IMG/VR virus record: IMGVR_UViG_3300027793_002658
DNA from: an uncultured virus (IMG/VR IMGVR_UViG_3300027793_002658)
Taxonomy: Duplodnaviria > Heunggongvirae > Uroviricota > Caudoviricetes
Reading direction: 5' to 3' (one strand)
Length of the DNA stretch: 61,450 bases
Shown here: positions 1-61,450 of the stretch, one piece after another
Layout: every line of letters starts with the position of its first letter
Position numbering within the stretch: position 1 is the first letter of the stretch
Notes under the pieces: generated by a model
Told to the model about the DNA's origin: nothing
Seen by the model: the letters and a program-made list of their open reading frames with translations, nothing else
The model's database searches: none
Program-made: the position numbers and the translations under genes

Positions 1-465
1 CTTAATAATCAAATCTCTTCAGTAAATATACACAATCCACAAAACAATGCCGTTGGTTTTTTTGATGAAATAATCGATCTTAAAAAATATAATATTCAAA
101 ATATTATCGAGTATAAAACTGATAGAGCATATATTTCTAGAATTTTACTACATCTTAAACCACTTCAGTTCACAACAATACGAGATGAACCACAATTACA
201 ACATGATATTTTACATCACTTAAATTATTTATTTAATTATAAAATTAACATTATATTCAAAGATAGTAAAATATTAGACGATATTAATTATGAAAATTAT
301 GATTTATTAGTATTAAACAATCAACAAGTTCCATCAAATATCAAAGATATAAAATATATTTTATATTTTTCAAATAATGACAATTTAATTATAAGCAATT
401 ACAAAAAAACAATAATTAAAAAAAATGTAAATAACACATACATGATATTTTTTGAAAAAATATGA
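1..465 (+). CDS. 5'-truncated hypothetical protein
   Basis: Frame 1 is open from the window edge to TGA at 463-465, with an ATGA overlap with the next gene. Confidence 0.6.
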   Translation, partial: LNNQISSVNIHNPQNNAVGFFDEIIDLKKYNIQNIIEYKTDRAYISRILLHLKPLQFTTIRDEPQLQHDILHHLNYLFNYKINIIFKDSKILDDINYENYDLLVLNNQQVPSNIKDIKYILYFSNNDNLIISNYKKTIIKKNVNNTYMIFFEKI

Positions 466-1376
466 ATATCGGATATTTCTTCATGAATGCAAACAGCATC
501 GGCGACACTGTTGCTGGTGCTCGACTATTTTTTGCATTATATCACTACGCACAGTTAAAACAATTAAGAAAGATTGCAATATTGCATATTGCAAATCAAA
601 TAGAGTTGAAACTTACGTGCGAAGGCCAGATTGATTCAACATGGGCAATTTATACAGAACTACTGACATTGTATAAAAAAGCGAATATTTTGGATGATTT
701 TACATATATTTGCGGTATATCCGATGAAATAAAAGATAATCCGTCAAGTAGACAAAAGATAGAAGACACGATTAAACATTATTTCTCTAAAAGAAATGCG
801 TCAATTGAATGTATGTTAGATAATAAACTAGAACTTTGGAATCATTTCCATTCTATTATTAGTAGTGATGCTATAATTAAATTTTATCAAGAGCGATTTG
901 CTTTCTTGAAAGAGGATATCACAGAAAATTATAATATAGTGCAGTATTGTAGTCATCATTATTCACCGCATCACGTTGATAAATTTGCAAAATGTCATAA
1001 ACGAATATCATTCTCAAATTTAACAAATTGGATTGAATCAAATAATATAATTGTTAATAAATTTGTTGGCAGCACTATAGATTATGATTTGACACAACGC
1101 TGTATTGAAAAGCTTCAGCCATTATATCCAAACAAAATATTCATAAATATGTGCGGCGATCTTTATTTAGAAGACACATTTAAACAAATATACAACGCTT
1201 CCAATGTTTTATCAACCGAAAGCTTTGCCGGACTATTGGGTGGTGTATTTAATAAACCTAGTATTATTTATTTTAGACATGAACTAGTACAAACACTACT
1301 TAACTTTAAAAGTGGTCTAGATTTATTTCCTAATTTAACTATGAAATTAGATAATGTTTTAACAGAGAATGATTGA
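462..1376 (+). CDS. Glycosyltransferase, GT9/heptosyltransferase-like
   Basis: N-terminal SIGD motif; C-terminal NMCGDLYLEDTFKQIYNASNVLSTESFAGLLGGVFNKPSIIYF resembles the GT9 C-terminus. Confidence 0.55.
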   Translation: MNIGYFFMNANSIGDTVAGARLFFALYHYAQLKQLRKIAILHIANQIELKLTCEGQIDSTWAIYTELLTLYKKANILDDFTYICGISDEIKDNPSSRQKIEDTIKHYFSKRNASIECMLDNKLELWNHFHSIISSDAIIKFYQERFAFLKEDITENYNIVQYCSHHYSPHHVDKFAKCHKRISFSNLTNWIESNNIIVNKFVGSTIDYDLTQRCIEKLQPLYPNKIFINMCGDLYLEDTFKQIYNASNVLSTESFAGLLGGVFNKPSIIYFRHELVQTLLNFKSGLDLFPNLTMKLDNVLTEND

Positions 1377-1986
1377 TAATTATATACAATTAAACAATAA
1401 ACTTATAAAACAAAATATTGTAAATAAAATTACAAAAGAATATTTTGATTATTATAATAAAATTAGAACATCTAGTTTACAGATAAGCTATTTGCGTCTT
1501 GGATTTTTACTTGGAAATTTAAACTTTATTCCAAAATCATTATTGGATGTTGGATATGGTAATGGTGATTTTTTAACAGTTAGTGCCGATATAATAGAAA
1601 ACTGTTATGGATATGATGTATCAAACTATCCGGCACCAAATAAAATTAAAAAGATAAATTCATTGTATGAAAATACATTTGATGTCGTAACGTTGTTTGA
1701 CGTATTAGAGCATTTTGATGATGTATACGATATAAAAAATATTAAAACGAAATATTATCTAATATCAGTACCAGAATGTCATTATTTTTCTGACGATTGG
1801 TTTTTTAATTGGAAGCACCGAAAACCAAATGAACATATATGGCATTTTAACAAAACTTCGTTAGAAAACTTTATGAATGAAATAAATTTTGATCTAGTAA
1901 AATATTCAAATATAGAAGATGTCATTCGTAAACCAGTGGATGGTAATACAAATATTTTAACCGGATTATTTAAAAATAAGTTATGA
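1369..1986 (+). CDS. Class I SAM-dependent methyltransferase
   Basis: LLDVGYGNG motif I; FDVVTLFDVLEH. Confidence 0.85.
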   Translation: MIDNYIQLNNKLIKQNIVNKITKEYFDYYNKIRTSSLQISYLRLGFLLGNLNFIPKSLLDVGYGNGDFLTVSADIIENCYGYDVSNYPAPNKIKKINSLYENTFDVVTLFDVLEHFDDVYDIKNIKTKYYLISVPECHYFSDDWFFNWKHRKPNEHIWHFNKTSLENFMNEINFDLVKYSNIEDVIRKPVDGNTNILTGLFKNKL

Positions 1987-2591
1987 TAAATTATAATTTA
2001 GTAAAAGGTATAGAAGGGTGGTGTAGCACTGAAAAAATGACAAAAATGACAAGTCTTATATTAGCTACCAAACCACAACGTGTAGTAGAAATAGGTGTTT
2101 TTTATGGAAAATCTTTAATATGTCAAGCATTGGCAATGAAGAAAAACAAAATCGGAAAAATATATGGAATTGATTCATGGAATCCAATAGATTGCTTAAT
2201 GCATATGACAAATGAAAATGACATTAAATGGTGGAGTTCATTAAACTATGACATGATTTATGATCAATGTATAACGAATATAAGAGAATCTGAAACAGAA
2301 CATTTCGTACATATTTTAAAAGATAATTCGATGAATGTCGCTAATAATATAAATTTTCCTATAGACATCCTTCATATTGATGGAAATCACGAAGCATTAT
2401 CAGCGTGTCAAAACGTTTCATTATATGTACCAAAAATAAAATCTGGTGGATTTTTATGGTTTAATGACGCCGATTGGGAACAAAGTAAAAAAGCAATCGA
2501 ATTAATAGAACAAAACTTTAAATTACAATTAATTGATAAAGCCAAATCGGATGATATTAATAATCATTGTAACCTATATATTAAATTATAA
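1983..2591 (+). CDS. Class I SAM-dependent methyltransferase (Methyltransf_24-like)
   Basis: VVEIGVFYGKS, IDILHIDGNH, GG-x-x-x-x-ND motifs. Confidence 0.85.
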   Translation: MINYNLVKGIEGWCSTEKMTKMTSLILATKPQRVVEIGVFYGKSLICQALAMKKNKIGKIYGIDSWNPIDCLMHMTNENDIKWWSSLNYDMIYDQCITNIRESETEHFVHILKDNSMNVANNINFPIDILHIDGNHEALSACQNVSLYVPKIKSGGFLWFNDADWEQSKKAIELIEQNFKLQLIDKAKSDDINNHCNLYIKL

Positions 2592-3463
2592 TGAATAATT
2601 ACATTACAAAAATAACAGCGGGATATCCATATAACGATTTTAATTTTTATATTGGTGATGAAACTGGAAAAGCATGGTATGATGATGTTGTTATTTACAA
2701 AACAACAGATCCATATCCAGTTCATGTGAGTTTGAAAAAAAATGAAAATTACAAATCATATATTTCTTTTGAATTAATTTTATGTACTTTGTTTTTTTAT
2801 AATAAAATAAATTTCAAAGATCATTTGTATGCAAATAAAAACACAAATAATTATTTAATTGACCTTTATCAAAAACTCAATAATATTGATAATACGTACA
2901 ATAAACTGGATACAATTATTGATGTTGGAGCACATCATGGATTCTATTCATTAAATTATTCATCAATTTCTAAAAAGGTAATTGCAATCGAACCGTATAT
3001 AAAAAATTTTGCAATACTACAAAAAAATCTTGAAATTAATAATATAAATAATATTTTTGCATACAATTATTATATTACAAATCAAAGAAATAATTTATCA
3101 TTTACTAATTTGGATAAATTTAAATTTTGCAATGAAAATTTTGAAAGTTGTGATTGTATAACTAAAACACTAGATGATTTATTGCCATATTGTTCTAATA
3201 ATATGTTAATTAAATTAGACACTGAAGGAGAAGAAGTAAAAATTTTAGAGCAATCACAACAAGTAATAAAACAATACAAACCTAATTTTTTAATTGAGTT
3301 ACACTCAACGTGTCTTGAAGATTTGAATGATATTAAAAAGTATATTCCTGTTAAAAATTATGAGATTGTAAAAATTAACAAATATACATTTTATCCCGAA
3401 TTATCAACTGAAAATGACAATTATAATAATTGTGGATATCTATTTTGCCGAGCATTAATATGA
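2591..3463 (+). CDS. FkbM-family methyltransferase
   Basis: IIDVGAHHG, IAIEP, IKLDTEGEE, IELH motifs. Confidence 0.85.
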   Translation: MNNYITKITAGYPYNDFNFYIGDETGKAWYDDVVIYKTTDPYPVHVSLKKNENYKSYISFELILCTLFFYNKINFKDHLYANKNTNNYLIDLYQKLNNIDNTYNKLDTIIDVGAHHGFYSLNYSSISKKVIAIEPYIKNFAILQKNLEINNINNIFAYNYYITNQRNNLSFTNLDKFKFCNENFESCDCITKTLDDLLPYCSNNMLIKLDTEGEEVKILEQSQQVIKQYKPNFLIELHSTCLEDLNDIKKYIPVKNYEIVKINKYTFYPELSTENDNYNNCGYLFCRALI

Positions 3464-4143
3464 ACAAATTACCAAAAATATTCTGTTTAACTTTAAAAAG
3501 CACCCCAAAGCGAAAAGAATACGCTGAATCCCATTTTAAAAAACATAATGTTGATGTTGAATTTTTTGAAGGATTCGATGGTCCATTATCCGGATTAAGA
3601 ACAACAATACCATTTACGGAACACGACAAAGAGATATTTATAAGACAAGGTCGTATCGGATGTATTTTATCTCATTATATGTTATGGAAAACAATATGGC
3701 ACAGCTCATATGATGAAGTTTTAATTCTAGAAGATGACGCACAACTGGTAGATAATTTCACCGAAAAATTCCTAGAAATAAAATCCAGATTGCCGAATGA
3801 TTGGCAATATGTGTTTGTTGGACATTGTTGTTTACCACAAATGGAACACAATACTATTATATCAGATGGAATAATATATCCAATACATCCCCCGATGTGT
3901 ACACATGCTTATATGATTAAAAAATCAAGTATACCAACACTGATAGATACCAATAGTCAAATCCAAGCGGCAGTTGATGTTCAAATACAATTAAAATCAT
4001 TAAAACAATTAAAACATTACGTTTTAAATCCTCCATTAGTAAATCAAATGTCGTTACTTCAGCAACAAAATCCTGAATTATTTGATAACAATGATAAAAC
4101 ATTTGCATCTTTAACATTGGATGCAAATTTTGAATCATACTAA
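3460..4143 (+). CDS. Glycosyltransferase family 25
   Basis: GRIGCILSH, LILEDDA, CTHAYMI; start placed at MNKLP (ATGA overlap). Confidence 0.85.
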   Translation: MNKLPKIFCLTLKSTPKRKEYAESHFKKHNVDVEFFEGFDGPLSGLRTTIPFTEHDKEIFIRQGRIGCILSHYMLWKTIWHSSYDEVLILEDDAQLVDNFTEKFLEIKSRLPNDWQYVFVGHCCLPQMEHNTIISDGIIYPIHPPMCTHAYMIKKSSIPTLIDTNSQIQAAVDVQIQLKSLKQLKHYVLNPPLVNQMSLLQQQNPELFDNNDKTFASLTLDANFESY

Positions 4144-4220
4144 AACTATTCACTTTAGATTCAACATTCTATGACAAGTCATTTGAATCTTTTTCTAATT
4201 TAAATAAAAAGTATTTTTTA

Positions 4221-4928
4221 CTATCCTATAATATTAATATTTTTAATACCAGTAGCATGTGCATTCAAATGCAATAATTTTACTGGATTTTTATTCTCCT
4301 TTTCATAAATAAATGGAGGATGTGTATATCCTGAATGTAATAATTTGCAAGGATTATTTAAAATGTATTTATTAAAATGAGACTCGTCATGCCATATAGC
4401 GATATAATTATTTTTTAAATCTTTATTAATATTTTCATTCAATTCCATAGTCATTTTAATAAAAGATTGTGCATTCGATCCAAAAAAACAAGCCTGACAA
4501 TATTTTCCATATAGCATATCCGTAACTTCTACATATGCGGTTGAATTTATATTTGTTTCATATGTTCCGGTAGAATTTTCTAAATAAAAGTGTTTTGCCG
4601 CAACAATTTCATTATTAACGGGTAATATTTCTTCTGTGATAGTGGTATGTACCAACATATCGCAATCAATATAATAAATATAATCAAATGTTTGTAATAG
4701 ACTTGATATACTATTAAAATAAAAAAATCTCATTAAAGTGGTAATTGGCCATGGTAAACAATTGATTTTAATAGTGTTTGTATTTATATAATTTATATCT
4801 TTATCTGTAAATACAAATAAAGTTTTATCGTGATCTGGTAGAAACTTTAAAAATATACTTCTGTGCAATGGTTCTAAAAATGAAATATATTTATCAGTTG
4901 CAATCGTTAATATTGCTATTTTTGCCAT
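4221..4928 (-). CDS. Glycosyltransferase family 6 (ABO-like)
   Basis: IATDKY, WPITTLMRF, DCD (DxD), WHDESHFNKY signature. Confidence 0.85.
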   Translation of the reverse strand: MAKIAILTIATDKYISFLEPLHRSIFLKFLPDHDKTLFVFTDKDINYINTNTIKINCLPWPITTLMRFFYFNSISSLLQTFDYIYYIDCDMLVHTTITEEILPVNNEIVAAKHFYLENSTGTYETNINSTAYVEVTDMLYGKYCQACFFGSNAQSFIKMTMELNENINKDLKNNYIAIWHDESHFNKYILNNPCKLLHSGYTHPPFIYEKENKNPVKLLHLNAHATGIKNINIIG

Positions 4929-5647
4929 AATTTAAAATTGTTTAATTGTGATTTGTAAGTATCATAATACCATCCAGTGAAATGATAAATATATCCTTCC
5001 ATAGTTTTTGAATTTAATGGCGGATCAATATAATTCCATTCTTTAGAAATATGTATCAGTTTATCATTCAAATAATACATAGTAGTATAGTTTAACAATG
5101 CCTGTTCAACTTGATGAATTCGTGGATACGGATCTTGTATCAACGACAATGCTTTGATCATATGATCGAATAAATACAAATGTTTTTGTGGAGTAAATAA
5201 GAACATTCCAGCATTAAAAAAATTATCGTTGTATATTTGATACTCTAAATTGACATTTAATACGCGTTTACATTCGTTATACCAAGGTCTACAAAGTTGA
5301 TTGTTTTTGAAATCCTGTTTGATTTCATCTGAAAGAAATGTCTGCTGCATGTCTTTGACAACATAAAAATAATCCGTGTCGTTGAAAATATCAAAGGGAT
5401 TTGGTGAATCGTGTTTTATCAACACATCAGTATCAAGATACATACATCTATCAAAATTTAATGTTTGATATGGTAAGTATAATTTTGTAAACATATCATG
5501 AAATCTACTTGGTTGAAGTGGAGTTTCTATGCGTAGATATTTACAATTCCAATTTGCACATGCACATTTAATACTTTCTTCAACATTTGAAGAAACGATA
5601 TGTGGATTATTTTTTGTATTAAATGATACAATACAATTCATAAACAT
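4916..5647 (-). CDS. Glycosyltransferase family 8-like
   Basis: YLDTDVLI, FFNAGMFLF, EQALLN, WN...HF motifs. Confidence 0.8.
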   Translation of the reverse strand: MFMNCIVSFNTKNNPHIVSSNVEESIKCACANWNCKYLRIETPLQPSRFHDMFTKLYLPYQTLNFDRCMYLDTDVLIKHDSPNPFDIFNDTDYFYVVKDMQQTFLSDEIKQDFKNNQLCRPWYNECKRVLNVNLEYQIYNDNFFNAGMFLFTPQKHLYLFDHMIKALSLIQDPYPRIHQVEQALLNYTTMYYLNDKLIHISKEWNYIDPPLNSKTMEGYIYHFTGWYYDTYKSQLNNFKLWQK

Positions 5648-5657
5648 ATATATGCAT

Positions 5658-6348
5658 ATGACTATTGAAGATTGGAAATTTTTAGTAGATACTGAAATAT
5701 CTCATTGGAATAATGTATTTTATAAATATACCACAGATACAAATTCATATTTACATCAATATGTAAAAACTAGATTATACATAGAATTACCGGTTCATAG
5801 AAATGTTCAATTGTTGATAGATTCAATAAAAAAAAAATAAAATAACAATTTTGGATGTAGGATCTGGTCCTTTTCCTTTTTTGGGAAGAACGTCCACAAA
5901 AAATATACAACTAACTGCGGTAGATTATTTAGCAGAAAGTTATTATAAATTGTATAATCAGTATAATGTTTATCCTCCAACGATTCCAATCGCATTGGAT
6001 GCATCGGAATTATCTTTGAATTTTCAACACAATTCATTTGATATTGTTTATGCTAGAAATAGTATTGATCATACATATAATCCAATAAAATGTATTCAGG
6101 AAATGGTGAATGTTTCCAATAAATATGTTATTCTTGAACACAAAATAAATGAAGGTATTGTTGAAAATTATCACGGATTGCACAATTGGAATTTTTTCAT
6201 TAAAAACTCTAAATTTTATATTAGTAATAAATGCGGCGATGAAATTTGTGTTAATGATTTATTACCAACATCGACAATTAATTGTCAGTTAACTATTGAA
6301 GAAGAAGAAAAAATTACCGATTGGTTAGTGGTTATTATTGAAAAATAA
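5658..6348 (+). pseudogene. SAM methyltransferase split by a frameshift in an A10 run (5828-5837)
   Basis: MTIEDW...IDSIKKK* joins KNKITILDVGSGP... if one A is removed; FDIVYARNSIDH downstream. Confidence 0.65.
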
Positions 6349-6361
6349 TATTTAAATCTAT

Positions 6362-7294
6362 ATGAAACTTTTATTTGTTGTACATCGCACGTATCCTTAC
6401 AATGGAGGATCGGAATATAATATTAAATTAATTAGTGAAGCGATGGCTAAAGAAAAATATCAAGTAACCGTTTTGACTGATTGCAGTCAGGGAAATTATG
6501 GAAATGTCACAGTTATTAATGATAGAAACGAATTATTTTCATGCCAATATGATTGGATAATCATTCACGGAAATGATATGCCAATTCAAGATTATGCATT
6601 ATTAAATATTAAAAAAATCAAAGCAAAAACTTTATACTGGATAATTAAACCATCTGATAGCGAAAGTGCAATAAATGGTTTTAAACACGCGACGGCAATA
6701 GGATGGGGCACATCATATGATTTTAATCATGCTTTAAAATATAATTGTGCAGCAAAAGCTAAACATATCAGATATTCTGTCGATTTGAATGATTGTTTTG
6801 GAACAAAATCAACACATAATGATTTCGTTTTTTTAAGTTCCGGGGGATTTGGTGCTCATAAAGGATTTTGTGATTTAATTGATATATTTACAGAGTTAAA
6901 CGTACCAAATACTAAATTGATTTTAACAGGATATATAGGTGATCCTCCTATTTCAACGAATAAAAATATAGAAGTTTTTAAAATAAATAATCGATTGGAT
7001 TATTTAAATATACTTGCAAATGCGGATGTATACATAATGAATAGTTATAGTGAGGGATTTGGATTGGTTTTATTAGATGCAATGATCAACAAAATTCCAT
7101 GGATTAGTAGAGATATCGCAGGAGCGACTGATATGAAACAATACGGAAACATCTATTCATCCAATCAAGAATTAAAAAAATTAATTTTAAATTATAAACA
7201 CGATCAAAATAAAATTGAGGCAGCATATGACTATATTTTAAATGAAAAAACAATTAATTGTATGGTAAAAGATTTTTATTCTATACTAAACTGA
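6362..7294 (+). CDS. Glycosyltransferase family 4
   Basis: GGSE N-terminal motif, HKG, ADVYIMNSYSEGFGLVLLDAM. Confidence 0.85.
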   Translation: MKLLFVVHRTYPYNGGSEYNIKLISEAMAKEKYQVTVLTDCSQGNYGNVTVINDRNELFSCQYDWIIIHGNDMPIQDYALLNIKKIKAKTLYWIIKPSDSESAINGFKHATAIGWGTSYDFNHALKYNCAAKAKHIRYSVDLNDCFGTKSTHNDFVFLSSGGFGAHKGFCDLIDIFTELNVPNTKLILTGYIGDPPISTNKNIEVFKINNRLDYLNILANADVYIMNSYSEGFGLVLLDAMINKIPWISRDIAGATDMKQYGNIYSSNQELKKLILNYKHDQNKIEAAYDYILNEKTINCMVKDFYSILN

Positions 7295-7310
7295 TTTAAT
7301 ATTTATATAT

Positions 7311-7787
7311 ATGCCAAAATTAAAAGAAAACGAAATGGGCGATAGAATGATGACGGGATTACCCTATTCACAAGGTGGTGGATTGGGTACTACTGGTGTA
7401 GATACTATTAATAGTCCAGATATCAGTCAGAAACCAGAAAAATTTAAATATCCACAAACCGCTACAAGTGCAAGTGATATTACTACACCCACCCCTGACC
7501 AATATGATAATACATCACCCGAAGGTAGCGAAAATTTTAAAAATGATGTAGATGCTATTAAAAACGTCGTAACACCAGATGAAGTATTGACAGGTATGCA
7601 ATATGAACTGAAACAAATGGTATTCAAACGTAAAGATATTGCAAAACAACTGGTCGTATCCAATTTAAAGAAAGATCCAAAGTTCTATAGTAAATTGCAT
7701 ATGATGCAAGTCGATGAAAACGGAGTTCGTCAAGAAGCCATTAGTGATATTATTCGTGAAATGAAAAAAAGAAAGCGTTATCTATGA
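7311..7787 (+). CDS. Hypothetical phage protein (DUF5661-like C-terminus)
   Basis: GMQYE...AKQLVVSNLKKDPKFYSKL parallels a motif in the next gene. Confidence 0.6.
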   Translation: MPKLKENEMGDRMMTGLPYSQGGGLGTTGVDTINSPDISQKPEKFKYPQTATSASDITTPTPDQYDNTSPEGSENFKNDVDAIKNVVTPDEVLTGMQYELKQMVFKRKDIAKQLVVSNLKKDPKFYSKLHMMQVDENGVRQEAISDIIREMKKRKRYL

Positions 7788-8884
7788 AAATTACAGGCAA
7801 ACATCCTACTAAGCTTAATGATCCTATAATTAAACATCCTGCTATGCATGGAAATAGATGGCAAATAGATCCAACCGCTGAACCTCATACTAGTTTTGAT
7901 AAATTATCCAAACATCAAGTGGATGAATTTGCTGTAAACAATATGGACACATGGACTGATACTAATCATAATGACGTAGATATTGGCTACAATGAATTTT
8001 ATGAAGAGTTAACAGGGGGAGTTGGTGATGCAACTGCTCCACATGATGTTGATCCAATTGAATTGGCATTGGGGCAAACTGTAGAAATGGAACATACAAC
8101 AGATCCAAACGTTGCCACCGAAATTGCATTGGATCATTTGAGTGAAGATCCAAAATATTATACCAAACTCAAAAAAGCAGGATTGGCAAAAGAGTTAGAT
8201 CAAATTGGAACATCAACAGGATTTGGTGATCCAGATCATTCAATTAATCATGAAAAGCTAGTAGGGTCCAATAAAACAGCAATCGCTGGAAACAATATTG
8301 CAGGGAAAATCGGTAATACACCCGATGATCATGTCAATAAAGTTAATGACAAAATTTCTAGTGATAATAAAAACTTAAATCAAATGAATAATGATGATTT
8401 TACAGTAGATGTAAATATCGAAGAACCTTCTTTGGAGGAAGATAGATGTACTGATATTGCAAAAAGAAAATACAAAAAATGGCCAAGTGCATATGCCAGT
8501 GGTGCTGTTGTTCGTTGTCGAAAAGGTAAAATATGGAAAAAGACTCAGGAAGAAATTGAACAGATCAAAAAAGAATTAGAAGAAGATTTCTCAAAAGAAA
8601 AAAAACAAGGATTGCATGGCTGGTTTGCCCGTCGTGGCGGTAAAGGAGGCAAAGGTTGGGTAGATTGTAATACATGCCGCAAAGATCCTGAAACCGGAAC
8701 TAAAAAATGCAAAACTTGCGGAAGACAATCCGGAGAAAAACGAAGTAAATATCCTGCGTGCCGACCTACACCTAGTCAATGCACAAAAAAAGGAACCAGT
8801 CATAAAAAGGGTCCAAGTACGGTTTCATGGAAGAATGAAGTATCATTGACAGAAATTGCTAAACGATTGTTAAGTGATGAATAA
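7784..8884 (+). CDS. Modular jumbo-phage protein (DUF5661-like domain plus Cys-rich basic modules)
   Basis: GQTVEMEHTTDPNVATEIALDHLSEDPKYYTKL; KWPSAYASGAVVRCRK; GWVDCNTC...YPACRPT. Confidence 0.65.
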   Translation: MKITGKHPTKLNDPIIKHPAMHGNRWQIDPTAEPHTSFDKLSKHQVDEFAVNNMDTWTDTNHNDVDIGYNEFYEELTGGVGDATAPHDVDPIELALGQTVEMEHTTDPNVATEIALDHLSEDPKYYTKLKKAGLAKELDQIGTSTGFGDPDHSINHEKLVGSNKTAIAGNNIAGKIGNTPDDHVNKVNDKISSDNKNLNQMNNDDFTVDVNIEEPSLEEDRCTDIAKRKYKKWPSAYASGAVVRCRKGKIWKKTQEEIEQIKKELEEDFSKEKKQGLHGWFARRGGKGGKGWVDCNTCRKDPETGTKKCKTCGRQSGEKRSKYPACRPTPSQCTKKGTSHKKGPSTVSWKNEVSLTEIAKRLLSDE

Positions 8885-9329
8885 AATTTATTTATCTAAA
8901 TATGCAAAATTATTATTACGGGAATCATTAGAAGATATTCCTGAATTGCCCGATTTCTTTATAGATAAAGCCACAGGAAAAGAAGTAAAAATTCCTAAAA
9001 ACCGTTTGGTTTCTACTGCACGTTATTCTGGTATCAATCCGCAACTCGCAGATCGAATACATCGGTTATGCATTCACAATTTACGAAATCCGTCTGAAAT
9101 AACAAAAAAAGGAATCGAATCAGCATATATGTATATCGTTTCTAAAAATCCTGAAATTAACGCGATTCGTATAAATATATCAGATTATGATCCGCTTCGT
9201 AGTCCAATGCATGATATTGTGCATGGAGTAGCATCTGGTATTGAACCTTATAATATTTCGTATTTTGTGCAAAATTTAAAAGGTTATGGAAAAAAAGGAG
9301 ATAGTTCTAAAGGATATATAACAACATGA
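8874..9329 (+). CDS. Hypothetical protein
   Basis: ORF overlapping both neighbours. Confidence 0.6.
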   Translation: MMNKIYLSKYAKLLLRESLEDIPELPDFFIDKATGKEVKIPKNRLVSTARYSGINPQLADRIHRLCIHNLRNPSEITKKGIESAYMYIVSKNPEINAIRINISDYDPLRSPMHDIVHGVASGIEPYNISYFVQNLKGYGKKGDSSKGYITT

Positions 9330-9658
9330 ACGATACCGAATCATATCCAACTGCTGATTTTAATCAATTGTTATTGAGAAAAATGCAACAACCAGTTGCT
9401 AGTGTACCGCATGAATTTGATCCATATCAAGCATTGTTAAAAAGAAAAAAACAACAGGACAGTGGAGAATTGCCACCTATCAAAAATATCAATCCCGATG
9501 ACTTGTATGAGCTACAACAATTCTGTCAAACACACGGTATTGTCGGATTCAATTGTGGTAAAATGAATCCAAGAGCAGCATTACAAATGTTAAAATCACG
9601 TATGGGAATTAAAGAAAATCCCGCCACTTCTGTCCAGAAAAAAATATTATTAGGTTAA
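9326..9658 (+). CDS. Hypothetical protein
   Basis: ORF with ATGA overlap. Confidence 0.6.
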   Translation: MNDTESYPTADFNQLLLRKMQQPVASVPHEFDPYQALLKRKKQQDSGELPPIKNINPDDLYELQQFCQTHGIVGFNCGKMNPRAALQMLKSRMGIKENPATSVQKKILLG

Positions 9659-10524
9659 CTCCAACGGGCCTTTGGTATTCTAGTCCATATGTTGTTTGTA
9701 TAGATATAAACATAATGATCATCAAATCTCATTTCTCCGGGCATGCCACTATCTGTACTATTTGTTGGAGCACTTCCGCTATTAGTTAATGAAAAATATA
9801 CCACACTTGCTGTATTTGCTGTGACTACATTAAGTGAACTGGTTTGTACTACTGTTAAATTACTTGCGGTGGCAACACTACCGCTAAAATAACTACTTGT
9901 CATTGAACTGGTAGATCCACTTGCTAACGCATCACTAACAAATTGACCAATATATTGATATACAGTTGCATAAACTCGGTTTGATGGTACCGTTGATCCC
10001 GAGAATTGCAATACACCGGTTTTATAATCAAATGCATAGTTGCTTGCTGTCCAATTCGTAAACGTACTACCATTGGCTGATGTAAACAAAGCAATATTAT
10101 AGCCCGGTGGATTACCATTGTTACTAGCATCTGCTGTTTGATTTGCAATGGTAGTTACACCATATTTTGGACTGATAAAATTTGTTTGTTGTCCATTGAC
10201 AATCAATTGACTACCAGTACCAGAAACACTCCCCGTTGGACTCATAAAAAACCAAACACTATTTGCAGGTGATGTATCATTTGCTACTGTCAATGGAAAT
10301 TTAAACCAGTATTTTAAAACACCTGTTGTTTGTGTCGTTCCCGCAGTTGCGCTTGAACTAAATGGCAAACTTGCGCTTGGAATTAATGCAGTTTGTGACC
10401 AGATTTCATCGGCTCCCATTTGAATAGTAGAAGTAAATGCTTCTTGAGAGTCCGATAAATCGGTAGTTGTATAACGTCGTCCTACCAATAATCTTGCTGC
10501 TTTTGTTAGAAGGTCAAATGCCAT
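9655..10524 (-). CDS. Virion/tail-fibre-associated protein
   Basis: S/T/G-rich; FDYKTGVLQF; C-terminal G-x-PGEMRFDDHYVYIYT..W-x-R module typical of fibre proteins. Confidence 0.6.
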   Translation of the reverse strand: MAFDLLTKAARLLVGRRYTTTDLSDSQEAFTSTIQMGADEIWSQTALIPSASLPFSSSATAGTTQTTGVLKYWFKFPLTVANDTSPANSVWFFMSPTGSVSGTGSQLIVNGQQTNFISPKYGVTTIANQTADASNNGNPPGYNIALFTSANGSTFTNWTASNYAFDYKTGVLQFSGSTVPSNRVYATVYQYIGQFVSDALASGSTSSMTSSYFSGSVATASNLTVVQTSSLNVVTANTASVVYFSLTNSGSAPTNSTDSGMPGEMRFDDHYVYIYTNNIWTRIPKARWS

Positions 10525-10525
10525 G

Positions 10526-13500
10526 TTATGAAAGTTTTTCTATTTTAATGCTTGTAATTGGAGTTGGACTTCCGTTGTAACGAATTAGTAAATAAATTTC
10601 ATCCTGTGCCGTATTAGTGTTATCCAATATTGCACCGTCAGCAGCTCTTGTTGGAAATATAAATATACCACTTGAGTTACTTGCACCTGTGCCGTTGTTT
10701 CCGTATAAATCAATATTTGATCCAAATGGATTTACACCACTTGTACTTAAGTTGGAAGGTGCTACACTAGATGATATTACGTTGGTTGATAAATTATTTA
10801 CATCATACAAACGGCATCGAGCATAAACATTACTATTTGCGCTTTCAAATAAAATAGCCATTGCCACACTATTTGATGCAGTAGAATCCCAATTTACCAA
10901 TGAAGTATTTCCCGTGAGTGTAATTTGTAATTTATTAACAACGACATTACTCTTGAATCTACGTACATAATATTTGTATGTTGTACCATATCCACTTGGA
11001 TACCAATAACCATTTGAGCCACCCGGATTTACTAAAAATCCGGGTTTGACTTGTAAAGATGACGTAGCCAATACAGAAGCACTGTTAAACGATGATCCGC
11101 TCATATTTAACATATTGTCAGCTAATACGATGCGATTTGCTTCGTCCAGCAACTGTTCTGTAATTGCACCCGGATTCAATGATTGTGAACCAAACGTTAA
11201 AGATGATGTCACGTAGCCTTCTGGTCTTCCAAAATACAATAAACTACCACTTGAAGCTGGTGTACCAAATGATCCTGCTGTGTGAACATTGTATGTTTGG
11301 GATCCTACGACAGTTCCGCTGCCTGCTCTATTGTATGTAGTTGTAGATACGGCGAAGGTTGAAAATGACGAACCTGAACTTGCAGCATTGCTACCTGTTC
11401 CACCCGCATTTAGAGTCAAATCAAATACAACAACATCACTTTCAAACGGATAACTACCAACGGTGCGAGTGGTAACATAATCTGATGATTTTACAACACC
11501 CGCAGTTTGAATAGTTGGATTTGTAGTTAATGACGAGCTATTTGGAGTAACAAACCCAAGGGTGGCATTTGTAAAAGATACACTTGACACGATTCCATTA
11601 TAATATAATGGATTAAATGCTCCGCTTGATGTTATAGTATAGCGATAACTAGATCCGCTTGTTAAATATGGTGCTCCACTCAAACTTCTTGTGACAGCAC
11701 TAATATAACTACCGGAACTACTTGGTGAAGTAATAGTTTGGGTAAATGAGCCATCCGTTAACGGTGTATAATAATAAGTTACTGTGGATGGAGTATAAAC
11801 TCTATATGCTGAACTACCAGAACTAATACCAATACTTGCACTAAACACATAGATACCACTGCTGCTAATGTTTGATAATGCAATACTATTGGTTAAATTA
11901 GAACCAGTGAAATTACTGAAATATCCATCTTGATAAACAGGAGGAATAACTGCTATATTTGCTGATGGCACTGTATTAAGTGCAATTGGCGTGGCAATTG
12001 ACGGTGTTAAATTAGTTGTCGATTGACTTAGAATAATCGATGCAGAATTATTTGTATAATTAATTGTGCCGGCACTACTTGATGCAAATGTTAATCTAAA
12101 AGATCCGCTAAGATTTACTTGTGTAATATTATTACTAGTTAATGGCCCCAATCCAAATGCACTGCTACCTAAACTTGAACTTACAGTTGTACTACCACCA
12201 ACAGTGCTTGCATAACTTATATATGCAGCACCACTATTAAATGTATAACCACTAAAAATTGTCGATCCAATTGTTGCCCATCCAAGCGGCTGCAAATATA
12301 AAATATTTGAGTTGGTACTTCCAGATGGAACTCTACCATTAATAGTTACAGTAGAACCAAATCCAGTGTTTGTACCAGTTACTCCGCTAAAAGTTCGTGT
12401 ATTTGGACTTGGTATCGGATAACTTGCGCTAAACGCTCCTGCAAAAAATCTAACGATATCTGATACATTTGTATTAGAGTTCCAAGTACTAAAATAAGAT
12501 CCTGTCATACTATCGCCCCATGGATAATTATCAGCCGGCGTTCCAACATTTATGTTTGATCCAGAATAACGACCGTAAAAATTAAAACTTCCACTATTAT
12601 TTTGTACATTTATAATGCTCTGTGTTTGAATTAACAATAAAGGTACATTCGATACACTTGAACTTATAAAATTATCGGTCGCAGCAACAAATGTTTGTGT
12701 ATTTGGACTTGAAATGAGATTTCCATTTACATTTAAATTTGAAATATATGATGCTGTTAGCGCATAACTTGAACTTAAATTGTAACTTGATGAAACCACA
12801 TTGTTTGCCCAACTGCTTGTAATCGGATATGTGCTTCCTGTTATTAAATTTGTTCCACCCGTGCTACTTGATATAAACAAACTTGAAGTCGCTACGCATA
12901 GATTTTTATTAACATTATCCCAAGTTACTACGTAATCTACATCGTTAATATTAGTTGCTGGTGAGCAATCAAAATTATTTACTTTTATACTACCGGTAAA
13001 ATTAGCTTCCGATGATACATTTAAAACACCAACTGTAATTGTTGATGTATCAAAGTTATTAATAGGACTACTACTGCCGCTTGGATCAAATGCTTGAATT
13101 GTTCTTAAATTTGAGTACACAATGTTTGAATTTGCATCAAACAATTCTGCTTTAATATCAAACAATTCATTTGGTTGATCAACCGGAAATGGAACTCGGA
13201 TTGTATATGAAGCATAATTAAATCCATCAATTTTTTCTTGTTGAAGGGAAATATTGTTTATAATTAAACTATTAAATTTTCTCGGTACAATTACAATCGT
13301 TCCAAATAAATCATTTAATGGAGTAAACTTAAATTTTAATGTATTATTAAAATTTCTAGATATAACAGCATCCGCGACCTGAATATTTCCTAACAATACG
13401 CCATATACTTCATTATAATTTTTTTCTTTTTTATTATTTGGATACGATCCTATTAAATAAATTGACAAATCCATCGAATCTGTCGCATTTTTTTCTAATA

Positions 13501-14872
13501 AATTACAATTAAAACTTAAAATATAATTTGTTTTTCCTAATAATTTAATAAAATTACAATCATACGCCGCTCCTCTTTGATCTAAATATTCATATTTATC
13601 ATATGGAATATATGTTGCATCACGATAAGATCCAGTGGTATCTAGTTTTACAATAATATAACCATCGTTTATAGAAGATCCCGTGATTTTTAGTCCATTG
13701 ATATAGTACTGTGAGTCTTCAAATAATTGAAAACTATTAGAGCTTGTAAACCAAAATTTATTAATAAAATCCTGCGAATAAAAGTTACCTAAATTTTGAT
13801 AACTCTTTATAGGAACATTATAATTTTTTAAATATTCAAATTGATTAAATGATTCATCAACGACAGTGGTATAGTCTTCGGGTACATTTAAACTTCTTTT
13901 ATATAATTTATGCCGTGTAACAGTTCCACTAAAAGTATCAATATTTCTATACGTAACTTCGGCAATTGAATTTTTTTTGTATCTAACATTTCCAGAAAAA
14001 TCAACACTTTCCGTCAAATAGCTTGCTGTTGTAAAATATACTGGATTATAGTCATACTCTGAATATAAAATTTCATATGTTCCGTCTATAATTTCTGTGA
14101 CAGAATTTTTATTATTTGCTGAATTTTTATAAATAAAAGGTGAGTCTAATTGTAAAGTCGTTGAATTAATTACATTTTTAATTAAAATTGATGACGTTGC
14201 ATTTACATTCTGCTCCTGTCCTGTCAATGTGTTTTTAATTTTACTGACATATAGGGTCGCATAAAAATTTTTAAAACTTGAAGAAAATACAGAATTTGTA
14301 GCAATTAATTGATAGTCTGTATATGACTTATTATATTTATTGTCCTCAACATTAAAATTAACAATTGGATATCCCGCTTTTGTGTAAAATGAGCCGGTGG
14401 CGGTTTTTGGATTTGCCTCATTTAAATTTGTTTTTGTAACAAATGTCAACAATGGTGTTACTTCTATCTGAGGCGTTGAATAAAATGCTACGTTACTATT
14501 ATTAATTACAGAATTATTAATATATATATTTGTTGAATATCTTACTACTTTATTTTTAAAAGTACCAACAATATACAATTTTCCTATACCAGTTGGGTTT
14601 TTTTGATAAACATGGAATGAATATATATTTTTTTGACTCTTATTTACAATATCTACATCTGTCGCTTTTTCATAGTATAGCTCTATACCATTTGCATCAT
14701 AAGCCTCAATCTTGATATCATTAGGTGGATTATTGATTATAATACTATTTTTACCTAATCCAAAATTGCTATCAAATCCGGAAATTAAAAAATATGTAGA
14801 CGACATCAATGAATTGTCGTCTACATCTACTTTAAGTCGGCTTAAGCTCTTACCAGTCTGGAATTGTGACAT
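10526..14872 (-). CDS. Large virion structural/fibre protein
   Basis: About 1450 aa, S/T/G-rich C-terminal half, SSSYA repeats; start placed at MSQFQ. Confidence 0.6.
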   Translation of the reverse strand: MSQFQTGKSLSRLKVDVDDNSLMSSTYFLISGFDSNFGLGKNSIIINNPPNDIKIEAYDANGIELYYEKATDVDIVNKSQKNIYSFHVYQKNPTGIGKLYIVGTFKNKVVRYSTNIYINNSVINNSNVAFYSTPQIEVTPLLTFVTKTNLNEANPKTATGSFYTKAGYPIVNFNVEDNKYNKSYTDYQLIATNSVFSSSFKNFYATLYVSKIKNTLTGQEQNVNATSSILIKNVINSTTLQLDSPFIYKNSANNKNSVTEIIDGTYEILYSEYDYNPVYFTTASYLTESVDFSGNVRYKKNSIAEVTYRNIDTFSGTVTRHKLYKRSLNVPEDYTTVVDESFNQFEYLKNYNVPIKSYQNLGNFYSQDFINKFWFTSSNSFQLFEDSQYYINGLKITGSSINDGYIIVKLDTTGSYRDATYIPYDKYEYLDQRGAAYDCNFIKLLGKTNYILSFNCNLLEKNATDSMDLSIYLIGSYPNNKKEKNYNEVYGVLLGNIQVADAVISRNFNNTLKFKFTPLNDLFGTIVIVPRKFNSLIINNISLQQEKIDGFNYASYTIRVPFPVDQPNELFDIKAELFDANSNIVYSNLRTIQAFDPSGSSSPINNFDTSTITVGVLNVSSEANFTGSIKVNNFDCSPATNINDVDYVVTWDNVNKNLCVATSSLFISSSTGGTNLITGSTYPITSSWANNVVSSSYNLSSSYALTASYISNLNVNGNLISSPNTQTFVAATDNFISSSVSNVPLLLIQTQSIINVQNNSGSFNFYGRYSGSNINVGTPADNYPWGDSMTGSYFSTWNSNTNVSDIVRFFAGAFSASYPIPSPNTRTFSGVTGTNTGFGSTVTINGRVPSGSTNSNILYLQPLGWATIGSTIFSGYTFNSGAAYISYASTVGGSTTVSSSLGSSAFGLGPLTSNNITQVNLSGSFRLTFASSSAGTINYTNNSASIILSQSTTNLTPSIATPIALNTVPSANIAVIPPVYQDGYFSNFTGSNLTNSIALSNISSSGIYVFSASIGISSGSSAYRVYTPSTVTYYYTPLTDGSFTQTITSPSSSGSYISAVTRSLSGAPYLTSGSSYRYTITSSGAFNPLYYNGIVSSVSFTNATLGFVTPNSSSLTTNPTIQTAGVVKSSDYVTTRTVGSYPFESDVVVFDLTLNAGGTGSNAASSGSSFSTFAVSTTTYNRAGSGTVVGSQTYNVHTAGSFGTPASSGSLLYFGRPEGYVTSSLTFGSQSLNPGAITEQLLDEANRIVLADNMLNMSGSSFNSASVLATSSLQVKPGFLVNPGGSNGYWYPSGYGTTYKYYVRRFKSNVVVNKLQITLTGNTSLVNWDSTASNSVAMAILFESANSNVYARCRLYDVNNLSTNVISSSVAPSNLSTSGVNPFGSNIDLYGNNGTGASNSSGIFIFPTRAADGAILDNTNTAQDEIYLLIRYNGSPTPITSIKIEKLS

Positions 14873-14900
14873 ACATATATAAATATATGTCATTTAGAGT

Positions 14901-17900
14901 TTATACGGCCATAATTTTAGAAAATCCACGCTCTTTCTTGATTTCTAATTGCTTATCAACCATATCTTTCATAGCATCCAAATGACTTACAACCCATACA
15001 AAATCAAATGTATTGCGGAAGTACGACAATAGAGATGACATTGAATTGAGATTCTCTTTATCAGCACATCCAAATCCTTCATCAATTGCTATGAAATTAG
15101 GACGCGGCAAATTGGAGATATTTATTAATGCTACACGTATTGCAAGAGATAACACAAACTTTTCCAAACCGCTACCCATTTCAATTGGCCATTTCTTTCC
15201 ATCATAATTGATATGACCAATAACATTCTTTCCATCGGTTGTTAAATTGACAGTGAATTCAACAATTTGATGTAAAATATTATTAATTTCCGATTCTATT
15301 GTCGGTAACGCTTTGCTAATAAGATTGTATGGAATGCCGTCGCGACTGATTGCCATCATGTAATATGTGTATGCATGTTGTTGCAATTCCCATATTTTTG
15401 CATTTTTAATTTGTTCTTCATAATTGGCTTTTTGTTCGTTTGCCAACATCAATTTTCCATTCAAATCTGAAATTTTACGAGTTGCTGTCTTTATTAGACT
15501 ATCTAATTTATTAATATTGTCTTTTATTATTTTTATTTTTTCGTTTGTATTCTTATTAGACTCAATTGCATCTTTTTGTTTATAATACAAGGTAATGTCT
15601 TGTTCTAGAGTCAGAAGTTGATTCTCAAACTGAACAAGTTTTGTGGAATTTTTCAAAAACTCCGAGTTAGCATAATTATATTTTCTTTCCAGATCAGATT
15701 TTCTCTGAATAAGTTCATTGACTTTTTGGTTTTTTTCAACAACATCAGAAACCAAATTAATATCATCAATTAGATTATCTTTACGAAGGGTTAATGATTC
15801 AATTTCTATCTGAATCTTGTTGTATTCCTCACCTGTTTTATTGATGTGATCTGCGTGTTTTTTGTTTGCTTTTACGCAAAAAGAACAATGCGGATCATAC
15901 TCCATATTACTTCCAAAACTAGATAATATTGATTTTTTGGATGCTTTTTCTATGGTTTTCTTGTCAATTTCATTTTGAATCTTTTGAAGATCGCGATTCA
16001 AATTATCATAATGAGTTGTATTAGTTTTTAGTTTAATCAGATCAAACTTGTTTAATTCAATGTCAATTGCATCAATGACATGTTTTAACTTTTCAACCAA
16101 TTGTTTAATCGATATATTATTTTCTGCCAAGGTATTTTTTTCAGAAATTATCTTCTTTTGAGTAGACTCCAACAAAATAATATTAGTCGGAGCATTGCCA
16201 ATATTTATAATATTGGCCATTTCTTCCATTAATCTTTCATTTTCATATTTAAATTTAGATTCGACTTTATCTAATTCAATATTTTCAGTCTCAAGATTTT
16301 TCTTTAATACAACAATTTCCTGAATTCTCTGTTCAAGTAATTTTGGATAATCGGTTTTATTATAATTTTTAAGGAGTGTAGTAATTTCTTTGCTTTCAGA
16401 CTTGGCAATTTGATCCAATTGATCGTATACTGTAATTCCCATGAATTTGGCGATCAAATCTTTACGATCTGCCTGCCCCATATCAATGAAATTACCTACG
16501 CTATTATTTTGAATGCTTAATACAGTTAGTAGAAAATCATCGTATGTACCAATATAATCACGTATAACATCATTTGTATTACGTCGTGCCTCGCCATTTA
16601 AATCGATCATTTTGTTGTCTTTATCTAATTGATAAAATTTTACATCAACTTTGACATTTCCTTTTTTGTCCTGAACACCAACTCGTTCAATAAAATAATC
16701 AACTCCCTCAATTTCAAAATTAAATTTGCAATTGAAGCTCATTTTTTGTGTATTCAAAACATGAACCGCTTTAAATGCACGATCACATTTATCAAACAAA
16801 CAGTACGATAATGCAGACAAAATACTACTCTTACCGCTTGCATTTGCAGCAAATAATCCAATTAATCCTTTGAGTGTAGTAAAGTCAATCACATTGCCTT
16901 CTCCATAAGAGAACATATTTTCAAACTCAAACCGCTTTGGCTTCCAACGAATATTACGAGGAACAAGTTCTTTTTCTAGCTTACCATTGACATCTTTATT
17001 GATTTCAAAAATCTGATCAATCAATTCTTCAGTCATTACTTCGCGTTTCTTTTCTAACAAAAACTCTTTGATCAATTGATTTTGATAATCAACATTTGAT
17101 GCAATACTGATAAGATTGATATTTGTAGTATCAATGATATTTTTCTTTTCTTCATCTGTGTTGATTTTATCATATGTAATTTCAATTAATTCATGCTTTT
17201 TGCTCATTTTTGCCATCAAAGATTTTACTTCTGACGGAATTGTTTCTTTACATTTTGCTCTTAATGTAACTTTTTTAGGCATGCTGCTTACATCAGTCAG
17301 CAATTTACCCTTTTCAATTTCTACGGTAAAAAATCCGTAGTCATTTGGCAATTCTACATGTGTATATTCATGATGTTTAATGTCCCATATTACATATCCG
17401 TGTTTCTCTAAAGCTTCACCATGATTCTGTTGAATCATAGATCCCGCGTATAGAATAACAGGTTTATTATAATTGACACTATGTTCTTGAAGTCTCTGAA
17501 ATTTATGAATATCTCCCAACAAAACAATATCATGACCGTCAAAACTATCATTTGATACTGTTTTACTCACCACTCTATATCCAACATCAGTGGTAGCACC
17601 TTGAACAGGACCATGAAATAATGCGATTCGTGAATCAGTCTCGTTAATTAGTTTTTTAGGAATGTTAGCCGCAGGAATATACTTTGTATAATCATCAAAT
17701 ACAGAATAATGATTGAATAACAAATTTCCCAACACAAACAAGCCACTTTCTTTAAGATAAAATAGGTGTGGGTGGTTCAATGGTTCAACTACTGAAGTTA
17801 AACTATCCAATCTAGTTTTATTGTTTAATGTTGCATCGTGATTGCCTGAAATAAGAATGGTTGTACGTTTATCAGCAATTGTCTTCAGAAAATCACTGGC

Positions 17901-18116
17901 TAATTTAAGCGATTCTGGAACCAAGTCAGTTTTATTATGAAATAAATCTCCTAGAATTGCAACAACGGTTGTTTCTGGAGTTTTATCTATCTCTTTATAA
18001 AATTTTTCAAATACTTCACGATATTCTTCATGTCGCTTTAACAGACGAATGTGAATGTCCGCCACATGAACTATGTGAGTAAATTTTTTTACATTTGTAT
18101 TTAAATACTTTGTCAT
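14901..18116 (-). CDS. Mre11/SbcD-Rad50/SbcC fusion (gp47-gp46-like recombination nuclease-ATPase)
   Basis: DIH, GD, GNHD, FHG, GDIH phosphoesterase motifs; Walker A ANASGKS; CSFC hook; GSGLE; IDEGFG; VSH. Confidence 0.9.
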   Translation of the reverse strand: MTKYLNTNVKKFTHIVHVADIHIRLLKRHEEYREVFEKFYKEIDKTPETTVVAILGDLFHNKTDLVPESLKLASDFLKTIADKRTTILISGNHDATLNNKTRLDSLTSVVEPLNHPHLFYLKESGLFVLGNLLFNHYSVFDDYTKYIPAANIPKKLINETDSRIALFHGPVQGATTDVGYRVVSKTVSNDSFDGHDIVLLGDIHKFQRLQEHSVNYNKPVILYAGSMIQQNHGEALEKHGYVIWDIKHHEYTHVELPNDYGFFTVEIEKGKLLTDVSSMPKKVTLRAKCKETIPSEVKSLMAKMSKKHELIEITYDKINTDEEKKNIIDTTNINLISIASNVDYQNQLIKEFLLEKKREVMTEELIDQIFEINKDVNGKLEKELVPRNIRWKPKRFEFENMFSYGEGNVIDFTTLKGLIGLFAANASGKSSILSALSYCLFDKCDRAFKAVHVLNTQKMSFNCKFNFEIEGVDYFIERVGVQDKKGNVKVDVKFYQLDKDNKMIDLNGEARRNTNDVIRDYIGTYDDFLLTVLSIQNNSVGNFIDMGQADRKDLIAKFMGITVYDQLDQIAKSESKEITTLLKNYNKTDYPKLLEQRIQEIVVLKKNLETENIELDKVESKFKYENERLMEEMANIINIGNAPTNIILLESTQKKIISEKNTLAENNISIKQLVEKLKHVIDAIDIELNKFDLIKLKTNTTHYDNLNRDLQKIQNEIDKKTIEKASKKSILSSFGSNMEYDPHCSFCVKANKKHADHINKTGEEYNKIQIEIESLTLRKDNLIDDINLVSDVVEKNQKVNELIQRKSDLERKYNYANSEFLKNSTKLVQFENQLLTLEQDITLYYKQKDAIESNKNTNEKIKIIKDNINKLDSLIKTATRKISDLNGKLMLANEQKANYEEQIKNAKIWELQQHAYTYYMMAISRDGIPYNLISKALPTIESEINNILHQIVEFTVNLTTDGKNVIGHINYDGKKWPIEMGSGLEKFVLSLAIRVALINISNLPRPNFIAIDEGFGCADKENLNSMSSLLSYFRNTFDFVWVVSHLDAMKDMVDKQLEIKKERGFSKIMAV

Positions 18117-19051
18117 ATTAATTTCATTTTAATCAGATTGTCAAATTCAATGATGGGAGATTTATTGATGATTTCCCATGTTTTATCAAATCCCAATAGT
18201 GATGGATCCTTTTCTTCCAGTTTAACCCAAGCAGTAGGAATATGGTTACGTACCAGATACTCGCATAATTTTACTGTGTCAGCGTAAGCATCATTATCTA
18301 ACAATACATTTACTCTAGGTACGTCGCTTTCAAGCAAACGAGCTTTGAGTTTCTTGGACATATTCTTTCCAAATAATGGAATAACATTTCTACGAACAGA
18401 TATGGCATCAAATTGTCCTTCAACCAAAGTGATAGGTTCATCAAAATTGATTAACAGTTCATTTCCAATGATATTTTTAGAAAAATTACATAGCTTATAT
18501 TTGTGTCCTGATAATCCCAAATAATCACGGGCGGAAAAGAAATTCAACTTACCATCAACGTCATATGATGGTATGATAATACGGTGTTGATAATAACCAG
18601 TGTCACAATATCCAATATTGTATCGTAGAATATCATATTTTGTTATGTTACGCGCAAGTACATAATTGAGCGCCATTTTATAATGGCGTGTATTTGAAGG
18701 AATCGCAAGTGGTTTGAATTCATCCGGCAATCTATTAATTGCAGTTACTTCCTGTAAGTCATCAAAATTTATTTTCCATTCAGAGCCATCGGAACGCATC
18801 TGTTCGACTTCTCCCAGTATTGCATAATACTCCGACGAAGCTTGCATTTTCTTAAATAAGGAGCGAAAACTAAGCCCTCTGAAATTACAGACCCAACAAT
18901 TATATTTGCCTGTTGTAAGACTAACTTCTAGTTTACGTTTATAATGTTTGCAATGAGGACAGTAATAAACTGCGTCTGTTCCTTTACGGATTTTTGCTGT
19001 CTGATTAAACAGTTTGTTGAGTGCTACCAAAATTGTCTCTTGTCTTAGCAT
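18113..19051 (-). CDS. DNA primase (DnaG-like, Zn finger plus TOPRIM)
   Basis: CPHC...CWVC; RIIIP; VEGQFDA; LDND; KDP. Confidence 0.85.
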   Translation of the reverse strand: MLRQETILVALNKLFNQTAKIRKGTDAVYYCPHCKHYKRKLEVSLTTGKYNCWVCNFRGLSFRSLFKKMQASSEYYAILGEVEQMRSDGSEWKINFDDLQEVTAINRLPDEFKPLAIPSNTRHYKMALNYVLARNITKYDILRYNIGYCDTGYYQHRIIIPSYDVDGKLNFFSARDYLGLSGHKYKLCNFSKNIIGNELLINFDEPITLVEGQFDAISVRRNVIPLFGKNMSKKLKARLLESDVPRVNVLLDNDAYADTVKLCEYLVRNHIPTAWVKLEEKDPSLLGFDKTWEIINKSPIIEFDNLIKMKLI

Positions 19052-19661
19052 GATTATTTTGAATCACTGTATCAGAATGATTTGCTTCGATCAAGTTTTT
19101 ATCTTCAGAAAGTTTTTTCCATGGATTTGCTTCTATCGCCACAGCCAATTTCATCAATTTGATCATGTCAAATTCAGATTCTGTGGAGTTATTGCCTTTA
19201 TTTTGTTCACTATTCATATTGGGAACTTCCAGTGCAGGTTCTTGTGCCGACTGTGGTTTTGGTATAAACCCAATTGCGTTTCTTGAAATTATTGCTTGCA
19301 TCAAATACATTGAATAATCATCAAAATTTTTTTGATAATATTCATATGCATCAACAATATTATTATATTGCTCATCCGTTAATTTAATTCTCAATATATT
19401 TTTAGACTCGCCACAGCCAAATGACGGAGTTTGTAAAATCATGCAAATCAAATTAGACAATAATTTTCTGTCATGTTGGTGTCTAATAATAAAATAACGA
19501 TTATGAGATTCTTGCAATTCAACAAAATCAGCGTCTGAAAGATTGTATTTTTCATATAATCTTTGAAGTTTGATCTTTGCAGACTCCGCTTCACCACCAA
19601 CACCATGATCCGCTAATTTTTTTACCTTGCGTACTAATTCCAATATGGTTTTTTTATCCAT
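19005..19661 (-). CDS. Hypothetical protein, DUF2786-like N-terminus
   Basis: KVKKLADHGVGGEAESA. Confidence 0.55.
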   Translation of the reverse strand: MDKKTILELVRKVKKLADHGVGGEAESAKIKLQRLYEKYNLSDADFVELQESHNRYFIIRHQHDRKLLSNLICMILQTPSFGCGESKNILRIKLTDEQYNNIVDAYEYYQKNFDDYSMYLMQAIISRNAIGFIPKPQSAQEPALEVPNMNSEQNKGNNSTESEFDMIKLMKLAVAIEANPWKKLSEDKNLIEANHSDTVIQNNHAKTRDNFGSTQQTV

Positions 19662-19662
19662 A

Positions 19663-20160
19663 TCAATACATAGAAGTTACTATTGCATCATACATATCAA
19701 AATTACGATCATCCCAATTACCATTTTTCTTTGTTTTGTCCCATTTTGCTAATGGCATTTTGGCTTCAAGTTGCATTTTGACAAAATCTTTTGACTTTAT
19801 TCCTTTAATACGACATTTTCCAAACGCCTTTTTACGCATTGTATTGACACTAACTAAATTAACAGGTATTTTCCAATATTCACTTATAATATATTCAAAT
19901 AATGCATTGAATCTAGCAAGTTTAATAATAACTTGTTGGCTTGTGAATCCACCTGCAAATCCACTCAAAGCAGCTTCTAGATTGATTTTGTCTACTTTGT
20001 TTATAAGCGGATGTTTTTTCAGTGTGTCGATAACCAAAAATGCCTTTTCTTTGTTGGTGGATAATTTACTTATGTCAATAAATCCACAATCTTGTACTGC
20101 ATTTTGGTCAAAAAAAGACCACCCTACGGTGGTCGTGCTTGCATCAAATCCTAATGTCAT
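19663..20160 (-). CDS. RuvC-like Holliday junction resolvase
   Basis: LGFDASTTTVGW, INLE, DMYDAI RNase H-fold acidic residues. Confidence 0.75.
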   Translation of the reverse strand: MTLGFDASTTTVGWSFFDQNAVQDCGFIDISKLSTNKEKAFLVIDTLKKHPLINKVDKINLEAALSGFAGGFTSQQVIIKLARFNALFEYIISEYWKIPVNLVSVNTMRKKAFGKCRIKGIKSKDFVKMQLEAKMPLAKWDKTKKNGNWDDRNFDMYDAIVTSMY

Positions 20161-20182
20161 ATAACCATAAATAGTATAAAAC

Positions 20183-20479
20183 TTATGGTTTATATTTTTT
20201 ATTTGATAATCCTTGAGTATATTGAGATAATTGCTTAGAAGTACTGTTTCTGCGATCTGGTACATCAGCCAAGCTTGATAAGCCGGTAGGCATTTTTACT
20301 CTAAATCCACCTTTATCAATACTATATTTCTGACCTTGAATAGACGGTTCAACTGACGGTGCCACAGTATCCTCCGCCGTTACAATATTTTTTGCATCAA
20401 ACGCTCCTCCAGCTTTTTGCTTATTGTATCTACTTTCTAAATCAGTGATTAAAGAATCTCTATTGATTGGGTTGGGCAT
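20183..20479 (-). CDS. Hypothetical protein
   Basis: 98-aa ORF preceded by TATTTAT. Confidence 0.6.
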   Translation of the reverse strand: MPNPINRDSLITDLESRYNKQKAGGAFDAKNIVTAEDTVAPSVEPSIQGQKYSIDKGGFRVKMPTGLSSLADVPDRRNSTSKQLSQYTQGLSNKKYKP

Positions 20480-20506
20480 ATTTTATCTTTCTTTTTATAA
20501 ATATTG

Positions 20507-21391
20507 TTAAATATCCCATTTAACCAAAATATTTAGTGGTAATTCACCACTATTTTTAATTGGCATTCCTAATTTTGCTACACCTACCAATTCCGCTCCG
20601 CTATACAAACCAATCGTGGTAATAAATGGAGCCAAATAAGAACCAGTTTTATCTAGCGAAGAACTATAATCAAAATTAAAAAATTCAGTATTAATCTTAC
20701 CATGACCATACTTTCCGGTTTTTTCGTCCAAGTATCTTACGATTGATTCTGTGCTTTTACGAATTGATCGAATGTCGGCATATTTAAAAATTACATCTTT
20801 TGTCAATGTATTTGTAAAGTATTTAAACATTAAATATGCATCCGTGATTTGAATTTTACTGTTTCCATCAACATCGAAACTGTTGTATATAGATTCTAAA
20901 TAATTAATATAAGGAACATGATATGAAGAATCTTTACTTTGTAAATTATATTTTTCTGAGTAATATGTGTACCAATCAATGTCATCATCTGTGAAAAAGT
21001 TAGACAAATAATTATACCATTGGTAATCATTATTTACTTTTAAACTAATATATCTTAAAATTAAATCTAAATCAACATATGTAAAATAATTATTTTTATC
21101 AATATCAAATTCAAATACATTTGGAATCAATGCACTTGGATTTGTACTGTAATTGAATTCACCCGGTTCTATTCTGCACAGTACTTGTTTTTCATATAAT
21201 GTCTGCTGACTTTTATACGTAATATTGTATTTTGGTAATGTTAAATTAGATCTATCTTTCAATAATTCATCAAATACAGAACCGCTGTTTGAAAAAATAA
21301 TTTTTCCATTACGATAAAAAACATTTCCAACAACATGATCATTGACCAAATTATTTAAATCGTAAATATATGCAGATCCACTTGTTATCAT
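20507..21391 (-). CDS. Virion protein with two dockerin/EF-hand-like repeats
   Basis: DIDKNNYFTYVDLDLILRY and DVDGNSKIQITDAYLMFKY; C-terminal TTIGLY...VAKL..P shared with 23432-24526. Confidence 0.6.
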   Translation of the reverse strand: MITSGSAYIYDLNNLVNDHVVGNVFYRNGKIIFSNSGSVFDELLKDRSNLTLPKYNITYKSQQTLYEKQVLCRIEPGEFNYSTNPSALIPNVFEFDIDKNNYFTYVDLDLILRYISLKVNNDYQWYNYLSNFFTDDDIDWYTYYSEKYNLQSKDSSYHVPYINYLESIYNSFDVDGNSKIQITDAYLMFKYFTNTLTKDVIFKYADIRSIRKSTESIVRYLDEKTGKYGHGKINTEFFNFDYSSSLDKTGSYLAPFITTIGLYSGAELVGVAKLGMPIKNSGELPLNILVKWDI

Positions 21392-21394
21392 AAT

Positions 21395-22804
21395 TTAAGC
21401 TTTTTCAATTACAGGAGATCCTATAATTATTGAAGTGTCATATAACGCAGCATCATATCCATAAACACTATATGATTCTCCGTATATTTTGTTTTTTGTT
21501 AAAGTTGTAATTGGATTCCAGAACGATTCAGTTGTCTTTTGATAAACTACAACCTGCCCTAAAATATTGTATTCATGATCATTCGGATTACAATCATATT
21601 TTTTATATAATGTATTTTCAACATACGATTGCGAAAATGGCCAGTTTGTTTTTAATGAAGTTATTACAGAAGATGTGTTATACATTTCTACATCCCATCC
21701 AAAGTAGTTGGTTTTTAATAACTCATCCGTTCCATATTCTTTTTGAATTAAACTCCAATAAATTCCTGTGTCAGTACAGTCTTCATAAAAATAAACTGCA
21801 CCTCGTTGATGAAATATGTCAGATCCGTCGTATTGAAAATAATTTATATCAGTTGGAGATCCAACCATGATTGATTTTCCATAGATTGCGACCGAACGAC
21901 CGTAACTAGATGAATTGGCTGATGACGTAACATACGGCGGCCAATTATTGTTAATCGTTTGCAGCGATTGTGTTAATTCTAGTGATCTATTTTCTGATAA
22001 TATAGCTCCTTCCTTCCAATATCCGCTTGAAGAATTATAATTGAAAATATAAACATTTCCAGTCAGTGGTGATTTATTACCAACAATAATGTTATACGAT
22101 CCACTTTGATCTATTTTTACCACACTTCCAAATTTACTATTATTAGTAGTATTACTTCCAGTTAACGTTTGATAATACGTCCATGTGCCAGAGATATTTT
22201 TATATAAATACACAGCACCTTGGCTTGCAGAAATATTACTTGCACCTATTGCTAATATATCATTATATAATGACACAGATTCACCAAATGATGTATTAAC
22301 GTCATATGAAGATTCAAATGTATTAATAATGGTTGTAACAAAACTTGCAGTTTGTGTAATTGAACCAGATAAAGAAAAAATATCAACACTAGAACCAGTT
22401 AAAGTTGTTGTCGCATTGTCTGATACTTTATAATAGAATAGAGAATCACCAATTGCTAACGTAGTATTGTATAACGCTACGGATTGTCCAAATCTACTTG
22501 CGGTAAAGACTAAATAATCATATTCATACAAAAATTGAGAGCTTGTAACTACATTTGATCCCGTGTCTGTTGCCAAAATTTCCGGGGTTTCTGATGCCAA
22601 ATAGATATCAGGAGTCCATACTTTTTTAATAGTATCTTTATGCTTATATGAATCTGAAATATTATTATACTGAAGTACTTCAACGCTGCCTGTCGCAAAT
22701 ACAGATGATGAATATGCAAATATTGACGGATTCGCAATAGCAACATATGTTTTATTGGTCGCTACTGAGTATCCATAATTTGCATTATCAATATTAAAAC
22801 TCAT
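21395..22804 (-). CDS. FG-GAP repeat beta-propeller virion protein
   Basis: Repeated FGxSVA/L...IG(A/S)...GAVY motifs. Confidence 0.75.
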   Translation of the reverse strand: MSFNIDNANYGYSVATNKTYVAIANPSIFAYSSSVFATGSVEVLQYNNISDSYKHKDTIKKVWTPDIYLASETPEILATDTGSNVVTSSQFLYEYDYLVFTASRFGQSVALYNTTLAIGDSLFYYKVSDNATTTLTGSSVDIFSLSGSITQTASFVTTIINTFESSYDVNTSFGESVSLYNDILAIGASNISASQGAVYLYKNISGTWTYYQTLTGSNTTNNSKFGSVVKIDQSGSYNIIVGNKSPLTGNVYIFNYNSSSGYWKEGAILSENRSLELTQSLQTINNNWPPYVTSSANSSSYGRSVAIYGKSIMVGSPTDINYFQYDGSDIFHQRGAVYFYEDCTDTGIYWSLIQKEYGTDELLKTNYFGWDVEMYNTSSVITSLKTNWPFSQSYVENTLYKKYDCNPNDHEYNILGQVVVYQKTTESFWNPITTLTKNKIYGESYSVYGYDAALYDTSIIIGSPVIEKA

Positions 22805-23430
22805 AGGGTAGATTCGAATGTAACTTTTTGAAATGTAGAAAAATAAATACCATCTAAAATTAAATTAGTATTACCATCATCGATTATAGTGTAATCAATT
22901 TCTCCAAGATTGTCCTGAATTAACACTGAATTTGGTATAATTTTTTCACCAAATTGATTTTTAGATAACGTAAACACATCTACCGTATCAGTCAATAAAC
23001 GGTAATTTGAATTTAAATTAATATTTTCTAATCCCCATATTTGAGTAGGATTATCATATGTGTTATAAAATAATTGTTTATTTACAGCGTATACAACACT
23101 CATGAAAGTGCCGTCTGAATTGACTGGCTGTGAACCTGAATTATAATAAGGACTAGTAATTGGAAAATAAGTTCCACTTCCACTTATGCCACGTTGATAT
23201 TTTAGAGTTAATTGTGAATCTTGTTGTTGCAATGCTAAATTACAATAACTATTTGTTATTGGAGCAGACAGTCCATCTTGATAGTCGATATAAATATGAG
23301 ATATCGATCCAGATTCTGAGCCAGACATCCACAAAATAAGATCTTCATCTTCTATATTTTGTAAGTTCCATGTTTTGGCTGCAATAAATGGAGTGACTTG
23401 AATATCATCTCTATTTAAACTTTTAATCAT
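22801..23430 (-). CDS. Virion structural protein
   Basis: Context; FGEKIIPNSV...DDGNTNL. Confidence 0.55.
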   Translation of the reverse strand: MIKSLNRDDIQVTPFIAAKTWNLQNIEDEDLILWMSGSESGSISHIYIDYQDGLSAPITNSYCNLALQQQDSQLTLKYQRGISGSGTYFPITSPYYNSGSQPVNSDGTFMSVVYAVNKQLFYNTYDNPTQIWGLENINLNSNYRLLTDTVDVFTLSKNQFGEKIIPNSVLIQDNLGEIDYTIIDDGNTNLILDGIYFSTFQKVTFESTL

Positions 23431-23431
23431 G

Positions 23432-24526
23432 TTAGAAATCTAGTCTTACACGTACTAATAATTCGCTGTCAAAGCTCTTTTGAACTGGTTGACTTAGTTT
23501 TGCAACAGCTACCAATTCGTTAGATGAATCATATAATCCAATAGTTGTTGGATATGCCTTTGGATCAGTTAAAAATTCAGTAATTTTAATTGTTCCTTTA
23601 GTATTACCATCGGTTCCGTCACTAACATAAGTTGGATTGTTACTATAATTAAAGTCTTGATTTTTTACACGAACGAAATACTGTCTAGATGGTAAAAATT
23701 CAGATTTACGAACCTTCATTACAGAAGTTTGAGCTTTAACTAAAGCACCATACAAATATTGTTGATTTATTTTATAGTTTCCTGTATTTGACTCGTTTAC
23801 CGTAATACCCACTTGATTTTTGATTGCATCCGCATTCAACACAATCACGCCTGTTTTTGGATAAAACAAACCAATCGATTGATATGCTACTACATTGCCG
23901 GTTTTATATGGATTAGGAACACCATCAACAACGCTTCCACTGATGATATTGTATACGTCTTGTTGAGTTTTAATTACCGATGAATCATCGATAAATGTTA
24001 ATTTATCGACACTTCCACTCAAAGTAAATTCAAGTTGTCCTTCATCAACACGATCTTTGTAACGTGTTGTAGAAAAGCTAATAACAAAAATTGATGATCC
24101 TGTGACTACGGTGGTGGCATCAATTGGTGCATTACCAGTTGTATAACTGCCTGTTTTAAAACTAAAATATTGATCATCAGGATTTAACAAATAATTTTTG
24201 TATTGTGAGTATATCGCTTTGGTTGGATTTGCTAAACTACTTGTGTTCGCATCACCAGATCCAGAATTGTTATAATTACCATATGCAATAGAAAAATGAA
24301 CTTGTGCATTGATATCTGTTGTTGGATTAGCGTTGTATACATCAAAATAATACAATCCACTCTTTACATCAGTGGCTCCATTAGATCCGGTTATTTGCGT
24401 TTGAGTAGAAGATGTAAACAACGCTGATTGTGAATGAGCATAGTTACCATCCAGCCAAAATCCAGATGAGACTCTGTTTGTTCTTCCCAAAACAATATCG
24501 GTGTCAGAAAATTGATTAAATATCAT
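23432..24526 (-). CDS. Virion (baseplate/tail) protein
   Basis: FNYSNNP...YPTTIGLYDSSNELVAVAKLSQP; paralogous to the 20507 gene. Confidence 0.6.
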   Translation of the reverse strand: MIFNQFSDTDIVLGRTNRVSSGFWLDGNYAHSQSALFTSSTQTQITGSNGATDVKSGLYYFDVYNANPTTDINAQVHFSIAYGNYNNSGSGDANTSSLANPTKAIYSQYKNYLLNPDDQYFSFKTGSYTTGNAPIDATTVVTGSSIFVISFSTTRYKDRVDEGQLEFTLSGSVDKLTFIDDSSVIKTQQDVYNIISGSVVDGVPNPYKTGNVVAYQSIGLFYPKTGVIVLNADAIKNQVGITVNESNTGNYKINQQYLYGALVKAQTSVMKVRKSEFLPSRQYFVRVKNQDFNYSNNPTYVSDGTDGNTKGTIKITEFLTDPKAYPTTIGLYDSSNELVAVAKLSQPVQKSFDSELLVRVRLDF

Positions 24527-24533
24527 AATATTA

Positions 24534-25163
24534 TTATACGGTTACTTTTACTGGAATAGTAAGACTGCCACCACTTTCATTACCAATAATTGTAATGGTC
24601 GATGTAGTAGTTACAGTTAAAGCTGAATTTGGCACAAATTTAAATTGTATACCAATAACAACTTGAGAGCTTTCTGTTACGGCATCACCAGCAAAACTCG
24701 GAATTGTACTAGATACACTATTTAAACTATTTACTTGGGTTACAATTAAAGTTCCGATATTTTTATTACCCAAAATTGCAGTATATCCTAGTGTTGTATT
24801 GTAAGTAGGATTTGTGCTTGGTGAGATGATAACATCGGCTGCATATGCCCGTGGAATATCAATAGAGGATTGTGCAACACTAATAACAGGAATCGCAGTG
24901 ACACCTGCTGGTAATGTGACTAGTTTATATTTCATTAATTGCGATTCGTCGCTAAATGGTTCCAAAACAGGAGTATTTCGTAATGCCAAATCATAATAAG
25001 CACTACCAAGTGGATGATTTGATTGATAAAGATTATAATCAATTTCATCATCGGCCAAAGCAAATGAAGTTATGTTCAAATTACCATTTTTTGCAAGCAA
25101 CTCTCGTCCTTTTTTTGTCAAGGTTGCAGTTACGGTTAATGTATTGTTATCTAAATATGCCAT
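24534..25163 (-). CDS. Virion structural protein
   Basis: LTKKGRELLA...ITSFALADDEIDY; context. Confidence 0.6.
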   Translation of the reverse strand: MAYLDNNTLTVTATLTKKGRELLAKNGNLNITSFALADDEIDYNLYQSNHPLGSAYYDLALRNTPVLEPFSDESQLMKYKLVTLPAGVTAIPVISVAQSSIDIPRAYAADVIISPSTNPTYNTTLGYTAILGNKNIGTLIVTQVNSLNSVSSTIPSFAGDAVTESSQVVIGIQFKFVPNSALTVTTTSTITIIGNESGGSLTIPVKVTV

Positions 25164-25207
25164 ATTACTTATAAGTATGTTTGTTCTGCACTATTTTCAT
25201 TTAAATA

Positions 25208-28200
25208 TTAACTAGTTGTCAAAGAAATTTGATTTATATCTCTATTTACACTAGAAATCTCCACGGGCAAACTACCATCTGGAATGCCGAGATCATTGAC
25301 GGTTGTATATATAGTTTGTTGTGATTTGATAAACAGTGACGAACTTATTGATTTATTTTCCAATTTAATTACACTAAAACTAGTCAATGGACGATTCAAT
25401 GTTGACAAATGACCTTTTGGATAGGAGACAGTGTCTATTGAATCCGCACTTGCAGTTTCACTTCCGCTCAAATTAAAATTGTATGTTAGAAATTCTTTGC
25501 TTGAACTGACATCATTTATAATCAACAATTGATTATTTGTAGACTTATATGTTCTGTAATTTTGCAAGGATCCAGTACGATCTCTATCTATATAATTACC
25601 ATTGATTACAAACACGCTACGACGCTTTAATACGTCTGCATCTGAAATATAATTACTAATATAGTTATTTAAATGTCCCGTTGTTTCATGTCCGTTTTTA
25701 GCAATATTTGATGAAATTTCGGAAGGTAACATCGAAATATTAGATCCGGATACATTGTATGCTTTGTTATATGCAGTTACATTAAAATCATTTATTACAC
25801 CGCTATCAATTGGTCTATGTTGATATTTGCTACGCTCCAGAATACTTGGCTCAATTAAAATACCATCAATAACTTTTGCTCTTGCCGGAAACAATTGTTT
25901 TGCGGTTGTAAAGAAAGAACCATCAAAATAATTTTTGTAAAGTGTCAAAAATTCTTGATACAATACCTTTTCAGCAAGATTATTCGTATTGTATTGATTA
26001 CGCAAAATACGCAACGAATCATATTGATCTGTGTATAATTCAACAGGACTTCCAATTTGATTCATCAGATCATAATTACCCAAAAAGTTTGTGATGTCAT
26101 CATCTCTAACTTTAAACGGAGCAATATACACTCCTATTAAATTAGAATCTTGTGTTACGGTGTTTGATACAACGCTACGTTCATTTGGCATCAACCGTGC
26201 AACTACATTTTCAGTTACCTTATTGATTTTTAAATTTTTATATTTGTTTGGACCTGCGTTATCAAGTTTTATATTCTGACGAGTATTGATTTCATCAAAT
26301 TGATAAGGAAATACTGAAGTTGAAATTTCAGAACAATTTACAGTTGTTGTAGTCGTTTGTAAAAAGTTATAAACAGATGACGTTACAGTGCTATAATATT
26401 TATTTGCATTACTTAATTTATATATTCCAGAAGAGGTATATAAATTCACTGGATAATCAATACTGTATCTATAATATAAATCACTATATGTTGCGGATGC
26501 GCTGTAGTTATTATATGCGTCAAAATTTCTTGCATGATCTAAAAATGACTCGTCTGTTAATTCAGAAGACCATACATTAATTTTATCAATATTACCGTGA
26601 AAATTGTTTGATGCAGTGTAATTACCAACGTATATTGTGCTGCTTGAATAGAACAAATCTGCAAACGTAGATGCTATAACCAATGATTTAGTTCTGTCAA
26701 ATATTAATCGATCATCCTCTACTGACACAACTCTAAATTCTAAATATGATGGATTTCCCACACCGACATCAAATTGATCTGATGCAGATTTTACTTTCAA
26801 AAGAACGCTATATATTTTTCCATTAAAAATAGGAATATCATCAATCACTAAATCAGTATTTTGAAATGATGCAATAATTTTTCCACACTTATCTTTTACA
26901 TCTTTAACTATACGAATATTCCAATCATTGTTATAATTTGTCATTAAATACACAGGAATATTCTGTGTGAAAGAATATTCTGGATCTACTCTAAATTTAA
27001 ATTCGATTGTTTTTAAAGTTGCTGGCACTGGAACCAATACCGATTCATTATTTCCTTTATATTTAGTAAAATAATATTTTTGATCAAACACATAAGAAGA
27101 TTCATCTTCTTGTGAAACATTATTGCCTCCAAACTCTTTAATATTAAGTAAACTATGTGGTATACCATAAATGTTTGCAAGCAAACGCACACATTCTTCA
27201 GTTCCTTTTGTTTTGTATAATATAGGAAGATTGTGTAAAATACGATTCCAAATTGTTTTTAACTTTTCATCGTCTGATACACTATTGCTACCAGTCAGAT
27301 AGGTATTTGCAATTGTAGAACTATCAAATGAACTGATTGGCTTCCAACCAAATTGCTCAAGTAAAGTATTAGCAAATGAAGAAAGATATGAAGACGAAAC
27401 ATTTGTCAAAACAGAATCATCTGTTGGAAATTCTACATTATCAACATATTGTAATGTCGGAAATTTTTTGTAATATAAATAGATATTATCAAAATGATGT
27501 CCGATCATCGACAAAAAGATTAAATAATCTGAATTATCACTGTCAACTACAACATATTCAGGTGTGTTGTTAATTAAACTATCAGAATTATTTTTATCAT
27601 ATTCAATAGCCTCATTAATATATGTTTTCAACGCATCACCGGCAAGACTTGCAGACGGCAATGAATTTAAATAAACATCATAACCATCAAATCCATTATA
27701 AATTGTATCAATTTGACCCTGTGTAATATTATAATCCACCGAATACGAACTACTAATTGCTACTGACGCACTAACTGATGCACTGGCATACTGTGTTAGT
27801 TTGTTTTTCAATGTATTTATCTTCGACAATTTATTCAAAAACAAATTTATTCTCAATTCTGCTGATGAAAACAAAATAAATTCAGAAAAATCACTATAAT
27901 TAATATTTAATTCAGTTAATTTTTTATAAAATTGTATTTGTGTTGTTTGAGTGGTGGATAGTTTTAAATCATTACTTGATTGATAATCAACCGGTTTTGA
28001 TTTGTAATCATCAACTTTAACTTTAAAATTTGGTCCTGCAATTTTGAAACGTCGTTTTACAACAGGAGCATTTAAAATTAATTTTTGTATCATTGGCTGC
28101 AATGATATATTGCTAATCCAACAAAGATCTCGCAGACCGATTGACTTTGGCAAATAGTCTAATAACTTTACTATAATATTAATCGTTCCGTTTTCAACAT

Positions 28201-29293
28201 ATCCGTCATAATTTAAAATTGGTAAAAAATTATTATTACCAAAATTTAAAGTATTTTGTAAATAACTAAAATATTTGTTTTGATAATCAATATTAATCTG
28301 ATTAATTACATTTTTTATGAAATTATCATAAAAAATATTAGTAATGAAATTGGTAATTAATGCTTGATTAACTACGTTGGTTCCAAAAAATGTATTTACT
28401 TTACGCAAACGGATTTCAGTTGCTTTATTAATAATATACTGAAATTTTGTTTGTAATTGTGCCGCCGATTCTACATTTTTATAATATGTATACAACCAAT
28501 TTTTTAAATATCCAACAATACCATCAAATACATCATATATAATCTGATTATCATTGCCTTGAATTGGTTTTGTAAAACCAATGTATGTTTCATTTAAAAA
28601 ATTAATTACATCCAAATCTGTGCGAAAACCAAAAGTAGTTTTCATGATTTGAAATGTTTGCTTGTTATTTTTTATTAATTCTTCTGATTGTGAATAAATT
28701 TGATATGAATCCAATTGTTGCACCAATACAGGAACGATATCACGAATTAAAAATTTTTTTGTAGCGAATGCTTGTATTTCTAAATTTATTAATACTTGTA
28801 ATTCATCGTTCGGATCGATTTTAAAAGATGGTATTAGTTGTAATTCTTTTCTTGAAACTGAAATATTTTTTATGATCAACGGATAAGTTGCATCACCGAT
28901 GTTACGCACACTATTATATGAAACAACATGATTTCCGTTTACAATATTACTAGAACTCAAATGTGCGAGAGTATCAAATAAAATATTACGATCATATGAA
29001 ACTATATATCCACTATTATATTGTTTATAATTATAAGTTAACACATTTTGATCTACGTCTTTATATGTTTTGCTAATAACATTATAAACCGGATTTACAG
29101 GAACATTTTTCAATAGTTGCAAATTTCCGTCTATATCATATACCGAAAACTCAATAATATCTTGTTCAGATGTGCCGAAATATTTATCAATAACAGACCC
29201 TGATAAAACTGTGTCCAAATCTGATTGATCGTAAAACGATCCAGAATTTACACTGTCAATGTTAGTTGATATTGTTTTGTATGGAAATGCCAT
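25208..29293 (-). CDS. Large baseplate wedge-like protein
   Basis: LPILYKTKGT motif (tail protein I/gp7-like) followed by a LamG-like beta region. Confidence 0.6.
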   Translation of the reverse strand: MAFPYKTISTNIDSVNSGSFYDQSDLDTVLSGSVIDKYFGTSEQDIIEFSVYDIDGNLQLLKNVPVNPVYNVISKTYKDVDQNVLTYNYKQYNSGYIVSYDRNILFDTLAHLSSSNIVNGNHVVSYNSVRNIGDATYPLIIKNISVSRKELQLIPSFKIDPNDELQVLINLEIQAFATKKFLIRDIVPVLVQQLDSYQIYSQSEELIKNNKQTFQIMKTTFGFRTDLDVINFLNETYIGFTKPIQGNDNQIIYDVFDGIVGYLKNWLYTYYKNVESAAQLQTKFQYIINKATEIRLRKVNTFFGTNVVNQALITNFITNIFYDNFIKNVINQINIDYQNKYFSYLQNTLNFGNNNFLPILNYDGYVENGTINIIVKLLDYLPKSIGLRDLCWISNISLQPMIQKLILNAPVVKRRFKIAGPNFKVKVDDYKSKPVDYQSSNDLKLSTTQTTQIQFYKKLTELNINYSDFSEFILFSSAELRINLFLNKLSKINTLKNKLTQYASASVSASVAISSSYSVDYNITQGQIDTIYNGFDGYDVYLNSLPSASLAGDALKTYINEAIEYDKNNSDSLINNTPEYVVVDSDNSDYLIFLSMIGHHFDNIYLYYKKFPTLQYVDNVEFPTDDSVLTNVSSSYLSSFANTLLEQFGWKPISSFDSSTIANTYLTGSNSVSDDEKLKTIWNRILHNLPILYKTKGTEECVRLLANIYGIPHSLLNIKEFGGNNVSQEDESSYVFDQKYYFTKYKGNNESVLVPVPATLKTIEFKFRVDPEYSFTQNIPVYLMTNYNNDWNIRIVKDVKDKCGKIIASFQNTDLVIDDIPIFNGKIYSVLLKVKSASDQFDVGVGNPSYLEFRVVSVEDDRLIFDRTKSLVIASTFADLFYSSSTIYVGNYTASNNFHGNIDKINVWSSELTDESFLDHARNFDAYNNYSASATYSDLYYRYSIDYPVNLYTSSGIYKLSNANKYYSTVTSSVYNFLQTTTTTVNCSEISTSVFPYQFDEINTRQNIKLDNAGPNKYKNLKINKVTENVVARLMPNERSVVSNTVTQDSNLIGVYIAPFKVRDDDITNFLGNYDLMNQIGSPVELYTDQYDSLRILRNQYNTNNLAEKVLYQEFLTLYKNYFDGSFFTTAKQLFPARAKVIDGILIEPSILERSKYQHRPIDSGVINDFNVTAYNKAYNVSGSNISMLPSEISSNIAKNGHETTGHLNNYISNYISDADVLKRRSVFVINGNYIDRDRTGSLQNYRTYKSTNNQLLIINDVSSSKEFLTYNFNLSGSETASADSIDTVSYPKGHLSTLNRPLTSFSVIKLENKSISSSLFIKSQQTIYTTVNDLGIPDGSLPVEISSVNRDINQISLTTS

Positions 29294-29296
29294 AAA

Positions 29297-29731
29297 TTAT
29301 TTTTTTAAATATGGAAAACTGTCAGAGAAATCATCTGCTGTTTTTCCTTCATTTAATTTGATACGTAAATTTATAATTACATCTTTAGATGCATCAATAA
29401 CCGCACTGGCGCTATTTTGATTGTCAGCCGCAATAACAGCATTTAATTGGTTTCTTAAAGTTTCATTTTCTTGAATCAATTGATTTGTATTATTATCAAT
29501 ATTAACGACAGGTATTATAGTTGTGGGAATTGAAAATTCTTTTATTTCCACATCATATAACATCTTAATTTGTTCATTATTATATAAATAATTTTGAAAT
29601 GCAAATTCAATATATCGTTCATTAACATCAATCGGGTCTATAGATAAATTAATATTGCCAACATCATCTAAATTATTATTAAATGTGCCATCAACCAAAA
29701 ATTGAGTTATTTCTTTGTCAAATGATTTCAT
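29297..29731 (-). CDS. Hypothetical protein
   Basis: ORF in the virion operon. Confidence 0.6.
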   Translation of the reverse strand: MKSFDKEITQFLVDGTFNNNLDDVGNINLSIDPIDVNERYIEFAFQNYLYNNEQIKMLYDVEIKEFSIPTTIIPVVNIDNNTNQLIQENETLRNQLNAVIAADNQNSASAVIDASKDVIINLRIKLNEGKTADDFSDSFPYLKK

Positions 29732-31305
29732 CTAGTTACTTTAAATATATATCCATTATCAAATATTTGCTCTTCATTATTTGTAACAACTTTAACTAAA
29801 ATTCTATAGAATCTTTCCTGTGCAAACGAAGTTGTGTCCAATATAAAATAATGCATGTTACCATCACAACTTAATTTTGTAGCATCATCAAAATCAACAA
29901 TAGTTTGTTCACTTTCATTATCTTTTATACAATAATATGAACTTGTAGGCAATAAACTTGATGTTAAAAATTGATTCATTTGATAACCTTTAACAAAATT
30001 TTTCAATGGATTTTTTGGACGAGCATATACATCTACTCTAGGAATTGCGCCAAATTTATAATTTTTACTCAAGTTACGAAGCACCACAGTAAACGGATTA
30101 CTTTCAGTTACAGCAGATAAACTACCTGTAACATAACTACTATCGTCCCATTGTACGTCCAAATACGGTGTATAAATAGTGTTAGTGTCTCTACTAAAGA
30201 ATTTAAAAGTACCCTTTGTTGTTTCTGCCTGCGATAATTCCAATGACGTTAATACTATCAATCCTTCATTTGGAACACATCCACAAATCCATGATTTAGC
30301 AATAGTTGATACATCGATGCCAAGATTACTCTTTTCATAATTAAAATTTTGACGAGCAATCAAACTATTGCTCGCAGAAATTGTACTACAATATCCACTA
30401 GAAGCCGATGAATAAGAAGCAGGAACATTATAATACCACGTTCCTCCACCTTTATTAAAAGATTCAGATGCGTATGACGCTGTATTTAAATAATCTACAA
30501 ATTTATATGTTGAACTTGAAACGACTGGATACCAATAACTACCAGAATCTCCCGAAAAATCTCTATAATACCAACTTGCGCCGAGCGTAGAACCCCCTGT
30601 TTCATAATATCCATCTCCCATTTCCCAACTTTGGCTTACTGGATATGCATACATTGAATAAGACAATGGAATTTCCGATGCTTCTACAATTTCCATTTTT
30701 AATGTAAATTTTAAAGATCCAGTCTTTGCTATCGTACCATCAGCAATTGATTTAGAAATTGAGGAAACATCAAATTTTAATAATGCTCTACTCAATGATG
30801 GTATATTTTCAAACGTTGTCGTAGGACTATAAAAACTGCCAGTGCCCAGTGCAACTCCTTGGATTAAACCAACAAAACTATTTACAGATCCGCTTGCATT
30901 GCAGATAATACCGTACCAATTACCACTTAAACTACCACTTAAACTACCACTCAAATGACCTGTTTGATTAGATACACTAGAAGTCGTAGTGATTCCATTA
31001 ATACTACCCGTTATTTTTCCAGTAAATAATAACGTTCCTTGTACGTCCGCACTTGACGAAATGACGAGTGATGAATTGCTATCTGATCCACTAAGATAGC
31101 CGCTCACCTGACCATTAAATAAATATAAACTTGACTCGGACGCGTAACTTTGCGAAATACTTGCGGTTTGATAAACTGTGACGGTACGATATAATTGTGT
31201 ATTTGCTTTTACTTCTAAAATTTCATCTAATCCCAAGTTTTTACTCAGGTAATTAGTTTCGTTAGTAATATATGTATCTTTAGATGGATAAATAAAATGG
31301 TGCAT
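29728..31305 (-). CDS. Virion structural protein
   Basis: KDTYI...SRALLKFD...SWEMG (DNRLRE-like); GSLS repeats. Confidence 0.55.
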   Translation of the reverse strand: MHHFIYPSKDTYITNETNYLSKNLGLDEILEVKANTQLYRTVTVYQTASISQSYASESSLYLFNGQVSGYLSGSDSNSSLVISSSADVQGTLLFTGKITGSINGITTTSSVSNQTGHLSGSLSGSLSGNWYGIICNASGSVNSFVGLIQGVALGTGSFYSPTTTFENIPSLSRALLKFDVSSISKSIADGTIAKTGSLKFTLKMEIVEASEIPLSYSMYAYPVSQSWEMGDGYYETGGSTLGASWYYRDFSGDSGSYWYPVVSSSTYKFVDYLNTASYASESFNKGGGTWYYNVPASYSSASSGYCSTISASNSLIARQNFNYEKSNLGIDVSTIAKSWICGCVPNEGLIVLTSLELSQAETTKGTFKFFSRDTNTIYTPYLDVQWDDSSYVTGSLSAVTESNPFTVVLRNLSKNYKFGAIPRVDVYARPKNPLKNFVKGYQMNQFLTSSLLPTSSYYCIKDNESEQTIVDFDDATKLSCDGNMHYFILDTTSFAQERFYRILVKVVTNNEEQIFDNGYIFKVTR

Positions 31306-31306
31306 A

Positions 31307-33286
31307 TTATATTACGGCTCCTTTAACATCATTATCTGGATATTTTAGTTCAAAAACAGATGGATCTAGTGATGGGTAAACAATTTTATTCAATGTTGCT
31401 TGGTCCAAGTTATATTCATGCGGTGAGTAATCACCGTCATTCATTGTTAAATTTTTAAACTTGATTTCTACCACAGATTGAACACCTTCTACTTTTGCAA
31501 TCTCAAGTTCCAATTGACTAATATTAATTGGTTGATTAAAAGTCCATTTATCAATAACAAAAAAATCTTTTACTTTTTGAATACATATATTCAAAACATC
31601 ACGCTTATTATAGTTGTTAAATACAGATATTTTAAAGTCTACACCAAAATTAATAATATATCCATCGATAATGTTGATACCATCTGTTAAAAGTTTATAT
31701 TTTTCTAAATATTTACGTAAATTGTATAATAGTGCTTCATTAATGCTAGTCAAATTTTTATTTGAATTGTAACTTAACACATACAAATTGATGCTAAACG
31801 GATTGGAAATATCGTAGTTTACTTTACGAAAATAATTGGATACAGCATCATTCAATAATGTAACTTGATCTATATTATCACTAAACCCATTTACATATTT
31901 ATTGATATTTACATTTAAATTTGAATTAGAAACAACGTAAGCTTTTGCAATTGTTCCAAATCTAGGCGGAAGATTATAAATTCTAGAAGTATAATCGTCT
32001 GTTGTGACTGCTCTGTTCTGTGAAGCAAAATACGCAAGTGCATTTTGACGAATTTCGTCTACACTTTCGGAATCTGCGCCGCCAGTCGCAGGCACTGGAT
32101 TAGTTACACGCAGAGAATTTTTAACAGTTTGCATTAATGCCAATTGTGAAGGTGTCAATCCACTTGTATCCGTGGCAAATTCCACTGAGACAATTGTTTT
32201 AATGTCATCCGAGGCACAATTACTCAATACACCGCCACCTACAATATATTTGATAGTGAGTGTAGTATTTGCAGGTGCTTGACCCATACTGTTTGTGTTT
32301 AACAATTTACTACTGTCATACGAAATATTTAAATTAGTAATGTTTTGTAGTCCAATGCCGACCAATTCTTGAGACGGATAAATGATTTCGTCAGACAAAC
32401 TCTCAGTTCCGGGACCAAATTGTAAATATGTTACATTATTTGCATTTGTATTGACTGTAAATTTACGTGAAGTTATAAATGATTTCAGTAATTTTGGCAC
32501 TTCGCTATTATATTGAAATAATACTCCATCGTTTACACTCGTATTTTCTTCTTCTGAAAAAATTAAATCTTGAGCCAAATAATCTACTTGATACCATCTA
32601 TTATTGTCACTGTCTCTTACCTCCAATACATCAATGACATTATTTTCATTTAGCGGAATATTTAAAAACGCTTGTGCATTATTTAAATTAAAACTTGCTA
32701 CAACAATTCTACCTGCAATTGCACGTATTGATTTTTTTAATAAAAAGAATTGTGGTACTCCATAATCATCGCGAGAATATACAGTTGATTCTCTTGGTGA
32801 ATTTTTTGTGTCCACGGCAAAATTTACTGGATCCGTAGTTAAGTAATTTACTCCCGCGCTATTAACTAGTTGCATATATTCGCGCAAAGATAATGCATAT
32901 GTATTGTCAGGTACATATTCTCCTGCGCTATTTTTGATTGATGGAACCAGTTGATAGATATCAATTGTAGTAACTGCGGCTTTGGTTGGTTTGGTTTTAT
33001 AACCAAGATAATTTGCCAACGCAATAACATTTTTGCGCTCGCCGGCATAATTTAACAAACTTTCTTTTAATTGATAATCACCATAGTAGGAAAGAACATC
33101 TCCAACATATGCAGCTTGTTCAATAAACATTGTTCCCGGCGAAGCAGTATTAAAGTCCTTGTATGTATTTGGAAAATATGTCTGTGCATATTGAATTAAT
33201 GCATCTCGAAAAGAATTGAAATCTTTATTAATATACTTCAAATCTTTTTTTCCGGTATTAAATTGTTTTTGAATGATGTCAGCCAT
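31307..33286 (-). CDS. Baseplate wedge subunit (T4 gp6/baseplate J-like)
   Basis: DFN..SPG.MFIE..AYVGDVLSYY; GGAD.ES..EIR; QNRAVT.DDY. Confidence 0.85.
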   Translation of the reverse strand: MADIIQKQFNTGKKDLKYINKDFNSFRDALIQYAQTYFPNTYKDFNTASPGTMFIEQAAYVGDVLSYYGDYQLKESLLNYAGERKNVIALANYLGYKTKPTKAAVTTIDIYQLVPSIKNSAGEYVPDNTYALSLREYMQLVNSAGVNYLTTDPVNFAVDTKNSPRESTVYSRDDYGVPQFFLLKKSIRAIAGRIVVASFNLNNAQAFLNIPLNENNVIDVLEVRDSDNNRWYQVDYLAQDLIFSEEENTSVNDGVLFQYNSEVPKLLKSFITSRKFTVNTNANNVTYLQFGPGTESLSDEIIYPSQELVGIGLQNITNLNISYDSSKLLNTNSMGQAPANTTLTIKYIVGGGVLSNCASDDIKTIVSVEFATDTSGLTPSQLALMQTVKNSLRVTNPVPATGGADSESVDEIRQNALAYFASQNRAVTTDDYTSRIYNLPPRFGTIAKAYVVSNSNLNVNINKYVNGFSDNIDQVTLLNDAVSNYFRKVNYDISNPFSINLYVLSYNSNKNLTSINEALLYNLRKYLEKYKLLTDGINIIDGYIINFGVDFKISVFNNYNKRDVLNICIQKVKDFFVIDKWTFNQPINISQLELEIAKVEGVQSVVEIKFKNLTMNDGDYSPHEYNLDQATLNKIVYPSLDPSVFELKYPDNDVKGAVI

Positions 33287-33289
33287 ACA

Positions 33290-33685
33290 TTATAAATTAT
33301 TAGACGTAAATTCCATAGACACAGAATCTGTTTGTTGATTAACACTAAATATAATTTTTAGATATACTTTATAAGTATCAGTGAGCATGTTTTTTTCACT
33401 ATTCGATATATTTAAATTTATATTTTCTACTGTTACACCCGGTATCCACATATTTATTTTGTTTTCAATAATACGTTTTATTAAATCGGGGGTATTTTGC
33501 AAATTTTGCTCAAACAATGCTTCTTGTAATCCAGAAGAAAATTGAGGTTGCATTCTTCGTTCACCACTATTGGTACGTAAAAGATTAATAATGTTACTTT
33601 TGATCTGTGTCATTGTATCATATGACTGATCAAAATATCCATTATTTCCTCTAGTTAAAGGTAATACTAGTCCAATAGGTTTCAT
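33290..33685 (-). CDS. Baseplate gp25/GPW-like protein
   Basis: QIKSNIINLLRTNSGERRMQPQF..GL...LFE. Confidence 0.85.
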   Translation of the reverse strand: MKPIGLVLPLTRGNNGYFDQSYDTMTQIKSNIINLLRTNSGERRMQPQFSSGLQEALFEQNLQNTPDLIKRIIENKINMWIPGVTVENINLNISNSEKNMLTDTYKVYLKIIFSVNQQTDSVSMEFTSNNL

Positions 33686-33687
33686 AA

Positions 33688-34227
33688 TTAATCAATTGTA
33701 CTAAAGTCATTTGGTACGCCGCCCTCAATACTTAGTCCGCCAATGCTGCCTCCACCAAACGGTCCTTGTTTTTTCTTTACATCGACTGCTTTCATCAATT
33801 TACGATAATCTTTAAATACGCCAAGTTCAGCTTGCGCTTTAGTTGTCTCATTTAAAACTGGAGATACGGGTGCCTGAATATTCAATGGTTGTGTACCTTG
33901 TTTAAAGTTTATTTGTTGCATTTGACTACCAAATGAAACGTCTTGTGGAACACCATCTTCTGTTTCATTCAACACTTGGTTTAATAATGGATTGTTAGTA
34001 AATTTCTTTGGTTGTTTTGGTTTCGGTGCCGCTGGAATTGGACTTCCCGCCATCTCATTTTTTAAGCTTTCAAAAAAATCTTCGTTATTGGTTTCAATCA
34101 ATTTTGGTTTGACAGACTTACCAGATAATGCTTCAGCAACAATCTGAGGCACCAACACAGGTAATGATTTTTTAATTTCTTCTTGCACAATTGCTCGTAC
34201 TAATTGTTTGAATTGTTCTGCTTTCAT
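33688..34227 (-). CDS. Hypothetical protein
   Basis: 179-aa ORF. Confidence 0.6.
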   Translation of the reverse strand: MKAEQFKQLVRAIVQEEIKKSLPVLVPQIVAEALSGKSVKPKLIETNNEDFFESLKNEMAGSPIPAAPKPKQPKKFTNNPLLNQVLNETEDGVPQDVSFGSQMQQINFKQGTQPLNIQAPVSPVLNETTKAQAELGVFKDYRKLMKAVDVKKKQGPFGGGSIGGLSIEGGVPNDFSTID

Positions 34228-34262
34228 AAGATTATATAATAACTATCGTGAATACAATGGTT

Positions 34263-35861
34263 TTATTTATTTAATTTTCTACTATTTTTACCGAAAAATC
34301 CTCCCGGCACACCATTTCCATTACGTGTATTAATAGAAACTGGCTCGACTTTACTATCTGTATTTACTGGCTTTACTCCATTTGCACCCGGTGCATATCC
34401 ACCACCAGTAACAAATACTCTTCTACTTAACAATGGTTCCAACCGAGATTGCAATGCCTCCAATTGGACAATTTGAACTGGTTTTTGTGTTTGATTTGGT
34501 TCAGCACCTCCAGCATCTGGATGGCTATGATTATACCAATGAGTATGCGCTTTTAACCATTCACACAAATCGTACAACCAATCAAGTGTTGTTTGTCCCA
34601 ATAATACAGGTTCATTGGTTTGATCATACTGCCCTAAATAAATCGCAGGACTATTGATGACAGTTTTTTTGTTGGTAGTAATAACAATTTGATCATGTGC
34701 ATCTAATGTGTATTCGCTATCTGTAACAATACCATATCGTTTTTTACTGTAATGAAAAGTTTCTTCAAATCTACTACTAAAAATTAGTCGATCTGTTTGT
34801 ATAACAATTTGATCCCCTGTGTATTTTGGTTTTGTAAATTCGGTGGCATCCTTTGGAGAAAACAATGGCTGTTCTTCATTTATTTCTTTACAAAATATTG
34901 TTTTATACACTGTGGTTTTCCATCCACTTTCTGTTAATCCCGACGTAATATGTATACTACTACCATCGTTATTAATGTCTTCTTCTATAATACCACCGGC
35001 ATTTTTTTCCAAATTTGTTATTTTTGGAATAGGATTTAACAACGGATGTAGTGGTCTATCTCGTTTTTCATCACCAAGTGGGCGTTGACGATTTCTAATC
35101 AATATCATTGGATTGCCCGTATTTTTATAATCTGGATATCTTGGATCGCCTATATCATTTTTTCGTAAAGCATCATATGATGAAAAACGAATAGATTGCC
35201 CATGACGACTTTCAATCGTAAGATCACCTTCAAATTTACGCACGGCACGTATTTTATTATTTGCATTAAAATAAGCACCCATTCTTCCACTATTATTTGC
35301 GTTTTTTACAGAAATCGGCCCTGTATATGATATTGGTCCCTCAATTGGAATGCTTTTGTTAATATTTTGAAAATCATCTTGTCGATTGCCAGAAGTATTA
35401 CCTTCTGTTTTTTCAACATTAAAATTAACATTATTATTAACAAATCCATTAATATTCAACTTACGAAAATAATACCACTCATTTCTATATTTTGCTACCG
35501 TTACAATTTCATTTAACAATGGATACTCAATCAACCCAGTCGAATGTGCTGGTTTTGCCCAAGATAATGATTCTTTAGGTAAATTGATTTGTGAATGTAG
35601 TAATCTAAAACAAACACGACCAATATAGCTATAATTTTTATCTTTTGGATTAGCCGGTTCGTCTTTATAATTATCGGGCCATTGATTTACAATAAGATTT
35701 TTAATTTCTGGATGTGTTTCATCATAAATTACATCAAGTACAACAGCTTCTTCGAATTCATAAAATTCTGAAAGTTGTGCAAACGAATCGTTTGTGCGAA
35801 ATCCAGCCTCATGAATTCTAGAACTATTACCAATATCACGTTTTATGTTCCAATATGACAT
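34263..35861 (-). CDS. Baseplate hub/central spike-like protein
   Basis: YPLLNE, EGD..IESRHGQSIRF; C-terminal HTHWYNHSH (HxH) tip-like motif; near gp25. Confidence 0.6.
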   Translation of the reverse strand: MSYWNIKRDIGNSSRIHEAGFRTNDSFAQLSEFYEFEEAVVLDVIYDETHPEIKNLIVNQWPDNYKDEPANPKDKNYSYIGRVCFRLLHSQINLPKESLSWAKPAHSTGLIEYPLLNEIVTVAKYRNEWYYFRKLNINGFVNNNVNFNVEKTEGNTSGNRQDDFQNINKSIPIEGPISYTGPISVKNANNSGRMGAYFNANNKIRAVRKFEGDLTIESRHGQSIRFSSYDALRKNDIGDPRYPDYKNTGNPMILIRNRQRPLGDEKRDRPLHPLLNPIPKITNLEKNAGGIIEEDINNDGSSIHITSGLTESGWKTTVYKTIFCKEINEEQPLFSPKDATEFTKPKYTGDQIVIQTDRLIFSSRFEETFHYSKKRYGIVTDSEYTLDAHDQIVITTNKKTVINSPAIYLGQYDQTNEPVLLGQTTLDWLYDLCEWLKAHTHWYNHSHPDAGGAEPNQTQKPVQIVQLEALQSRLEPLLSRRVFVTGGGYAPGANGVKPVNTDSKVEPVSINTRNGNGVPGGFFGKNSRKLNK

Positions 35862-35862
35862 A

Positions 35863-36231
35863 TTATTTGTCCTTATTTGGTAAAGGTTTAGTAACTTCCT
35901 TTGCAATTGTATTCGCTTCCTCCATCAATTGTTTGCGTTCTTCTTCACTTAATCCGAACGCACCCTCACCTTCTTTTCCAGCACTATTAGAAGCCAATCT
36001 TTGAACAATTGCAGCCAATTTTACCAACTGTTCGTCATTTTTAACAGTGACATCAAGATACTCTTTTATCAATGGAATAATAATAATAGCATCATTTGGC
36101 GTTTTGACCATGATACGAAGATCATCAATTAGTTTCTGAATAGTATCATTACGATCTTCGCTGTTCACCACAATATCCTTCAACAAAGAAGAAAATTTCT
36201 TTCCTTTATAAATTTCAAATTCAAAGTCCAT
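35863..36231 (-). CDS. Conserved-looking hypothetical phage protein
   Basis: PLIKEYLDV.VKNDEQLVKLA.IVQR. Confidence 0.6.
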   Translation of the reverse strand: MDFEFEIYKGKKFSSLLKDIVVNSEDRNDTIQKLIDDLRIMVKTPNDAIIIIPLIKEYLDVTVKNDEQLVKLAAIVQRLASNSAGKEGEGAFGLSEEERKQLMEEANTIAKEVTKPLPNKDK

Positions 36232-36243
36232 AATTAATAAATA

Positions 36244-37170
36244 TTACATTTTATAAGTATTAGTTTGTAAAATACCATTATTTATGTAAGATTTGGTAAT
36301 ATTGGTTTGATACTGCTTCATCTTATTAATTACTTTGGTAATTTGTTGGGTTTTACATGAGCTAATTTCTCTAATGTAAAGATATAACGCTTTCTTATTA
36401 AAAGCATCAATTCGATCACTGTTTCGAAACAATTCAATAACAGCATTCGCAATATTTAAATCTTTTTGTTTGGTAAAAATTTTACCAACATGCTTTTCCC
36501 AATAATCAATCATCATTTTCATAAATTCTGACATTTCAGTGTTCTTATAATATGAATCTTCAACTTGTAGACATACTGTGGTTTCGCTTGGTGTGTCGCT
36601 AATGTCTACATTTTGTTTGAAACGTTTATAATTATTATTATTATGAAAAATTAAATAGTGCTTCGCAACAATACTAAAATAACCAAATGCCTTGCCTTTG
36701 TCTTGTTGATACTTGTTTAAGTTGGCAACCAAGTGTGCAACCGTTTCTTTCTGAATTTCTAATGGAGATGTTTCAAAATAAGTAAACTTAAATGTATTAA
36801 ATATATTTTCTACCAATTTTTCAAAACTATATTTAATACGCTCGTTGTAAATAGTATTTCGTTTATCAATATCCTCTTCTTGATTGTATTCAATAACTGC
36901 GTTTTCTGTATCTTGTGTAAAATACATGATCGGCGGCTTTTTTGCTTTCTTTTCTTTTACTTGCAATTCTTCTGCCTCTAAAATGATTTCAGGAACCTCA
37001 ATTTTAATATTGGGTTCTTTGTTAATTTTCATTTTAGACTTATTTGTCTTTTTTATTGTTTTTCTAGGCGCTGTCTTGATTTTAGAAACTTTGCCTATTT
37101 TTTTGACTTTATTTTTTGGTGCTAGTTTTGACTTTTTTTTATTATTACGCTTCTTTATGGTTTTTATCAT
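36244..37170 (-). CDS. Probable late-transcription sigma factor (gp55-like) with a basic N-terminal tail
   Basis: YFT...AVIEYN; KYQQDKGKAFGYFSIVAK resembles sigma region 2 of gp55-like proteins. Confidence 0.55.
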   Translation of the reverse strand: MIKTIKKRNNKKKSKLAPKNKVKKIGKVSKIKTAPRKTIKKTNKSKMKINKEPNIKIEVPEIILEAEELQVKEKKAKKPPIMYFTQDTENAVIEYNQEEDIDKRNTIYNERIKYSFEKLVENIFNTFKFTYFETSPLEIQKETVAHLVANLNKYQQDKGKAFGYFSIVAKHYLIFHNNNNYKRFKQNVDISDTPSETTVCLQVEDSYYKNTEMSEFMKMMIDYWEKHVGKIFTKQKDLNIANAVIELFRNSDRIDAFNKKALYLYIREISSCKTQQITKVINKMKQYQTNITKSYINNGILQTNTYKM

Positions 37171-37430
37171 AATTGAGATTTTAATTTTTCTATCAGCTTA
37201 ACAATGTTTGAAAAAACAAAGCCAACATCATCGTCTTTTTCAAACATCTGCTTGTCATCAATCAATTTTAACTTATTGTAAGTAATATTGATTGCATTTT
37301 CAATATCAGAAATCCATTGTTCATACTGTTCATTTTTATCAATGCTACGATTCAACATGGCACCAAAATAAACGTTTACTCCAATAGATGTTAGTAATAA
37401 TACACCTAATATAACAATTGTCAATATCAT
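37167..37430 (-). CDS. Small membrane protein
   Basis: N-terminal hydrophobic helix; FEKDDDVG. Confidence 0.6.
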   Translation of the reverse strand: MILTIVILGVLLLTSIGVNVYFGAMLNRSIDKNEQYEQWISDIENAINITYNKLKLIDDKQMFEKDDDVGFVFSNIVKLIEKLKSQL

Positions 37431-37444
37431 ATATTTATTTTATT

Positions 37445-37588
37445 TTACTCTTCTTCGTCATCATCTTCCGATGATTGTTCACAAAAATCAGAGAGATAAT
37501 CAATAGCTTCTTCTACCATTGACCAATCTTCTAATTTATATGCCTGTTTTAGTAATTTTTTTACTTCTTGAATATCAGATTCTTCCAT
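37445..37588 (-). CDS. Small acidic protein (47 aa, not in ORF track)
   Basis: MEESDIQEVKKLLKQAYKLEDWSMVEEAIDYLSDFCEQSSEDDDEEE* fills the gap. Confidence 0.55.
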   Translation of the reverse strand: MEESDIQEVKKLLKQAYKLEDWSMVEEAIDYLSDFCEQSSEDDDEEE

Positions 37589-37647
37589 ATATAGTTTATT
37601 CAACTGTTATCTATATATAACCAATTTTCTGAAAAGCAATAAAATAT

Positions 37648-38640
37648 TTAAAAACTGAAAGGATATGGCTTTGAACTTGGTTGGGGAGGTGCAACGACCG
37701 GTGTAGGTGTAACCGTCAGTTCTTCTGATTTAATAGTACTAGATTCCGGTATAATATTTGATGCATCAGATTCTGTCTTCGGCACAGTACTATCAGGTAC
37801 TACCTCATCGGGTTTATTTGGATCAACAATTAATTTTTCTTTAGATTTACTATCGGTAGACTCATTTGAAATTGCAGTATTATAAGCCAATAACAAGCAT
37901 ACTGCCAATGGATCAAATACAGAAATTAATGCTACAATAAACCACTTTACTACTTTATTTATATTGACGCCCAATTCATCCGCAACGAATTTAAAAGTTT
38001 GCACATCTTTTTTAGATCCACTTTCTAATTTTAGATTTGTGATTTGTTGGTCTAATTGCTGCAATTCATCAGTTGATTTTTGAATTTTTCCAGTTTCGGT
38101 TTCCAAATCTCGGTCACTCTGTTCGATAAGTTCTTGTGTTTGTTGTTGAACTTGTCTTAATTGAATAGGATTTCTCGCAATTAAAGTGTTTGTCATACTT
38201 TGTGACAAACGCAATTCTTGACTATTACGTAGCTGAGTAACATTTAAAATTCTATTTTTTGAAGTGGAAATTTTTTCTCTAATTAATATTTTTTGTTCTT
38301 CAATTAATTGAATTTTTTGTTCAATTAACTGAGTTTCAAGACTGGATTGTTGATATGCACTACTAAGATATCCAAAAATTCCTAACGAAGTAATAATCAT
38401 CAATACAATAACAGATGTTGTTAAATATAATTTTAAAAATGTTTTTGTTTTATTCCAATAGCGATATAAAAAACTAGTCGCGACCAATTTACCAAGTTCC
38501 AAAGAACTTGCCATAATCATCGCAGCAATTGCAGATCCACTAAACAACATTCCAATACCAACAATACTAAAAAATGCCGCACATGATGCGATAAATAAAG
38601 AACTGAAGCCTAATAAACGCTCAAAATTGATAAATTTCAT
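37648..38640 (-). CDS. Membrane protein with coiled coil
   Basis: Three N-terminal TM helices, coiled coil, FDPLAV TM. Confidence 0.7.
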   Translation of the reverse strand: MKFINFERLLGFSSLFIASCAAFFSIVGIGMLFSGSAIAAMIMASSLELGKLVATSFLYRYWNKTKTFLKLYLTTSVIVLMIITSLGIFGYLSSAYQQSSLETQLIEQKIQLIEEQKILIREKISTSKNRILNVTQLRNSQELRLSQSMTNTLIARNPIQLRQVQQQTQELIEQSDRDLETETGKIQKSTDELQQLDQQITNLKLESGSKKDVQTFKFVADELGVNINKVVKWFIVALISVFDPLAVCLLLAYNTAISNESTDSKSKEKLIVDPNKPDEVVPDSTVPKTESDASNIIPESSTIKSEELTVTPTPVVAPPQPSSKPYPFSF

Positions 38641-38679
38641 AAATAATATATATTAAAAATACAAAATTTATTATTAAAT

Positions 38680-39615
38680 TTATTCTATAGGATTTGGAGG
38701 TAACTGATTATCTAATGTATACTCGCTAATGTATTTATCGGCAAATCGAAGACCTGCATATGCTTCATAATCTGCTACTGTTCTTATATTACCAAATACA
38801 TTTGTAATTTTATCAGATGTATTCTCCATTCCAAATAAAATTCTATGTTTCTTGGTTGATTTAGCATCATGTTCCCACCAAGATTGATTTATATTATTTC
38901 CACTTTTGACATTATCATCCCAGTGAGTAGGACGATATGTTCTTTTGTATTGATGCCATGCAATTAATTTATGCGGATGATATAGATCATATCCATGTGT
39001 AAATCCACGAACAGCAATATTTGTTTCTTCGCCATAAAAATAGTAATCGGGATCATGTGGAACTAATTTGCAAAAGTTACCATCTGTAAATGCAAAATGA
39101 GCACTGTAAAATCGCGCAGGTATAGGTGCTGTTAATTTATCTATATTCAAAATCGGTTCGGGCACAAAAAATAATGGACCCTCATCCATAAATTTGTCTA
39201 ACCGCATCTGCCATACTTCATGTAAATATTCTTCAGTCAACGCATCATAGTTTGGAAGATATGTGGTTAATAAAGGGAGATCACTTCCCATATTTTTACA
39301 TTGTTGATACATTTGTAACAACAAACTATCCCATCCTTTTACGAATCTATGATGACTATCCAAATGAAGTGTATATTCTTCATTATTATATTTTTGTTGA
39401 ATTAAATTACGTGCCCAACAAACTCCTTTACTATCAACATAAGGAATATCAATATATTCTATTAAATGTTTTATAGGGTCAATAGATTCTAAATCATCAT
39501 GCTGCCATGCCACGACAATACGTAATTGAGTTGGATCATCAGCTTTTTCAACCAAATCCAAAACAGTAGGTATTAATTCGGGATCTCTATAACTCGCTAT
39601 TTGAACAAAAATCAT
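38680..39615 (-). CDS. GlcNAc-transferase (GT60-like)
   Basis: IFVQIASYRD, GVCWAR, LDSHHRF..GWD, F.GEE. Confidence 0.8.
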   Translation of the reverse strand: MIFVQIASYRDPELIPTVLDLVEKADDPTQLRIVVAWQHDDLESIDPIKHLIEYIDIPYVDSKGVCWARNLIQQKYNNEEYTLHLDSHHRFVKGWDSLLLQMYQQCKNMGSDLPLLTTYLPNYDALTEEYLHEVWQMRLDKFMDEGPLFFVPEPILNIDKLTAPIPARFYSAHFAFTDGNFCKLVPHDPDYYFYGEETNIAVRGFTHGYDLYHPHKLIAWHQYKRTYRPTHWDDNVKSGNNINQSWWEHDAKSTKKHRILFGMENTSDKITNVFGNIRTVADYEAYAGLRFADKYISEYTLDNQLPPNPIE

Positions 39616-39944
39616 GGATATAACGACGACGGATACGCAACAACGGCAGATACATCGCCCGGCAAAGATTCTATTGTAACATCATAAATAACACTGTTAA
39701 CAGTTACATTGACAACTGTTGCAGCAACAGTTGCATTTGAAACATATGAATTAACAACAGATATCATAGCTGTTTTTGCATCGGCAGAAAGCGATGTGCT
39801 TGCGTTAATTTGAGAATTTAAATTTGATTTTACAGTTGCTGCATTCCATGAAAAACTGTAATATGAAAAAATTCCAGAACCTGCTCCACCTCCACCTCCA
39901 CCGCTTGAAGCAGTTATAGCATTCCAATATGCAAAACCAATCAT
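39612..39944 (-). CDS. Hypothetical protein
   Basis: ORF following the fibre gene. Confidence 0.55.
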   Translation of the reverse strand: MIGFAYWNAITASSGGGGGGAGSGIFSYYSFSWNAATVKSNLNSQINASTSLSADAKTAMISVVNSYVSNATVAATVVNVTVNSVIYDVTIESLPGDVSAVVAYPSSLYP

Positions 39945-39947
39945 ATA

Positions 39948-41258
39948 TTAATACATGTTTTGCACAGCAGTTGCATATATCACTGTGTTGTTTGGTGCTG
40001 TAGATCCACTTGGTCCCAATGTAGATGTGTTCACGGCAATAAATGTGAAAAAATCTGCTCTGTTTAAAGTACCGGTTGTAATTGCTGGTTGAACACCATT
40101 TCTCCACACAATAGGACAGTCATAATATATACTACCACTATAAAGTGCTCCTTTAAACATTAAACTTGCGGTTGGAGTAGTTGCTGCTTGATTAACAACT
40201 ACATTTAATTGTTGACCACGACTCATTGTTATAGATGCAGTTCCGTGGTTATTCAATTGAAGAAATCTAGTTGCTGCACTGGAAGCATCCAAGTATAGAG
40301 TTTCTTGAGCAGTTGCAATTCCATCGTAGTCTGCGCTTTTTAACGTAACTCCACCATTAACTATCAACTCATTTCCAATATAAGTTTTTCCACTGCTACT
40401 TACACAAAAAGTTGTGTCAAGGCTACTGCTGCCATAACGAACTTCAATAGCTTTTTGTATATGATATGTTTGAGGATTGCTTACACTACTACCACTGTAT
40501 ACGTTAATTAAGAAACGAGTGTCTGTGTTTGCCGTTCCTGAATCTACACCTACATTAAATGTACCATCACGGGATATTGACTGTGCTCCTACCAAAGGCC
40601 ACATATATATTCCATTACCAGCAATACGCATTGCACGAATTGTACCATTACCATCTGGATCATTACCTTGTTTACTTATTAATTGATTTGATCCACTGTA
40701 TGTTATCAAATCAAGCATGCCTCTTGCGCCTCCTGTATTTTCAGTTCCGCATGCCAATGCCCATGCGTCTGATGCACTATACATGCTTTGCATACTATAT
40801 CCACAGTTGAATGTACCACGGGCATTAAAAAATGCCTGTCCGTTTTCAATTGCAATATTTTTATAACTTGAAACGTATCCTAATGATGCTGTGTAATATA
40901 TACTTGAATCGCCTAACACCGTCGTACCGGTCCATATAGGTAAATAATTTACAGTTCCGTTACCGGCTATAATTCCCGCACTACCAGATAAATAACTAGC
41001 AGTTAACGCATAACTGGCACTAATAGTATTTCTAGAATAACTTGACGTAATTGCATAACTTGAGCTAATAGAATTATTTGCCCAACTTGAAGTGCCAATT
41101 AAAGATCCTGAAAAACTACCAGTAGACAATAGTGTTTGCAATTGTCCGAGTGTAGCACGATATGTTAGTAAACTACTACTTCTGTCAATTGGAAAAAAAT
41201 CTTCCGTTTTTAACAGCGCCGGAAATGTATTTAATTCGCTTATTTTAATAGTTGACAT
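39948..41258 (-). CDS. Tail-fibre-like protein
   Basis: KISEL N-terminus, SSSYA/SASYA repeats. Confidence 0.6.
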   Translation of the reverse strand: MSTIKISELNTFPALLKTEDFFPIDRSSSLLTYRATLGQLQTLLSTGSFSGSLIGTSSWANNSISSSYAITSSYSRNTISASYALTASYLSGSAGIIAGNGTVNYLPIWTGTTVLGDSSIYYTASLGYVSSYKNIAIENGQAFFNARGTFNCGYSMQSMYSASDAWALACGTENTGGARGMLDLITYSGSNQLISKQGNDPDGNGTIRAMRIAGNGIYMWPLVGAQSISRDGTFNVGVDSGTANTDTRFLINVYSGSSVSNPQTYHIQKAIEVRYGSSSLDTTFCVSSSGKTYIGNELIVNGGVTLKSADYDGIATAQETLYLDASSAATRFLQLNNHGTASITMSRGQQLNVVVNQAATTPTASLMFKGALYSGSIYYDCPIVWRNGVQPAITTGTLNRADFFTFIAVNTSTLGPSGSTAPNNTVIYATAVQNMY

Positions 41259-41261
41259 AGA

Positions 41262-42356
41262 TTATTTCCAAGTTCTAATTTTAATTTTCCATTTTGTAGG
41301 ATCTAAATTGACGCGACCGCCAGTTTTTGCATGCGCATATACTCCACCGATCCAATTAGCCCATGATATACCAACTTGAGTTGAATTTGTCCAAACAGTT
41401 GTAATTGGACGTTCATCATCGGCTCCTCCTGAATCATCATGTAATTGTTCAACACTAATTTCATCATTTACCGCATATCCTTGATCAATTACTTGACATA
41501 TTAAAGTCACACGCACAAGTGAAGGAGTTGCTGCAAATCCATGGTTTACCGCATAATAAATATTAACATATGAGTTTAATGTTGACGGACTTGTTGCTGA
41601 ATAATAAATACTTGAGTCCAATCCGGCAAATCCACTTCCACCAATAGTTCCTGCTGCGCTCGCTGCATATGAAGATGTTGTAGAATAACTAGAACTTAAT
41701 GAATAACTTGATGATATGCTTGACGATGCTCTGCTAGAAGAAACTGCAAAACTAGATGTACCTACAAATCCTACAGCATTTGTCACACTTGATGTAAATG
41801 TTGTTGCAGATACACCACCGACAACAGTCAATAAATTATTATTGGTAGTATCCCATGATAAATTATTAGTGCCAGCAAATGTTCCTGCGGGTGAGCGATA
41901 TTGAATATTTCCTGTTGCTCCACCTGCGGTTGTTGTTGTAGCAGCAGAAATAACAACTACATTAGGATCAAGAGAATCATTGGCAATTGTTATATTTGAG
42001 CCTTGTCCTATTTTTTTAAATCTCAAATCTACGCCTACTTTGTCGGAAACTAATCCATAGCCGTATGAGCCAGTGTTCGATGCAGTATTTACTTCACCTG
42101 TATTTGGTGAATATGAAGCAGTCAGTGCATTTGTTGCCCAGCTACTCGTACCACTCAAAGAACCTATAAAACTACCAGTAAAACTACCTGTATATGCTCC
42201 TCCAATACTAGTAACATATTGACTCAATTCAAGTGCTGTGATTTTTTTAGTTTCTTGATTTGCAACATCTGTAATAAACAACAAATCTGTGCCGCTGGAT
42301 GCTGATAATTCAGCGGCACTATAACTAGTCAAATCGGTAATCTTTTTACTGGACAT
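41262..42356 (-). CDS. Tail-fibre-like protein
   Basis: KKITDL N-terminus, TGSF/SSSYA repeats, HG...P C-terminal domain. Confidence 0.6.
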   Translation of the reverse strand: MSSKKITDLTSYSAAELSASSGTDLLFITDVANQETKKITALELSQYVTSIGGAYTGSFTGSFIGSLSGTSSWATNALTASYSPNTGEVNTASNTGSYGYGLVSDKVGVDLRFKKIGQGSNITIANDSLDPNVVVISAATTTTAGGATGNIQYRSPAGTFAGTNNLSWDTTNNNLLTVVGGVSATTFTSSVTNAVGFVGTSSFAVSSSRASSSISSSYSLSSSYSTTSSYAASAAGTIGGSGFAGLDSSIYYSATSPSTLNSYVNIYYAVNHGFAATPSLVRVTLICQVIDQGYAVNDEISVEQLHDDSGGADDERPITTVWTNSTQVGISWANWIGGVYAHAKTGGRVNLDPTKWKIKIRTWK

Positions 42357-42385
42357 ATACTTTTAATATATATAAGTATATTTAA

Positions 42386-43102
42386 TCACAAGTTTTTTAT
42401 TTTTTTAATAATATATTTTACCAATCCACTACGAACAATATCTTCTTCAGTAAATTTAAATGTAAATATACCATTTTCTCTACTTTCCGCATCATCGAAA
42501 ACATTTACAATTTTGGTAAACCCGCTTTTATTTCCGATATCAGTTTGTTCTGGATCACCGATAATAAAAACTTTACTAAATTCACCAGTACGTGTAATAA
42601 GTGTGATTATTTCTTTCTGAGTCATGTTTTGAGCTTCGTCTGCAATAATACATTTGGCATTCCAATTCAAACCACGTAAAAATCCAATTGGAACACTTGA
42701 AACACGACCATCTTTCTCCAACAAATCAACTTCTGATTTTGGTAATAATTCGTTTAATTTTTCCAAAAGAGGTTGCAAATATGGTGCCATCTTTTCATTG
42801 GCTTCTCCGGGTAAAAATCCAATTTTACTATCCGAACTTTCTACAGCACTTCGTAAATATAGCAAGTCACTTACTTTTTTTAAATTCATCAATTGCAACG
42901 CAGCCATTATACTTACATAAGTTTTCGACGTTCCCGCTGGTCCACTAACAAAAATCATTTTCGTATTTTTATCCATTGCAAGTTCCAAAAACGCTTTTTG
43001 TTTTTCAGTTAACTCACGCTGTGTTATATTTAATTCGTTTTTAATTTTTGACTTTTGTGGAACAAGTGGACTTGTATCCGGTTTAGATTTATTTTTTTTC
43101 AT
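42386..43102 (-). CDS. phoH: PhoH-family ATPase
   Basis: GPAGTSKT, GFLPG, RG, DEAQN, GD..Q.D, DIVRS. Confidence 0.9.
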   Translation of the reverse strand: MKKNKSKPDTSPLVPQKSKIKNELNITQRELTEKQKAFLELAMDKNTKMIFVSGPAGTSKTYVSIMAALQLMNLKKVSDLLYLRSAVESSDSKIGFLPGEANEKMAPYLQPLLEKLNELLPKSEVDLLEKDGRVSSVPIGFLRGLNWNAKCIIADEAQNMTQKEIITLITRTGEFSKVFIIGDPEQTDIGNKSGFTKIVNVFDDAESRENGIFTFKFTEEDIVRSGLVKYIIKKIKNL

Positions 43103-43433
43103 GCGAGTTTAATTTATACAAAACAGTATTTAATTTTTCTTCAATTTTTTTTACTCTTGCACATAATTCATATTTTTCAGTCGAAATATAGTAATTATAT
43201 ACATTTTCTAAATTCTGTTTGAAAGTTTCATGTGACAATGTGATGACAAAATCAGATCGTTTAAACTTAAATACCTCCACGATTTCTAATTTTTTATCAA
43301 TGGCATATTCTATGGAAGACACTACCTGCTCTGTCATTATTGTTTTATTTTTTTCTATAAATGTATCCATCTCCGAAAAGTCCGAAGGTAACAAATATGG
43401 TTTATATGTAACAGTTAATGATTTTTTTGCCAT
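43089..43433 (-). CDS. Hypothetical protein
   Basis: 114-aa ORF with EKYELC motif. Confidence 0.6.
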   Translation of the reverse strand: MAKKSLTVTYKPYLLPSDFSEMDTFIEKNKTIMTEQVVSSIEYAIDKKLEIVEVFKFKRSDFVITLSHETFKQNLENVYNYYISTEKYELCARVKKIEEKLNTVLYKLNSHEKK

Positions 43434-43467
43434 ACATCAATAAGTATCTGATAACCATTTACAAAAA

Positions 43468-43503
43468 CAAAAAAACGTCATCAAATATTATTTTGATGAC
43501 GTT
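43468..43503 (-). terminator. Intrinsic terminator
   Basis: aacgtcatcaaa/tttgatgacgtt stem followed by a U tract on the minus strand. Confidence 0.7.
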
Positions 43504-43526
43504 CATATTTATGTATTTATGTATAC

Positions 43527-43766
43527 TTACTTCTTCTTTTTATAAGAAGACTTCTTTTTGGAACTAACTTCTGGCTGTTTATTTGTGTTTGTTGTATCGA
43601 CAACATTCTGTAGCTGACGCTCTCTGCGTTGCGCGGTGTATCTCCAACTTAGTTTTGTACGGCGGCTTGCATATTCAAATGCAAGCCCTGTTGCCAACAA
43701 ATTAATTACTTCCGCTTCAGTTTCAGCGTTGGCAATTTTTTCTCTCAATCCAATTGGTGTACTCAT
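43527..43766 (-). CDS. Hypothetical protein
   Basis: ORF. Confidence 0.55.
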   Translation of the reverse strand: MSTPIGLREKIANAETEAEVINLLATGLAFEYASRRTKLSWRYTAQRRERQLQNVVDTTNTNKQPEVSSKKKSSYKKKK

Positions 43767-43768
43767 AA

Positions 43769-43984
43769 TTAATAGATGCGATGTTTCTTATCGTTGTATT
43801 CTTCTACTGTTATTTTTGTTCCATCCGGCCATGTGGCGATGATCTTTTTCCAATGATCAACTTCTTCAGTTGCATCACTAACATTATCATATTCGCGTTC
43901 ACTAACACGAATACCACTGCGAGTTACAACAAACTTCTTGTGTGAAGCTGTTCCATTGTCTTGCTTACTTGTTTTAGTAGCCAT
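43769..43984 (-). CDS. Hypothetical protein
   Basis: ORF. Confidence 0.6.
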   Translation of the reverse strand: MATKTSKQDNGTASHKKFVVTRSGIRVSEREYDNVSDATEEVDHWKKIIATWPDGTKITVEEYNDKKHRIY

Positions 43985-44065
43985 AATATACTATCCTTTT
44001 TTTAATTCATACTATTTGTTTGGTTTTATTAAAATGATATGCGATAACCAGTCAACATACCAAAA

Positions 44066-44590
44066 TTATTCGTCAATATTTTTTACTCTGTATTTGTCTT
44101 TCTTTGTGGGATGTAGTGCCACAGAATCATAATAAAAATATTGTGTCTGTTCAAAAGTTGCATTATAGACTTTTATTCCGCCAACAGGAAAATGTGGTTT
44201 ACCTGCATCAATATATTCCATGAAATATATTTTATAAAACAATGGATATTTGGCAACAACTACACGGCTTCCAATGTCAGTGTCTTTTGTAATGCGTCTT
44301 TCAATAGGAATATGATTATAGATTTCAAATTCAATACTTGAATGCCGAAAGGTTTTTGAAACAACTTTTAAATCTGAAATAGATTCGTCTGATTCCGCTT
44401 CGTCTATCTTTTTTGATTTCGCATCCGATTTAACAGTCTGTTTAATCTCTTTTTTCGGCTTTATTGGTGTTTCTACTTTTTTAGATTCTACTTTTTTAGG
44501 AGTAGAAGGGGCGACTTTTTTTACATCATTACCCTTTAACTTTTTAGTAATAATGTCTTTAAAGTCGCCCTTTTTCTTTGGTCGAGCCAT
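44066..44590 (-). CDS. Hypothetical protein with basic N-terminus
   Basis: ORF. Confidence 0.6.
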   Translation of the reverse strand: MARPKKKGDFKDIITKKLKGNDVKKVAPSTPKKVESKKVETPIKPKKEIKQTVKSDAKSKKIDEAESDESISDLKVVSKTFRHSSIEFEIYNHIPIERRITKDTDIGSRVVVAKYPLFYKIYFMEYIDAGKPHFPVGGIKVYNATFEQTQYFYYDSVALHPTKKDKYRVKNIDE

Positions 44591-44595
44591 AAGTG

Positions 44596-45603
44596 TTACT
44601 TCAACACTAACAATTTGGTGCCCTTAATCAACTTACGATTGGTGCTAGTGCTTTGAACGAAAATATCAAATGCACTATGAGAAGCAGGATTAACTTTTAC
44701 TTCCTGATTAGGTAATGCCAACATTGCTCGGGCATTTACACCACTGTATACTTTGCCGTTCATTTTGTCTTGAATGCAAACTTGCTTATAGCTTTGAATC
44801 TTCTCAGGTTTGGTTAGCTGATAATATGAAGAACCATTTACATATGCCGATTTAGTCCAGCTTTCAACAAATGGTTTGATTACGCTGTCCGATTGAATTG
44901 GAAGCAATAAATAATCGGTAGCAGGCAACTGTGTAAGATTAGTTGCAACCGCTGCGGTTGTCAACTTCGTTACATCCAAATCAAATAGATTTTTAGTGCT
45001 ACGAATTCCTTTGGCGCGAGCAGCCATGAAATTATCAGTTGCTGCTTTGATAGTTTCACCTGCTTTTTCAACACCGCCAACAGTCGCATTCCATACTTGG
45101 ATGTTATTTGTTGGAAATCCAAATTTCTTGGCTTCATGAACACCTGTTTGATTTGGAACCAACACGGCAACAGTCCAATTATCAGGTAGGGTTTTGAGTT
45201 TTGTAGCCAAATGTTCAGGCGTGTTTCGGCTATTGTTTTCTTCTCCGTCTGTCAGAACATAAGACAAAAACGCATGGTCGCCATACTTTTGTGGAGTCAA
45301 TGCAAGATCATCCAATGCAGTTACGGTTCCATCAATTAATGATGTATTTCCACCAGTGCGATAGTAATCTTTTAATGATGGCAGACGTAGTACGTCTTTA
45401 TCGTAAATTAAACAGCTAACACTGCTATTAAAAAGATAAACAGTGACGCGAGTTTCTTGATCCAATTCCTTGCTACGTAGAGCAAGGTGCTTAATCTGCG
45501 CGTCGAAAACTTTTACAACTTCGTTTGAAAGATGGCCCATTGACCCTGAAGAATCTACGACGAACACAATGTGATTAATATAATTTTGTAAATTTTTATT
45601 CAT
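44596..45603 (-). CDS. von Willebrand factor A domain protein
   Basis: MIDAS DSSGSM, GNT, LTDGEEN. Confidence 0.85.
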   Translation of the reverse strand: MNKNLQNYINHIVFVVDSSGSMGHLSNEVVKVFDAQIKHLALRSKELDQETRVTVYLFNSSVSCLIYDKDVLRLPSLKDYYRTGGNTSLIDGTVTALDDLALTPQKYGDHAFLSYVLTDGEENNSRNTPEHLATKLKTLPDNWTVAVLVPNQTGVHEAKKFGFPTNNIQVWNATVGGVEKAGETIKAATDNFMAARAKGIRSTKNLFDLDVTKLTTAAVATNLTQLPATDYLLLPIQSDSVIKPFVESWTKSAYVNGSSYYQLTKPEKIQSYKQVCIQDKMNGKVYSGVNARAMLALPNQEVKVNPASHSAFDIFVQSTSTNRKLIKGTKLLVLK

Positions 45604-45689
45604 AATTTTTTATTTGTTAATTTGTTAAGTATGTGCATACCTTTTACCGCATGCACACTAATATATAGTATCTCAAAACAGATTTCAAC

Positions 45690-45938
45690 TTATTTTATCT
45701 GTGTTGTTTTAAATATTTTTCCAGAGGTTGTGTAATGTGCCCGGTATATGTTAGTGACAATATAATTGATTGATAGTGTGTTAGTTACATAATGTTCATA
45801 TTCAATGTAATCATTTGTAATAACAACCACATTACCTGTTTTTTGTATTTCGTTTAATGCAGGTTCATAATTATATCTTAACATTTTACAACCGGTGTTT
45901 AATAATATAATTGCTCCAAAAAACATTAATTTTTTCAT
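45690..45938 (-). CDS. Putative lipoprotein
   Basis: Signal peptide with lipobox-like LNTGC. Confidence 0.55.
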   Translation of the reverse strand: MKKLMFFGAIILLNTGCKMLRYNYEPALNEIQKTGNVVVITNDYIEYEHYVTNTLSINYIVTNIYRAHYTTSGKIFKTTQIK

Positions 45939-47080
45939 TATACAGCTACTTGTCCTTTAATTGCCGGATGTGGATCATAATCCAACAACTTGATGTCATC
46001 ATATTTGAAATCAAATAATGATTTAATTTCAGGATTTAACCACAACTTAGGAAGTTGCTTTGGTTCTCTAGTCATTTGCAATTTAATTTGATCCAAATGA
46101 TTAACATAAACATGTGAATCTCCATGCGAGTGTGTAAATTTTCCCGGCACCATATTCGTGACTTGGGCAATCATAGCGATCAACAAACTATATGATGCAA
46201 TATTAAATGGAACACCGAGGAAAAAATCATTTGAACGTTGATAGAGCAAACAATTCAAACGACGGGTTGGAATATTATATTTTTCCACTAACTCCAAATC
46301 AGAACTTGGACGTATTCCATAACTATTTGTTAAATCCAAGTCTTTCTTACATTGTTCGTCAGTTAATAACTTTGTTCGTTCTTCCAAAGTCAATTCTTCT
46401 GTATGAAAGTGATACATAACATGACATGGAGGTAATGCACAGTGATCTACCCAATATGGGTGCCACGCAGAGACAATAATGCGTCGATCATCTGGATTAG
46501 TTTTAAGTTTAACAATTGCCTTTTGTAATTGGTCAACATGATCTACTTCCGCTACAATTTTATGTCCATATAATGATTGGGTTTCGCTGGATTCATCATA
46601 ATATGGAAATGCTCTCCACATTCCTCCATAAGTTCCTTCACCGAGTTCACCCCATTGTTTGGCAAATTCTGAGTTGGTTTTAATGCGATCAATAAATTCT
46701 TCCTGCGTCAATTTACGACAACTTCTAGCTACGGCTTCTCCATCTTTTTCACGAATTCCATTTTCTTCATTGAAGATGACATTTTCTTTATGAGCATCTG
46801 CATACTTTTTATATGCCCATTCATTCCAAATACGAACATTGTTATCAACCAGATACTTGATGTTTGTATCTCCACTAATGAACCAAAGCAATTCATGCAC
46901 AATAGCTGGCCAATGAACTTTCTTGGTGGTTAATATAGGAAATGCGTTGAGGTCAACATCATATTTGGCTTGAGCACCAAAAATACCAATAGTATCGATA
47001 CCGGTTCGGTTCTTTTTGAGTCGTCCGTTGGTTAGAATGTCGTTTACAACTCTAAAATATTCTGTGTCTACTTTGTTCAT
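45938..47080 (-). CDS. thyA: Thymidylate synthase
   Basis: RTG, ELLWF, LPPCH, YQRS.D..LGVPFN; contains insertions. Confidence 0.95.
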   Translation of the reverse strand: MNKVDTEYFRVVNDILTNGRLKKNRTGIDTIGIFGAQAKYDVDLNAFPILTTKKVHWPAIVHELLWFISGDTNIKYLVDNNVRIWNEWAYKKYADAHKENVIFNEENGIREKDGEAVARSCRKLTQEEFIDRIKTNSEFAKQWGELGEGTYGGMWRAFPYYDESSETQSLYGHKIVAEVDHVDQLQKAIVKLKTNPDDRRIIVSAWHPYWVDHCALPPCHVMYHFHTEELTLEERTKLLTDEQCKKDLDLTNSYGIRPSSDLELVEKYNIPTRRLNCLLYQRSNDFFLGVPFNIASYSLLIAMIAQVTNMVPGKFTHSHGDSHVYVNHLDQIKLQMTREPKQLPKLWLNPEIKSLFDFKYDDIKLLDYDPHPAIKGQVAV

Positions 47081-47081
47081 A

Positions 47082-47591
47082 TTATTTGTTCCATTTAAAT
47101 AAATCTAAAAATAAATCCCAACTAGTCATCTCTCTTGGATATTTGTCTTTTTTCTTTTTAATTTGCTCTAATTGTTTAATTCTAGTAGGTGAAGGAAATT
47201 GACCCGTTCCTTCACACAAACTACATTTTTTTAATTCAAAATCTATTGCTTTATACGATCCTTTACCATCACATATTCTACACAAAATATCATTGTTTGA
47301 AATTCTGTGATTTTCCCAATCCTCATAACATTTAAATGAGTATGAATATACACTTGGAGTTCCACGCTTCAGCAATGTTTCACATTTATCACAATATCGA
47401 TCATATTCTGCAATTGTTCCGCTAAAATCTCCATATGACGAACATAAACTCAACAAAAAATCGAATGATTGGATATTACATCGTCTACAAGCCATATGTG
47501 AACAACGATCACAGGTCTTAAAATAATGCCCTTGATCATCAATACAAACGGGTAATTTCTTACCATCGAATGTGTGAGTATTTTTGTTCAT
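47082..47591 (-). CDS. Cys-rich protein with DnaJ-type CxxCxGxG repeats
   Basis: CRICDGKG, CSLCEGTG. Confidence 0.6.
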   Translation of the reverse strand: MNKNTHTFDGKKLPVCIDDQGHYFKTCDRCSHMACRRCNIQSFDFLLSLCSSYGDFSGTIAEYDRYCDKCETLLKRGTPSVYSYSFKCYEDWENHRISNNDILCRICDGKGSYKAIDFELKKCSLCEGTGQFPSPTRIKQLEQIKKKKDKYPREMTSWDLFLDLFKWNK

Positions 47592-47592
47592 A

Positions 47593-47781
47593 TCATTTCT
47601 TCATTTTACTTTTGCATTGGCATTCTTTCTTACCACACCCAAGACATAAATTGTTTCTATAACGATGATGTAATTTATCTATTGCGGGTGATTCATTAAG
47701 ATGAATTGGTTGTCCATTTATATGCGGACCATCAAAATGAATATCATATCCTTTAGTTCGTGGTTTCCGCTTTTTAGCCAT
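47593..47781 (-). CDS. Small Cys-rich basic protein
   Basis: ORF directly after a consensus promoter. Confidence 0.55.
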   Translation of the reverse strand: MAKKRKPRTKGYDIHFDGPHINGQPIHLNESPAIDKLHHRYRNNLCLGCGKKECQCKSKMKK

Positions 47782-47788
47782 ATTACTT

Positions 47789-47817
47789 ATTATAATTCAC
47801 AACTTTGTGTAGGTCAA
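47789..47817 (-). promoter_or_regulatory. Sigma70-type promoter, probably leaderless
   Basis: TTGACC-N17-TATAAT, ATG 7 nt downstream. Confidence 0.75.
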
Positions 47818-48127
47818 ATTCTTTTACAACGCCTCGTTTGTTATAAATATGTACCCAACAAAGACATTAACCGGTAAAATTTATTCATACAGTTTTCTTG
47901 CGAGTCTTAATAAGTTCCATAAAGGCGGCGGGTTTCTTAAGATCAGGATTACTGTGATCCTTCTCTGTTACTTCGTCAACTTCTTTTGTATTGCCGGATT
48001 CGATTTGTGTCTCAGCCATTACAGCTTTGATTGCCATTTTTGATTTGACTCGCAAGTATTTTACTATCTTCTAAAGGATCATGAAAAGTATATTCAGTAT
48101 CTACTTTGATCATATCAATCTTTTTAT

Positions 48128-48325
48128 TCAAATTATTCCAGCAGTTGAGTGGTTATTTCTATCGGCAAGTGCTATTTTATATGTTTCTTCTAATACAGAA
48201 ACATTATATAATTCTTTTACTGTGGAAATTGTTTCCCAATCTACTAAGAATGTTTTATTTTTTCCATCACGATATTTGATGGTTACTTCCAAATCGTGTG
48301 GGTCTATTTCATCGTAATTGTTCAT
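48128..48325 (-). CDS. Hypothetical protein
   Basis: ORF with ATGA overlap. Confidence 0.55.
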   Translation of the reverse strand: MNNYDEIDPHDLEVTIKYRDGKNKTFLVDWETISTVKELYNVSVLEETYKIALADRNNHSTAGII

Positions 48326-48588
48326 ATATCTAATATATCCTTGGCAATATCTCGTATCATAGGATCAGGATCACTATCCGCTATCGTTTCGATTTTGTCA
48401 ACAACATTTTGATGTTCGATAAAAAAACTTAATCCCGCCAATGCTCCTTCTCTCACAGTTGGATCTTCATGCCGAAGAATTCTAAATAAGGTTGGAATTG
48501 CGGCGGGATCACCTTCGATACCCAAGTCTTCCGCATGATATGTAAGTATATGCGGCTCCATATTTTCAATCTCTCTGTCGTAATTCAT
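48322..48588 (-). CDS. HEAT-repeat small protein
   Basis: AIPTL..IL..EDPTVR..A..GL; DPDPMIR..A. Confidence 0.7.
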   Translation of the reverse strand: MNYDREIENMEPHILTYHAEDLGIEGDPAAIPTLFRILRHEDPTVREGALAGLSFFIEHQNVVDKIETIADSDPDPMIRDIAKDILDI

Positions 48589-48596
48589 ATGCGCTG

Positions 48597-48625
48597 ATAC
48601 TACGCCAGAGAGTCTATATGGTCAA
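48597..48625 (-). promoter_or_regulatory. Sigma70-type promoter
   Basis: TTGACC-N17-TAGTAT, ATG 8 nt downstream. Confidence 0.65.
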
Positions 48626-48634
48626 TTTTTTATA

Positions 48635-49408
48635 TCAACTATACGTATTGTTATCAATTTTTGTATATGTCACAGATTTTGGTTCTTTAGTTACTCCTTG
48701 TTCCAAAAATCCAAAACTATAACTATATTTTCCAATATGTGCCAGTTTAATTCGGGTATCACAATACAATTTGATTCCAGCACTTCGTATTCTATGACAA
48801 AATGCAAAATCTTCACCGATATATTCGTCATTTAATAACAATGGATAAAAATAAGGATATACTTCGTATTGCCCACCCCAAATTTTTACTCTTGTCATCT
48901 TTTCATTTTTCACAATTGCCTCATATACACTACGATGTGTATACATAAACCCAGTGGCAGCATATTTTATTTCATATAATCCGCCGCTTTCACCAAGCAA
49001 AACTTTTTTGTCAAGAAATTCAGTGGTTAATGCTGGCCAACCTTTGACACTATACGGAGCACTAACAAATGGAAGGCCCAATTTAATTACCTTTTCAACA
49101 TCATATGGCCAAAATGCTACATCCGCATCAATCCAAAACAAATGTTCGAAACCTTCGTCTAATGCATCCTGTGCCATGGCGCATCTACCTTGATCAATCG
49201 CACTAAATCCATATTTTCTACGAACTGTGTAACCAAATGATTCCAATTTTCTTAATGCTTCATCCACGGCTGGTTCGATACTATGTGCAACAGGAACCAA
49301 AATAACGACGGAATTTGGTTTAAATGATTGTGGCAAAATAGCATTAACTTTTGCTTTTTTAGACGAGCGTAACTTCTGAAATAATCCAACGATGTAATCT
49401 ATAATCAT
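48635..49408 (-). CDS. GT-A fold glycosyltransferase-like protein
   Basis: LFWIDAD, ATGFM, GEDFAFC, HIG. Confidence 0.75.
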   Translation of the reverse strand: MIIDYIVGLFQKLRSSKKAKVNAILPQSFKPNSVVILVPVAHSIEPAVDEALRKLESFGYTVRRKYGFSAIDQGRCAMAQDALDEGFEHLFWIDADVAFWPYDVEKVIKLGLPFVSAPYSVKGWPALTTEFLDKKVLLGESGGLYEIKYAATGFMYTHRSVYEAIVKNEKMTRVKIWGGQYEVYPYFYPLLLNDEYIGEDFAFCHRIRSAGIKLYCDTRIKLAHIGKYSYSFGFLEQGVTKEPKSVTYTKIDNNTYS

Positions 49409-49422
49409 AACAATAATAAGTA

Positions 49423-49911
49423 TTATACTGTTTTTGAATACTTCAAAACTTTATGTTCTCCTTCAAATTCTCTTATAACTTCTTGCTTATCAAATAGATG
49501 CTCAAATGGTGACATATAAGTATCAGCATCAAATTCTCCATTTACATGTGTAACATAAAATTCTCTGATATATGGAAGAAATAATTCATATGTCTTGGCA
49601 CCACCGATGACAATCAATTCTCCTTTGAGTTGAACGTCAAGATTGACAATACTCATTGCATTGCGATAGGTATGCGCCGAATTATAAATAACATTATAAT
49701 CATCTACGTGTTTATATGGAGTTCTCGTCAGTACAATTAAATTGCGATTTTTTAGTTTTGGTAACGTTGAAAAAGTCGTGTGTCCAACAACCAAAATTTT
49801 ATTAGTTGTAAACTCTTTAAACCATCTGAAATCATCTTTTATACTTGGCCAAGGCAATTGATTTTTTTTCCCAATTGCTCTATTTTTATCCATTGCAATA
49901 ATTGCTTTCAT
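49423..49911 (-). CDS. folA: Dihydrofolate reductase
   Basis: IG..NQLPW, D..WFK, L.NR..IVLT, IGGA..Y, DTY. Confidence 0.9.
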   Translation of the reverse strand: MKAIIAMDKNRAIGKKNQLPWPSIKDDFRWFKEFTTNKILVVGHTTFSTLPKLKNRNLIVLTRTPYKHVDDYNVIYNSAHTYRNAMSIVNLDVQLKGELIVIGGAKTYELFLPYIREFYVTHVNGEFDADTYMSPFEHLFDKQEVIREFEGEHKVLKYSKTV

Positions 49912-50021
49912 ATATCTTTAATCAAATTTTTGAAACTAGTAGTTGTTAATTTTGATGCTGTTGTGTTACTACATTTGTATTGTCACGATTTTCATTGAAT
50001 ATTATGTATTATATCTAAAAC

Positions 50022-50059
50022 AAAAAAACCGTCAACATATAAATAATGTTGACGGTTTT
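50022..50059. terminator. Intrinsic terminator closing the tRNA array
   Basis: aaaaccgtcaacat/atgttgacggtttt inverted repeat with A/T tracts. Confidence 0.75.
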
Positions 50060-50067
50060 AAATAAAT

Positions 50068-50159
50068 TGGCGGATAGAACAGGATTCGAACCTGTGGTAC
50101 GCTTTTAAACGTACAGAAGTTTAGCAAACTTCCGCTTTCGGCCACTCAGCCATCTATCC
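50068..50159 (-). tRNA. tRNA-Ser(GCT)
   Basis: Cloverleaf, long variable arm, encoded CCA. Confidence 0.9.
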
Positions 50160-50161
50160 AT

Positions 50162-50365
50162 TAGCTGTAAATTAATAGTTTGTTTTGACCTTGCAGCATT
50201 GACGCTTTTGACGCCCCATTCGGTTCGTGCTGCTACCATAGCACTGTTTCAGTCGTACCACTTTTCTTGATTTTCCTTGCATTCAAGCAATTACTTTTTA
50301 ATATCAAGGCAACCGGCATGATCTTCAATCCGGCATTACCGTATCGGTATATCAATTTACAACTA
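50162..50365 (-). ncRNA. Unassigned ~204-nt structured RNA (possible raiA-motif relative)
   Basis: 14-bp terminal helix with two G-U pairs; several internal hairpins; no credible ORF. Confidence 0.55.
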
Positions 50366-50370
50366 TAAAT

Positions 50371-50460
50371 TGGAGGAAAGAGAGGGATTCGAACCCCCGG
50401 AGGCTTTTAGACCCCTACGGTTTTCAAGACCATCGCCTTAAACCACTCAGCCATCTTTCC
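50371..50460 (-). tRNA. tRNA-Ser(TGA)
   Basis: Cloverleaf, long variable arm, CCA. Confidence 0.9.
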
Positions 50461-50478
50461 AATATTTTAAAAGAACAA

Positions 50479-50679
50479 TTATACGTCTTCTTCTGGTACA
50501 ATTTTATCTGCTTTCAAACTCAAATCGCCACCCGCTTCTTCTACCACAGCTTTGATTTCACTTTCAAGCTCTTTGATTTTTTCTTTGTAACCAGCGGCTA
50601 CATCCTTAAAATCTTTTTTGGTGAAGATTAATTTTTCCGTCAATTCGTAAACCTTTTTTTCTGCTTCTGCTTTTGTCAT
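50479..50679 (-). CDS. Small coiled-coil protein
   Basis: ORF from MTKAEAE. Confidence 0.6.
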   Translation of the reverse strand: MTKAEAEKKVYELTEKLIFTKKDFKDVAAGYKEKIKELESEIKAVVEEAGGDLSLKADKIVPEEDV

Positions 50680-50696
50680 ATGACAATACATAGTTG

Positions 50697-51020
50697 TTAC
50701 ATTGTCAATTCATTTGATTTTTTTACAGCAATTTCATATGACGAATTTATTAATTTATACAAATCATTTGGATACATTCCATCCACACCATTTGTTTTAT
50801 TAAATATATGATATTGCTCTGCTTCAAGATGATGAAGTGAGCATAACGTTATACCATTTTCTATTACATAGCCTCCATTTGGCATTTCATGTCTATCTGT
50901 AATATGATGTGCATCAAGATTTTCAGTCGATCCACAAATTTTGCACCGATTCTTATCTCGCGCAAATACATTTTTTGAGAAATTCTTGCGCCATTCCTTA
51001 TGTGCTTGTTTCTTGCTCAT
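50697..51020 (-). CDS. HNH endonuclease-like protein
   Basis: RD..RCKICG...LDAHHI...NGITLC..HH. Confidence 0.8.
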   Translation of the reverse strand: MSKKQAHKEWRKNFSKNVFARDKNRCKICGSTENLDAHHITDRHEMPNGGYVIENGITLCSLHHLEAEQYHIFNKTNGVDGMYPNDLYKLINSSYEIAVKKSNELTM

Positions 51021-51201
51021 CTTTTTTAATTTGTTTATATATTGCATCTGCTTCTTCTAAATAAAGATCTTGTTCGCATCTGGCCCATTCTTCCGCCGAC
51101 ATTCCATTTCCATAATATCCATGAAATTCAGCATGCATTTTCCAACCTTCTGCATATTTTTTTGCCAAATTATATGCAATATTTGTAATAACTTTATTCA
51201 T
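50998..51201 (-). CDS. Hypothetical protein
   Basis: ORF. Confidence 0.55.
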   Translation of the reverse strand: MNKVITNIAYNLAKKYAEGWKMHAEFHGYYGNGMSAEEWARCEQDLYLEEADAIYKQIKKDEQETST

Positions 51202-51213
51202 ATTTTACTAAAT

Positions 51214-51597
51214 TGGTGGACGTGGAGGAAGTTGAATCCTCGTCTTTAACATTTTACCCATACCAGACTACATGTTTATTCATTTTGAATTTATTCGTGG
51301 CAATTCTAATAAATGAAAAACAAAATTGCCCTTAAGATTGCTCAATGTTCAACAATACAACACAATCCGATTATATCGTTTACTCTGATAAATGGCGTTT
51401 ACATCAGTATCAGATATTCTGATATAAACGGGCTACCAGTAAATTAGGCAGCAACAGCGACTTCATCATAGTTGAAGTCATATGCAATTACATTGTCTTC
51501 TGCATTTAGGTTTTTAATGGATTTTTTTAGGAAGCCAACCATCATCTTCCACATGCCTAGCATGACTAGTATATTAAATCGAAACCAGTACACGCCC
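51214..51597 (-). ncRNA. ssrA: tmRNA
   Basis: 5' GGGCGUGUACUGGUUUCGA; G3-U acceptor stem; T-arm and ACCA end; tag AEDNVIAYDFNYDEVAVAA* at 51503-51444. Confidence 0.92.
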
Positions 51598-51603
51598 GTA
51601 AAA

Positions 51604-51792
51604 TTATATTTCTGTATTAATAGATTGTGCTTTTTCAGCATCAAAATTTTTTAATGCCTGATAAACTTCTTTCAGACACGAATACTCACTTTGATCCATA
51701 CCCGGCATCACACTAACTCTTAAGTTAGAGTAATTTTTTTCTTTACAAATTTTGTTTAATTGGTGTTTATACCAGTCATTGCTTTTTTTCAT
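51604..51792 (-). CDS. Hypothetical protein
   Basis: ORF from MKKSNDW, ATGA overlap. Confidence 0.5.
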   Translation of the reverse strand: MKKSNDWYKHQLNKICKEKNYSNLRVSVMPGMDQSEYSCLKEVYQALKNFDAEKAQSINTEI

Positions 51793-52529
51793 ATTATTGA
51801 TTCCTCTAATACTTGGCCACAACTTTCTCGTAAAACAAGTGCGGCAAACTTATCAAACGCAGTAGGAGTATTGTTGATAATTACCAACTTGCATTGTGGA
51901 TTACGATCCAACAACAAATTGCATGCTGGCATAACCTGTAAACTACTGCCAATTGCAATCAATAAATCACATTCAGCAATTGCTTTTTGTGCCGTCTCAA
52001 AAACAACATCATCCAACCATTCATCAAACAATACCGTGTTTGGTCGAATAGTTCCAAATGTACAAATTGGACACTTAGGAATTCCTTTGTCATTGAATAA
52101 ACCAAGATATTGAGAAATATCAAATGTATATTTACATCCATTGGTACATCTAAAAGATTTACAAGTGCCATGTAATTCTAAAACTTTCTTAGAACCAGCT
52201 TTTACATGTAATCCATCAATATTTTGAGTAACAACAGCTTTTAATTTTCCTTGCTCTTCTAATTTTGCAAGAGCAAAATGCGCTCTATTTGGTTCCTTAT
52301 CAACCAATTTTAACAACCGTTCCTTGTAAAATAACGATAACAATGCTGGATCTTTTCTAAGAGTACGACGAGAAAGAATATCTTCAGGTTCCATTCCTTC
52401 AAATGGTCCGCTTGTATACAGCCCACCAACACTACGAAAATCAGGAATTCCACTTTCGGTGCTAATTCCCGCCCCCGTAAATGCAACGATATTTGTTGCA
52501 TTATCAATATAACTTTTTAATGTATTCAT
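51789..52529 (-). CDS. Sir2/CobB-family NAD-dependent deacylase
   Basis: TGAGISTESGIPDFR, TQNIDGLH, HG, two CxxC-like pairs, GSSL.V.P; upstream ORF extension is the tRNA. Confidence 0.92.
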   Translation of the reverse strand: MNTLKSYIDNATNIVAFTGAGISTESGIPDFRSVGGLYTSGPFEGMEPEDILSRRTLRKDPALLSLFYKERLLKLVDKEPNRAHFALAKLEEQGKLKAVVTQNIDGLHVKAGSKKVLELHGTCKSFRCTNGCKYTFDISQYLGLFNDKGIPKCPICTFGTIRPNTVLFDEWLDDVVFETAQKAIAECDLLIAIGSSLQVMPACNLLLDRNPQCKLVIINNTPTAFDKFAALVLRESCGQVLEESII

Positions 52530-52534
52530 AAAAT

Positions 52535-52608
52535 TGGCAGGGGATGAAGGAATCGAACCTTCACTAAGAGATCCAAAGTCTCCTGCACTACCATTATGCA
52601 AATCCCCA
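52535..52608 (-). tRNA. tRNA-Gln(TTG)
   Basis: Cloverleaf, CCA. Confidence 0.85.
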
Positions 52609-52621
52609 GTTAAAATTAACC

Positions 52622-52710
52622 TAACACAAACCGTGCTATTATACGCTAAAAAGCAATGCGGCACATGCGCCCAAACCCTTATGAAATACTTCTTTCGGGT
52701 GTTTGTGTTG
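52622..52710 (-). ncRNA. Unassigned ~90-nt stem-closed RNA
   Basis: aacacaaac/gtttgtgtt terminal helix, two internal hairpins. Confidence 0.4.
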
Positions 52711-52713
52711 AAA

Positions 52714-52987
52714 TTGACACTCGCCGTAGCCGATGTTCTGTTCTATTCCTACATTTATCTCAATATTTCTATTGGCAATCTGTTAAAGATTGCTGCTCCA
52801 ACCTTGTCCTGATAACGTGCAGCACTACACTCGGACACTTTAGGATTACTGCTAATTTGTGGTATTAACGTGCGGTATGTCGTCGTATAACGCTTGAGCG
52901 CATCAAACGAAAGCACTCCCAATCATCTGCTGTGCAGCATCGAACTTCCTCTAAGATATAATCTCAGCGTAGGATCGCTTGTGTCAA
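52714..52987 (-). ncRNA. rnpB: Phage-encoded reduced RNase P RNA
   Basis: P1, P2, P3; GAGGAAGUUCGAUG / ACAGAACAUCGGCUAC P4; P5 GCUGC/GCAGC; P18 with GAAA loop; AGAUAAAUG J18/2. Confidence 0.85.
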
Positions 52988-52990
52988 AAT

Positions 52991-53065
52991 TGGCTGCTCT
53001 TGATGGAATTGAACCACCATTCTCTCGTTCAAAGCGAGTAGTAATAGCCATTATACTAAAGAGCA
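52991..53065 (-). tRNA. tRNA-Gln(TTG)
   Basis: Cloverleaf, CCA. Confidence 0.8.
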
Positions 53066-53074
53066 ATATTAAAA

Positions 53075-53150
53075 TGGTGCCAGAATTTGGATTTGAACCA
53101 CGACAAAAAGATTCAAAGTCTTTTGTGCTAAACCGTTACACCATCGGGCA
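53075..53150 (-). tRNA. Degenerate tRNA-Gln(TTG)
   Basis: Good D and anticodon arms; mismatched T-stem and acceptor. Confidence 0.55.
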
Positions 53151-53159
53151 ATTAAAAAA

Positions 53160-53453
53160 TCAGTCGTATTCCGCTTCTTCATATCCATTTTCTTTTAGAT
53201 ATTTTTCTATCTTTTTACATAAAGCTTTACTAAGCTTTTTTTGAAAATCTAATGATATAAATTCCGAATCATATGTTGCTTGAAATTTTTTCATGAAAAC
53301 ACGCGGCAACTGTTCTGGAAACTCAAACGATGAATCACTCCAATCATGATGATAAATAACATTTTTATTTTCATCAAGAACAACTAAAATTTCTCCAGCT
53401 ATATTTATAGCATCGTGATCGCACGTATTATTTAAATAATAAAATTTTTTCAT
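53160..53453 (-). CDS. Hypothetical protein
   Basis: 97-aa ORF between tRNAs. Confidence 0.6.
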   Translation of the reverse strand: MKKFYYLNNTCDHDAINIAGEILVVLDENKNVIYHHDWSDSSFEFPEQLPRVFMKKFQATYDSEFISLDFQKKLSKALCKKIEKYLKENGYEEAEYD

Positions 53454-53460
53454 AAAAATT

Positions 53461-53545
53461 TGGTGCCAGCGATTGGATTTGAACCAATGATTCCATTGTT
53501 TGGATTGCTGTTAATACCTTTATGATCTAGATATATTTCACTGGC
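53461..53545 (-). ncRNA. tRNA-like chimera (acceptor plus T-arm plus CCA; D/anticodon region replaced by an ACAGCAA segment)
   Basis: GCCAGUG/CGCUGGC-A-CCA; AUUGG-UUCAAAU-CCAAU; no anticodon arm. Confidence 0.55.
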
Positions 53546-53554
53546 ATTATAAAT

Positions 53555-53629
53555 TGGAGCGCGGAATGGGACTTGAACCCACAACAATTTGCTTGGAAGG
53601 CAAATACTCTGCCATTGAGCTACCCGCGC
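53555..53629 (-). tRNA. tRNA-Gly(TCC)
   Basis: Cloverleaf, UCCA end. Confidence 0.85.
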
Positions 53630-53639
53630 ATTTTAAATT

Positions 53640-53714
53640 TGGAGCGTCATGTCGGAATCGAATCGACTTGTTCAACTTGGAAGGATGATGCCTAATCCAA
53701 TCGGCCAATGACGC
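53640..53714 (-). tRNA. tRNA-Gly(TCC)
   Basis: Cloverleaf, UCCA end. Confidence 0.8.
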
Positions 53715-53720
53715 ATAAAT

Positions 53721-53814
53721 AGGTGAGACAAAAAATCATTTGTCTGCTGGATTAGCTCCCCAGCTTATATTAGTTTTACAACTAATCATAGCTAATAGTG
53801 TTTTATTTTCACCT
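53721..53814 (-). ncRNA. Unassigned ~94-nt stem-closed RNA
   Basis: aggtga/tcacct ends; AUUAGUU-GUAA-AACUAAU and GCUGG/CCAGC hairpins. Confidence 0.4.
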
Positions 53815-53820
53815 TTAAAG

Positions 53821-53919
53821 TGGCGGATGATGTCCGTACTGCCCGGACCTTCGACATTCATATAGAAGCGAATTTAGTTTTCAAGACTAACGAGGCCAGC
53901 TTATATCCCCCTATCATCC
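53821..53919 (-). tRNA. Atypical tRNA-Ser(TGA)
   Basis: Perfect acceptor, G73, CCA, long variable arm; T-loop GGCAGUA and non-canonical D-arm. Confidence 0.65.
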
Positions 53920-54037
53920 ATGTCAATTAAAATCGTTACAAAAGCTCACTAGTGGAATTAATGTCATCGCCAATACAATTGTAACTAGTTCTTTAGTTTA
54001 ATATACAACGTCTTATATATCGTTTCAAGAACGAAAA

Positions 54038-54127
54038 TGGCGGAAGTTGAGGGAATTGCACCCCCACCGGTTTTACCCGGCACTGTTTAGCAAACAGTTC
54101 TGACAACCTAATATTCAGCTAACTTCC
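54038..54127 (-). tRNA. tRNA-Ser(GCT)
   Basis: Long variable arm, T-loop UGCAAUU, CCA. Confidence 0.8.
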
Positions 54128-54132
54128 AGAAA

Positions 54133-54210
54133 TGGTGGACACAGAGGGGATTCGAACCCCTAATATTCTCATTGCAAGTGAGATGCATTGCCAATTGATG
54201 CTACTGGCCC
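54133..54210 (-). tRNA. tRNA-Ala(TGC)
   Basis: G3-U70; one-nt bulge in acceptor; CCA. Confidence 0.8.
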
Positions 54211-54220
54211 ATTTTAAAAT

Positions 54221-54306
54221 TGGTAGGTGTGGTAGGATTCGAACCTACAAGGACTTCTCGTTTTAAGCAAGATGTTTCTTCCAATTTCACTTTCGTCCAC
54301 ACACCC
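54221..54306 (-). tRNA. Atypical tRNA-Leu(TAA)
   Basis: Expanded D region, short variable loop, CCA. Confidence 0.7.
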
Positions 54307-54320
54307 ATTATTAAATTAAC

Positions 54321-54372
54321 AAGATACATTTGTTTATTTTTGCTAAATAATTTTTGTTGCTGTATGTATCTT
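54321..54372 (-). ncRNA. CAGCAA-motif stem RNA (copy 1)
   Basis: AAGAUACAU-ACAGCAA...AUGUAUCUU. Confidence 0.6.
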
Positions 54373-54377
54373 AAAAT

Positions 54378-54462
54378 TGGTAGTCATGACCCGATTCGAA
54401 CGTGCAAAGGATATGATATTTTGAGTATCACGGTTGTTCCAGTTTCCCTTATCCACATGACC
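54378..54462 (-). tRNA. Atypical tRNA-Leu(CAA)
   Basis: Expanded D region, short variable loop, CCA. Confidence 0.7.
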
Positions 54463-54485
54463 ATTATCCACATGACCATTATCCA
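54449..54485. repeat. 15-bp tandem duplication of the tRNA-Leu 5' end
   Basis: ttatccacatgacca x2 plus ttatcca. Confidence 0.85.
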
Positions 54486-54488
54486 AAT

Positions 54489-54656
54489 TTACGTTTTTAG
54501 TACTTTGAGTACGAGTTTTGCTTTTTTTAATTTTTCTTGAGTTGCCGCAAACTCTTCGGCACCAACATTACGTTTGAAGTTTGCACTATTCAATTTTCTT
54601 TCTAGAAACTTGATATAAAGTTCTTCGTGTGCAATACGTTCTTTATTTGTTTTCAT
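54489..54656 (-). CDS. Small basic protein (55 aa, not in ORF track)
   Basis: MKTNKERIAHEELYIKFLERKLNSANFKRNVGAEEFAATQEKLKKAKLVLKVLKT*. Confidence 0.6.
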   Translation of the reverse strand: MKTNKERIAHEELYIKFLERKLNSANFKRNVGAEEFAATQEKLKKAKLVLKVLKT

Positions 54657-54702
54657 AATGTTGCGGTTTTATTTGAAGGATAACCGCAAACCTTATGCTA
54701 AG

Positions 54703-55077
54703 TTACTTTACTTCAATATACTTTGTTTTTGCTTCCGGCGTTTTCGGCACCGTCAACTTTAACACGCCGTCTTCTAGTTTAGACTCGATTTTATCGAAAT
54801 CGACATAAGGCAATGCAAACTCTCTCACATAACTTGCTCTTGCATTTTTTGCAGATACCTTAATTACACCCTTAGTGACTTCAACTTTAATTTCGTCACG
54901 TTTGAAGCGGGGCAACTCAATTTCAATCGTATATTGAGATTCAGTTTCCGCAAAATCAGTTGGTCTCCAATTGCGACTCAATTGAAATGATGGTTCTTTC
55001 CAGAAGTCATCATGCAATCTATCAAACAACTGAAATATATCTGTCATTCCACTGCCATATCTTTGAATATTATTCAT
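54703..55077 (-). CDS. Small heat-shock protein (Hsp20)
   Basis: ELPRF...IKVEV; REFALP; LEDGVLKLTVPK. Confidence 0.9.
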   Translation of the reverse strand: MNNIQRYGSGMTDIFQLFDRLHDDFWKEPSFQLSRNWRPTDFAETESQYTIEIELPRFKRDEIKVEVTKGVIKVSAKNARASYVREFALPYVDFDKIESKLEDGVLKLTVPKTPEAKTKYIEVK

Positions 55078-55173
55078 ATTTTTATTTCCTTTATTTATAT
55101 TTCACAAATAAAGTATTTGGATATGTTCTCTACACAAGATATTATCCAAGATAATACTTTATGTGAAAAAAGT

Positions 55174-55248
55174 TGGTGGACCTGAGCGGGATCGAACCGC
55201 TAACCTCTGAGTGCAAATCAGATGTGTTACCATTAGCACCACAAGCCC
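55174..55248 (-). tRNA. tRNA-Ala(TGC)
   Basis: Cloverleaf, G3-U70, CCA. Confidence 0.9.
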
Positions 55249-55264
55249 ATTATATAAAAATATA

Positions 55265-55518
55265 ATGTAATAAATACGGCAGGAGTTCCTGCTCCCAGCA
55301 TAATTTGCAGGTAGGCATATCTACTGAGCCATCTGCGACCAGATACGGTTTGTCTGTGATTTCGGATCTTGTAGTATTTCCCCCGACGCACGAATTTGCA
55401 GAATCTCTACTTCAGGATTTTCACCTTGCCTCAATTCTCACCATTCTACATGGTAGACCAACGGGCTCTCGCTTATGCAGTCTAATTTGGACATTAGGTG
55501 TCCCCGACATTATTACAT
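55265..55518 (-). ncRNA. Unassigned ~254-nt structured RNA
   Basis: AUGUAAUAA/UUAUUACAU terminal helix, GC-enriched, many hairpins. Confidence 0.55.
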
Positions 55519-55523
55519 AAAAA

Positions 55524-55607
55524 TGGTAGGCATGATAGGACTTGCACCTACACGGATTTCTCCATTGATTTCTAAGACCAACGCGGCTTCTTTTACGCCA
55601 CATGCCC
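55524..55607 (-). tRNA. tRNA-Leu(TAG)
   Basis: Cloverleaf, long variable arm, CCA. Confidence 0.8.
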
Positions 55608-55621
55608 ATTATTAAATTAAC

Positions 55622-55729
55622 AAGATACAACAATTTACAGTTTTGCTTCTGACCTGCATTTTTTTCATGGTCCGCAGACAAGACGATTCATTTCCTATGA
55701 TAATTTATATTTGTTGCTGTGTGTATCTT
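55622..55729 (-). ncRNA. CAGCAA-motif stem RNA (copy 2)
   Basis: AAGAUACA-CACAGCAA...UGUAUCUU. Confidence 0.6.
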
Positions 55730-55738
55730 AAAAATTAC

Positions 55739-55854
55739 GAGATGTGTTTTTATAATTTGAGTTTCAAGCTCAATGCCTTACCATTAGGCGAATTTTCCAC
55801 ACGGAAAATATTGGATTTGAACCAATAATTTATTTGTATTGCTGCGCACATCTC
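55739..55854 (-). ncRNA. CAGCAA-motif RNA enclosing a circularly permuted tRNA-Ser(UGA)
   Basis: GAGAUGUG/CACAUCUC closing stem; order T-arm, closed acceptor hairpin, D-arm, anticodon arm. Confidence 0.75.
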
Positions 55855-55860
55855 TGAAAT

Positions 55861-55938
55861 TGGTCGGCAAGACAGGATTCGAACCTGCGACCTTCTGCTC
55901 CCAAAGCAGACGCACTAGCCAAGCTGTGCTACTTGCCG
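55861..55938 (-). tRNA. tRNA-Pro(TGG)
   Basis: Canonical cloverleaf, CCA. Confidence 0.92.
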
Positions 55939-55946
55939 ATAAAAAA

Positions 55947-56022
55947 TGGTCGGGATGGAGAATTTTGCAATCTCAACCTCCTGTCTCCAAAACAGGCCGT
56001 CTACTTTTGACATTACATCCCG
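55947..56022 (-). tRNA. tRNA-Pro(TGG)
   Basis: Cloverleaf with divergent T-loop, CCA. Confidence 0.75.
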
Positions 56023-56029
56023 ATAAAAT

Positions 56030-56104
56030 TGGTAGGCGGTGAAGGATTTGAACCTCCGACAAACTGAGTGTAAGTCAGCTACTCTACCCCTGAGCTAACC
56101 GCCC
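56030..56104 (-). tRNA. tRNA-Val(TAC)
   Basis: Canonical cloverleaf, CCA. Confidence 0.9.
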
Positions 56105-56348
56105 ATTTTTTAATAAATTTAAGGATTTGTGTACCTATCGTTGGTAGCCCAATTTTCATTGAACCGGCGTCTCCGATTTCCCACGGCTCGCCTCTACGGT
56201 TTTGATTATACGCTCAAAATTTCTAAATGCGTTACTTACTATCTTCAATGTGCTAACTATCTTAGCACTGATTTCATCGTTGTCAACAGCTTTGTTGAGT
56301 TTTTTGTTTCTTACGTTTCGCTCAACCTCGCAGTCTCAACTGTGGATA

Positions 56349-56377
56349 CATCTTACACCATCCGATCCAAACGTCAA
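56349..56377 (-). promoter_or_regulatory. Possible sigma70 promoter for the tRNA array
   Basis: TTGACG-N16-TAAGAT. Confidence 0.5.
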
Positions 56378-56391
56378 CAACTTTCGCAAAC

Positions 56392-56424
56392 AAAAAACCC
56401 GTTGGTTTTTAGGCCAACGGGTTT
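56392..56424 (-). terminator. Intrinsic terminator of a putative attenuator
   Basis: AAACCCGUUGG/CCAACGGGUUU stem plus U tract. Confidence 0.75.
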
Positions 56425-56447
56425 AAACTTACGAAAATGTCCGTTGG

Positions 56448-56528
56448 TTAGCCTAGTACCAAACTAGGTTGTGACGCAGCACTAGCAAGTGCTGGCCCTA
56501 CTACGGATAATTGTACAAATGTATTCAT
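56448..56528 (-). promoter_or_regulatory. Putative 26-aa leader peptide of an attenuator
   Basis: MNTFVQLSVVGPALASAASQPSLVLG*, stop immediately followed by CCAACGG (antiterminator). Confidence 0.55.
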
Positions 56529-56576
56529 TGTAAGAATAAATATTTTCAATTTTTCGAAACGTTCATTTTTTTTTAA

Positions 56577-56729
56577 TTACTTTGCAGAGGTCTTTGCAAC
56601 AACCTTCTTGGTGACACTTGCAGTCTTAGTCTTTGCAGGTGTCTTGGCTACCGTCTTGGTTGCCTTCTTGGTAGCTGTCTTGGTTGTCTTAGTTGCCTTT
56701 GTGGTCTTTGTTGTCTTTTGTGTTGCCAT
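56577..56729 (-). CDS. Histone H1-like K/T/A-rich basic protein (50 aa, not in ORF track)
   Basis: MATQKTTKTTKATKTTKTATKKATKTVAKTPAKTKTASVTKKVVAKTSAK*. Confidence 0.7.
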   Translation of the reverse strand: MATQKTTKTTKATKTTKTATKKATKTVAKTPAKTKTASVTKKVVAKTSAK

Positions 56730-56872
56730 AACTTATTTTTTCTTTCTATTGTTTTACGATTCTTACGAATCAGATTAATCAATATATAACTGAAACTATT
56801 TTATTACATTTATTTTATTTTGGAATATTTGATATGTTTCTAAATCACATCTACATTTTCTTTTAATTTTTA

Positions 56873-57874
56873 TTAACGTATTTTTGGATTTCCGTGAATC
56901 GTAAATTTCCAATACTCGGAAAATGGACCTTCTTCGTTTTTGACGTGTTCTATATCACTTATTTCAAATCCACTTCGTTTAAGTAATTTCCAATATCGTG
57001 ATGAGCGAACTTGATTCATAGTACCTATATCTAGTGGTGCATAACGATTCACCCATTCTCCAAGTTTATGTATTAATTTTTTATAAATTTCAATTTGATT
57101 TTTTCTACCAATCACAGGAGATCTTTTAATTTGAGACTGATGTGTTGTAAATGATTGTTCTCCTGAAGTTAATGCAACTTCATGTGATCCATCTTCATTC
57201 TTTATTAGAATCATCGTATAATCACCGGCCACAATTTTATCTATAGGTTCCATTCCAATACTAGTTAAGTATTCTAATTCATCATTTACAGATTCTTCCA
57301 ATTCTTCCACTTGCTCATTCATCTGCAAAATGCCTATTGGATAGTTTGTAACAATATCATCTAATTTTTCAGCAAGCGTTGTTTTATCACTCTCCTGTAA
57401 TTTAGTACGTAAATACTCACGTAAACTTAAAAGATGTTTGCATAGACCGGGACGCAAATATGGATTCGTTGTTTTTGGAAAATTGCCATTACATTTATTT
57501 AAACTATTATTGCCCATTTCGCCTGCTTCTTTGTCGTTATTTGCGTAGGCGTATTTATACCGATAATCTTCACACGTACAATCTACTTTGCAAGGAATAT
57601 CAATGGAACTTGCACTGCTATTTTCTTTTTTAAATGTGATTCTGCCTTTGTGCCCGATACCATTTGGTTTTTCAGGACGTGGTGTAATATGACTAAGATC
57701 ACTCTTATAACTAAAATTCCAATATTCGTTTGTCGAGTCGGCGCGTATTGGCAATGATTGCGTTCTCATTTTCAATGCGCGTTTTTTTCTTTTTGGCTCA
57801 GAAAAATTCATGAGTTCTTTAAATGATAAAATCTCATTTAATACTCGTTTAGCGATGTTCGACAGCAAAATCAT
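56873..57874 (-). CDS. SWIM Zn-finger protein
   Basis: CTCEDY...PGLCKHL. Confidence 0.7.
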   Translation of the reverse strand: MILLSNIAKRVLNEILSFKELMNFSEPKRKKRALKMRTQSLPIRADSTNEYWNFSYKSDLSHITPRPEKPNGIGHKGRITFKKENSSASSIDIPCKVDCTCEDYRYKYAYANNDKEAGEMGNNSLNKCNGNFPKTTNPYLRPGLCKHLLSLREYLRTKLQESDKTTLAEKLDDIVTNYPIGILQMNEQVEELEESVNDELEYLTSIGMEPIDKIVAGDYTMILIKNEDGSHEVALTSGEQSFTTHQSQIKRSPVIGRKNQIEIYKKLIHKLGEWVNRYAPLDIGTMNQVRSSRYWKLLKRSGFEISDIEHVKNEEGPFSEYWKFTIHGNPKIR

Positions 57875-57921
57875 ACATATAAATAGTTAAAAAAACTATA
57901 ATATGTCTATTTATTAGAGTT

Positions 57922-58422
57922 ATGATTACACCAACAAGTTTTAAAATAAAAGTCAGCGGCGAGCCAAAAACCATCGACACTGTTATCGACACCGATCCTA
58001 CAAAAGATAATATTGAAAATTATACTAAAGATTTGTTTGAACCAAGAACAAACAATAGATTTTTGGTAAAAATCTTAGATGATCAAAATAATGATATTGT
58101 TCCATCTTTTTTGATTAAGGAATTTAATCGTCCAGAATTGACGAGTGCTATGGCCACGTCTTTTTCATGTATTATTTATGACAGTGTAACACAACGTGTA
58201 GTTGCATTGTTAATGCCATTTTTAATGCCGGTTTTAGAAAACAAAATTAAAGTAATTTTGCAAATTACAGATCCAATTGGCAATATTATTGAAACATGGA
58301 CATTTAAAAATGTCACATTAAAAAAGGTTTCGCCATCGTTACTCAATTGGTCCGATGATGATGTTTCTTTGATTTATGCTGAATTTAGAGTAAGCTATTC
58401 AGATATAACTATCGAAGGTTAA
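57922..58422 (+). CDS. Tail tube protein-like (T4 gp19-like)
   Basis: FEPR..NRF; DPIGNIIETWTF; LNWSDD. Confidence 0.65.
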   Translation: MITPTSFKIKVSGEPKTIDTVIDTDPTKDNIENYTKDLFEPRTNNRFLVKILDDQNNDIVPSFLIKEFNRPELTSAMATSFSCIIYDSVTQRVVALLMPFLMPVLENKIKVILQITDPIGNIIETWTFKNVTLKKVSPSLLNWSDDDVSLIYAEFRVSYSDITIEG

Positions 58423-58901
58423 ACGGGTATCTTTTTGAGCTTACTGATAGGCAGATTATAGCAATCAGCCTTAAATTTCCATTTGTACGAAGAACTTTCG
58501 TCAATGGTTCCCTTTTTGTTTAATTGAGCATGCTTATAAAAATAATCTTTACTACAGCCGCCTAGTATCCATGCTCTACTAAAATCTTCCATTATGCGAA
58601 CAAAAAAATATACGTCGCATTTTTGACGTATATTGTATGCGGCAACACTACAATAATAATGAGGTTGTGGTGGACTTGTGCAAGTTTTTGTTTTAACATC
58701 TATTTTGATATCATCTTTAATAATATCATAATCATATGTGTTTTTCGACTTGCCACCAATATATTCGTTTACCAACAATTCTCCCAAAAAACCATAAACA
58801 TTTCCCTTGCCGTCTGTAATGCTATTGTTCAGAACTCCCATTTCTTTTGATTTACGCTTGGCAACAGAAATTTGTTTTTTAGTTGGAATTACTTCGATCA
58901 T
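58419..58901 (-). CDS. Hypothetical protein, possible PD-(D/E)xK nuclease
   Basis: GFLGE...YD...IDVKTK. Confidence 0.55.
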   Translation of the reverse strand: MIEVIPTKKQISVAKRKSKEMGVLNNSITDGKGNVYGFLGELLVNEYIGGKSKNTYDYDIIKDDIKIDVKTKTCTSPPQPHYYCSVAAYNIRQKCDVYFFVRIMEDFSRAWILGGCSKDYFYKHAQLNKKGTIDESSSYKWKFKADCYNLPISKLKKIPV

Positions 58902-59009
58902 CTTTTTCCAATTCTTCTTCTAGTCTAGAATTGATTCCACAAAATCGTGCAATCAATACTGCGACAACAACATATGCACAAATTAATATTGCTCCAATTA
59001 ATACGTATT

Positions 59010-59363
59010 TCATTTCTTTTTCTTTTTAGATGACTCTTGATTCTTAATTTCACCTGCACACTGCTTGCCCAGTTCAGTTAACCCAAACTTCGGTTCTCCG
59101 TTTTCATCAACACCAGTGCATTCTAAAATACCATCTTTCACTAACTTATCAACAGTCTGCTTGACTTCCTCTAGAGCAATCATATTATAAATTTCAATAG
59201 CTTCATCTCTTGAAACTTCCTCACTGTCCATAATGAGTTGCAACGACATTTCGTATTCTCTTTGTTTAATTTGTTCTTCGCTAATATCAAACTCTAATTT
59301 TGAACAATGTTCAAGTAGTTGATCGACAGTGCCTGTGAATGTTGTGTTGATGTTTTCGTTCAT
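59010..59363 (-). CDS. Hypothetical protein (winged-helix-like C-terminus)
   Basis: Start placed at MNENI; LVKDGILE...FGLTELG. Confidence 0.6.
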   Translation of the reverse strand: MNENINTTFTGTVDQLLEHCSKLEFDISEEQIKQREYEMSLQLIMDSEEVSRDEAIEIYNMIALEEVKQTVDKLVKDGILECTGVDENGEPKFGLTELGKQCAGEIKNQESSKKKKK

Positions 59364-59371
59364 ATATAAAT

Positions 59372-59446
59372 TGGTGCGCCCAGCGAGATTCGAACTCGCA
59401 AATATAGTTTTAGAGACCACTGTTTTAACCGTTAAACTATGGACGC
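59372..59446 (-). tRNA. Amber suppressor tRNA, anticodon CUA
   Basis: GCGUCCA/UGGGCGC-A-CCA; anticodon loop CUCUAAA; T-loop UUCGAAU. Confidence 0.85.
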
Positions 59447-59686
59447 ATTAATAGTAGCTTCATTCAGATCATCAATAACGACGTTTACATTTTTGAATTT
59501 TAAACTTCCCTTGGTGTGCGAGCTATCAGGAGTTTCTTTTGTGGTCCAACCAACATTTGCATTGACATGGTTGACATAATAGGTCGTTCCTTTAGTTTTT
59601 AACACCCACATTGGGATATTATTGTCAGTCAAGTGCGCTTTGTTGAAGTGAAATACAACTTCTTTGCAATTCTATAATGTAGTCAT
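59432..59686 (-). CDS. Phage protein with in-frame TAG at codon 5
   Basis: ATG ACT ACA TTA TAG then NCKEVVFHFNK...PMWVLKTKG; AAGGA and a promoter upstream. Confidence 0.65.
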
Positions 59687-59711
59687 ATGATGTATCCTTA
59701 TTACGTCCAAT

Positions 59712-59740
59712 AGCATAGAGTCACTTTGCGTCGTTGTCAA
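59712..59740 (-). promoter_or_regulatory. Sigma70-type promoter
   Basis: TTGACA-N17-TATGCT. Confidence 0.7.
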
Positions 59741-59897
59741 TCTTTTTCTGTGCCGACACCCAATCAGGTAAATGCTTTGTAACCCATTCTACAAGCGCAG
59801 TCTCAAATCCAATATCATATTTCTTTTTTTCGCTTTCAATCCATTTGTGCTTCATTATTTCTTCACGAATTAATATAAATTTTTGATATAAAGACAT
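59721..59897 (-). CDS. DUF4032-like small protein (58 aa, not in ORF track)
   Basis: SLYQKF...REEIMKHKWIESEK...DIGFETALVEW...H. Confidence 0.7.
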   Translation of the reverse strand: MSLYQKFILIREEIMKHKWIESEKKKYDIGFETALVEWVTKHLPDWVSAQKKIDNDAK

Positions 59898-59918
59898 AGA
59901 CTTTTTATATATATAATT

Positions 59919-60140
59919 ATGAAATCGAAAATATTACTTTTAATTACAACGGCCCTTCTTTTTGGATGTGCAAATGAAAAAACCATTAGCATTGATGGTC
60001 ACACCTACACATTGGTTCGTGCAGGGCAAACAAATGCCAATGGTATTAATGATTTGGAATTATGGGAACGTAAAGGAGTCACAAATAGATACTATACTCC
60101 ATCATTGGATGGAAAATCTATGCATTCGATTATGAAATAA
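59919..60140 (+). CDS. Putative lipoprotein
   Basis: Signal peptide, LLFGC lipobox. Confidence 0.6.
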   Translation: MKSKILLLITTALLFGCANEKTISIDGHTYTLVRAGQTNANGINDLELWERKGVTNRYYTPSLDGKSMHSIMK

Positions 60141-60864
60141 TATCTGACTCGTCAATCTCTTCAAGCGCATGATAAATTATAGATTTTTTATCATCGTATT
60201 TGGTTGATAACAACTCCATTTTATACAATTTATCGCTAACACTACGTTTATTAACGTATCGTTCGTAATAATGATTGTAATACATTTCTTTATCTATTTC
60301 GTCTAAGCGACTTTCCAATTCTCCATATACAGGAGTATAGTGTGTCAGATAATGTGGTTTTGTAACTTCTTTCAACATCCATGGAAATTTAAAATAATAA
60401 TGTGGTCGAAAATATTTTGTATCGTTTTGAAATAATTTCTTTTCATTTTCGCACGAACAGTTATACAAACTGGAATGATACCACAAATATTTTTCAATTG
60501 ACTTAATTTTTTCAATATCAGATGCTCTTTTTGCTTCTGTATAATAAAATTCGAAACGTGGATCTGTTGCTGATTTCAAGTGTGCGTGTTTCTCGAAACA
60601 CGTTTTTTTAGTGTGCGTAATAAAATCTTTTTTGGGATGATACGCTTTGTTTTGCCCAAGAAAATTTATTACTTCCAAAATTTTTGGATAATCACGACGT
60701 TGCTTAACATCATCACGCAATTCCAAACTACGAACATAACCGTGATGTATTGGCGTATCCAGTTTAATTGGAACAATATTATATTTTTGTCGGTATAATA
60801 TATCTGCTTCGCGCATCAACGCCAACGCTCGCTTTTTCTCTTTTTCTTTTTTATGTAGGTCCAT
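60130..60864 (-). CDS. Hypothetical protein
   Basis: 244-aa ORF. Confidence 0.65.
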   Translation of the reverse strand: MDLHKKEKEKKRALALMREADILYRQKYNIVPIKLDTPIHHGYVRSLELRDDVKQRRDYPKILEVINFLGQNKAYHPKKDFITHTKKTCFEKHAHLKSATDPRFEFYYTEAKRASDIEKIKSIEKYLWYHSSLYNCSCENEKKLFQNDTKYFRPHYYFKFPWMLKEVTKPHYLTHYTPVYGELESRLDEIDKEMYYNHYYERYVNKRSVSDKLYKMELLSTKYDDKKSIIYHALEEIDESDIIS

Positions 60865-60866
60865 AA

Positions 60867-61121
60867 TTAGTCATTTTTAACAACAGATGAAAAATTACTT
60901 AATTCAACTGTTTTTGGTTCTTTATTAATTGTTTCTACATGCTTTCGTATATATCTCAAAAACAATAATGCTTTGTCCTCGGCCAATAAGGTTGCTTTTC
61001 CAATATCCGCAAGCGGCACTGGAAATTCAAATCCACATTCAGTGGAATAAATAAACTCTCCCTCACGAAAATATACAAATTTAACTCGCTTGTTGTCACT
61101 GACCATGTTTTTGATGTTCAT
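60867..61121 (-). CDS. Conserved-looking small phage protein
   Basis: GFEFPVP..D.G.AT.LAEDKA..F.RYIRKH; promoter TTGACA-N16-TATATT at 61128-61155. Confidence 0.65.
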   Translation of the reverse strand: MNIKNMVSDNKRVKFVYFREGEFIYSTECGFEFPVPLADIGKATLLAEDKALLFLRYIRKHVETINKEPKTVELSNFSSVVKND

Positions 61122-61158
61122 ATGTTTAATATATCAGATTTTTGTTGTGTGTCAATAT

Positions 61159-61191
61159 AAAAAAAAGACGATATCATAATGATATCGTCTT
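61159..61191 (-). terminator. Intrinsic terminator
   Basis: aagacgatatca/tgatatcgtctt plus U tract. Confidence 0.7.
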
Positions 61192-61198
61192 GATAAAT

Positions 61199-61272
61199 TG
61201 GTGGTTCTCCAAGGAATTGAGCCTTGTTCTATACAATGTCAATGTATTATTCTACCGTTAAACTAGAGAACC
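61199..61272 (-). tRNA. tRNA-Val(GAC)
   Basis: Cloverleaf, CCA. Confidence 0.8.
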
Positions 61273-61276
61273 ATTA

Positions 61277-61390
61277 GAAGGATTTCACGACGAGCTAATT
61301 AGACTCAACAACAACATTTTAATTTTGTCTTTCGTTCCACATTAACACGTTAACCAAAGGGAATCGAACCCCCGTGATGTGTCTTTCTTC
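61277..61390 (-). ncRNA. Candidate tRNA-mimic RNA with T-arm near its 5' end
   Basis: GGGG-UUCGAUU-CCCU followed by a GUUAA/UUAAU hairpin; UCACG/CGUGA closing pairs. Confidence 0.4.
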
Positions 61391-61395
61391 AAAAT

Positions 61396-61450
61396 TGGAG
61401 CACCGTGTTGGATTTGAACCAACGATTTTAGAGTTTTGCAGACTCTTGCC
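61396..61450 (-). tRNA. tRNA-Cys(GCA), 5' part outside the window
   Basis: Anticodon loop CUGCAAA, T-arm, UCCA. Confidence 0.8.

What the first reader, a model, noticed from the sequence alone, without database searches (positions are those of the whole stretch)
52714..52987. Phage-encoded, reduced RNase P RNA with intact catalytic domain and divergent specificity domain
Seen in 274 nt: P1 (UUGACAC/GUGUCAA), P2 (UCCUAC/GUAGGA), P3 hairpin, P4 (GAGGAAGUUCGAUG at 52951-52938 pairing with ACAGAACAUCGGCUAC at 52742-52726), P5 (GCUGC/GCAGC, covarying from the usual GCUCC/GGAGC), a short P15-like hairpin, P18 with GAAA tetraloop and AGAUAAAUG. Known: these are the universal RNase P core elements, and typical bacterial RNAs are about 350-400 nt. 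I cannot find the conserved S-domain T-loop sequences that grip the tRNA elbow. Inference: relaxed elbow recognition would suit the neighbouring tRNAs with aberrant D/T loops.
Basis: partly seen in the sequence, partly recalled or inferred. Interest (0 to 1): 0.75.

Follow-up and report, generated by a model that had tools for sequence, protein, structure and literature searches.

The report
Phage-encoded minimal RNase P RNA
A large freshwater phage carries, inside its tRNA gene cluster, its own stripped-down copy of the RNA enzyme that trims tRNA precursors, in a form that the standard search models miss.

Summary
The feature is real. Window 52714-52987 (minus strand) is one member of a family of at least 15 sequence variants on phage and metagenome contigs. 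Thirteen aligned members keep one secondary structure: 63 pairs, 96% of cells paired, 37 pairs with compensatory changes, 0 of 500 shuffles as good. The structure has the RNase P catalytic domain: P1, P2, P3, the P4 pseudoknot (CR-I/CR-V), P5, P15-P17 with the GGU loop, an extra hairpin, P18 with a GNRA loop, and CR-IV.

Rfam finds nothing in the window itself. A relative, L008, matches class B RNase P over the full model (E 1.4e-10). A model built from the family finds the matching half of class A RNase P RNAs.

The specificity domain is one variable arm with no P8, P9, J11/12 or J12/13. The P4 pair next to the bulged U is U·G in 13 of 13 members. No RnpA gene was found in the phage records searched, so a host protein is inferred.

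Contigs from RNA libraries bound a 368-370 nt unit (52622-52989/91) joined head to tail, which may mean a circular RNA.

Most likely this is a working, reduced phage RNase P RNA. No activity has been tested.

The parts
52714..52987 (-). RNase P-like core RNA (274 nt), closed by P1
   Evidence: Covarying structure shared by 13 relatives. The relative L008 hits RF00011 at E 1.4e-10.
52977..52987 (-). P1 5' strand (UUGACA + AGC)
   Evidence: Pairs with 52714-52724. 6 of 9 pairs show compensatory change.
52968..52974 (-). P2 5' strand UCCUACG
   Evidence: Pairs with 52747-52753. 7 pairs, 100% paired, 3 compensatory.
52951..52967 (-). P3 hairpin
   Evidence: The base of the helix is conserved. The rest of the hairpin differs in length between members (shortest in L091, L236 and the window; a long insertion in L239, L240 and L403).
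52938..52951 (-). CR-I and P4 5' strand GAGGAAGUUCGAUG, with bulged U at 52942
   Evidence: 8 pairs with 52728-52735. 2 pairs are compensatory in L403 and L410. The Rfam consensus here is GAGGAAAGUCC.
52934..52937 (-). P5 5' strand CUGC
   Evidence: Pairs with GCAG at 52849-52852. 100% paired, 2 of 4 pairs compensatory.
52853..52933 (-). Vestigial specificity domain: two 3-bp stems (GAU/AUU, UGG/CCA), the junction GAG ... CGUUAAUA, and one variable hairpin (52871-52915)
   Evidence: Stems found. The hairpin length differs widely between members. None of this region aligns to the Rfam S-domain.
52849..52852 (-). P5 3' strand GCAG, followed by J5/15 UAA
52797..52845 (-). P15 (UCC/GGA), P16 (UGUCC/GGACA), P17 hairpin, and the internal loop AAGGUUGGAG holding GGU
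   Evidence: The GGU stretch is invariant. P16 has 5 of 5 pairs compensatory. The region aligns to class A P15-P17.
52775..52793 (-). Extra hairpin GCAAUCU-UUAAC-AGAUUGC, in the position of class B P15.1
Evidence: 7 of 7 pairs compensatory.
52761..52774 (-). P18 with a GAAA loop
   Evidence: 5 pairs, all compensatory. The loop is GNRA in 10 of 11 members of A1.
52752..52760 (-). CR-IV / J18-2 AGAUAAAUG
   Evidence: Near invariant. The Rfam consensus is AGAuAgAUg for class B and AGAugAAUG for class A.
52726..52741 (-). CR-V and P4 3' strand ACAGAACAUCGGCUAC
   Evidence: The Rfam consensus is ACAGAACCCGGCUUAc for class A and ACAaAACAUGGCUUAc for class B.
52622..52713 (-). 3' module: closing stem AACACAAAC/GUUUGUGUU around three hairpins; lies in the same RNA-library contig as the core
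   Evidence: Fold. Stems covary among 18 viral loci. RNA contigs. Absent beside L010, L012, L002, L008, L238 and L236.
52622..52991 (-). Unit bounded in RNA-library contigs (368-370 nt), joined head to tail
   Evidence: X18: a 398-nt contig, depth 22.9, joint 52989->52622. X8: a 400-nt contig, depth 26.9, lying on 52622-52991.
52991..53065 (-). Upstream tRNA-Gln(UUG) with encoded CCA
52535..52608 (-). Downstream tRNA-Gln(UUG) with encoded CCA

Best explanation
This is a phage-encoded homologue of bacterial RNase P RNA that evolves under selection for its catalytic-domain structure. It is transcribed as part of the phage's tRNA/tmRNA cluster.

Shown: it keeps the whole bacterial catalytic domain (P1-P5, P15-P17 with the GGU loop, P18, CR-I, CR-IV, CR-V). 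Its specificity domain is reduced to one variable arm.

Inferred:
- It folds into an active ribozyme and borrows the host's RnpA protein, since no phage rnpA was found.
- It cuts the 5' leaders of the phage's own pre-tRNAs and pre-tmRNA.
- It recognises them mainly through the acceptor stem, the encoded 3' CCA (pairing with GGU) and a U at position -1, not through the T/D-loop elbow.

Its benefit would be to keep tRNA maturation going during infection, independent of the supply of host RNase P RNA.
For: Structure under selection:
- 13 relatives, 63 pairs, 96.0% of cells paired, 37 pairs with compensatory change, 0 of 500 shuffles as good; slid controls pair at 32-45% (11 sequences).
- The P4 pseudoknot is itself compensated in L403 and L410.

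RNase P identity:
- L008 matches RF00011 at E 1.4e-10 over model positions 1-365.
- The family model R1 hits the homologous 3' half of 3 of 15 Rfam-confirmed class A loci at E<0.1 (L379 2.3e-4, L377 2.6e-3, L378 0.078).
- CR-I, CR-IV, CR-V, the J5/15 AA and the GGU stretch are invariant or nearly so, while the helices vary.

Context:
- It sits between two tRNA-Gln genes in an array of 14 tRNAs and a tmRNA.
- 14 of 14 tRNAs encode CCA and 13 of 14 have U at -1.
- Most relatives also lie beside tRNAs.

Protein partner:
- RnpA (PF00825) matched 0 of 2 held family records, one of them 303,564 bp and 89% complete.
- 0 of 64 window ORFs matched it.

RNA evidence: contigs from 2 metatranscriptome runs cover the unit at depth 22.9 and 26.9, against 3-4 for neighbouring contigs of the same runs.

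Precedents: the C-domain alone is catalytic, with reduced efficiency (PMC5839562, abstract seen in the listing). Other huge-phage contigs carry Rfam-passing class A RNase P RNAs among tRNAs and also lack RnpA.
Against: - No Rfam RNase P hit in the window sequence even at E<=10. L008 scores 42.7 bits against a gathering score of 97.
- The P4 pair next to the bulged U is U·G in 13 of 13 members, where both Rfam consensus sequences have G:C. In the window lineage the next pair is G:C instead of A:U. This is the helix that holds the catalytic metal ions (established knowledge, recalled).
- The innermost P4 pair is broken in L403 and L410.
- P8, the usual docking site of the L18 GNRA loop (recalled), is absent.
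- No S-domain means weak substrate binding in engineered forms (PMC5839562, abstract).
- A viral RNase P-like RNA described earlier (camelpox) had no activity in vitro (PMC3001073, passages).
- RNA-library contigs do not prove transcription, and DNA can be present in them (tool note).
- The host and its RnpA are unknown.
- No activity has been measured.
Confidence: 0.62

Rival explanations
1. An RNase P RNA mimic that is not catalytic. It binds host RnpA or pre-tRNAs and so redirects or damps host tRNA processing (a decoy or regulator).
For: - The P4 pair next to the bulged U is altered in 13 of 13 members.
- The S-domain is lost.
- No phage RnpA was found, so any RnpA bound is the host's.
- A poxvirus RNase P-like RNA was inactive in vitro, and a decoy role was discussed for it (PMC3001073, passages).
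Against: - A decoy for RnpA would not need invariant CR-IV, CR-V, J5/15 and GGU together with a compensated P4.
- The position inside the phage's own tRNA operon, and the match between GGU and 14 of 14 encoded CCA ends, fit a processing enzyme.
Confidence: 0.15
2. An RNase P-derived ribozyme with a changed main substrate. For example, it releases the non-tRNA RNAs of the array (its own unit, the 3' module, the 257-nt RNA at 55264-55521, the tmRNA) or cuts host RNAs, rather than doing general tRNA maturation.
For: - Loss of the elbow-binding domain would free the enzyme from tRNA shape (inference).
- Several structured non-tRNA RNAs lie between the tRNAs and appear as bounded units in RNA libraries.
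- The 3' module has a closing stem and three hairpins, like a cloverleaf.
Against: - The unit ends do not fall at the first base of the terminal stems, as an RNase P cut would. They lie 2-4 nt upstream.
- GGU with CCA, and U at -1, are tRNA-type signals.
Confidence: 0.12
3. A decaying, non-functional remnant of an RNase P RNA gene picked up from a host or another phage.
For: Reduced size, no Rfam hit, and variable insertions in P3, P18 and the S arm.
Against: - 37 of 63 pairs are kept by compensatory change and the core motifs are invariant across at least 15 variants.
- RNA-library contigs over it have higher depth than those of its flanks.
Confidence: 0.04
4. A structured RNA unrelated to RNase P whose likeness is coincidence.
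For: No Rfam hit in the window.
Against: - L008 matches the full model at E 1.4e-10.
- The family's own model reciprocally hits class A RNase P RNAs at the homologous place.
- CR-I, CR-IV and CR-V occur in the right order and pairing.
Confidence: 0.02

Closest known systems
Bacterial RNase P RNA class A (Rfam RF00010), including the copies found here on huge-phage contigs
   Same: P1-P5, the P4 pseudoknot from CR-I and CR-V, J5/15 AA, P15-P16-P17 with an internal loop holding GGU, P18 with GNRA, and CR-IV. J5/7 is also alike: ACAGCAG here against ACAGAGCAG in L379. The phage class A copies likewise sit among tRNAs on records without RnpA.
   Different: No P8, P9, P13 or P14, no J11/12 (ACAGAAA), no J12/13 (GGGUGAAA). 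An extra hairpin lies between P15 and P18. The P4 pair beside the bulged U is U·G. There is no Rfam hit. The phage class A copies L376, L378 and L379 lack only P13/P14.
Bacterial RNase P RNA class B (Rfam RF00011)
   Same: This is the best Rfam family for the relative L008. There is a hairpin in the position of P15.1, a P19 in L008, and CAUG/CAUC-type P4 sequences (AUGCU after CR-I; ACAaAACAU in CR-V).
   Different: No P5.1 and no P10.1. P15 carries an inserted P16/P17-like arm instead of a plain loop. P19 is absent from the window. The score is below the gathering score.
Archaeal type T RNase P RNA of Thermoproteaceae, and other natural forms without P12 (Mycoplasma fermentans, some CPR bacteria)
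   Same: Natural RNase P RNAs that keep the catalytic domain and have lost most of, or key parts of, the specificity domain. The loss of P12 in M. fermentans, Thermoproteaceae and CPR genomes is stated in PMC8172020 (passages). The type T description is recalled.
   Different: Those are the cell's only RNase P RNA. This one is a second, virus-borne copy of bacterial type. No Rfam match to any RNase P family, the type T model included, at E<=10.
Engineered C-domain-only bacterial RNase P RNA
   Same: A catalytic domain without an S-domain still cleaves, with reduced efficiency (PMC5839562, abstract seen in the listing).
   Different: That is a laboratory construct. Here the reduction is natural and conserved, and a short arm and junction remain in place of the S-domain.
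Orthopoxvirus (camelpox) RNase P-like RNA
   Same: A virus-encoded RNA with some likeness to RNase P RNA (PMC3001073, passages).
   Different: That RNA showed no pre-tRNA processing in vitro, and its likeness was in secondary structure only. The phage RNA has the conserved sequence blocks, covariation and a tRNA-operon context.
Circular RNase P RNAs (archaeal; engineered circular M1 RNA)
   Same: Circular RNase P RNA has been described in some archaea (PMC4238349, passage). A synthetic circular M1 RNA remains catalytically active (bioRxiv 10.64898/2026.01.28.702370, abstract). Here, head-to-tail contigs occur in 2 RNA runs.
   Different: Here circularity rests on assembled contigs only. The unit includes a 92-nt extra module. 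The sealing enzyme is unknown; an Rnl2-type ligase gene is present in the relative G002, and no RtcB was found.

Membership tests
Bacterial RNase P RNA (Rfam clan CL00002: RF00010, RF00011) | Score at or above the Rfam gathering score | tested here: not met
   Window: no hit at gathering score or at E<=10. Relative L008: 42.7 bits against 97.
Bacterial RNase P RNA (Rfam clan CL00002: RF00010, RF00011) | P4 pseudoknot formed by CR-I and CR-V, with a bulged U | tested here: met
   8 pairs, 98.1% of cells paired, 2 pairs compensatory, bulged U invariant. One deviation: the pair beside the bulge is U·G in 13 of 13 members.
Bacterial RNase P RNA (Rfam clan CL00002: RF00010, RF00011) | CR-IV (J18/2) and the order P1, P2, P3, P4, P5 ... 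P15, P18, P2', P4', P1' | tested here: met
   AGAUAAAUG at 52752-52760. Helix order and covariation.
Bacterial RNase P RNA (Rfam clan CL00002: RF00010, RF00011) | P15 loop with GGU, for the 3' CCA of the substrate | tested here: met
   AAGGUUGGAG is invariant. 14 of 14 phage tRNAs encode CCA. The pairing itself was not tested.
Bacterial RNase P RNA (Rfam clan CL00002: RF00010, RF00011) | Specificity domain with P8, P9, P10/11, the J11/12-P12-J12/13 module (CR-II, CR-III) | tested here: not met
   Only two 3-bp stems, a junction and one variable hairpin lie between the P5 strands. cmscan leaves this region of L008 unaligned. The class A consensus motifs ACAGAAA and GGGUGAAA are absent.
Bacterial RNase P RNA (Rfam clan CL00002: RF00010, RF00011) | Cleaves pre-tRNA 5' leaders; works with RnpA | not testable with these tools
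RnpA matched 0 of 2 family records and 0 of 64 window ORFs, so a host protein would be needed.
RNase P RNA class B (RF00011) | P5.1, P10.1, P15.1 and P19 | tested here: inconclusive
   A hairpin in the P15.1 position is present and covaries. P19 occurs only in L008. No P5.1 or P10.1 is seen.
RNase P RNA class A (RF00010) | P15-P16-P17 internal-loop architecture, P13/P14, and the P6 pseudoknot | tested here: inconclusive
   P15-P17 is present and aligns to class A. P13/P14 are absent. P6 was not examined.
Archaeal type T RNase P RNA (RF02357) | Match to the family model | tested here: not met
   No RNase P family of Rfam 15 matched the window at E<=10. The likeness is in design only.
Covalently circular RNA | Junction-spanning molecules absent from DNA; exonuclease resistance | tested here: inconclusive
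   Head-to-tail contigs in 2 RNA runs from 2 studies. No DNA run was laid, there are no raw reads, and the tool cannot show RNA ends.

The most novel reading that the evidence does not exclude
The phage makes a naturally circular RNase P ribozyme of bacterial type that lacks an S-domain. The 368-nt unit (core plus 3' module) is cut out of the tRNA operon. Its ends are sealed, perhaps by an Rnl2-type RNA ligase like the one encoded by a related 303-kb phage. With the host's RnpA it matures the phage pre-tRNAs and pre-tmRNA without reading the tRNA elbow, using a P4 helix whose near-universal G:C pair beside the bulged U is replaced by U·G.
Probability: 0.2. Interest if true: 0.9.

Novelty: new variant of a known kind. 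Interest (0 to 1): 0.78.

Why it matters
RNase P RNA is one of the universal ribozymes. Natural forms without a specificity domain are rare: archaeal type T is the only clear case I recall.

- A conserved phage family with only the catalytic domain would be a natural experiment in how little RNA is needed to recognise and cut pre-tRNA.
- It would also show that phages bring their own tRNA-processing ribozyme along with their tRNAs and tmRNA.
- The family has an altered P4 active-site helix that could be tested directly.
- Standard Rfam models miss the family, so similar genes are probably unannotated in many phage genomes.
- Class A RNase P RNAs on huge-phage contigs of 100-497 kb, also without RnpA, suggest the phenomenon is broad. 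I found no paper on it; subscription journals are not covered by the library.

Tried and rejected
- Rfam on the whole window at gathering score and on 52600-53000 at E<=10: no RNase P family. Only two chance-level hits (snoZ7, mir-1789) on the other strand.
- BLAST of the region against 50,697 GenBank phage records: no match.
- The window's own assembly is not held. The nearest record, G001, does not hold the element.
I built a 3'-half model instead.
- The degenerate CR-I scan and the 15-mer scans gave mostly chance matches. L034 is a chance match inside a coding-looking stretch.
- The genome-contig scan stopped at 120 rows, only 80 of them with flanks. None had CR-I together with CR-V. This cannot exclude cellular copies.
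- The genome search with RF00011 on G002 and G003: only an 8.9-bit, 29-nt match elsewhere in G003.
- The two Clostridia-labelled genomes tried for a class B reference gave one class A RNA, so no bona fide class B alignment was seen in full.
- Pairing of the local GCAG (52926-52929) with P5 was rejected: it is broken in L240, and the stretch matches J5/7 of class A.
- An alternative P1 using the far 3' end was rejected because L091 cannot form it.
- Terminase_6N on 5 huge-virus records: 0 of 5, which is uninformative.
- RtcB: 0 of 3 records.
- Rfam on the second RNA at 55255-55530: nothing at E<=10.
- Parts of the window without RNA-contig cover carry no weight.

Full report
**What is at the coordinates.** On the minus strand, 52714-52987 lies between two tRNA-Gln genes (52991-53065 and 52535-52608). 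These belong to an array of 14 tRNAs and a tmRNA (51214-51597). The window is phage DNA. It encodes a gp25-type baseplate wedge protein and baseplate wedge subunits, an SbcCD-like nuclease, thymidylate synthase, DHFR, PhoH, Hsp20 and Sir2.

**The direct test fails for the window.** Rfam 15 finds no RNase P family in the window at gathering score. It also finds none in 52600-53000 at E<=10 with lax filters. The fold of the single sequence is not remarkable (z = -1.82). BLAST against GenBank phages finds nothing.

**Relatives.**
- Exact scans with the CR-I and CR-V words found the element on 13 IMG/VR contigs in 9 distinct variants.
- A metagenome scan added further variants: L236, L238, L239, L240, L245, L248. 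It also found copies identical to the window on contigs of 179,890 and 23,151 bp.
- A scan with the hairpin motif that follows the element, screened with my own model, added two members whose CR-I differs (L403, L410).
- One relative lies on a 303,564-bp contig that CheckV estimates to be 89% complete.
- A scan of bacterial and archaeal genomes gave no locus with both words.

**Structure and covariation.**
- RNAalifold on 11 members predicted P1, P2, P3, P5, two short stems, P15, P16, P17, an extra hairpin and P18 without guidance.
- With P4 added as a pseudoknot, the structure on 13 members has 63 pairs. Of 808 cells, 96.0% are paired, and 37 pairs carry compensatory change.
- None of 500 column shuffles reaches any of the five measures. 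Partners slid by 1-3 columns pair at 32-45% (the 11-sequence version is).
- P4 never varied among the 11 members found by its own word. L403 turns G:C into A:U at one pair. L403 and L410 turn U:A into C:G and G:C at another. The innermost pair is broken in both.
- Between the helices, CR-I, CR-IV, CR-V, the UAA after P5 and AAGGUUGGAG are invariant or nearly so.

**Link to RNase P.**
- The divergent member L008 matches Rfam class B RNase P over the whole model: positions 1-365, 42.7 bits, E 1.4e-10 on the 381-nt stretch. This is below the gathering score of 97.
- A covariance model of the family's 3' half (R1, 138 positions) was run without filters over 15 Rfam-confirmed class A loci, two other loci and the window.
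- R1 finds the homologous stretch, from the P5 3' strand to the 3' end, in L379 (28.0 bits, E 2.3e-4), L377 (E 2.6e-3) and L378 (E 0.078). Twelve class A loci are not found at E<0.1.
- Homology to RNase P RNA therefore rests on two independent model comparisons, plus the order and pairing of the conserved blocks.

**Corrected anatomy**.
- P5 is CUGC (52934-52937) with GCAG (52849-52852). It is 100% paired, and 2 of its 4 pairs are compensated.
It overlaps the 5' strand of the next hairpin, in which 7 of 7 pairs covary.
- The true P15 is UCC/GGA around a P16/P17 arm. Its internal loop holds GGU, as in class A.
- The hairpin between P15 and P18 stands where class B has P15.1, and L008 also has a P19. 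The family thus mixes class A and class B traits.
- P3, P18 and the arm in the S-domain position take insertions of very different length in different members.

**Specificity domain.** Between the two P5 strands the window has 81 nt:
- a J5/7-like ACAGCAG (compare ACAGAGCAG in L379);
- two 3-bp stems;
- the junction GAG ... CGUUAAUA;
- one variable hairpin, which in L010 is only a short stem-loop.

cmscan leaves this region of L008 unaligned. The class A consensus has P8, P9, J11/12 ACAGAAA, P12 and GGGUGAAA here. Even the reduced class A RNAs of other phages keep all of these and lack only P13/P14. The window family has none of them. The conserved junction strand might still form one T-loop-like turn; that is a guess I could not test.

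**The active-site helix.**
- Aligned without gaps to both Rfam consensus sequences, P4 keeps its length and the bulged U.
- The pair next to the bulge is U·G in 13 of 13 members where the consensus has G:C. I recall this pair as G68:C358 in E. coli numbering.
- In most members the next pair is G:C instead of A:U. L403 keeps A:U.
- This is the most serious sequence-level doubt about catalysis. It is also the most testable oddity.

**Substrates and partner.**
- All 14 tRNAs encode CCA, and 13 of 14 have U at -1. Thirteen have the D-loop GG and 12 have a UUCRA T loop.
- The retained GGU therefore has its partner.
- RnpA (PF00825) is found in 0 of 2 held records of the family, while the control rang in 10 of 14 known genomes. 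It is also absent from the 64 window ORFs scanned. A host protein is therefore inferred.

**RNA evidence**. Six runs on record as RNA hold the stretch. I laid four of them, all kept as contigs.
- In X18, a 398-nt contig (depth 22.9) joins 52989 back to 52622.
- In X8, a 400-nt contig (depth 26.9) lies on 52622-52991.
- Each length equals the unit plus 30, as a circular path at k=31 would give. That reading of the numbers is mine.
- Neighbouring contigs of the same runs have depth 3-4.
- In X2, one 3.4-kb contig runs straight through.
- A second inter-tRNA unit (55264-55520/1) shows the same head-to-tail joint in X9 and X8.

Contigs cannot show ends, strand or level, DNA may be present in such libraries, and I could not lay a DNA run. 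I therefore treat the discrete 368-370 nt unit as a hint and circularity as a possibility. Three things make a circle plausible. Circular RNase P RNA is described in archaea (PMC4238349, passage). A circular M1 RNA is active (bioRxiv 10.64898/2026.01.28.702370, abstract). The 303-kb relative encodes an Rnl2-type RNA ligase, 82.7 bits, and no RtcB.

**The 3' module.**
- The 92 nt after P1 (52622-52713) fold into a closing stem with three hairpins.
- The module recurs at 18 viral loci. Its stems covary, and it usually stands alone some 20-290 nt upstream of a tRNA-Ala.
- It is missing beside six family members.
- It is therefore a separate small RNA that happens to be joined to the core in this lineage. 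Its function is unknown.

**Mechanism and rivals.**
- Best reading (0.62): a working, reduced RNase P RNA that uses host RnpA and recognises acceptor stem, CCA and leader.
- Rival: a non-catalytic mimic (0.15). It is favoured by the P4 change and the camelpox precedent (PMC3001073, passages).
- Rival: a ribozyme retargeted to the array's non-tRNA RNAs (0.12).
- Rival: a decaying remnant (0.04).
- Rival: chance likeness (0.02).

**Known or new.**
- In the held library I found no paper describing a phage-encoded RNase P RNA. A megaphage description lists only tRNAs and a tmRNA as detected RNAs (PMC8172020, passage).
- Scans for the canonical CR-I nevertheless found 22 viral loci of class A type and 2 of class B type.
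- Of 20 of these loci searched, 16 hold RF00010 above gathering score (155.8-327.8 bits), and 9 of those 16 have tRNAs within the locus. Eight of those nine lie on contigs of 100-463 kb.
- 0 of 5 such records have RnpA, three of them at least 94% complete.
- Phage-borne RNase P RNA thus seems common and little described. The window's family is its most reduced form seen here, and one that Rfam misses. I file it as a new variant of a known kind.

**Limits.** There is no activity data. The host is unknown. The family was found partly by its own conserved words, which inflates apparent conservation of CR-I and CR-V. E-values from R1 are rough. The structural labels for the S-arm are by position only. 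Subscription literature was not searchable.

Noticed in passing
window 55264-55521 (-): A second inter-tRNA unit of 257-258 nt, between tRNA-Leu and tRNA-Ala. It is closed by a 9-10 bp terminal stem. It appears as a head-to-tail contig in two RNA runs (X9 depth 30.2, X8 depth 17.1). No Rfam match at E<=10. Fold z = -0.99. Identity unknown.
   Followed up: partly
window 52622-52713 (-); loci L396-L413: A structured module of about 85-90 nt: a closing stem, a hairpin CCCGA..GRAGKAUUYC.UAAGGG, a hairpin GGCGCAUGUGCC and a third hairpin. It recurs at 18 viral loci with covarying stems, mostly upstream of tRNA-Ala and tRNA-Gly genes. It is fused to the RNase P-like core only in some lineages. Function unknown. 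Its shape is cloverleaf-like, but ARAGORN does not call it a tRNA.
   Followed up: partly
loci L375-L395 (IMG/VR contigs up to 497 kb): Canonical class A RNase P RNAs (155.8-327.8 bits, 300-381 nt) at 16 of 20 viral loci searched; 9 of the 16 have tRNAs within the locus. L376, L378 and L379 lack P13/P14. RnpA was found in 0 of 5 of these records. No similar sequence in GenBank phage records apart from a Salmonella genome record.
   Followed up: partly
window 59372-59446 (-): A tRNA with anticodon CUA (ARAGORN calls it 'Pyl'; 65.7 bits as a tRNA), i.e. an amber-suppressor-type tRNA with encoded CCA. The long ORFs of the window are open under table 11, so no recoding is evident here.
   Followed up: no
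window 51214-51597 (-): A phage-encoded tmRNA (124.7 bits; tag peptide AEDNVIAYDFNYDEVAVAA), 1.1 kb downstream of the RNase P-like RNA. It is covered at depth 70-71 by contigs in two RNA runs. Its 5' end would also need RNase P.
   Followed up: no
window 55729-55798 (-): A weak tRNA-model hit (32.0 bits) that ARAGORN does not call. It has no T arm and no CCA. It may be a degenerate tRNA or a tRNA-like element.
   Followed up: no
window 53078-53149 (-) and 55527-55607 (-): Two atypical tRNAs. The tRNA-Gln (36.9 bits) has mismatches in the acceptor and T stems. The tRNA-Leu(UAG) has no D-loop GG and a UGCAAGU T loop.
   Followed up: partly
L003, L007, L009, L248, L410; L239, L240, L403: Some family members carry an insertion of roughly 90-100 nt in P18 (L003 group, L410). 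Others carry a large branched insertion in P3 (L239, L240, L403).
   Followed up: no
window 50700-51047, 51792-52532, 54706-55077 (-): Protein genes are scattered inside the tRNA island: an HNH endonuclease, a Sir2-family protein and an Hsp20.
   Followed up: no
G002:C1:101928-102410 (-): The 303-kb relative that carries the shortest family member encodes an RNA_ligase (PF09414) protein at 82.7 bits, plus a weaker second match. No RtcB.
   Followed up: no

Follow-up and report, generated by a model that had tools for sequence, protein, structure and literature searches.

Organization of the locus

The window, that is, the whole 61,450-nt stretch of uncultured virus DNA analysed here, carries on its minus strand a gene, designated gene X, with an amber codon in frame near its start and a tRNA of anticodon CUA overlapping its 3′ end. 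The translation reads MTTL-TAG-NCKEVVFHFNK...NASIV. The 5′ codons are ATG ACT ACA TTA TAG AAT TGC AAA GAA GTT GTA TTT CAC TTC AAC AAA and the last are GCG TCC ATA GTT TAA; apart from the single internal TAG the frame is open to the TAA. Since the tRNA begins GCGTCCATAGTTTAACGG, the last four codons of the gene together with its stop form the first 15 nt of the tRNA, the TAA falling at tRNA positions 13-15. About 26 nt 5′ of the ATG lies a promoter-like site, which by its sequence would be expected to act as a promoter. Its hexamers and 17-nt spacing are kept in three related loci (L005, L006 and L008) that differ in the letters of the spacer, and a fourth (L007) keeps TTGACA and has TAAGAT as its second hexamer. 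Neither a terminator-like site nor a convincing internal promoter was seen between gene X and tRNA(CUA) in the window. The 117-aa ORF that follows the tRNA is conserved in 9 loci of the window's own clade, and because no terminator-like site separates it from the tRNA the two probably share a transcript. A sequence-only reading of this DNA had described the promoter, the AAGGA, the ATG, the TAG at codon 5, the 15-nt overlap and the tRNA(CUA), and had pointed out that a tmRNA is encoded here as well; each of these elements was recovered, with ARAGORN and Rfam in agreement on both RNAs.

Table 1. Positions of the features at the gene X-tRNA(CUA) locus and of the tmRNA gene in the window.
Feature	Position	Strand	Details
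Sigma-70-type promoter-like site	59712..59740	-	TTGACA 59740-59735, 17-nt spacer, TATGCT 59717-59712; 10/12 matches
Shine-Dalgarno-like AAGGA	59695..59699	-	8 nt 5′ of ATG
Gene X	59432..59686	-	84 codons including in-frame TAG; ATG 59686-59684, TAA 59434-59432
In-frame amber codon	59672..59674	-	codon 5 of gene X; followed by A at 59671
First alternative start after TAG	59630..59632	-	TTG, 14 codons downstream
Suppressor-type tRNA	59372..59446	-	anticodon CUA 59413-59411; ARAGORN and Rfam
Gene X/tRNA overlap	59432..59446	-	15 nt
Next ORF	59010..59363	-	117 aa, no family; starts 8 nt past CCA of the tRNA
Phage tmRNA gene	51214..51597	-	tag AEDNVIAYDFNYDEVAVAA; ARAGORN and Rfam, 124.7 bits; context only

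The tRNA scored 65.7 bits against Rfam RF00005 (gathering score 29) and forms a canonical cloverleaf with the pairs G1-C72, C2-G71 and G3-C70, discriminator A73, an encoded CCA, and an anticodon loop of C-U-CUA-A-A in which the anticodon occupies positions 34-36. Its homologues in 42 related loci, drawn from 16 viral loci and the best 80 of 442 metagenome relatives, comprise 34 unique sequences, with position 73 being A in most copies and G in a few. As a putative suppressor, tRNA(CUA) would be charged in vivo and decode UAG. That the amino acid carried cannot be read from the sequence had already been recognized, and comparison with 110 other tRNAs from the loci led to the same view, Arg, Gly and others tying at about 0.6 identity. 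The label "tRNA-Pyl", given by ARAGORN and, for Rhizobium phage RHph_I1_18, by GenBank, is the programs' default for CUA. PylT-type tRNAs have a short D loop without GG, a 3-nt variable loop and a 6-bp anticodon stem; the tRNA of the window has GG in an 8-nt D loop, a 5-bp anticodon stem, a 4-nt variable loop and a standard T loop (GTTCGAATC), and does not share the PylT-type structure. Pfam scans of 8 + 54 ORFs found no pylS or pylBCD within the 61-kb window.

Conservation of the amber codon

The identical TAG codon is present in four viral contigs (L001-L004). Contigs of three RNA-library runs and one DNA run have no differing letter across gene X, the tRNA and the promoter, the sole listed difference being C>T at 59091 in one run. 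The RNA-library contigs attest the presence of the locus, not its transcription, ends or strand, and breaks in the contigs near the tRNA are shared by the DNA run.

The wider comparison covered 96 related loci (the 16 viral loci and the best 80 of the 442 metagenome relatives), 93 of which could be scored, three running off the 5′ end. An ATG followed by one to six codons, a TAG and then the conserved N-terminus in frame was found in 84 of the 93 scorable loci of this set, a degree of conservation far beyond chance, and throughout the set the early in-frame stop was always TAG, never TAA or TGA. At one locus (L047) the TAG lies at codon 20 and the ORF is otherwise intact. The TAG is absent from 8 of the 93 loci, from 4 more loci found in the reverse search described below and from the jumbo-phage fusions, which indicates that the amber gate is dispensable. 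Among 80 unique contexts, 58 have the TAG as codon 3, as against codon 5 in the window, and 70 show an SD-like motif ahead of the in-frame ATG. A tree built from 83 unique N-domains had the TAG in 70 of its 80 scorable rows and in both major groups, and the position of the codon was kept in relatives down to about 60% identity.

Linkage of gene X and tRNA(CUA)

A tRNA(CUA) on the same strand as gene X was found within the 1.5-3 kb flanks of 42 of the 93 scorable loci (16 viral and the best 80 of 442), where it is often the sole tRNA. One case of co-loss was also seen: in L008 the 5′ half of the tRNA is deleted, and gene X carries TGG->TAA together with changes at conserved residues. Co-occurrence of the TAG and tRNA(CUA) in relatives had been put forward earlier as a check. 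No tRNA(CUA) was detected in the short flanks of 47 of the 84 TAG-bearing loci of the same set, nor in the 21-kb fragment G003; in the genomes of those 47 loci it could sit elsewhere. When loci were instead fetched by a tRNA(CUA)-type pattern, gene X was present in 12 of 80, with the TAG in 8 of those 12, and gene X adjoins tRNA(CUA) even where it has lost the TAG.

The arrangement of the two genes varies. In most relatives tRNA(CUA) lies 58-1300 nt upstream of gene X or is separated from it; the long-form majority have it upstream, and short forms outside the overlapping clade have it 33-53 nt downstream. The 15-nt overlap recurs in 11 of the 96 loci (L001-L007, L009, L010, L017 and L018, among the 16 viral and best 80 of 442) and is, by these comparisons, a feature of one short-form clade. 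In RHph_I1_18, a cultured phage of a standard-code host, gene X is unannotated (ATG AGT GAG TTC ATG TAG AAC...) and the annotated "tRNA-Pyl(cta)" is 33 nt downstream of it. One pattern was tried for tRNA(CUA) in phages Atu_ph07 and Phosso, and its single match was not called a tRNA by ARAGORN.

No conserved protein neighbours common to the gene X loci were found. A nucleotide search of cultured phages with the locus gave two short weak matches only, and the nearest record (G001) had no match to the locus. The phages that bear gene X, the T4-like phage of the window among them, are T4-like and huge phages from many samples.

Proposed translation through the amber codon

Over the nine codons after the TAG, in 53 unique segments, entropy at codon positions 1, 2 and 3 was 0.47, 0.46 and 0.99, respectively. 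Between the TAG and FHFNK the codons differ in a wobble-type manner, and in the protein a Cys and an Asp there are invariant. The pattern is that of a region under coding constraint. Alignment of homologues across the VFHFNK segment, as proposed in the sequence-only reading, showed FHFNK to be nearly invariant in relatives. The base after the TAG in 71 unique contexts was A in 66, G in 3, C in 2 and T in none; purines at +4 are described as favouring amber suppression (PMC6266110), and +4U as lowering read-through (PMC5289835). A Q appears in P0002 and similar database proteins but was not accepted as a sign of glutamine insertion; it is probably the product of a code-15 gene call, since a 1133-nt RNA-run contig, equal in length to that of P0002, carries TAG.

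That the TAG might be a base-call error or a private nonsense mutation had been named at the outset as what could overturn the proposal. Beyond the mere presence of a stop codon, nothing favours a nonsense mutation, a pseudogene or a sequencing error; the identical codon in four viral contigs and in contigs of four runs, its kept position and presence in 84 of the 93 scorable relatives, and the intact frame downstream refute such an explanation, to which we attach next to no probability. A more serious alternative is that the TAG is a true stop, ending a mini-ORF of 2 to 6 codons, with re-initiation downstream (at a GTG, or at the TTG in the window) and the tRNA as an unrelated neighbour. The Val codon just 5′ of FHFNK is GTG in 55 of the 80 unique contexts, so that a shorter, suppressor-independent isoform is possible there; gene callers begin many database entries of gene X at this GTG or at the Met of PMW; and an SD, an AUG, a few codons and a stop resemble the bar minigenes of phage lambda. 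Yet the third base of this Val codon is free to vary, and 23 of the 80 contexts, those of the window's clade included, have no ATG, GTG or TTG between the TAG and FHFN. The wobble-type variation and the invariant Cys and Asp between the TAG and FHFNK also argue for translation of this stretch, and a stop that is always TAG, with the matching tRNA linked in the 42 loci, is not what a mini-ORF beside an unrelated tRNA would predict. In the window itself, a start at the sole candidate, TTG 59632, would cut away both FHFNK and the first beta strand of the predicted protein; the concern that homologues might start at this TTG was not borne out, conservation spanning the TAG. Re-initiation is accordingly judged improbable, and comparison strongly supports the original proposal that the full-length product would need amber read-through, through the conserved ATG-TAG arrangement, the coding conservation, the linkage and the one co-loss.

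A partly TAG-recoded phage, in which gene X would be one of many genes with in-frame TAG codons as in code-15 phages, would also read through the codon. Phage suppressor tRNAs usually accompany recoding (10.1101/2021.08.26.457843), and in the window (32% GC) just 3 of 82 crude ORFs terminate in TAG, a state proposed in that paper as a step toward recoding. Against this, the long ORFs of the window are intact under table 11, and crude ORF statistics gave no other convincing early or internal TAG in the window. Treating TAG as sense raised ORF cover over 74 loci by 0.108, no better than the 0.105 obtained for TGA, and TAG is an ordinary terminator in relatives, closing 56 of the 270 crude ORFs of G002 and 26 of the 255 of RHph_I1_18. 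Crude scans for other TAG-containing ORFs were noisy, with no enrichment over controls, and the best extra candidate was rejected, lying on the antisense strand of a tail sheath gene. Gene X was the only gene found with such an in-frame TAG, the search having used crude ORF statistics. From these counts the genomes that bear gene X appear to use the standard code apart from gene X itself, and recoding is considered slightly less probable even than re-initiation.

The predicted gene X protein

Neither the short nor the long form of gene X matched a Pfam or PHROGs family, the ESM Atlas returned only an unnamed viral cluster, and a search with the longer protein yielded 442 relatives and no informative domain. 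The AlphaFold2 model is all-beta with a pLDDT of 94.5 and residues 2-14 as its first strand; in this confident prediction the segment after the TAG forms the opening beta strand. Foldseek against the PDB found nothing at E <= 0.001 for the model of either the N- or the C-domain. In wide searches with VIA-align the N-domain reached a best Z of 3.6, with weak, OB-like matches to PriB, SSB, RPA, LEF-3 and Stn1 at Z 2.5-3.3, and the C-domain of the long form gave generic ferredoxin-like ACT/RRM matches at Z 5-7. WW domains are marked by two Trp about 20 residues apart and a G-x-x-Y-Y-x-N-H core. A profile of the family run against PDB sequences matched NEDD4L (E 7e-4) over 18 residues; there was no Pfam WW match, and the modelled beta domain is barrel-like and larger than a WW domain. 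As modelled, the gene X protein is a new beta-barrel domain.

The only functional lead that the sequences provide is a link to peptidyl-tRNA hydrolase PTH2, seen as a PTH2-X fusion (P0273; PF01981, 32 bits against a cut-off of 23) and as a PTH2-unknown-X operon in Atu_ph07 and Phosso, that is, in one fusion cluster and two related jumbo phages. Because gene X adjoins tRNA(CUA) even without a TAG and is fused to or in an operon with PTH2, its product may be a tRNA- or ribosome-associated factor, working with or on the suppressor system.

Discussion

We propose that tRNA(CUA) and a suppressor-gated gene X form a conserved two-part module, a reading to which we assign a probability of about 0.7. 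As the pairing of the TAG with tRNA(CUA) is kept in many related phages, the gene X protein is probably made only when the phage's own tRNA works. Gene X and tRNA(CUA) in the window are on the same strand and would probably be carried on one transcript. Ribosomes initiating at the AUG would meet the UAG at codon 5 here, and at codon 3 in most relatives, where release factor 1 would terminate translation and release a tiny peptide unless tRNA(CUA) had been made, processed and charged; with the charged tRNA present, read-through would yield the whole beta-barrel protein. Since termination by RF1 and decoding by tRNA(CUA) would compete at this codon, output of the protein would track the ratio of suppression to termination in the infected cell. 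The UAG would then be an amber gate or sensor, with a logic similar to that of the in-frame UGA of the RF2 gene, and the simplest role for the protein would be a feedback that keeps suppression within bounds.

How such a feedback might operate can be stated only tentatively. One possibility, for which we see perhaps a minority chance, is a self-tuning cassette in which the gene X protein binds tRNA or the ribosome, is made in proportion to read-through, and feeds back on the suppressor, on RF1 or on peptidyl-tRNA turnover. The sequence-only reading had placed the feedback in cis: ribosomes that read through would unfold the 5′ strand of the pre-tRNA and so lower suppressor levels, and RNase P cleavage would leave a non-stop gene X mRNA for tagging by tmRNA. 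The 15-nt overlap on which this depends is genuine, recurring in 11 loci whose C-terminal codons vary (ASIV, ASVV, ASVA, AAVA and APIV); nothing resembling a terminator or a convincing promoter intervenes; and the window, G002 and RHph_I1_18 each have a tmRNA gene. However, only one short-form clade (11 of the 96 loci, and the window) has the overlap, the tRNA elsewhere being upstream or 33-53 nt downstream, and none of 5 other large contigs bearing gene X, 2 of them complete, gave a standard tmRNA (RF00023) above cut-off. RF00023 exceeded its cut-off in 2 of 5 tRNA(CUA) contigs without gene X nearby, and relatives showed no consistent pairing of tmRNA with the module. The gene X stop at tRNA positions 13-15 (T-A-A) suggests that the overlap may be a mere by-product of a tRNA occupying the site of the long form's C-terminal domain. 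As general mechanisms, neither the block to tRNA folding nor the RNase P and tmRNA route is supported, and even for the overlap clade the cis model seems unlikely, less so than a frank mini-ORF but more so than the self-tuning cassette.

The proposed module shares features with several known systems. In code-15 phages (crAss-like, Lak and other gut phages) TAG is read as sense (10.1101/2021.08.26.457843; PMC7886860). There too the host uses the standard code and a phage tRNA(CUA) decodes TAG within phage genes, and the internal stop may hold back or gate expression as long as the tRNA is missing; those genomes, however, carry in-frame TAGs by the tens to hundreds, chiefly in late genes, and avoid ending genes with that codon, whereas the phages described here use the standard code, with TAG an ordinary terminator in relatives, and have one gene with one TAG at a fixed place (codon 2-7), linked to the tRNA. 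The gene for RF2 (prfB) contains an early in-frame UGA through which it is autoregulated, escape being by a +1 frameshift and the product reading that very stop. Gene X likewise has a conserved early in-frame stop, and its output would be set by termination versus alternative decoding, but escape would be by the suppressor tRNA with no change of frame. The bar minigenes of lambda consist of a strong SD, an AUG, one or a few codons and a stop, and are linked to peptidyl-tRNA hydrolase biology; this outline and the hydrolase link are shared with gene X, whereas bar minigenes lack a conserved in-frame ORF past the stop, and the stop of gene X, UAG in every case, leads into a conserved protein. 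Stenotrophomonas phage Summit is one example of a phage with a lone suppressor tRNA and an otherwise standard code, and its authors report that they identified no target genes (PMC9022506); in the phages with gene X a conserved, linked target gene is identified. No description of gene X or of the module was found in the literature searched; supplementary tables of the recoding papers might list such phages.

Phage suppressor tRNAs are known mainly from genomes with wholesale stop recoding, and the role of a lone one in a standard-code phage has usually been left open. What is new here is a specific, conserved target for a lone suppressor tRNA, a single amber codon at a fixed place just after the start, and this codon accounts for gene callers missing or shortening the gene X family. 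The module provides a directly testable natural case of suppressor-tRNA-gated expression, suggests a sensor and feedback logic like that of RF2, and indicates a new protein domain linked with peptidyl-tRNA hydrolase. If the self-tuning cassette were true, it could allow standard-code T4-like and jumbo phages to carry an otherwise dangerous suppressor tRNA, and it would stand as nature's equivalent of engineered amber-gated circuits and perhaps as the beginning of a change of code. The gene X module itself may be an early stage toward stop-codon reassignment.

Results

All the features described in the sequence-only reading, namely a promoter-like site, AAGGA, an ATG-TAG frame, a tmRNA gene and a 15-nt overlap with a tRNA, were present in the window. 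Past the TAG, translation of the small minus-strand gene, here X, gave 79 more open codons followed by TAA (59434-59432). The tRNA with anticodon CUA, tRNA(CUA), scored 65.7 bits against the Rfam tRNA model (gathering score 29) and starts with GCGTCCATAGTTTAACGG, so the last four codons of X and its stop are nucleotides 1-15 of the tRNA.

Features of the X locus and the tmRNA gene in the window
Feature	Position	Strand	Remarks
Promoter-like site	TTGACA 59740-59735, TATGCT 59717-59712	minus	17-nt spacer; consensus scan, 10/12 matches
AAGGA	59699-59695	minus	8 nt 5′ of ATG (59686)
X start, ATG ACT ACA TTA TAG	ATG at 59686, TAG 59674-59672	minus	
tRNA, anticodon CTA	59372-59446	minus	ARAGORN
tmRNA gene	51214-51597		

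The window (32% GC) comes from a T4-like myovirus whose genes include gp25, PhoH, thymidylate synthase, DHFR, Hsp20 and a tRNA array. It is read by the standard code, table 11, under which open frames run to as many as 1455 codons. The region 49000-61450 is a dense tRNA array in which Rfam gave 16 tRNA matches plus the tmRNA, 17 in all, adding to the ARAGORN set one tRNA at 55729-55798 and another, truncated, at 61399-61450. Three copies of tRNA-Gln(UUG), two of Gly(UCC) and two of Ala(UGC) are interspersed with small ORFs, including Hsp20 (54703-55077) and HNH (50697-51047). A single 1071-aa ORF at 14901-18116, with calcineurin-like phosphoesterase and AAA_23 domains, looks like a fused SbcD/SbcC (gp47/gp46-like) nuclease.

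The possibility of a base-call error, raised in the sequence-only reading, did not stand: the identical TAG codon was present in four viral contigs, and contigs from four runs, three of RNA libraries and one of DNA, had no mismatches over X, the tRNA and the promoter, the sole listed difference being C>T at 59091 in one run. Relatives of X numbered 131 of similar length and 442 longer; the family comprised 160 clusters at 50% identity by exhaustive profile search and had no match in Pfam or PHROGs. Ninety-six loci were sampled, 16 viral and the best 80 of 442 metagenome relatives, and since the matches retrieving them begin 3′ of the TAG position, the sample is unbiased toward TAG. Three loci run off the 5′ end, leaving 93 for scoring. 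An in-frame ATG, one to six codons, TAG and a conserved N-terminus, typically IEYACKDVVFHFNK, were found in 84 of the 93 (best 80 of 442 included), and the early stop was TAG every time, never TAA or TGA. This TAG gate is codon 3 in 58 of 80 unique contexts. In a tree of 83 N-domains it occurs in 70 of 80 scorable rows and in both major groups, and the TAG-less rows are scattered, with seven changes by parsimony, at least three of them forced by well-supported branches. Eight of the remaining nine loci have a plain ATG start. The ninth, L047 (1489-1727), lacks the early TAG; instead, codon 20 of its otherwise intact ORF is an in-frame TAG (GAT TAG AAT), at a position where many homologues have CAG; a tRNA(CUA) with G73 sits 1.3 kb upstream. 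Its sequence hints that glutamine is inserted, or that TAG is tolerated anywhere.

Codon variation indicated coding constraint directly after the TAG. Codon-position entropy (positions 1/2/3), taken from 53 unique segments in the commonest class, was 0.47/0.46/0.99 over the first nine codons, the same pattern as over the following twelve (0.39/0.25/1.07), and the post-TAG Cys and Asp codons vary at the third base only. Of 80 unique contexts, 70 have an SD-like motif 5′ of the upstream ATG, and 23, the window's clade included, have no ATG, GTG or TTG between TAG and FHFN. Initiation at a downstream TTG, an alternative considered earlier, is disfavoured: the earliest start codon past the TAG in the window, TTG at 59632, would drop the first beta strand (AlphaFold2 model, pLDDT 94.5) and the FHFNK motif, which is nearly invariant. 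In phages having a GTG just before FHFNK, a shorter, suppressor-independent isoform may be made from that codon; GTG encodes this Val in 55 of 80 unique contexts, outnumbering the other three Val codons combined, and is where gene callers place the protein start, but the codon varies at its third base. As for read-through of the upstream TAG, 66 of 71 unique contexts have A as the next 3′ base and none has T. A purine at +4 is reported to favour amber suppression, C to A giving a tenfold gain with SupE (PMC6266110), and +4U to lower read-through (PMC5289835). Since the residues flanking the TAG are variable and TAG-less homologues begin M(T)ELACKD, the protein should tolerate whichever amino acid is inserted.

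A same-strand tRNA(CUA), frequently the lone tRNA there, was found in the flanks (1.5-3 kb) of 42 of the 93 loci, the metagenome loci being the best 80 of 442. Co-occurrence of TAG and tRNA(CUA) in relatives, proposed earlier as a check, held for 37 of the 84 early-TAG loci and not, within these flanks, for the others; five of the nine remaining loci are also linked. The 42 genes represent 34 unique sequences, all homologous canonical cloverleaves, with G1-C72, C2-G71, G3-C70 and mostly A73. A tRNA-Pyl identity was rejected on the canonical cloverleaf, the label being what the programs give to CUA by default. Two arrangements were seen. Long-form X (∼185 aa) has an N-domain, a ferredoxin-like C-domain and a strongly acidic tail, with tRNA(CUA) 58-1300 nt upstream; short-form X is the N-domain only, with tRNA(CUA) just downstream, and 11 loci of the short-form clade have the 15-nt overlap (L001-L007, L009, L010, L017 and L018). 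In a further locus, L008 (2987-3320), a deletion has removed ∼40 nt from the 5′ half of tRNA(CUA), and X has TGG changed to TAA plus changes at conserved residues; by its sequence this is the one natural example of co-loss.

When the search was turned round, a tRNA(CUA)-type pattern retrieved 80 viral loci; 61 had a called tRNA(CUA) and 12 held X within 2.5 kb, with TAG at codon 3 in eight copies and no TAG in four. Suppressor tRNAs are therefore commoner than X. Because X remains beside the tRNA even after TAG loss, the data suggest that the two are functional partners beyond mere decoding.

Two loci were unusual. In L022 (1019-1484), where X has no TAG, tRNA(CUA) is immediately followed by another ORF, of 111 aa, which has AGGAG, ATG, five codons and then TAG-A; its post-TAG residues KVCSCKD resemble the X N-terminus IEYACKD. 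Here an inserted gene seems to have taken over the gate, a single case without homologues among the sampled loci. In L084 (1345-1359) the end of a short-form X, …YASVA, lies within a tRNA-like gene to which ARAGORN gives an abnormal two-base anticodon 'ct'; this gene is probably a tRNA(CUA) that overlaps X and whose anticodon loop is odd.

A search of the rest of the window for early or internal in-frame TAGs gave no convincing case; TAG terminates 3 of 82 crude ORFs in the window. The only two credible TAG-ending genes are adjacent glycosyltransferases (families 6 and 8; 4221-5647, 13-nt overlap), both of which a working suppressor would extend. Two complete related genomes, G002 (186 kb, terminal repeats) and the cultured Rhizobium phage RHph_I1_18 (171 kb), have one tRNA(CUA) each; TAG serves as an ordinary stop for 56 of 270 crude ORFs in the first and 26 of 255 in the second. 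Over 74 loci, the gain in ORF cover was 0.108 with TAG as sense versus 0.105 with TGA, and TAG-containing ORFs were not enriched over controls in a crude ORF test. The best further in-frame-TAG candidate lay on the strand opposite a tail sheath gene and was discarded. With TAG in use as a terminator, with no further convincing TAG genes and with no greater ORF-cover gain than for TGA in these crude ORF tests, general TAG recoding was rejected.

A tblastn search of X against cultured phages returned four records. In RHph_I1_18 (MN988519.1; L097:2470-2814), a T4-like phage of Rhizobium phaseoli, a standard-code bacterium, X is present and unannotated in GenBank, apparently due to its TAG. Its 5′ region reads AGAGGAAAGG, nine more bases and then ATG, the gene starting ATG AGT GAG TTC ATG TAG AAC GAA TCG TGC AGG GAA GTT ATC TTC CAC TTC AAC AAA, and an annotated "tRNA-Pyl(cta)" begins 33 nt past the X stop. 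In the jumbo phages Agrobacterium phage Atu_ph07 and Sinorhizobium phage Phosso, the X domain is the C-terminal half of a 173-176-aa protein with no TAG, encoded last in an overlapping three-gene set (L098:1549-2728; L099:1549-2728) headed by peptidyl-tRNA hydrolase PTH2 (PF01981, E 2e-16). One metagenomic cluster, P0273, has PTH2 and the X domain as a direct fusion (32 bits, cut-off 23).

Fold searches gave no clear homologue of X. For the N-domain, Foldseek returned no matches at E ≤ 0.001 and an exhaustive aligner only weak OB-fold-like ones (PriB, SSB, RPA, LEF-3; Z ≤ 3.6); the C-domain gave generic ferredoxin-like ACT/RRM matches (Z 5-7). The X profile had a marginal WW-domain match among PDB sequences (E 7e-4, 18 residues, motif G-x-TYYVNH...W). 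A role associated with tRNA or the ribosome is proposed with low confidence from the link to PTH2, the sole functional lead.

Discussion

X has a conserved gate, coding constraint after it and linkage to the cognate tRNA, in genomes with the standard code elsewhere. In the mechanism proposed here, tRNA(CUA) would be charged and would read the X UAG. The two would share one transcript, since no terminator-like site lies between them and the tRNA abuts X in both arrangements. X output would then track the ratio of suppression to termination and, more speculatively, X might feed back on suppression. With the TAG so early, failed read-through costs only a di- to hexapeptide. The sequence-only reading had proposed feedback in cis, by ribosomes entering the tRNA, and a non-stop mRNA acted on by tmRNA. 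Both are logical for the overlap clade but cannot hold as a general mechanism: most relatives have the tRNA upstream, and a standard tmRNA above cut-off was found in none of five other large X-bearing contigs. The window, G002 and RHph_I1_18 do have a tmRNA.

Among the systems closest to the X gate is prfB, with its autoregulatory in-frame stop. Lone phage suppressor tRNAs, whose targets are described as unknown (PMC9022506), are likewise among those closest to the X/tRNA(CUA) module. Phages with recoded TAG and suppressor tRNAs (10.1101/2021.08.26.457843) also belong to this closest group; the module differs from them in its single gated gene, its fixed codon position and its physical linkage in standard-code genomes. 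No description of the module was found in the literature searched. RHph_I1_18 offers a cultured system for testing the X gate.
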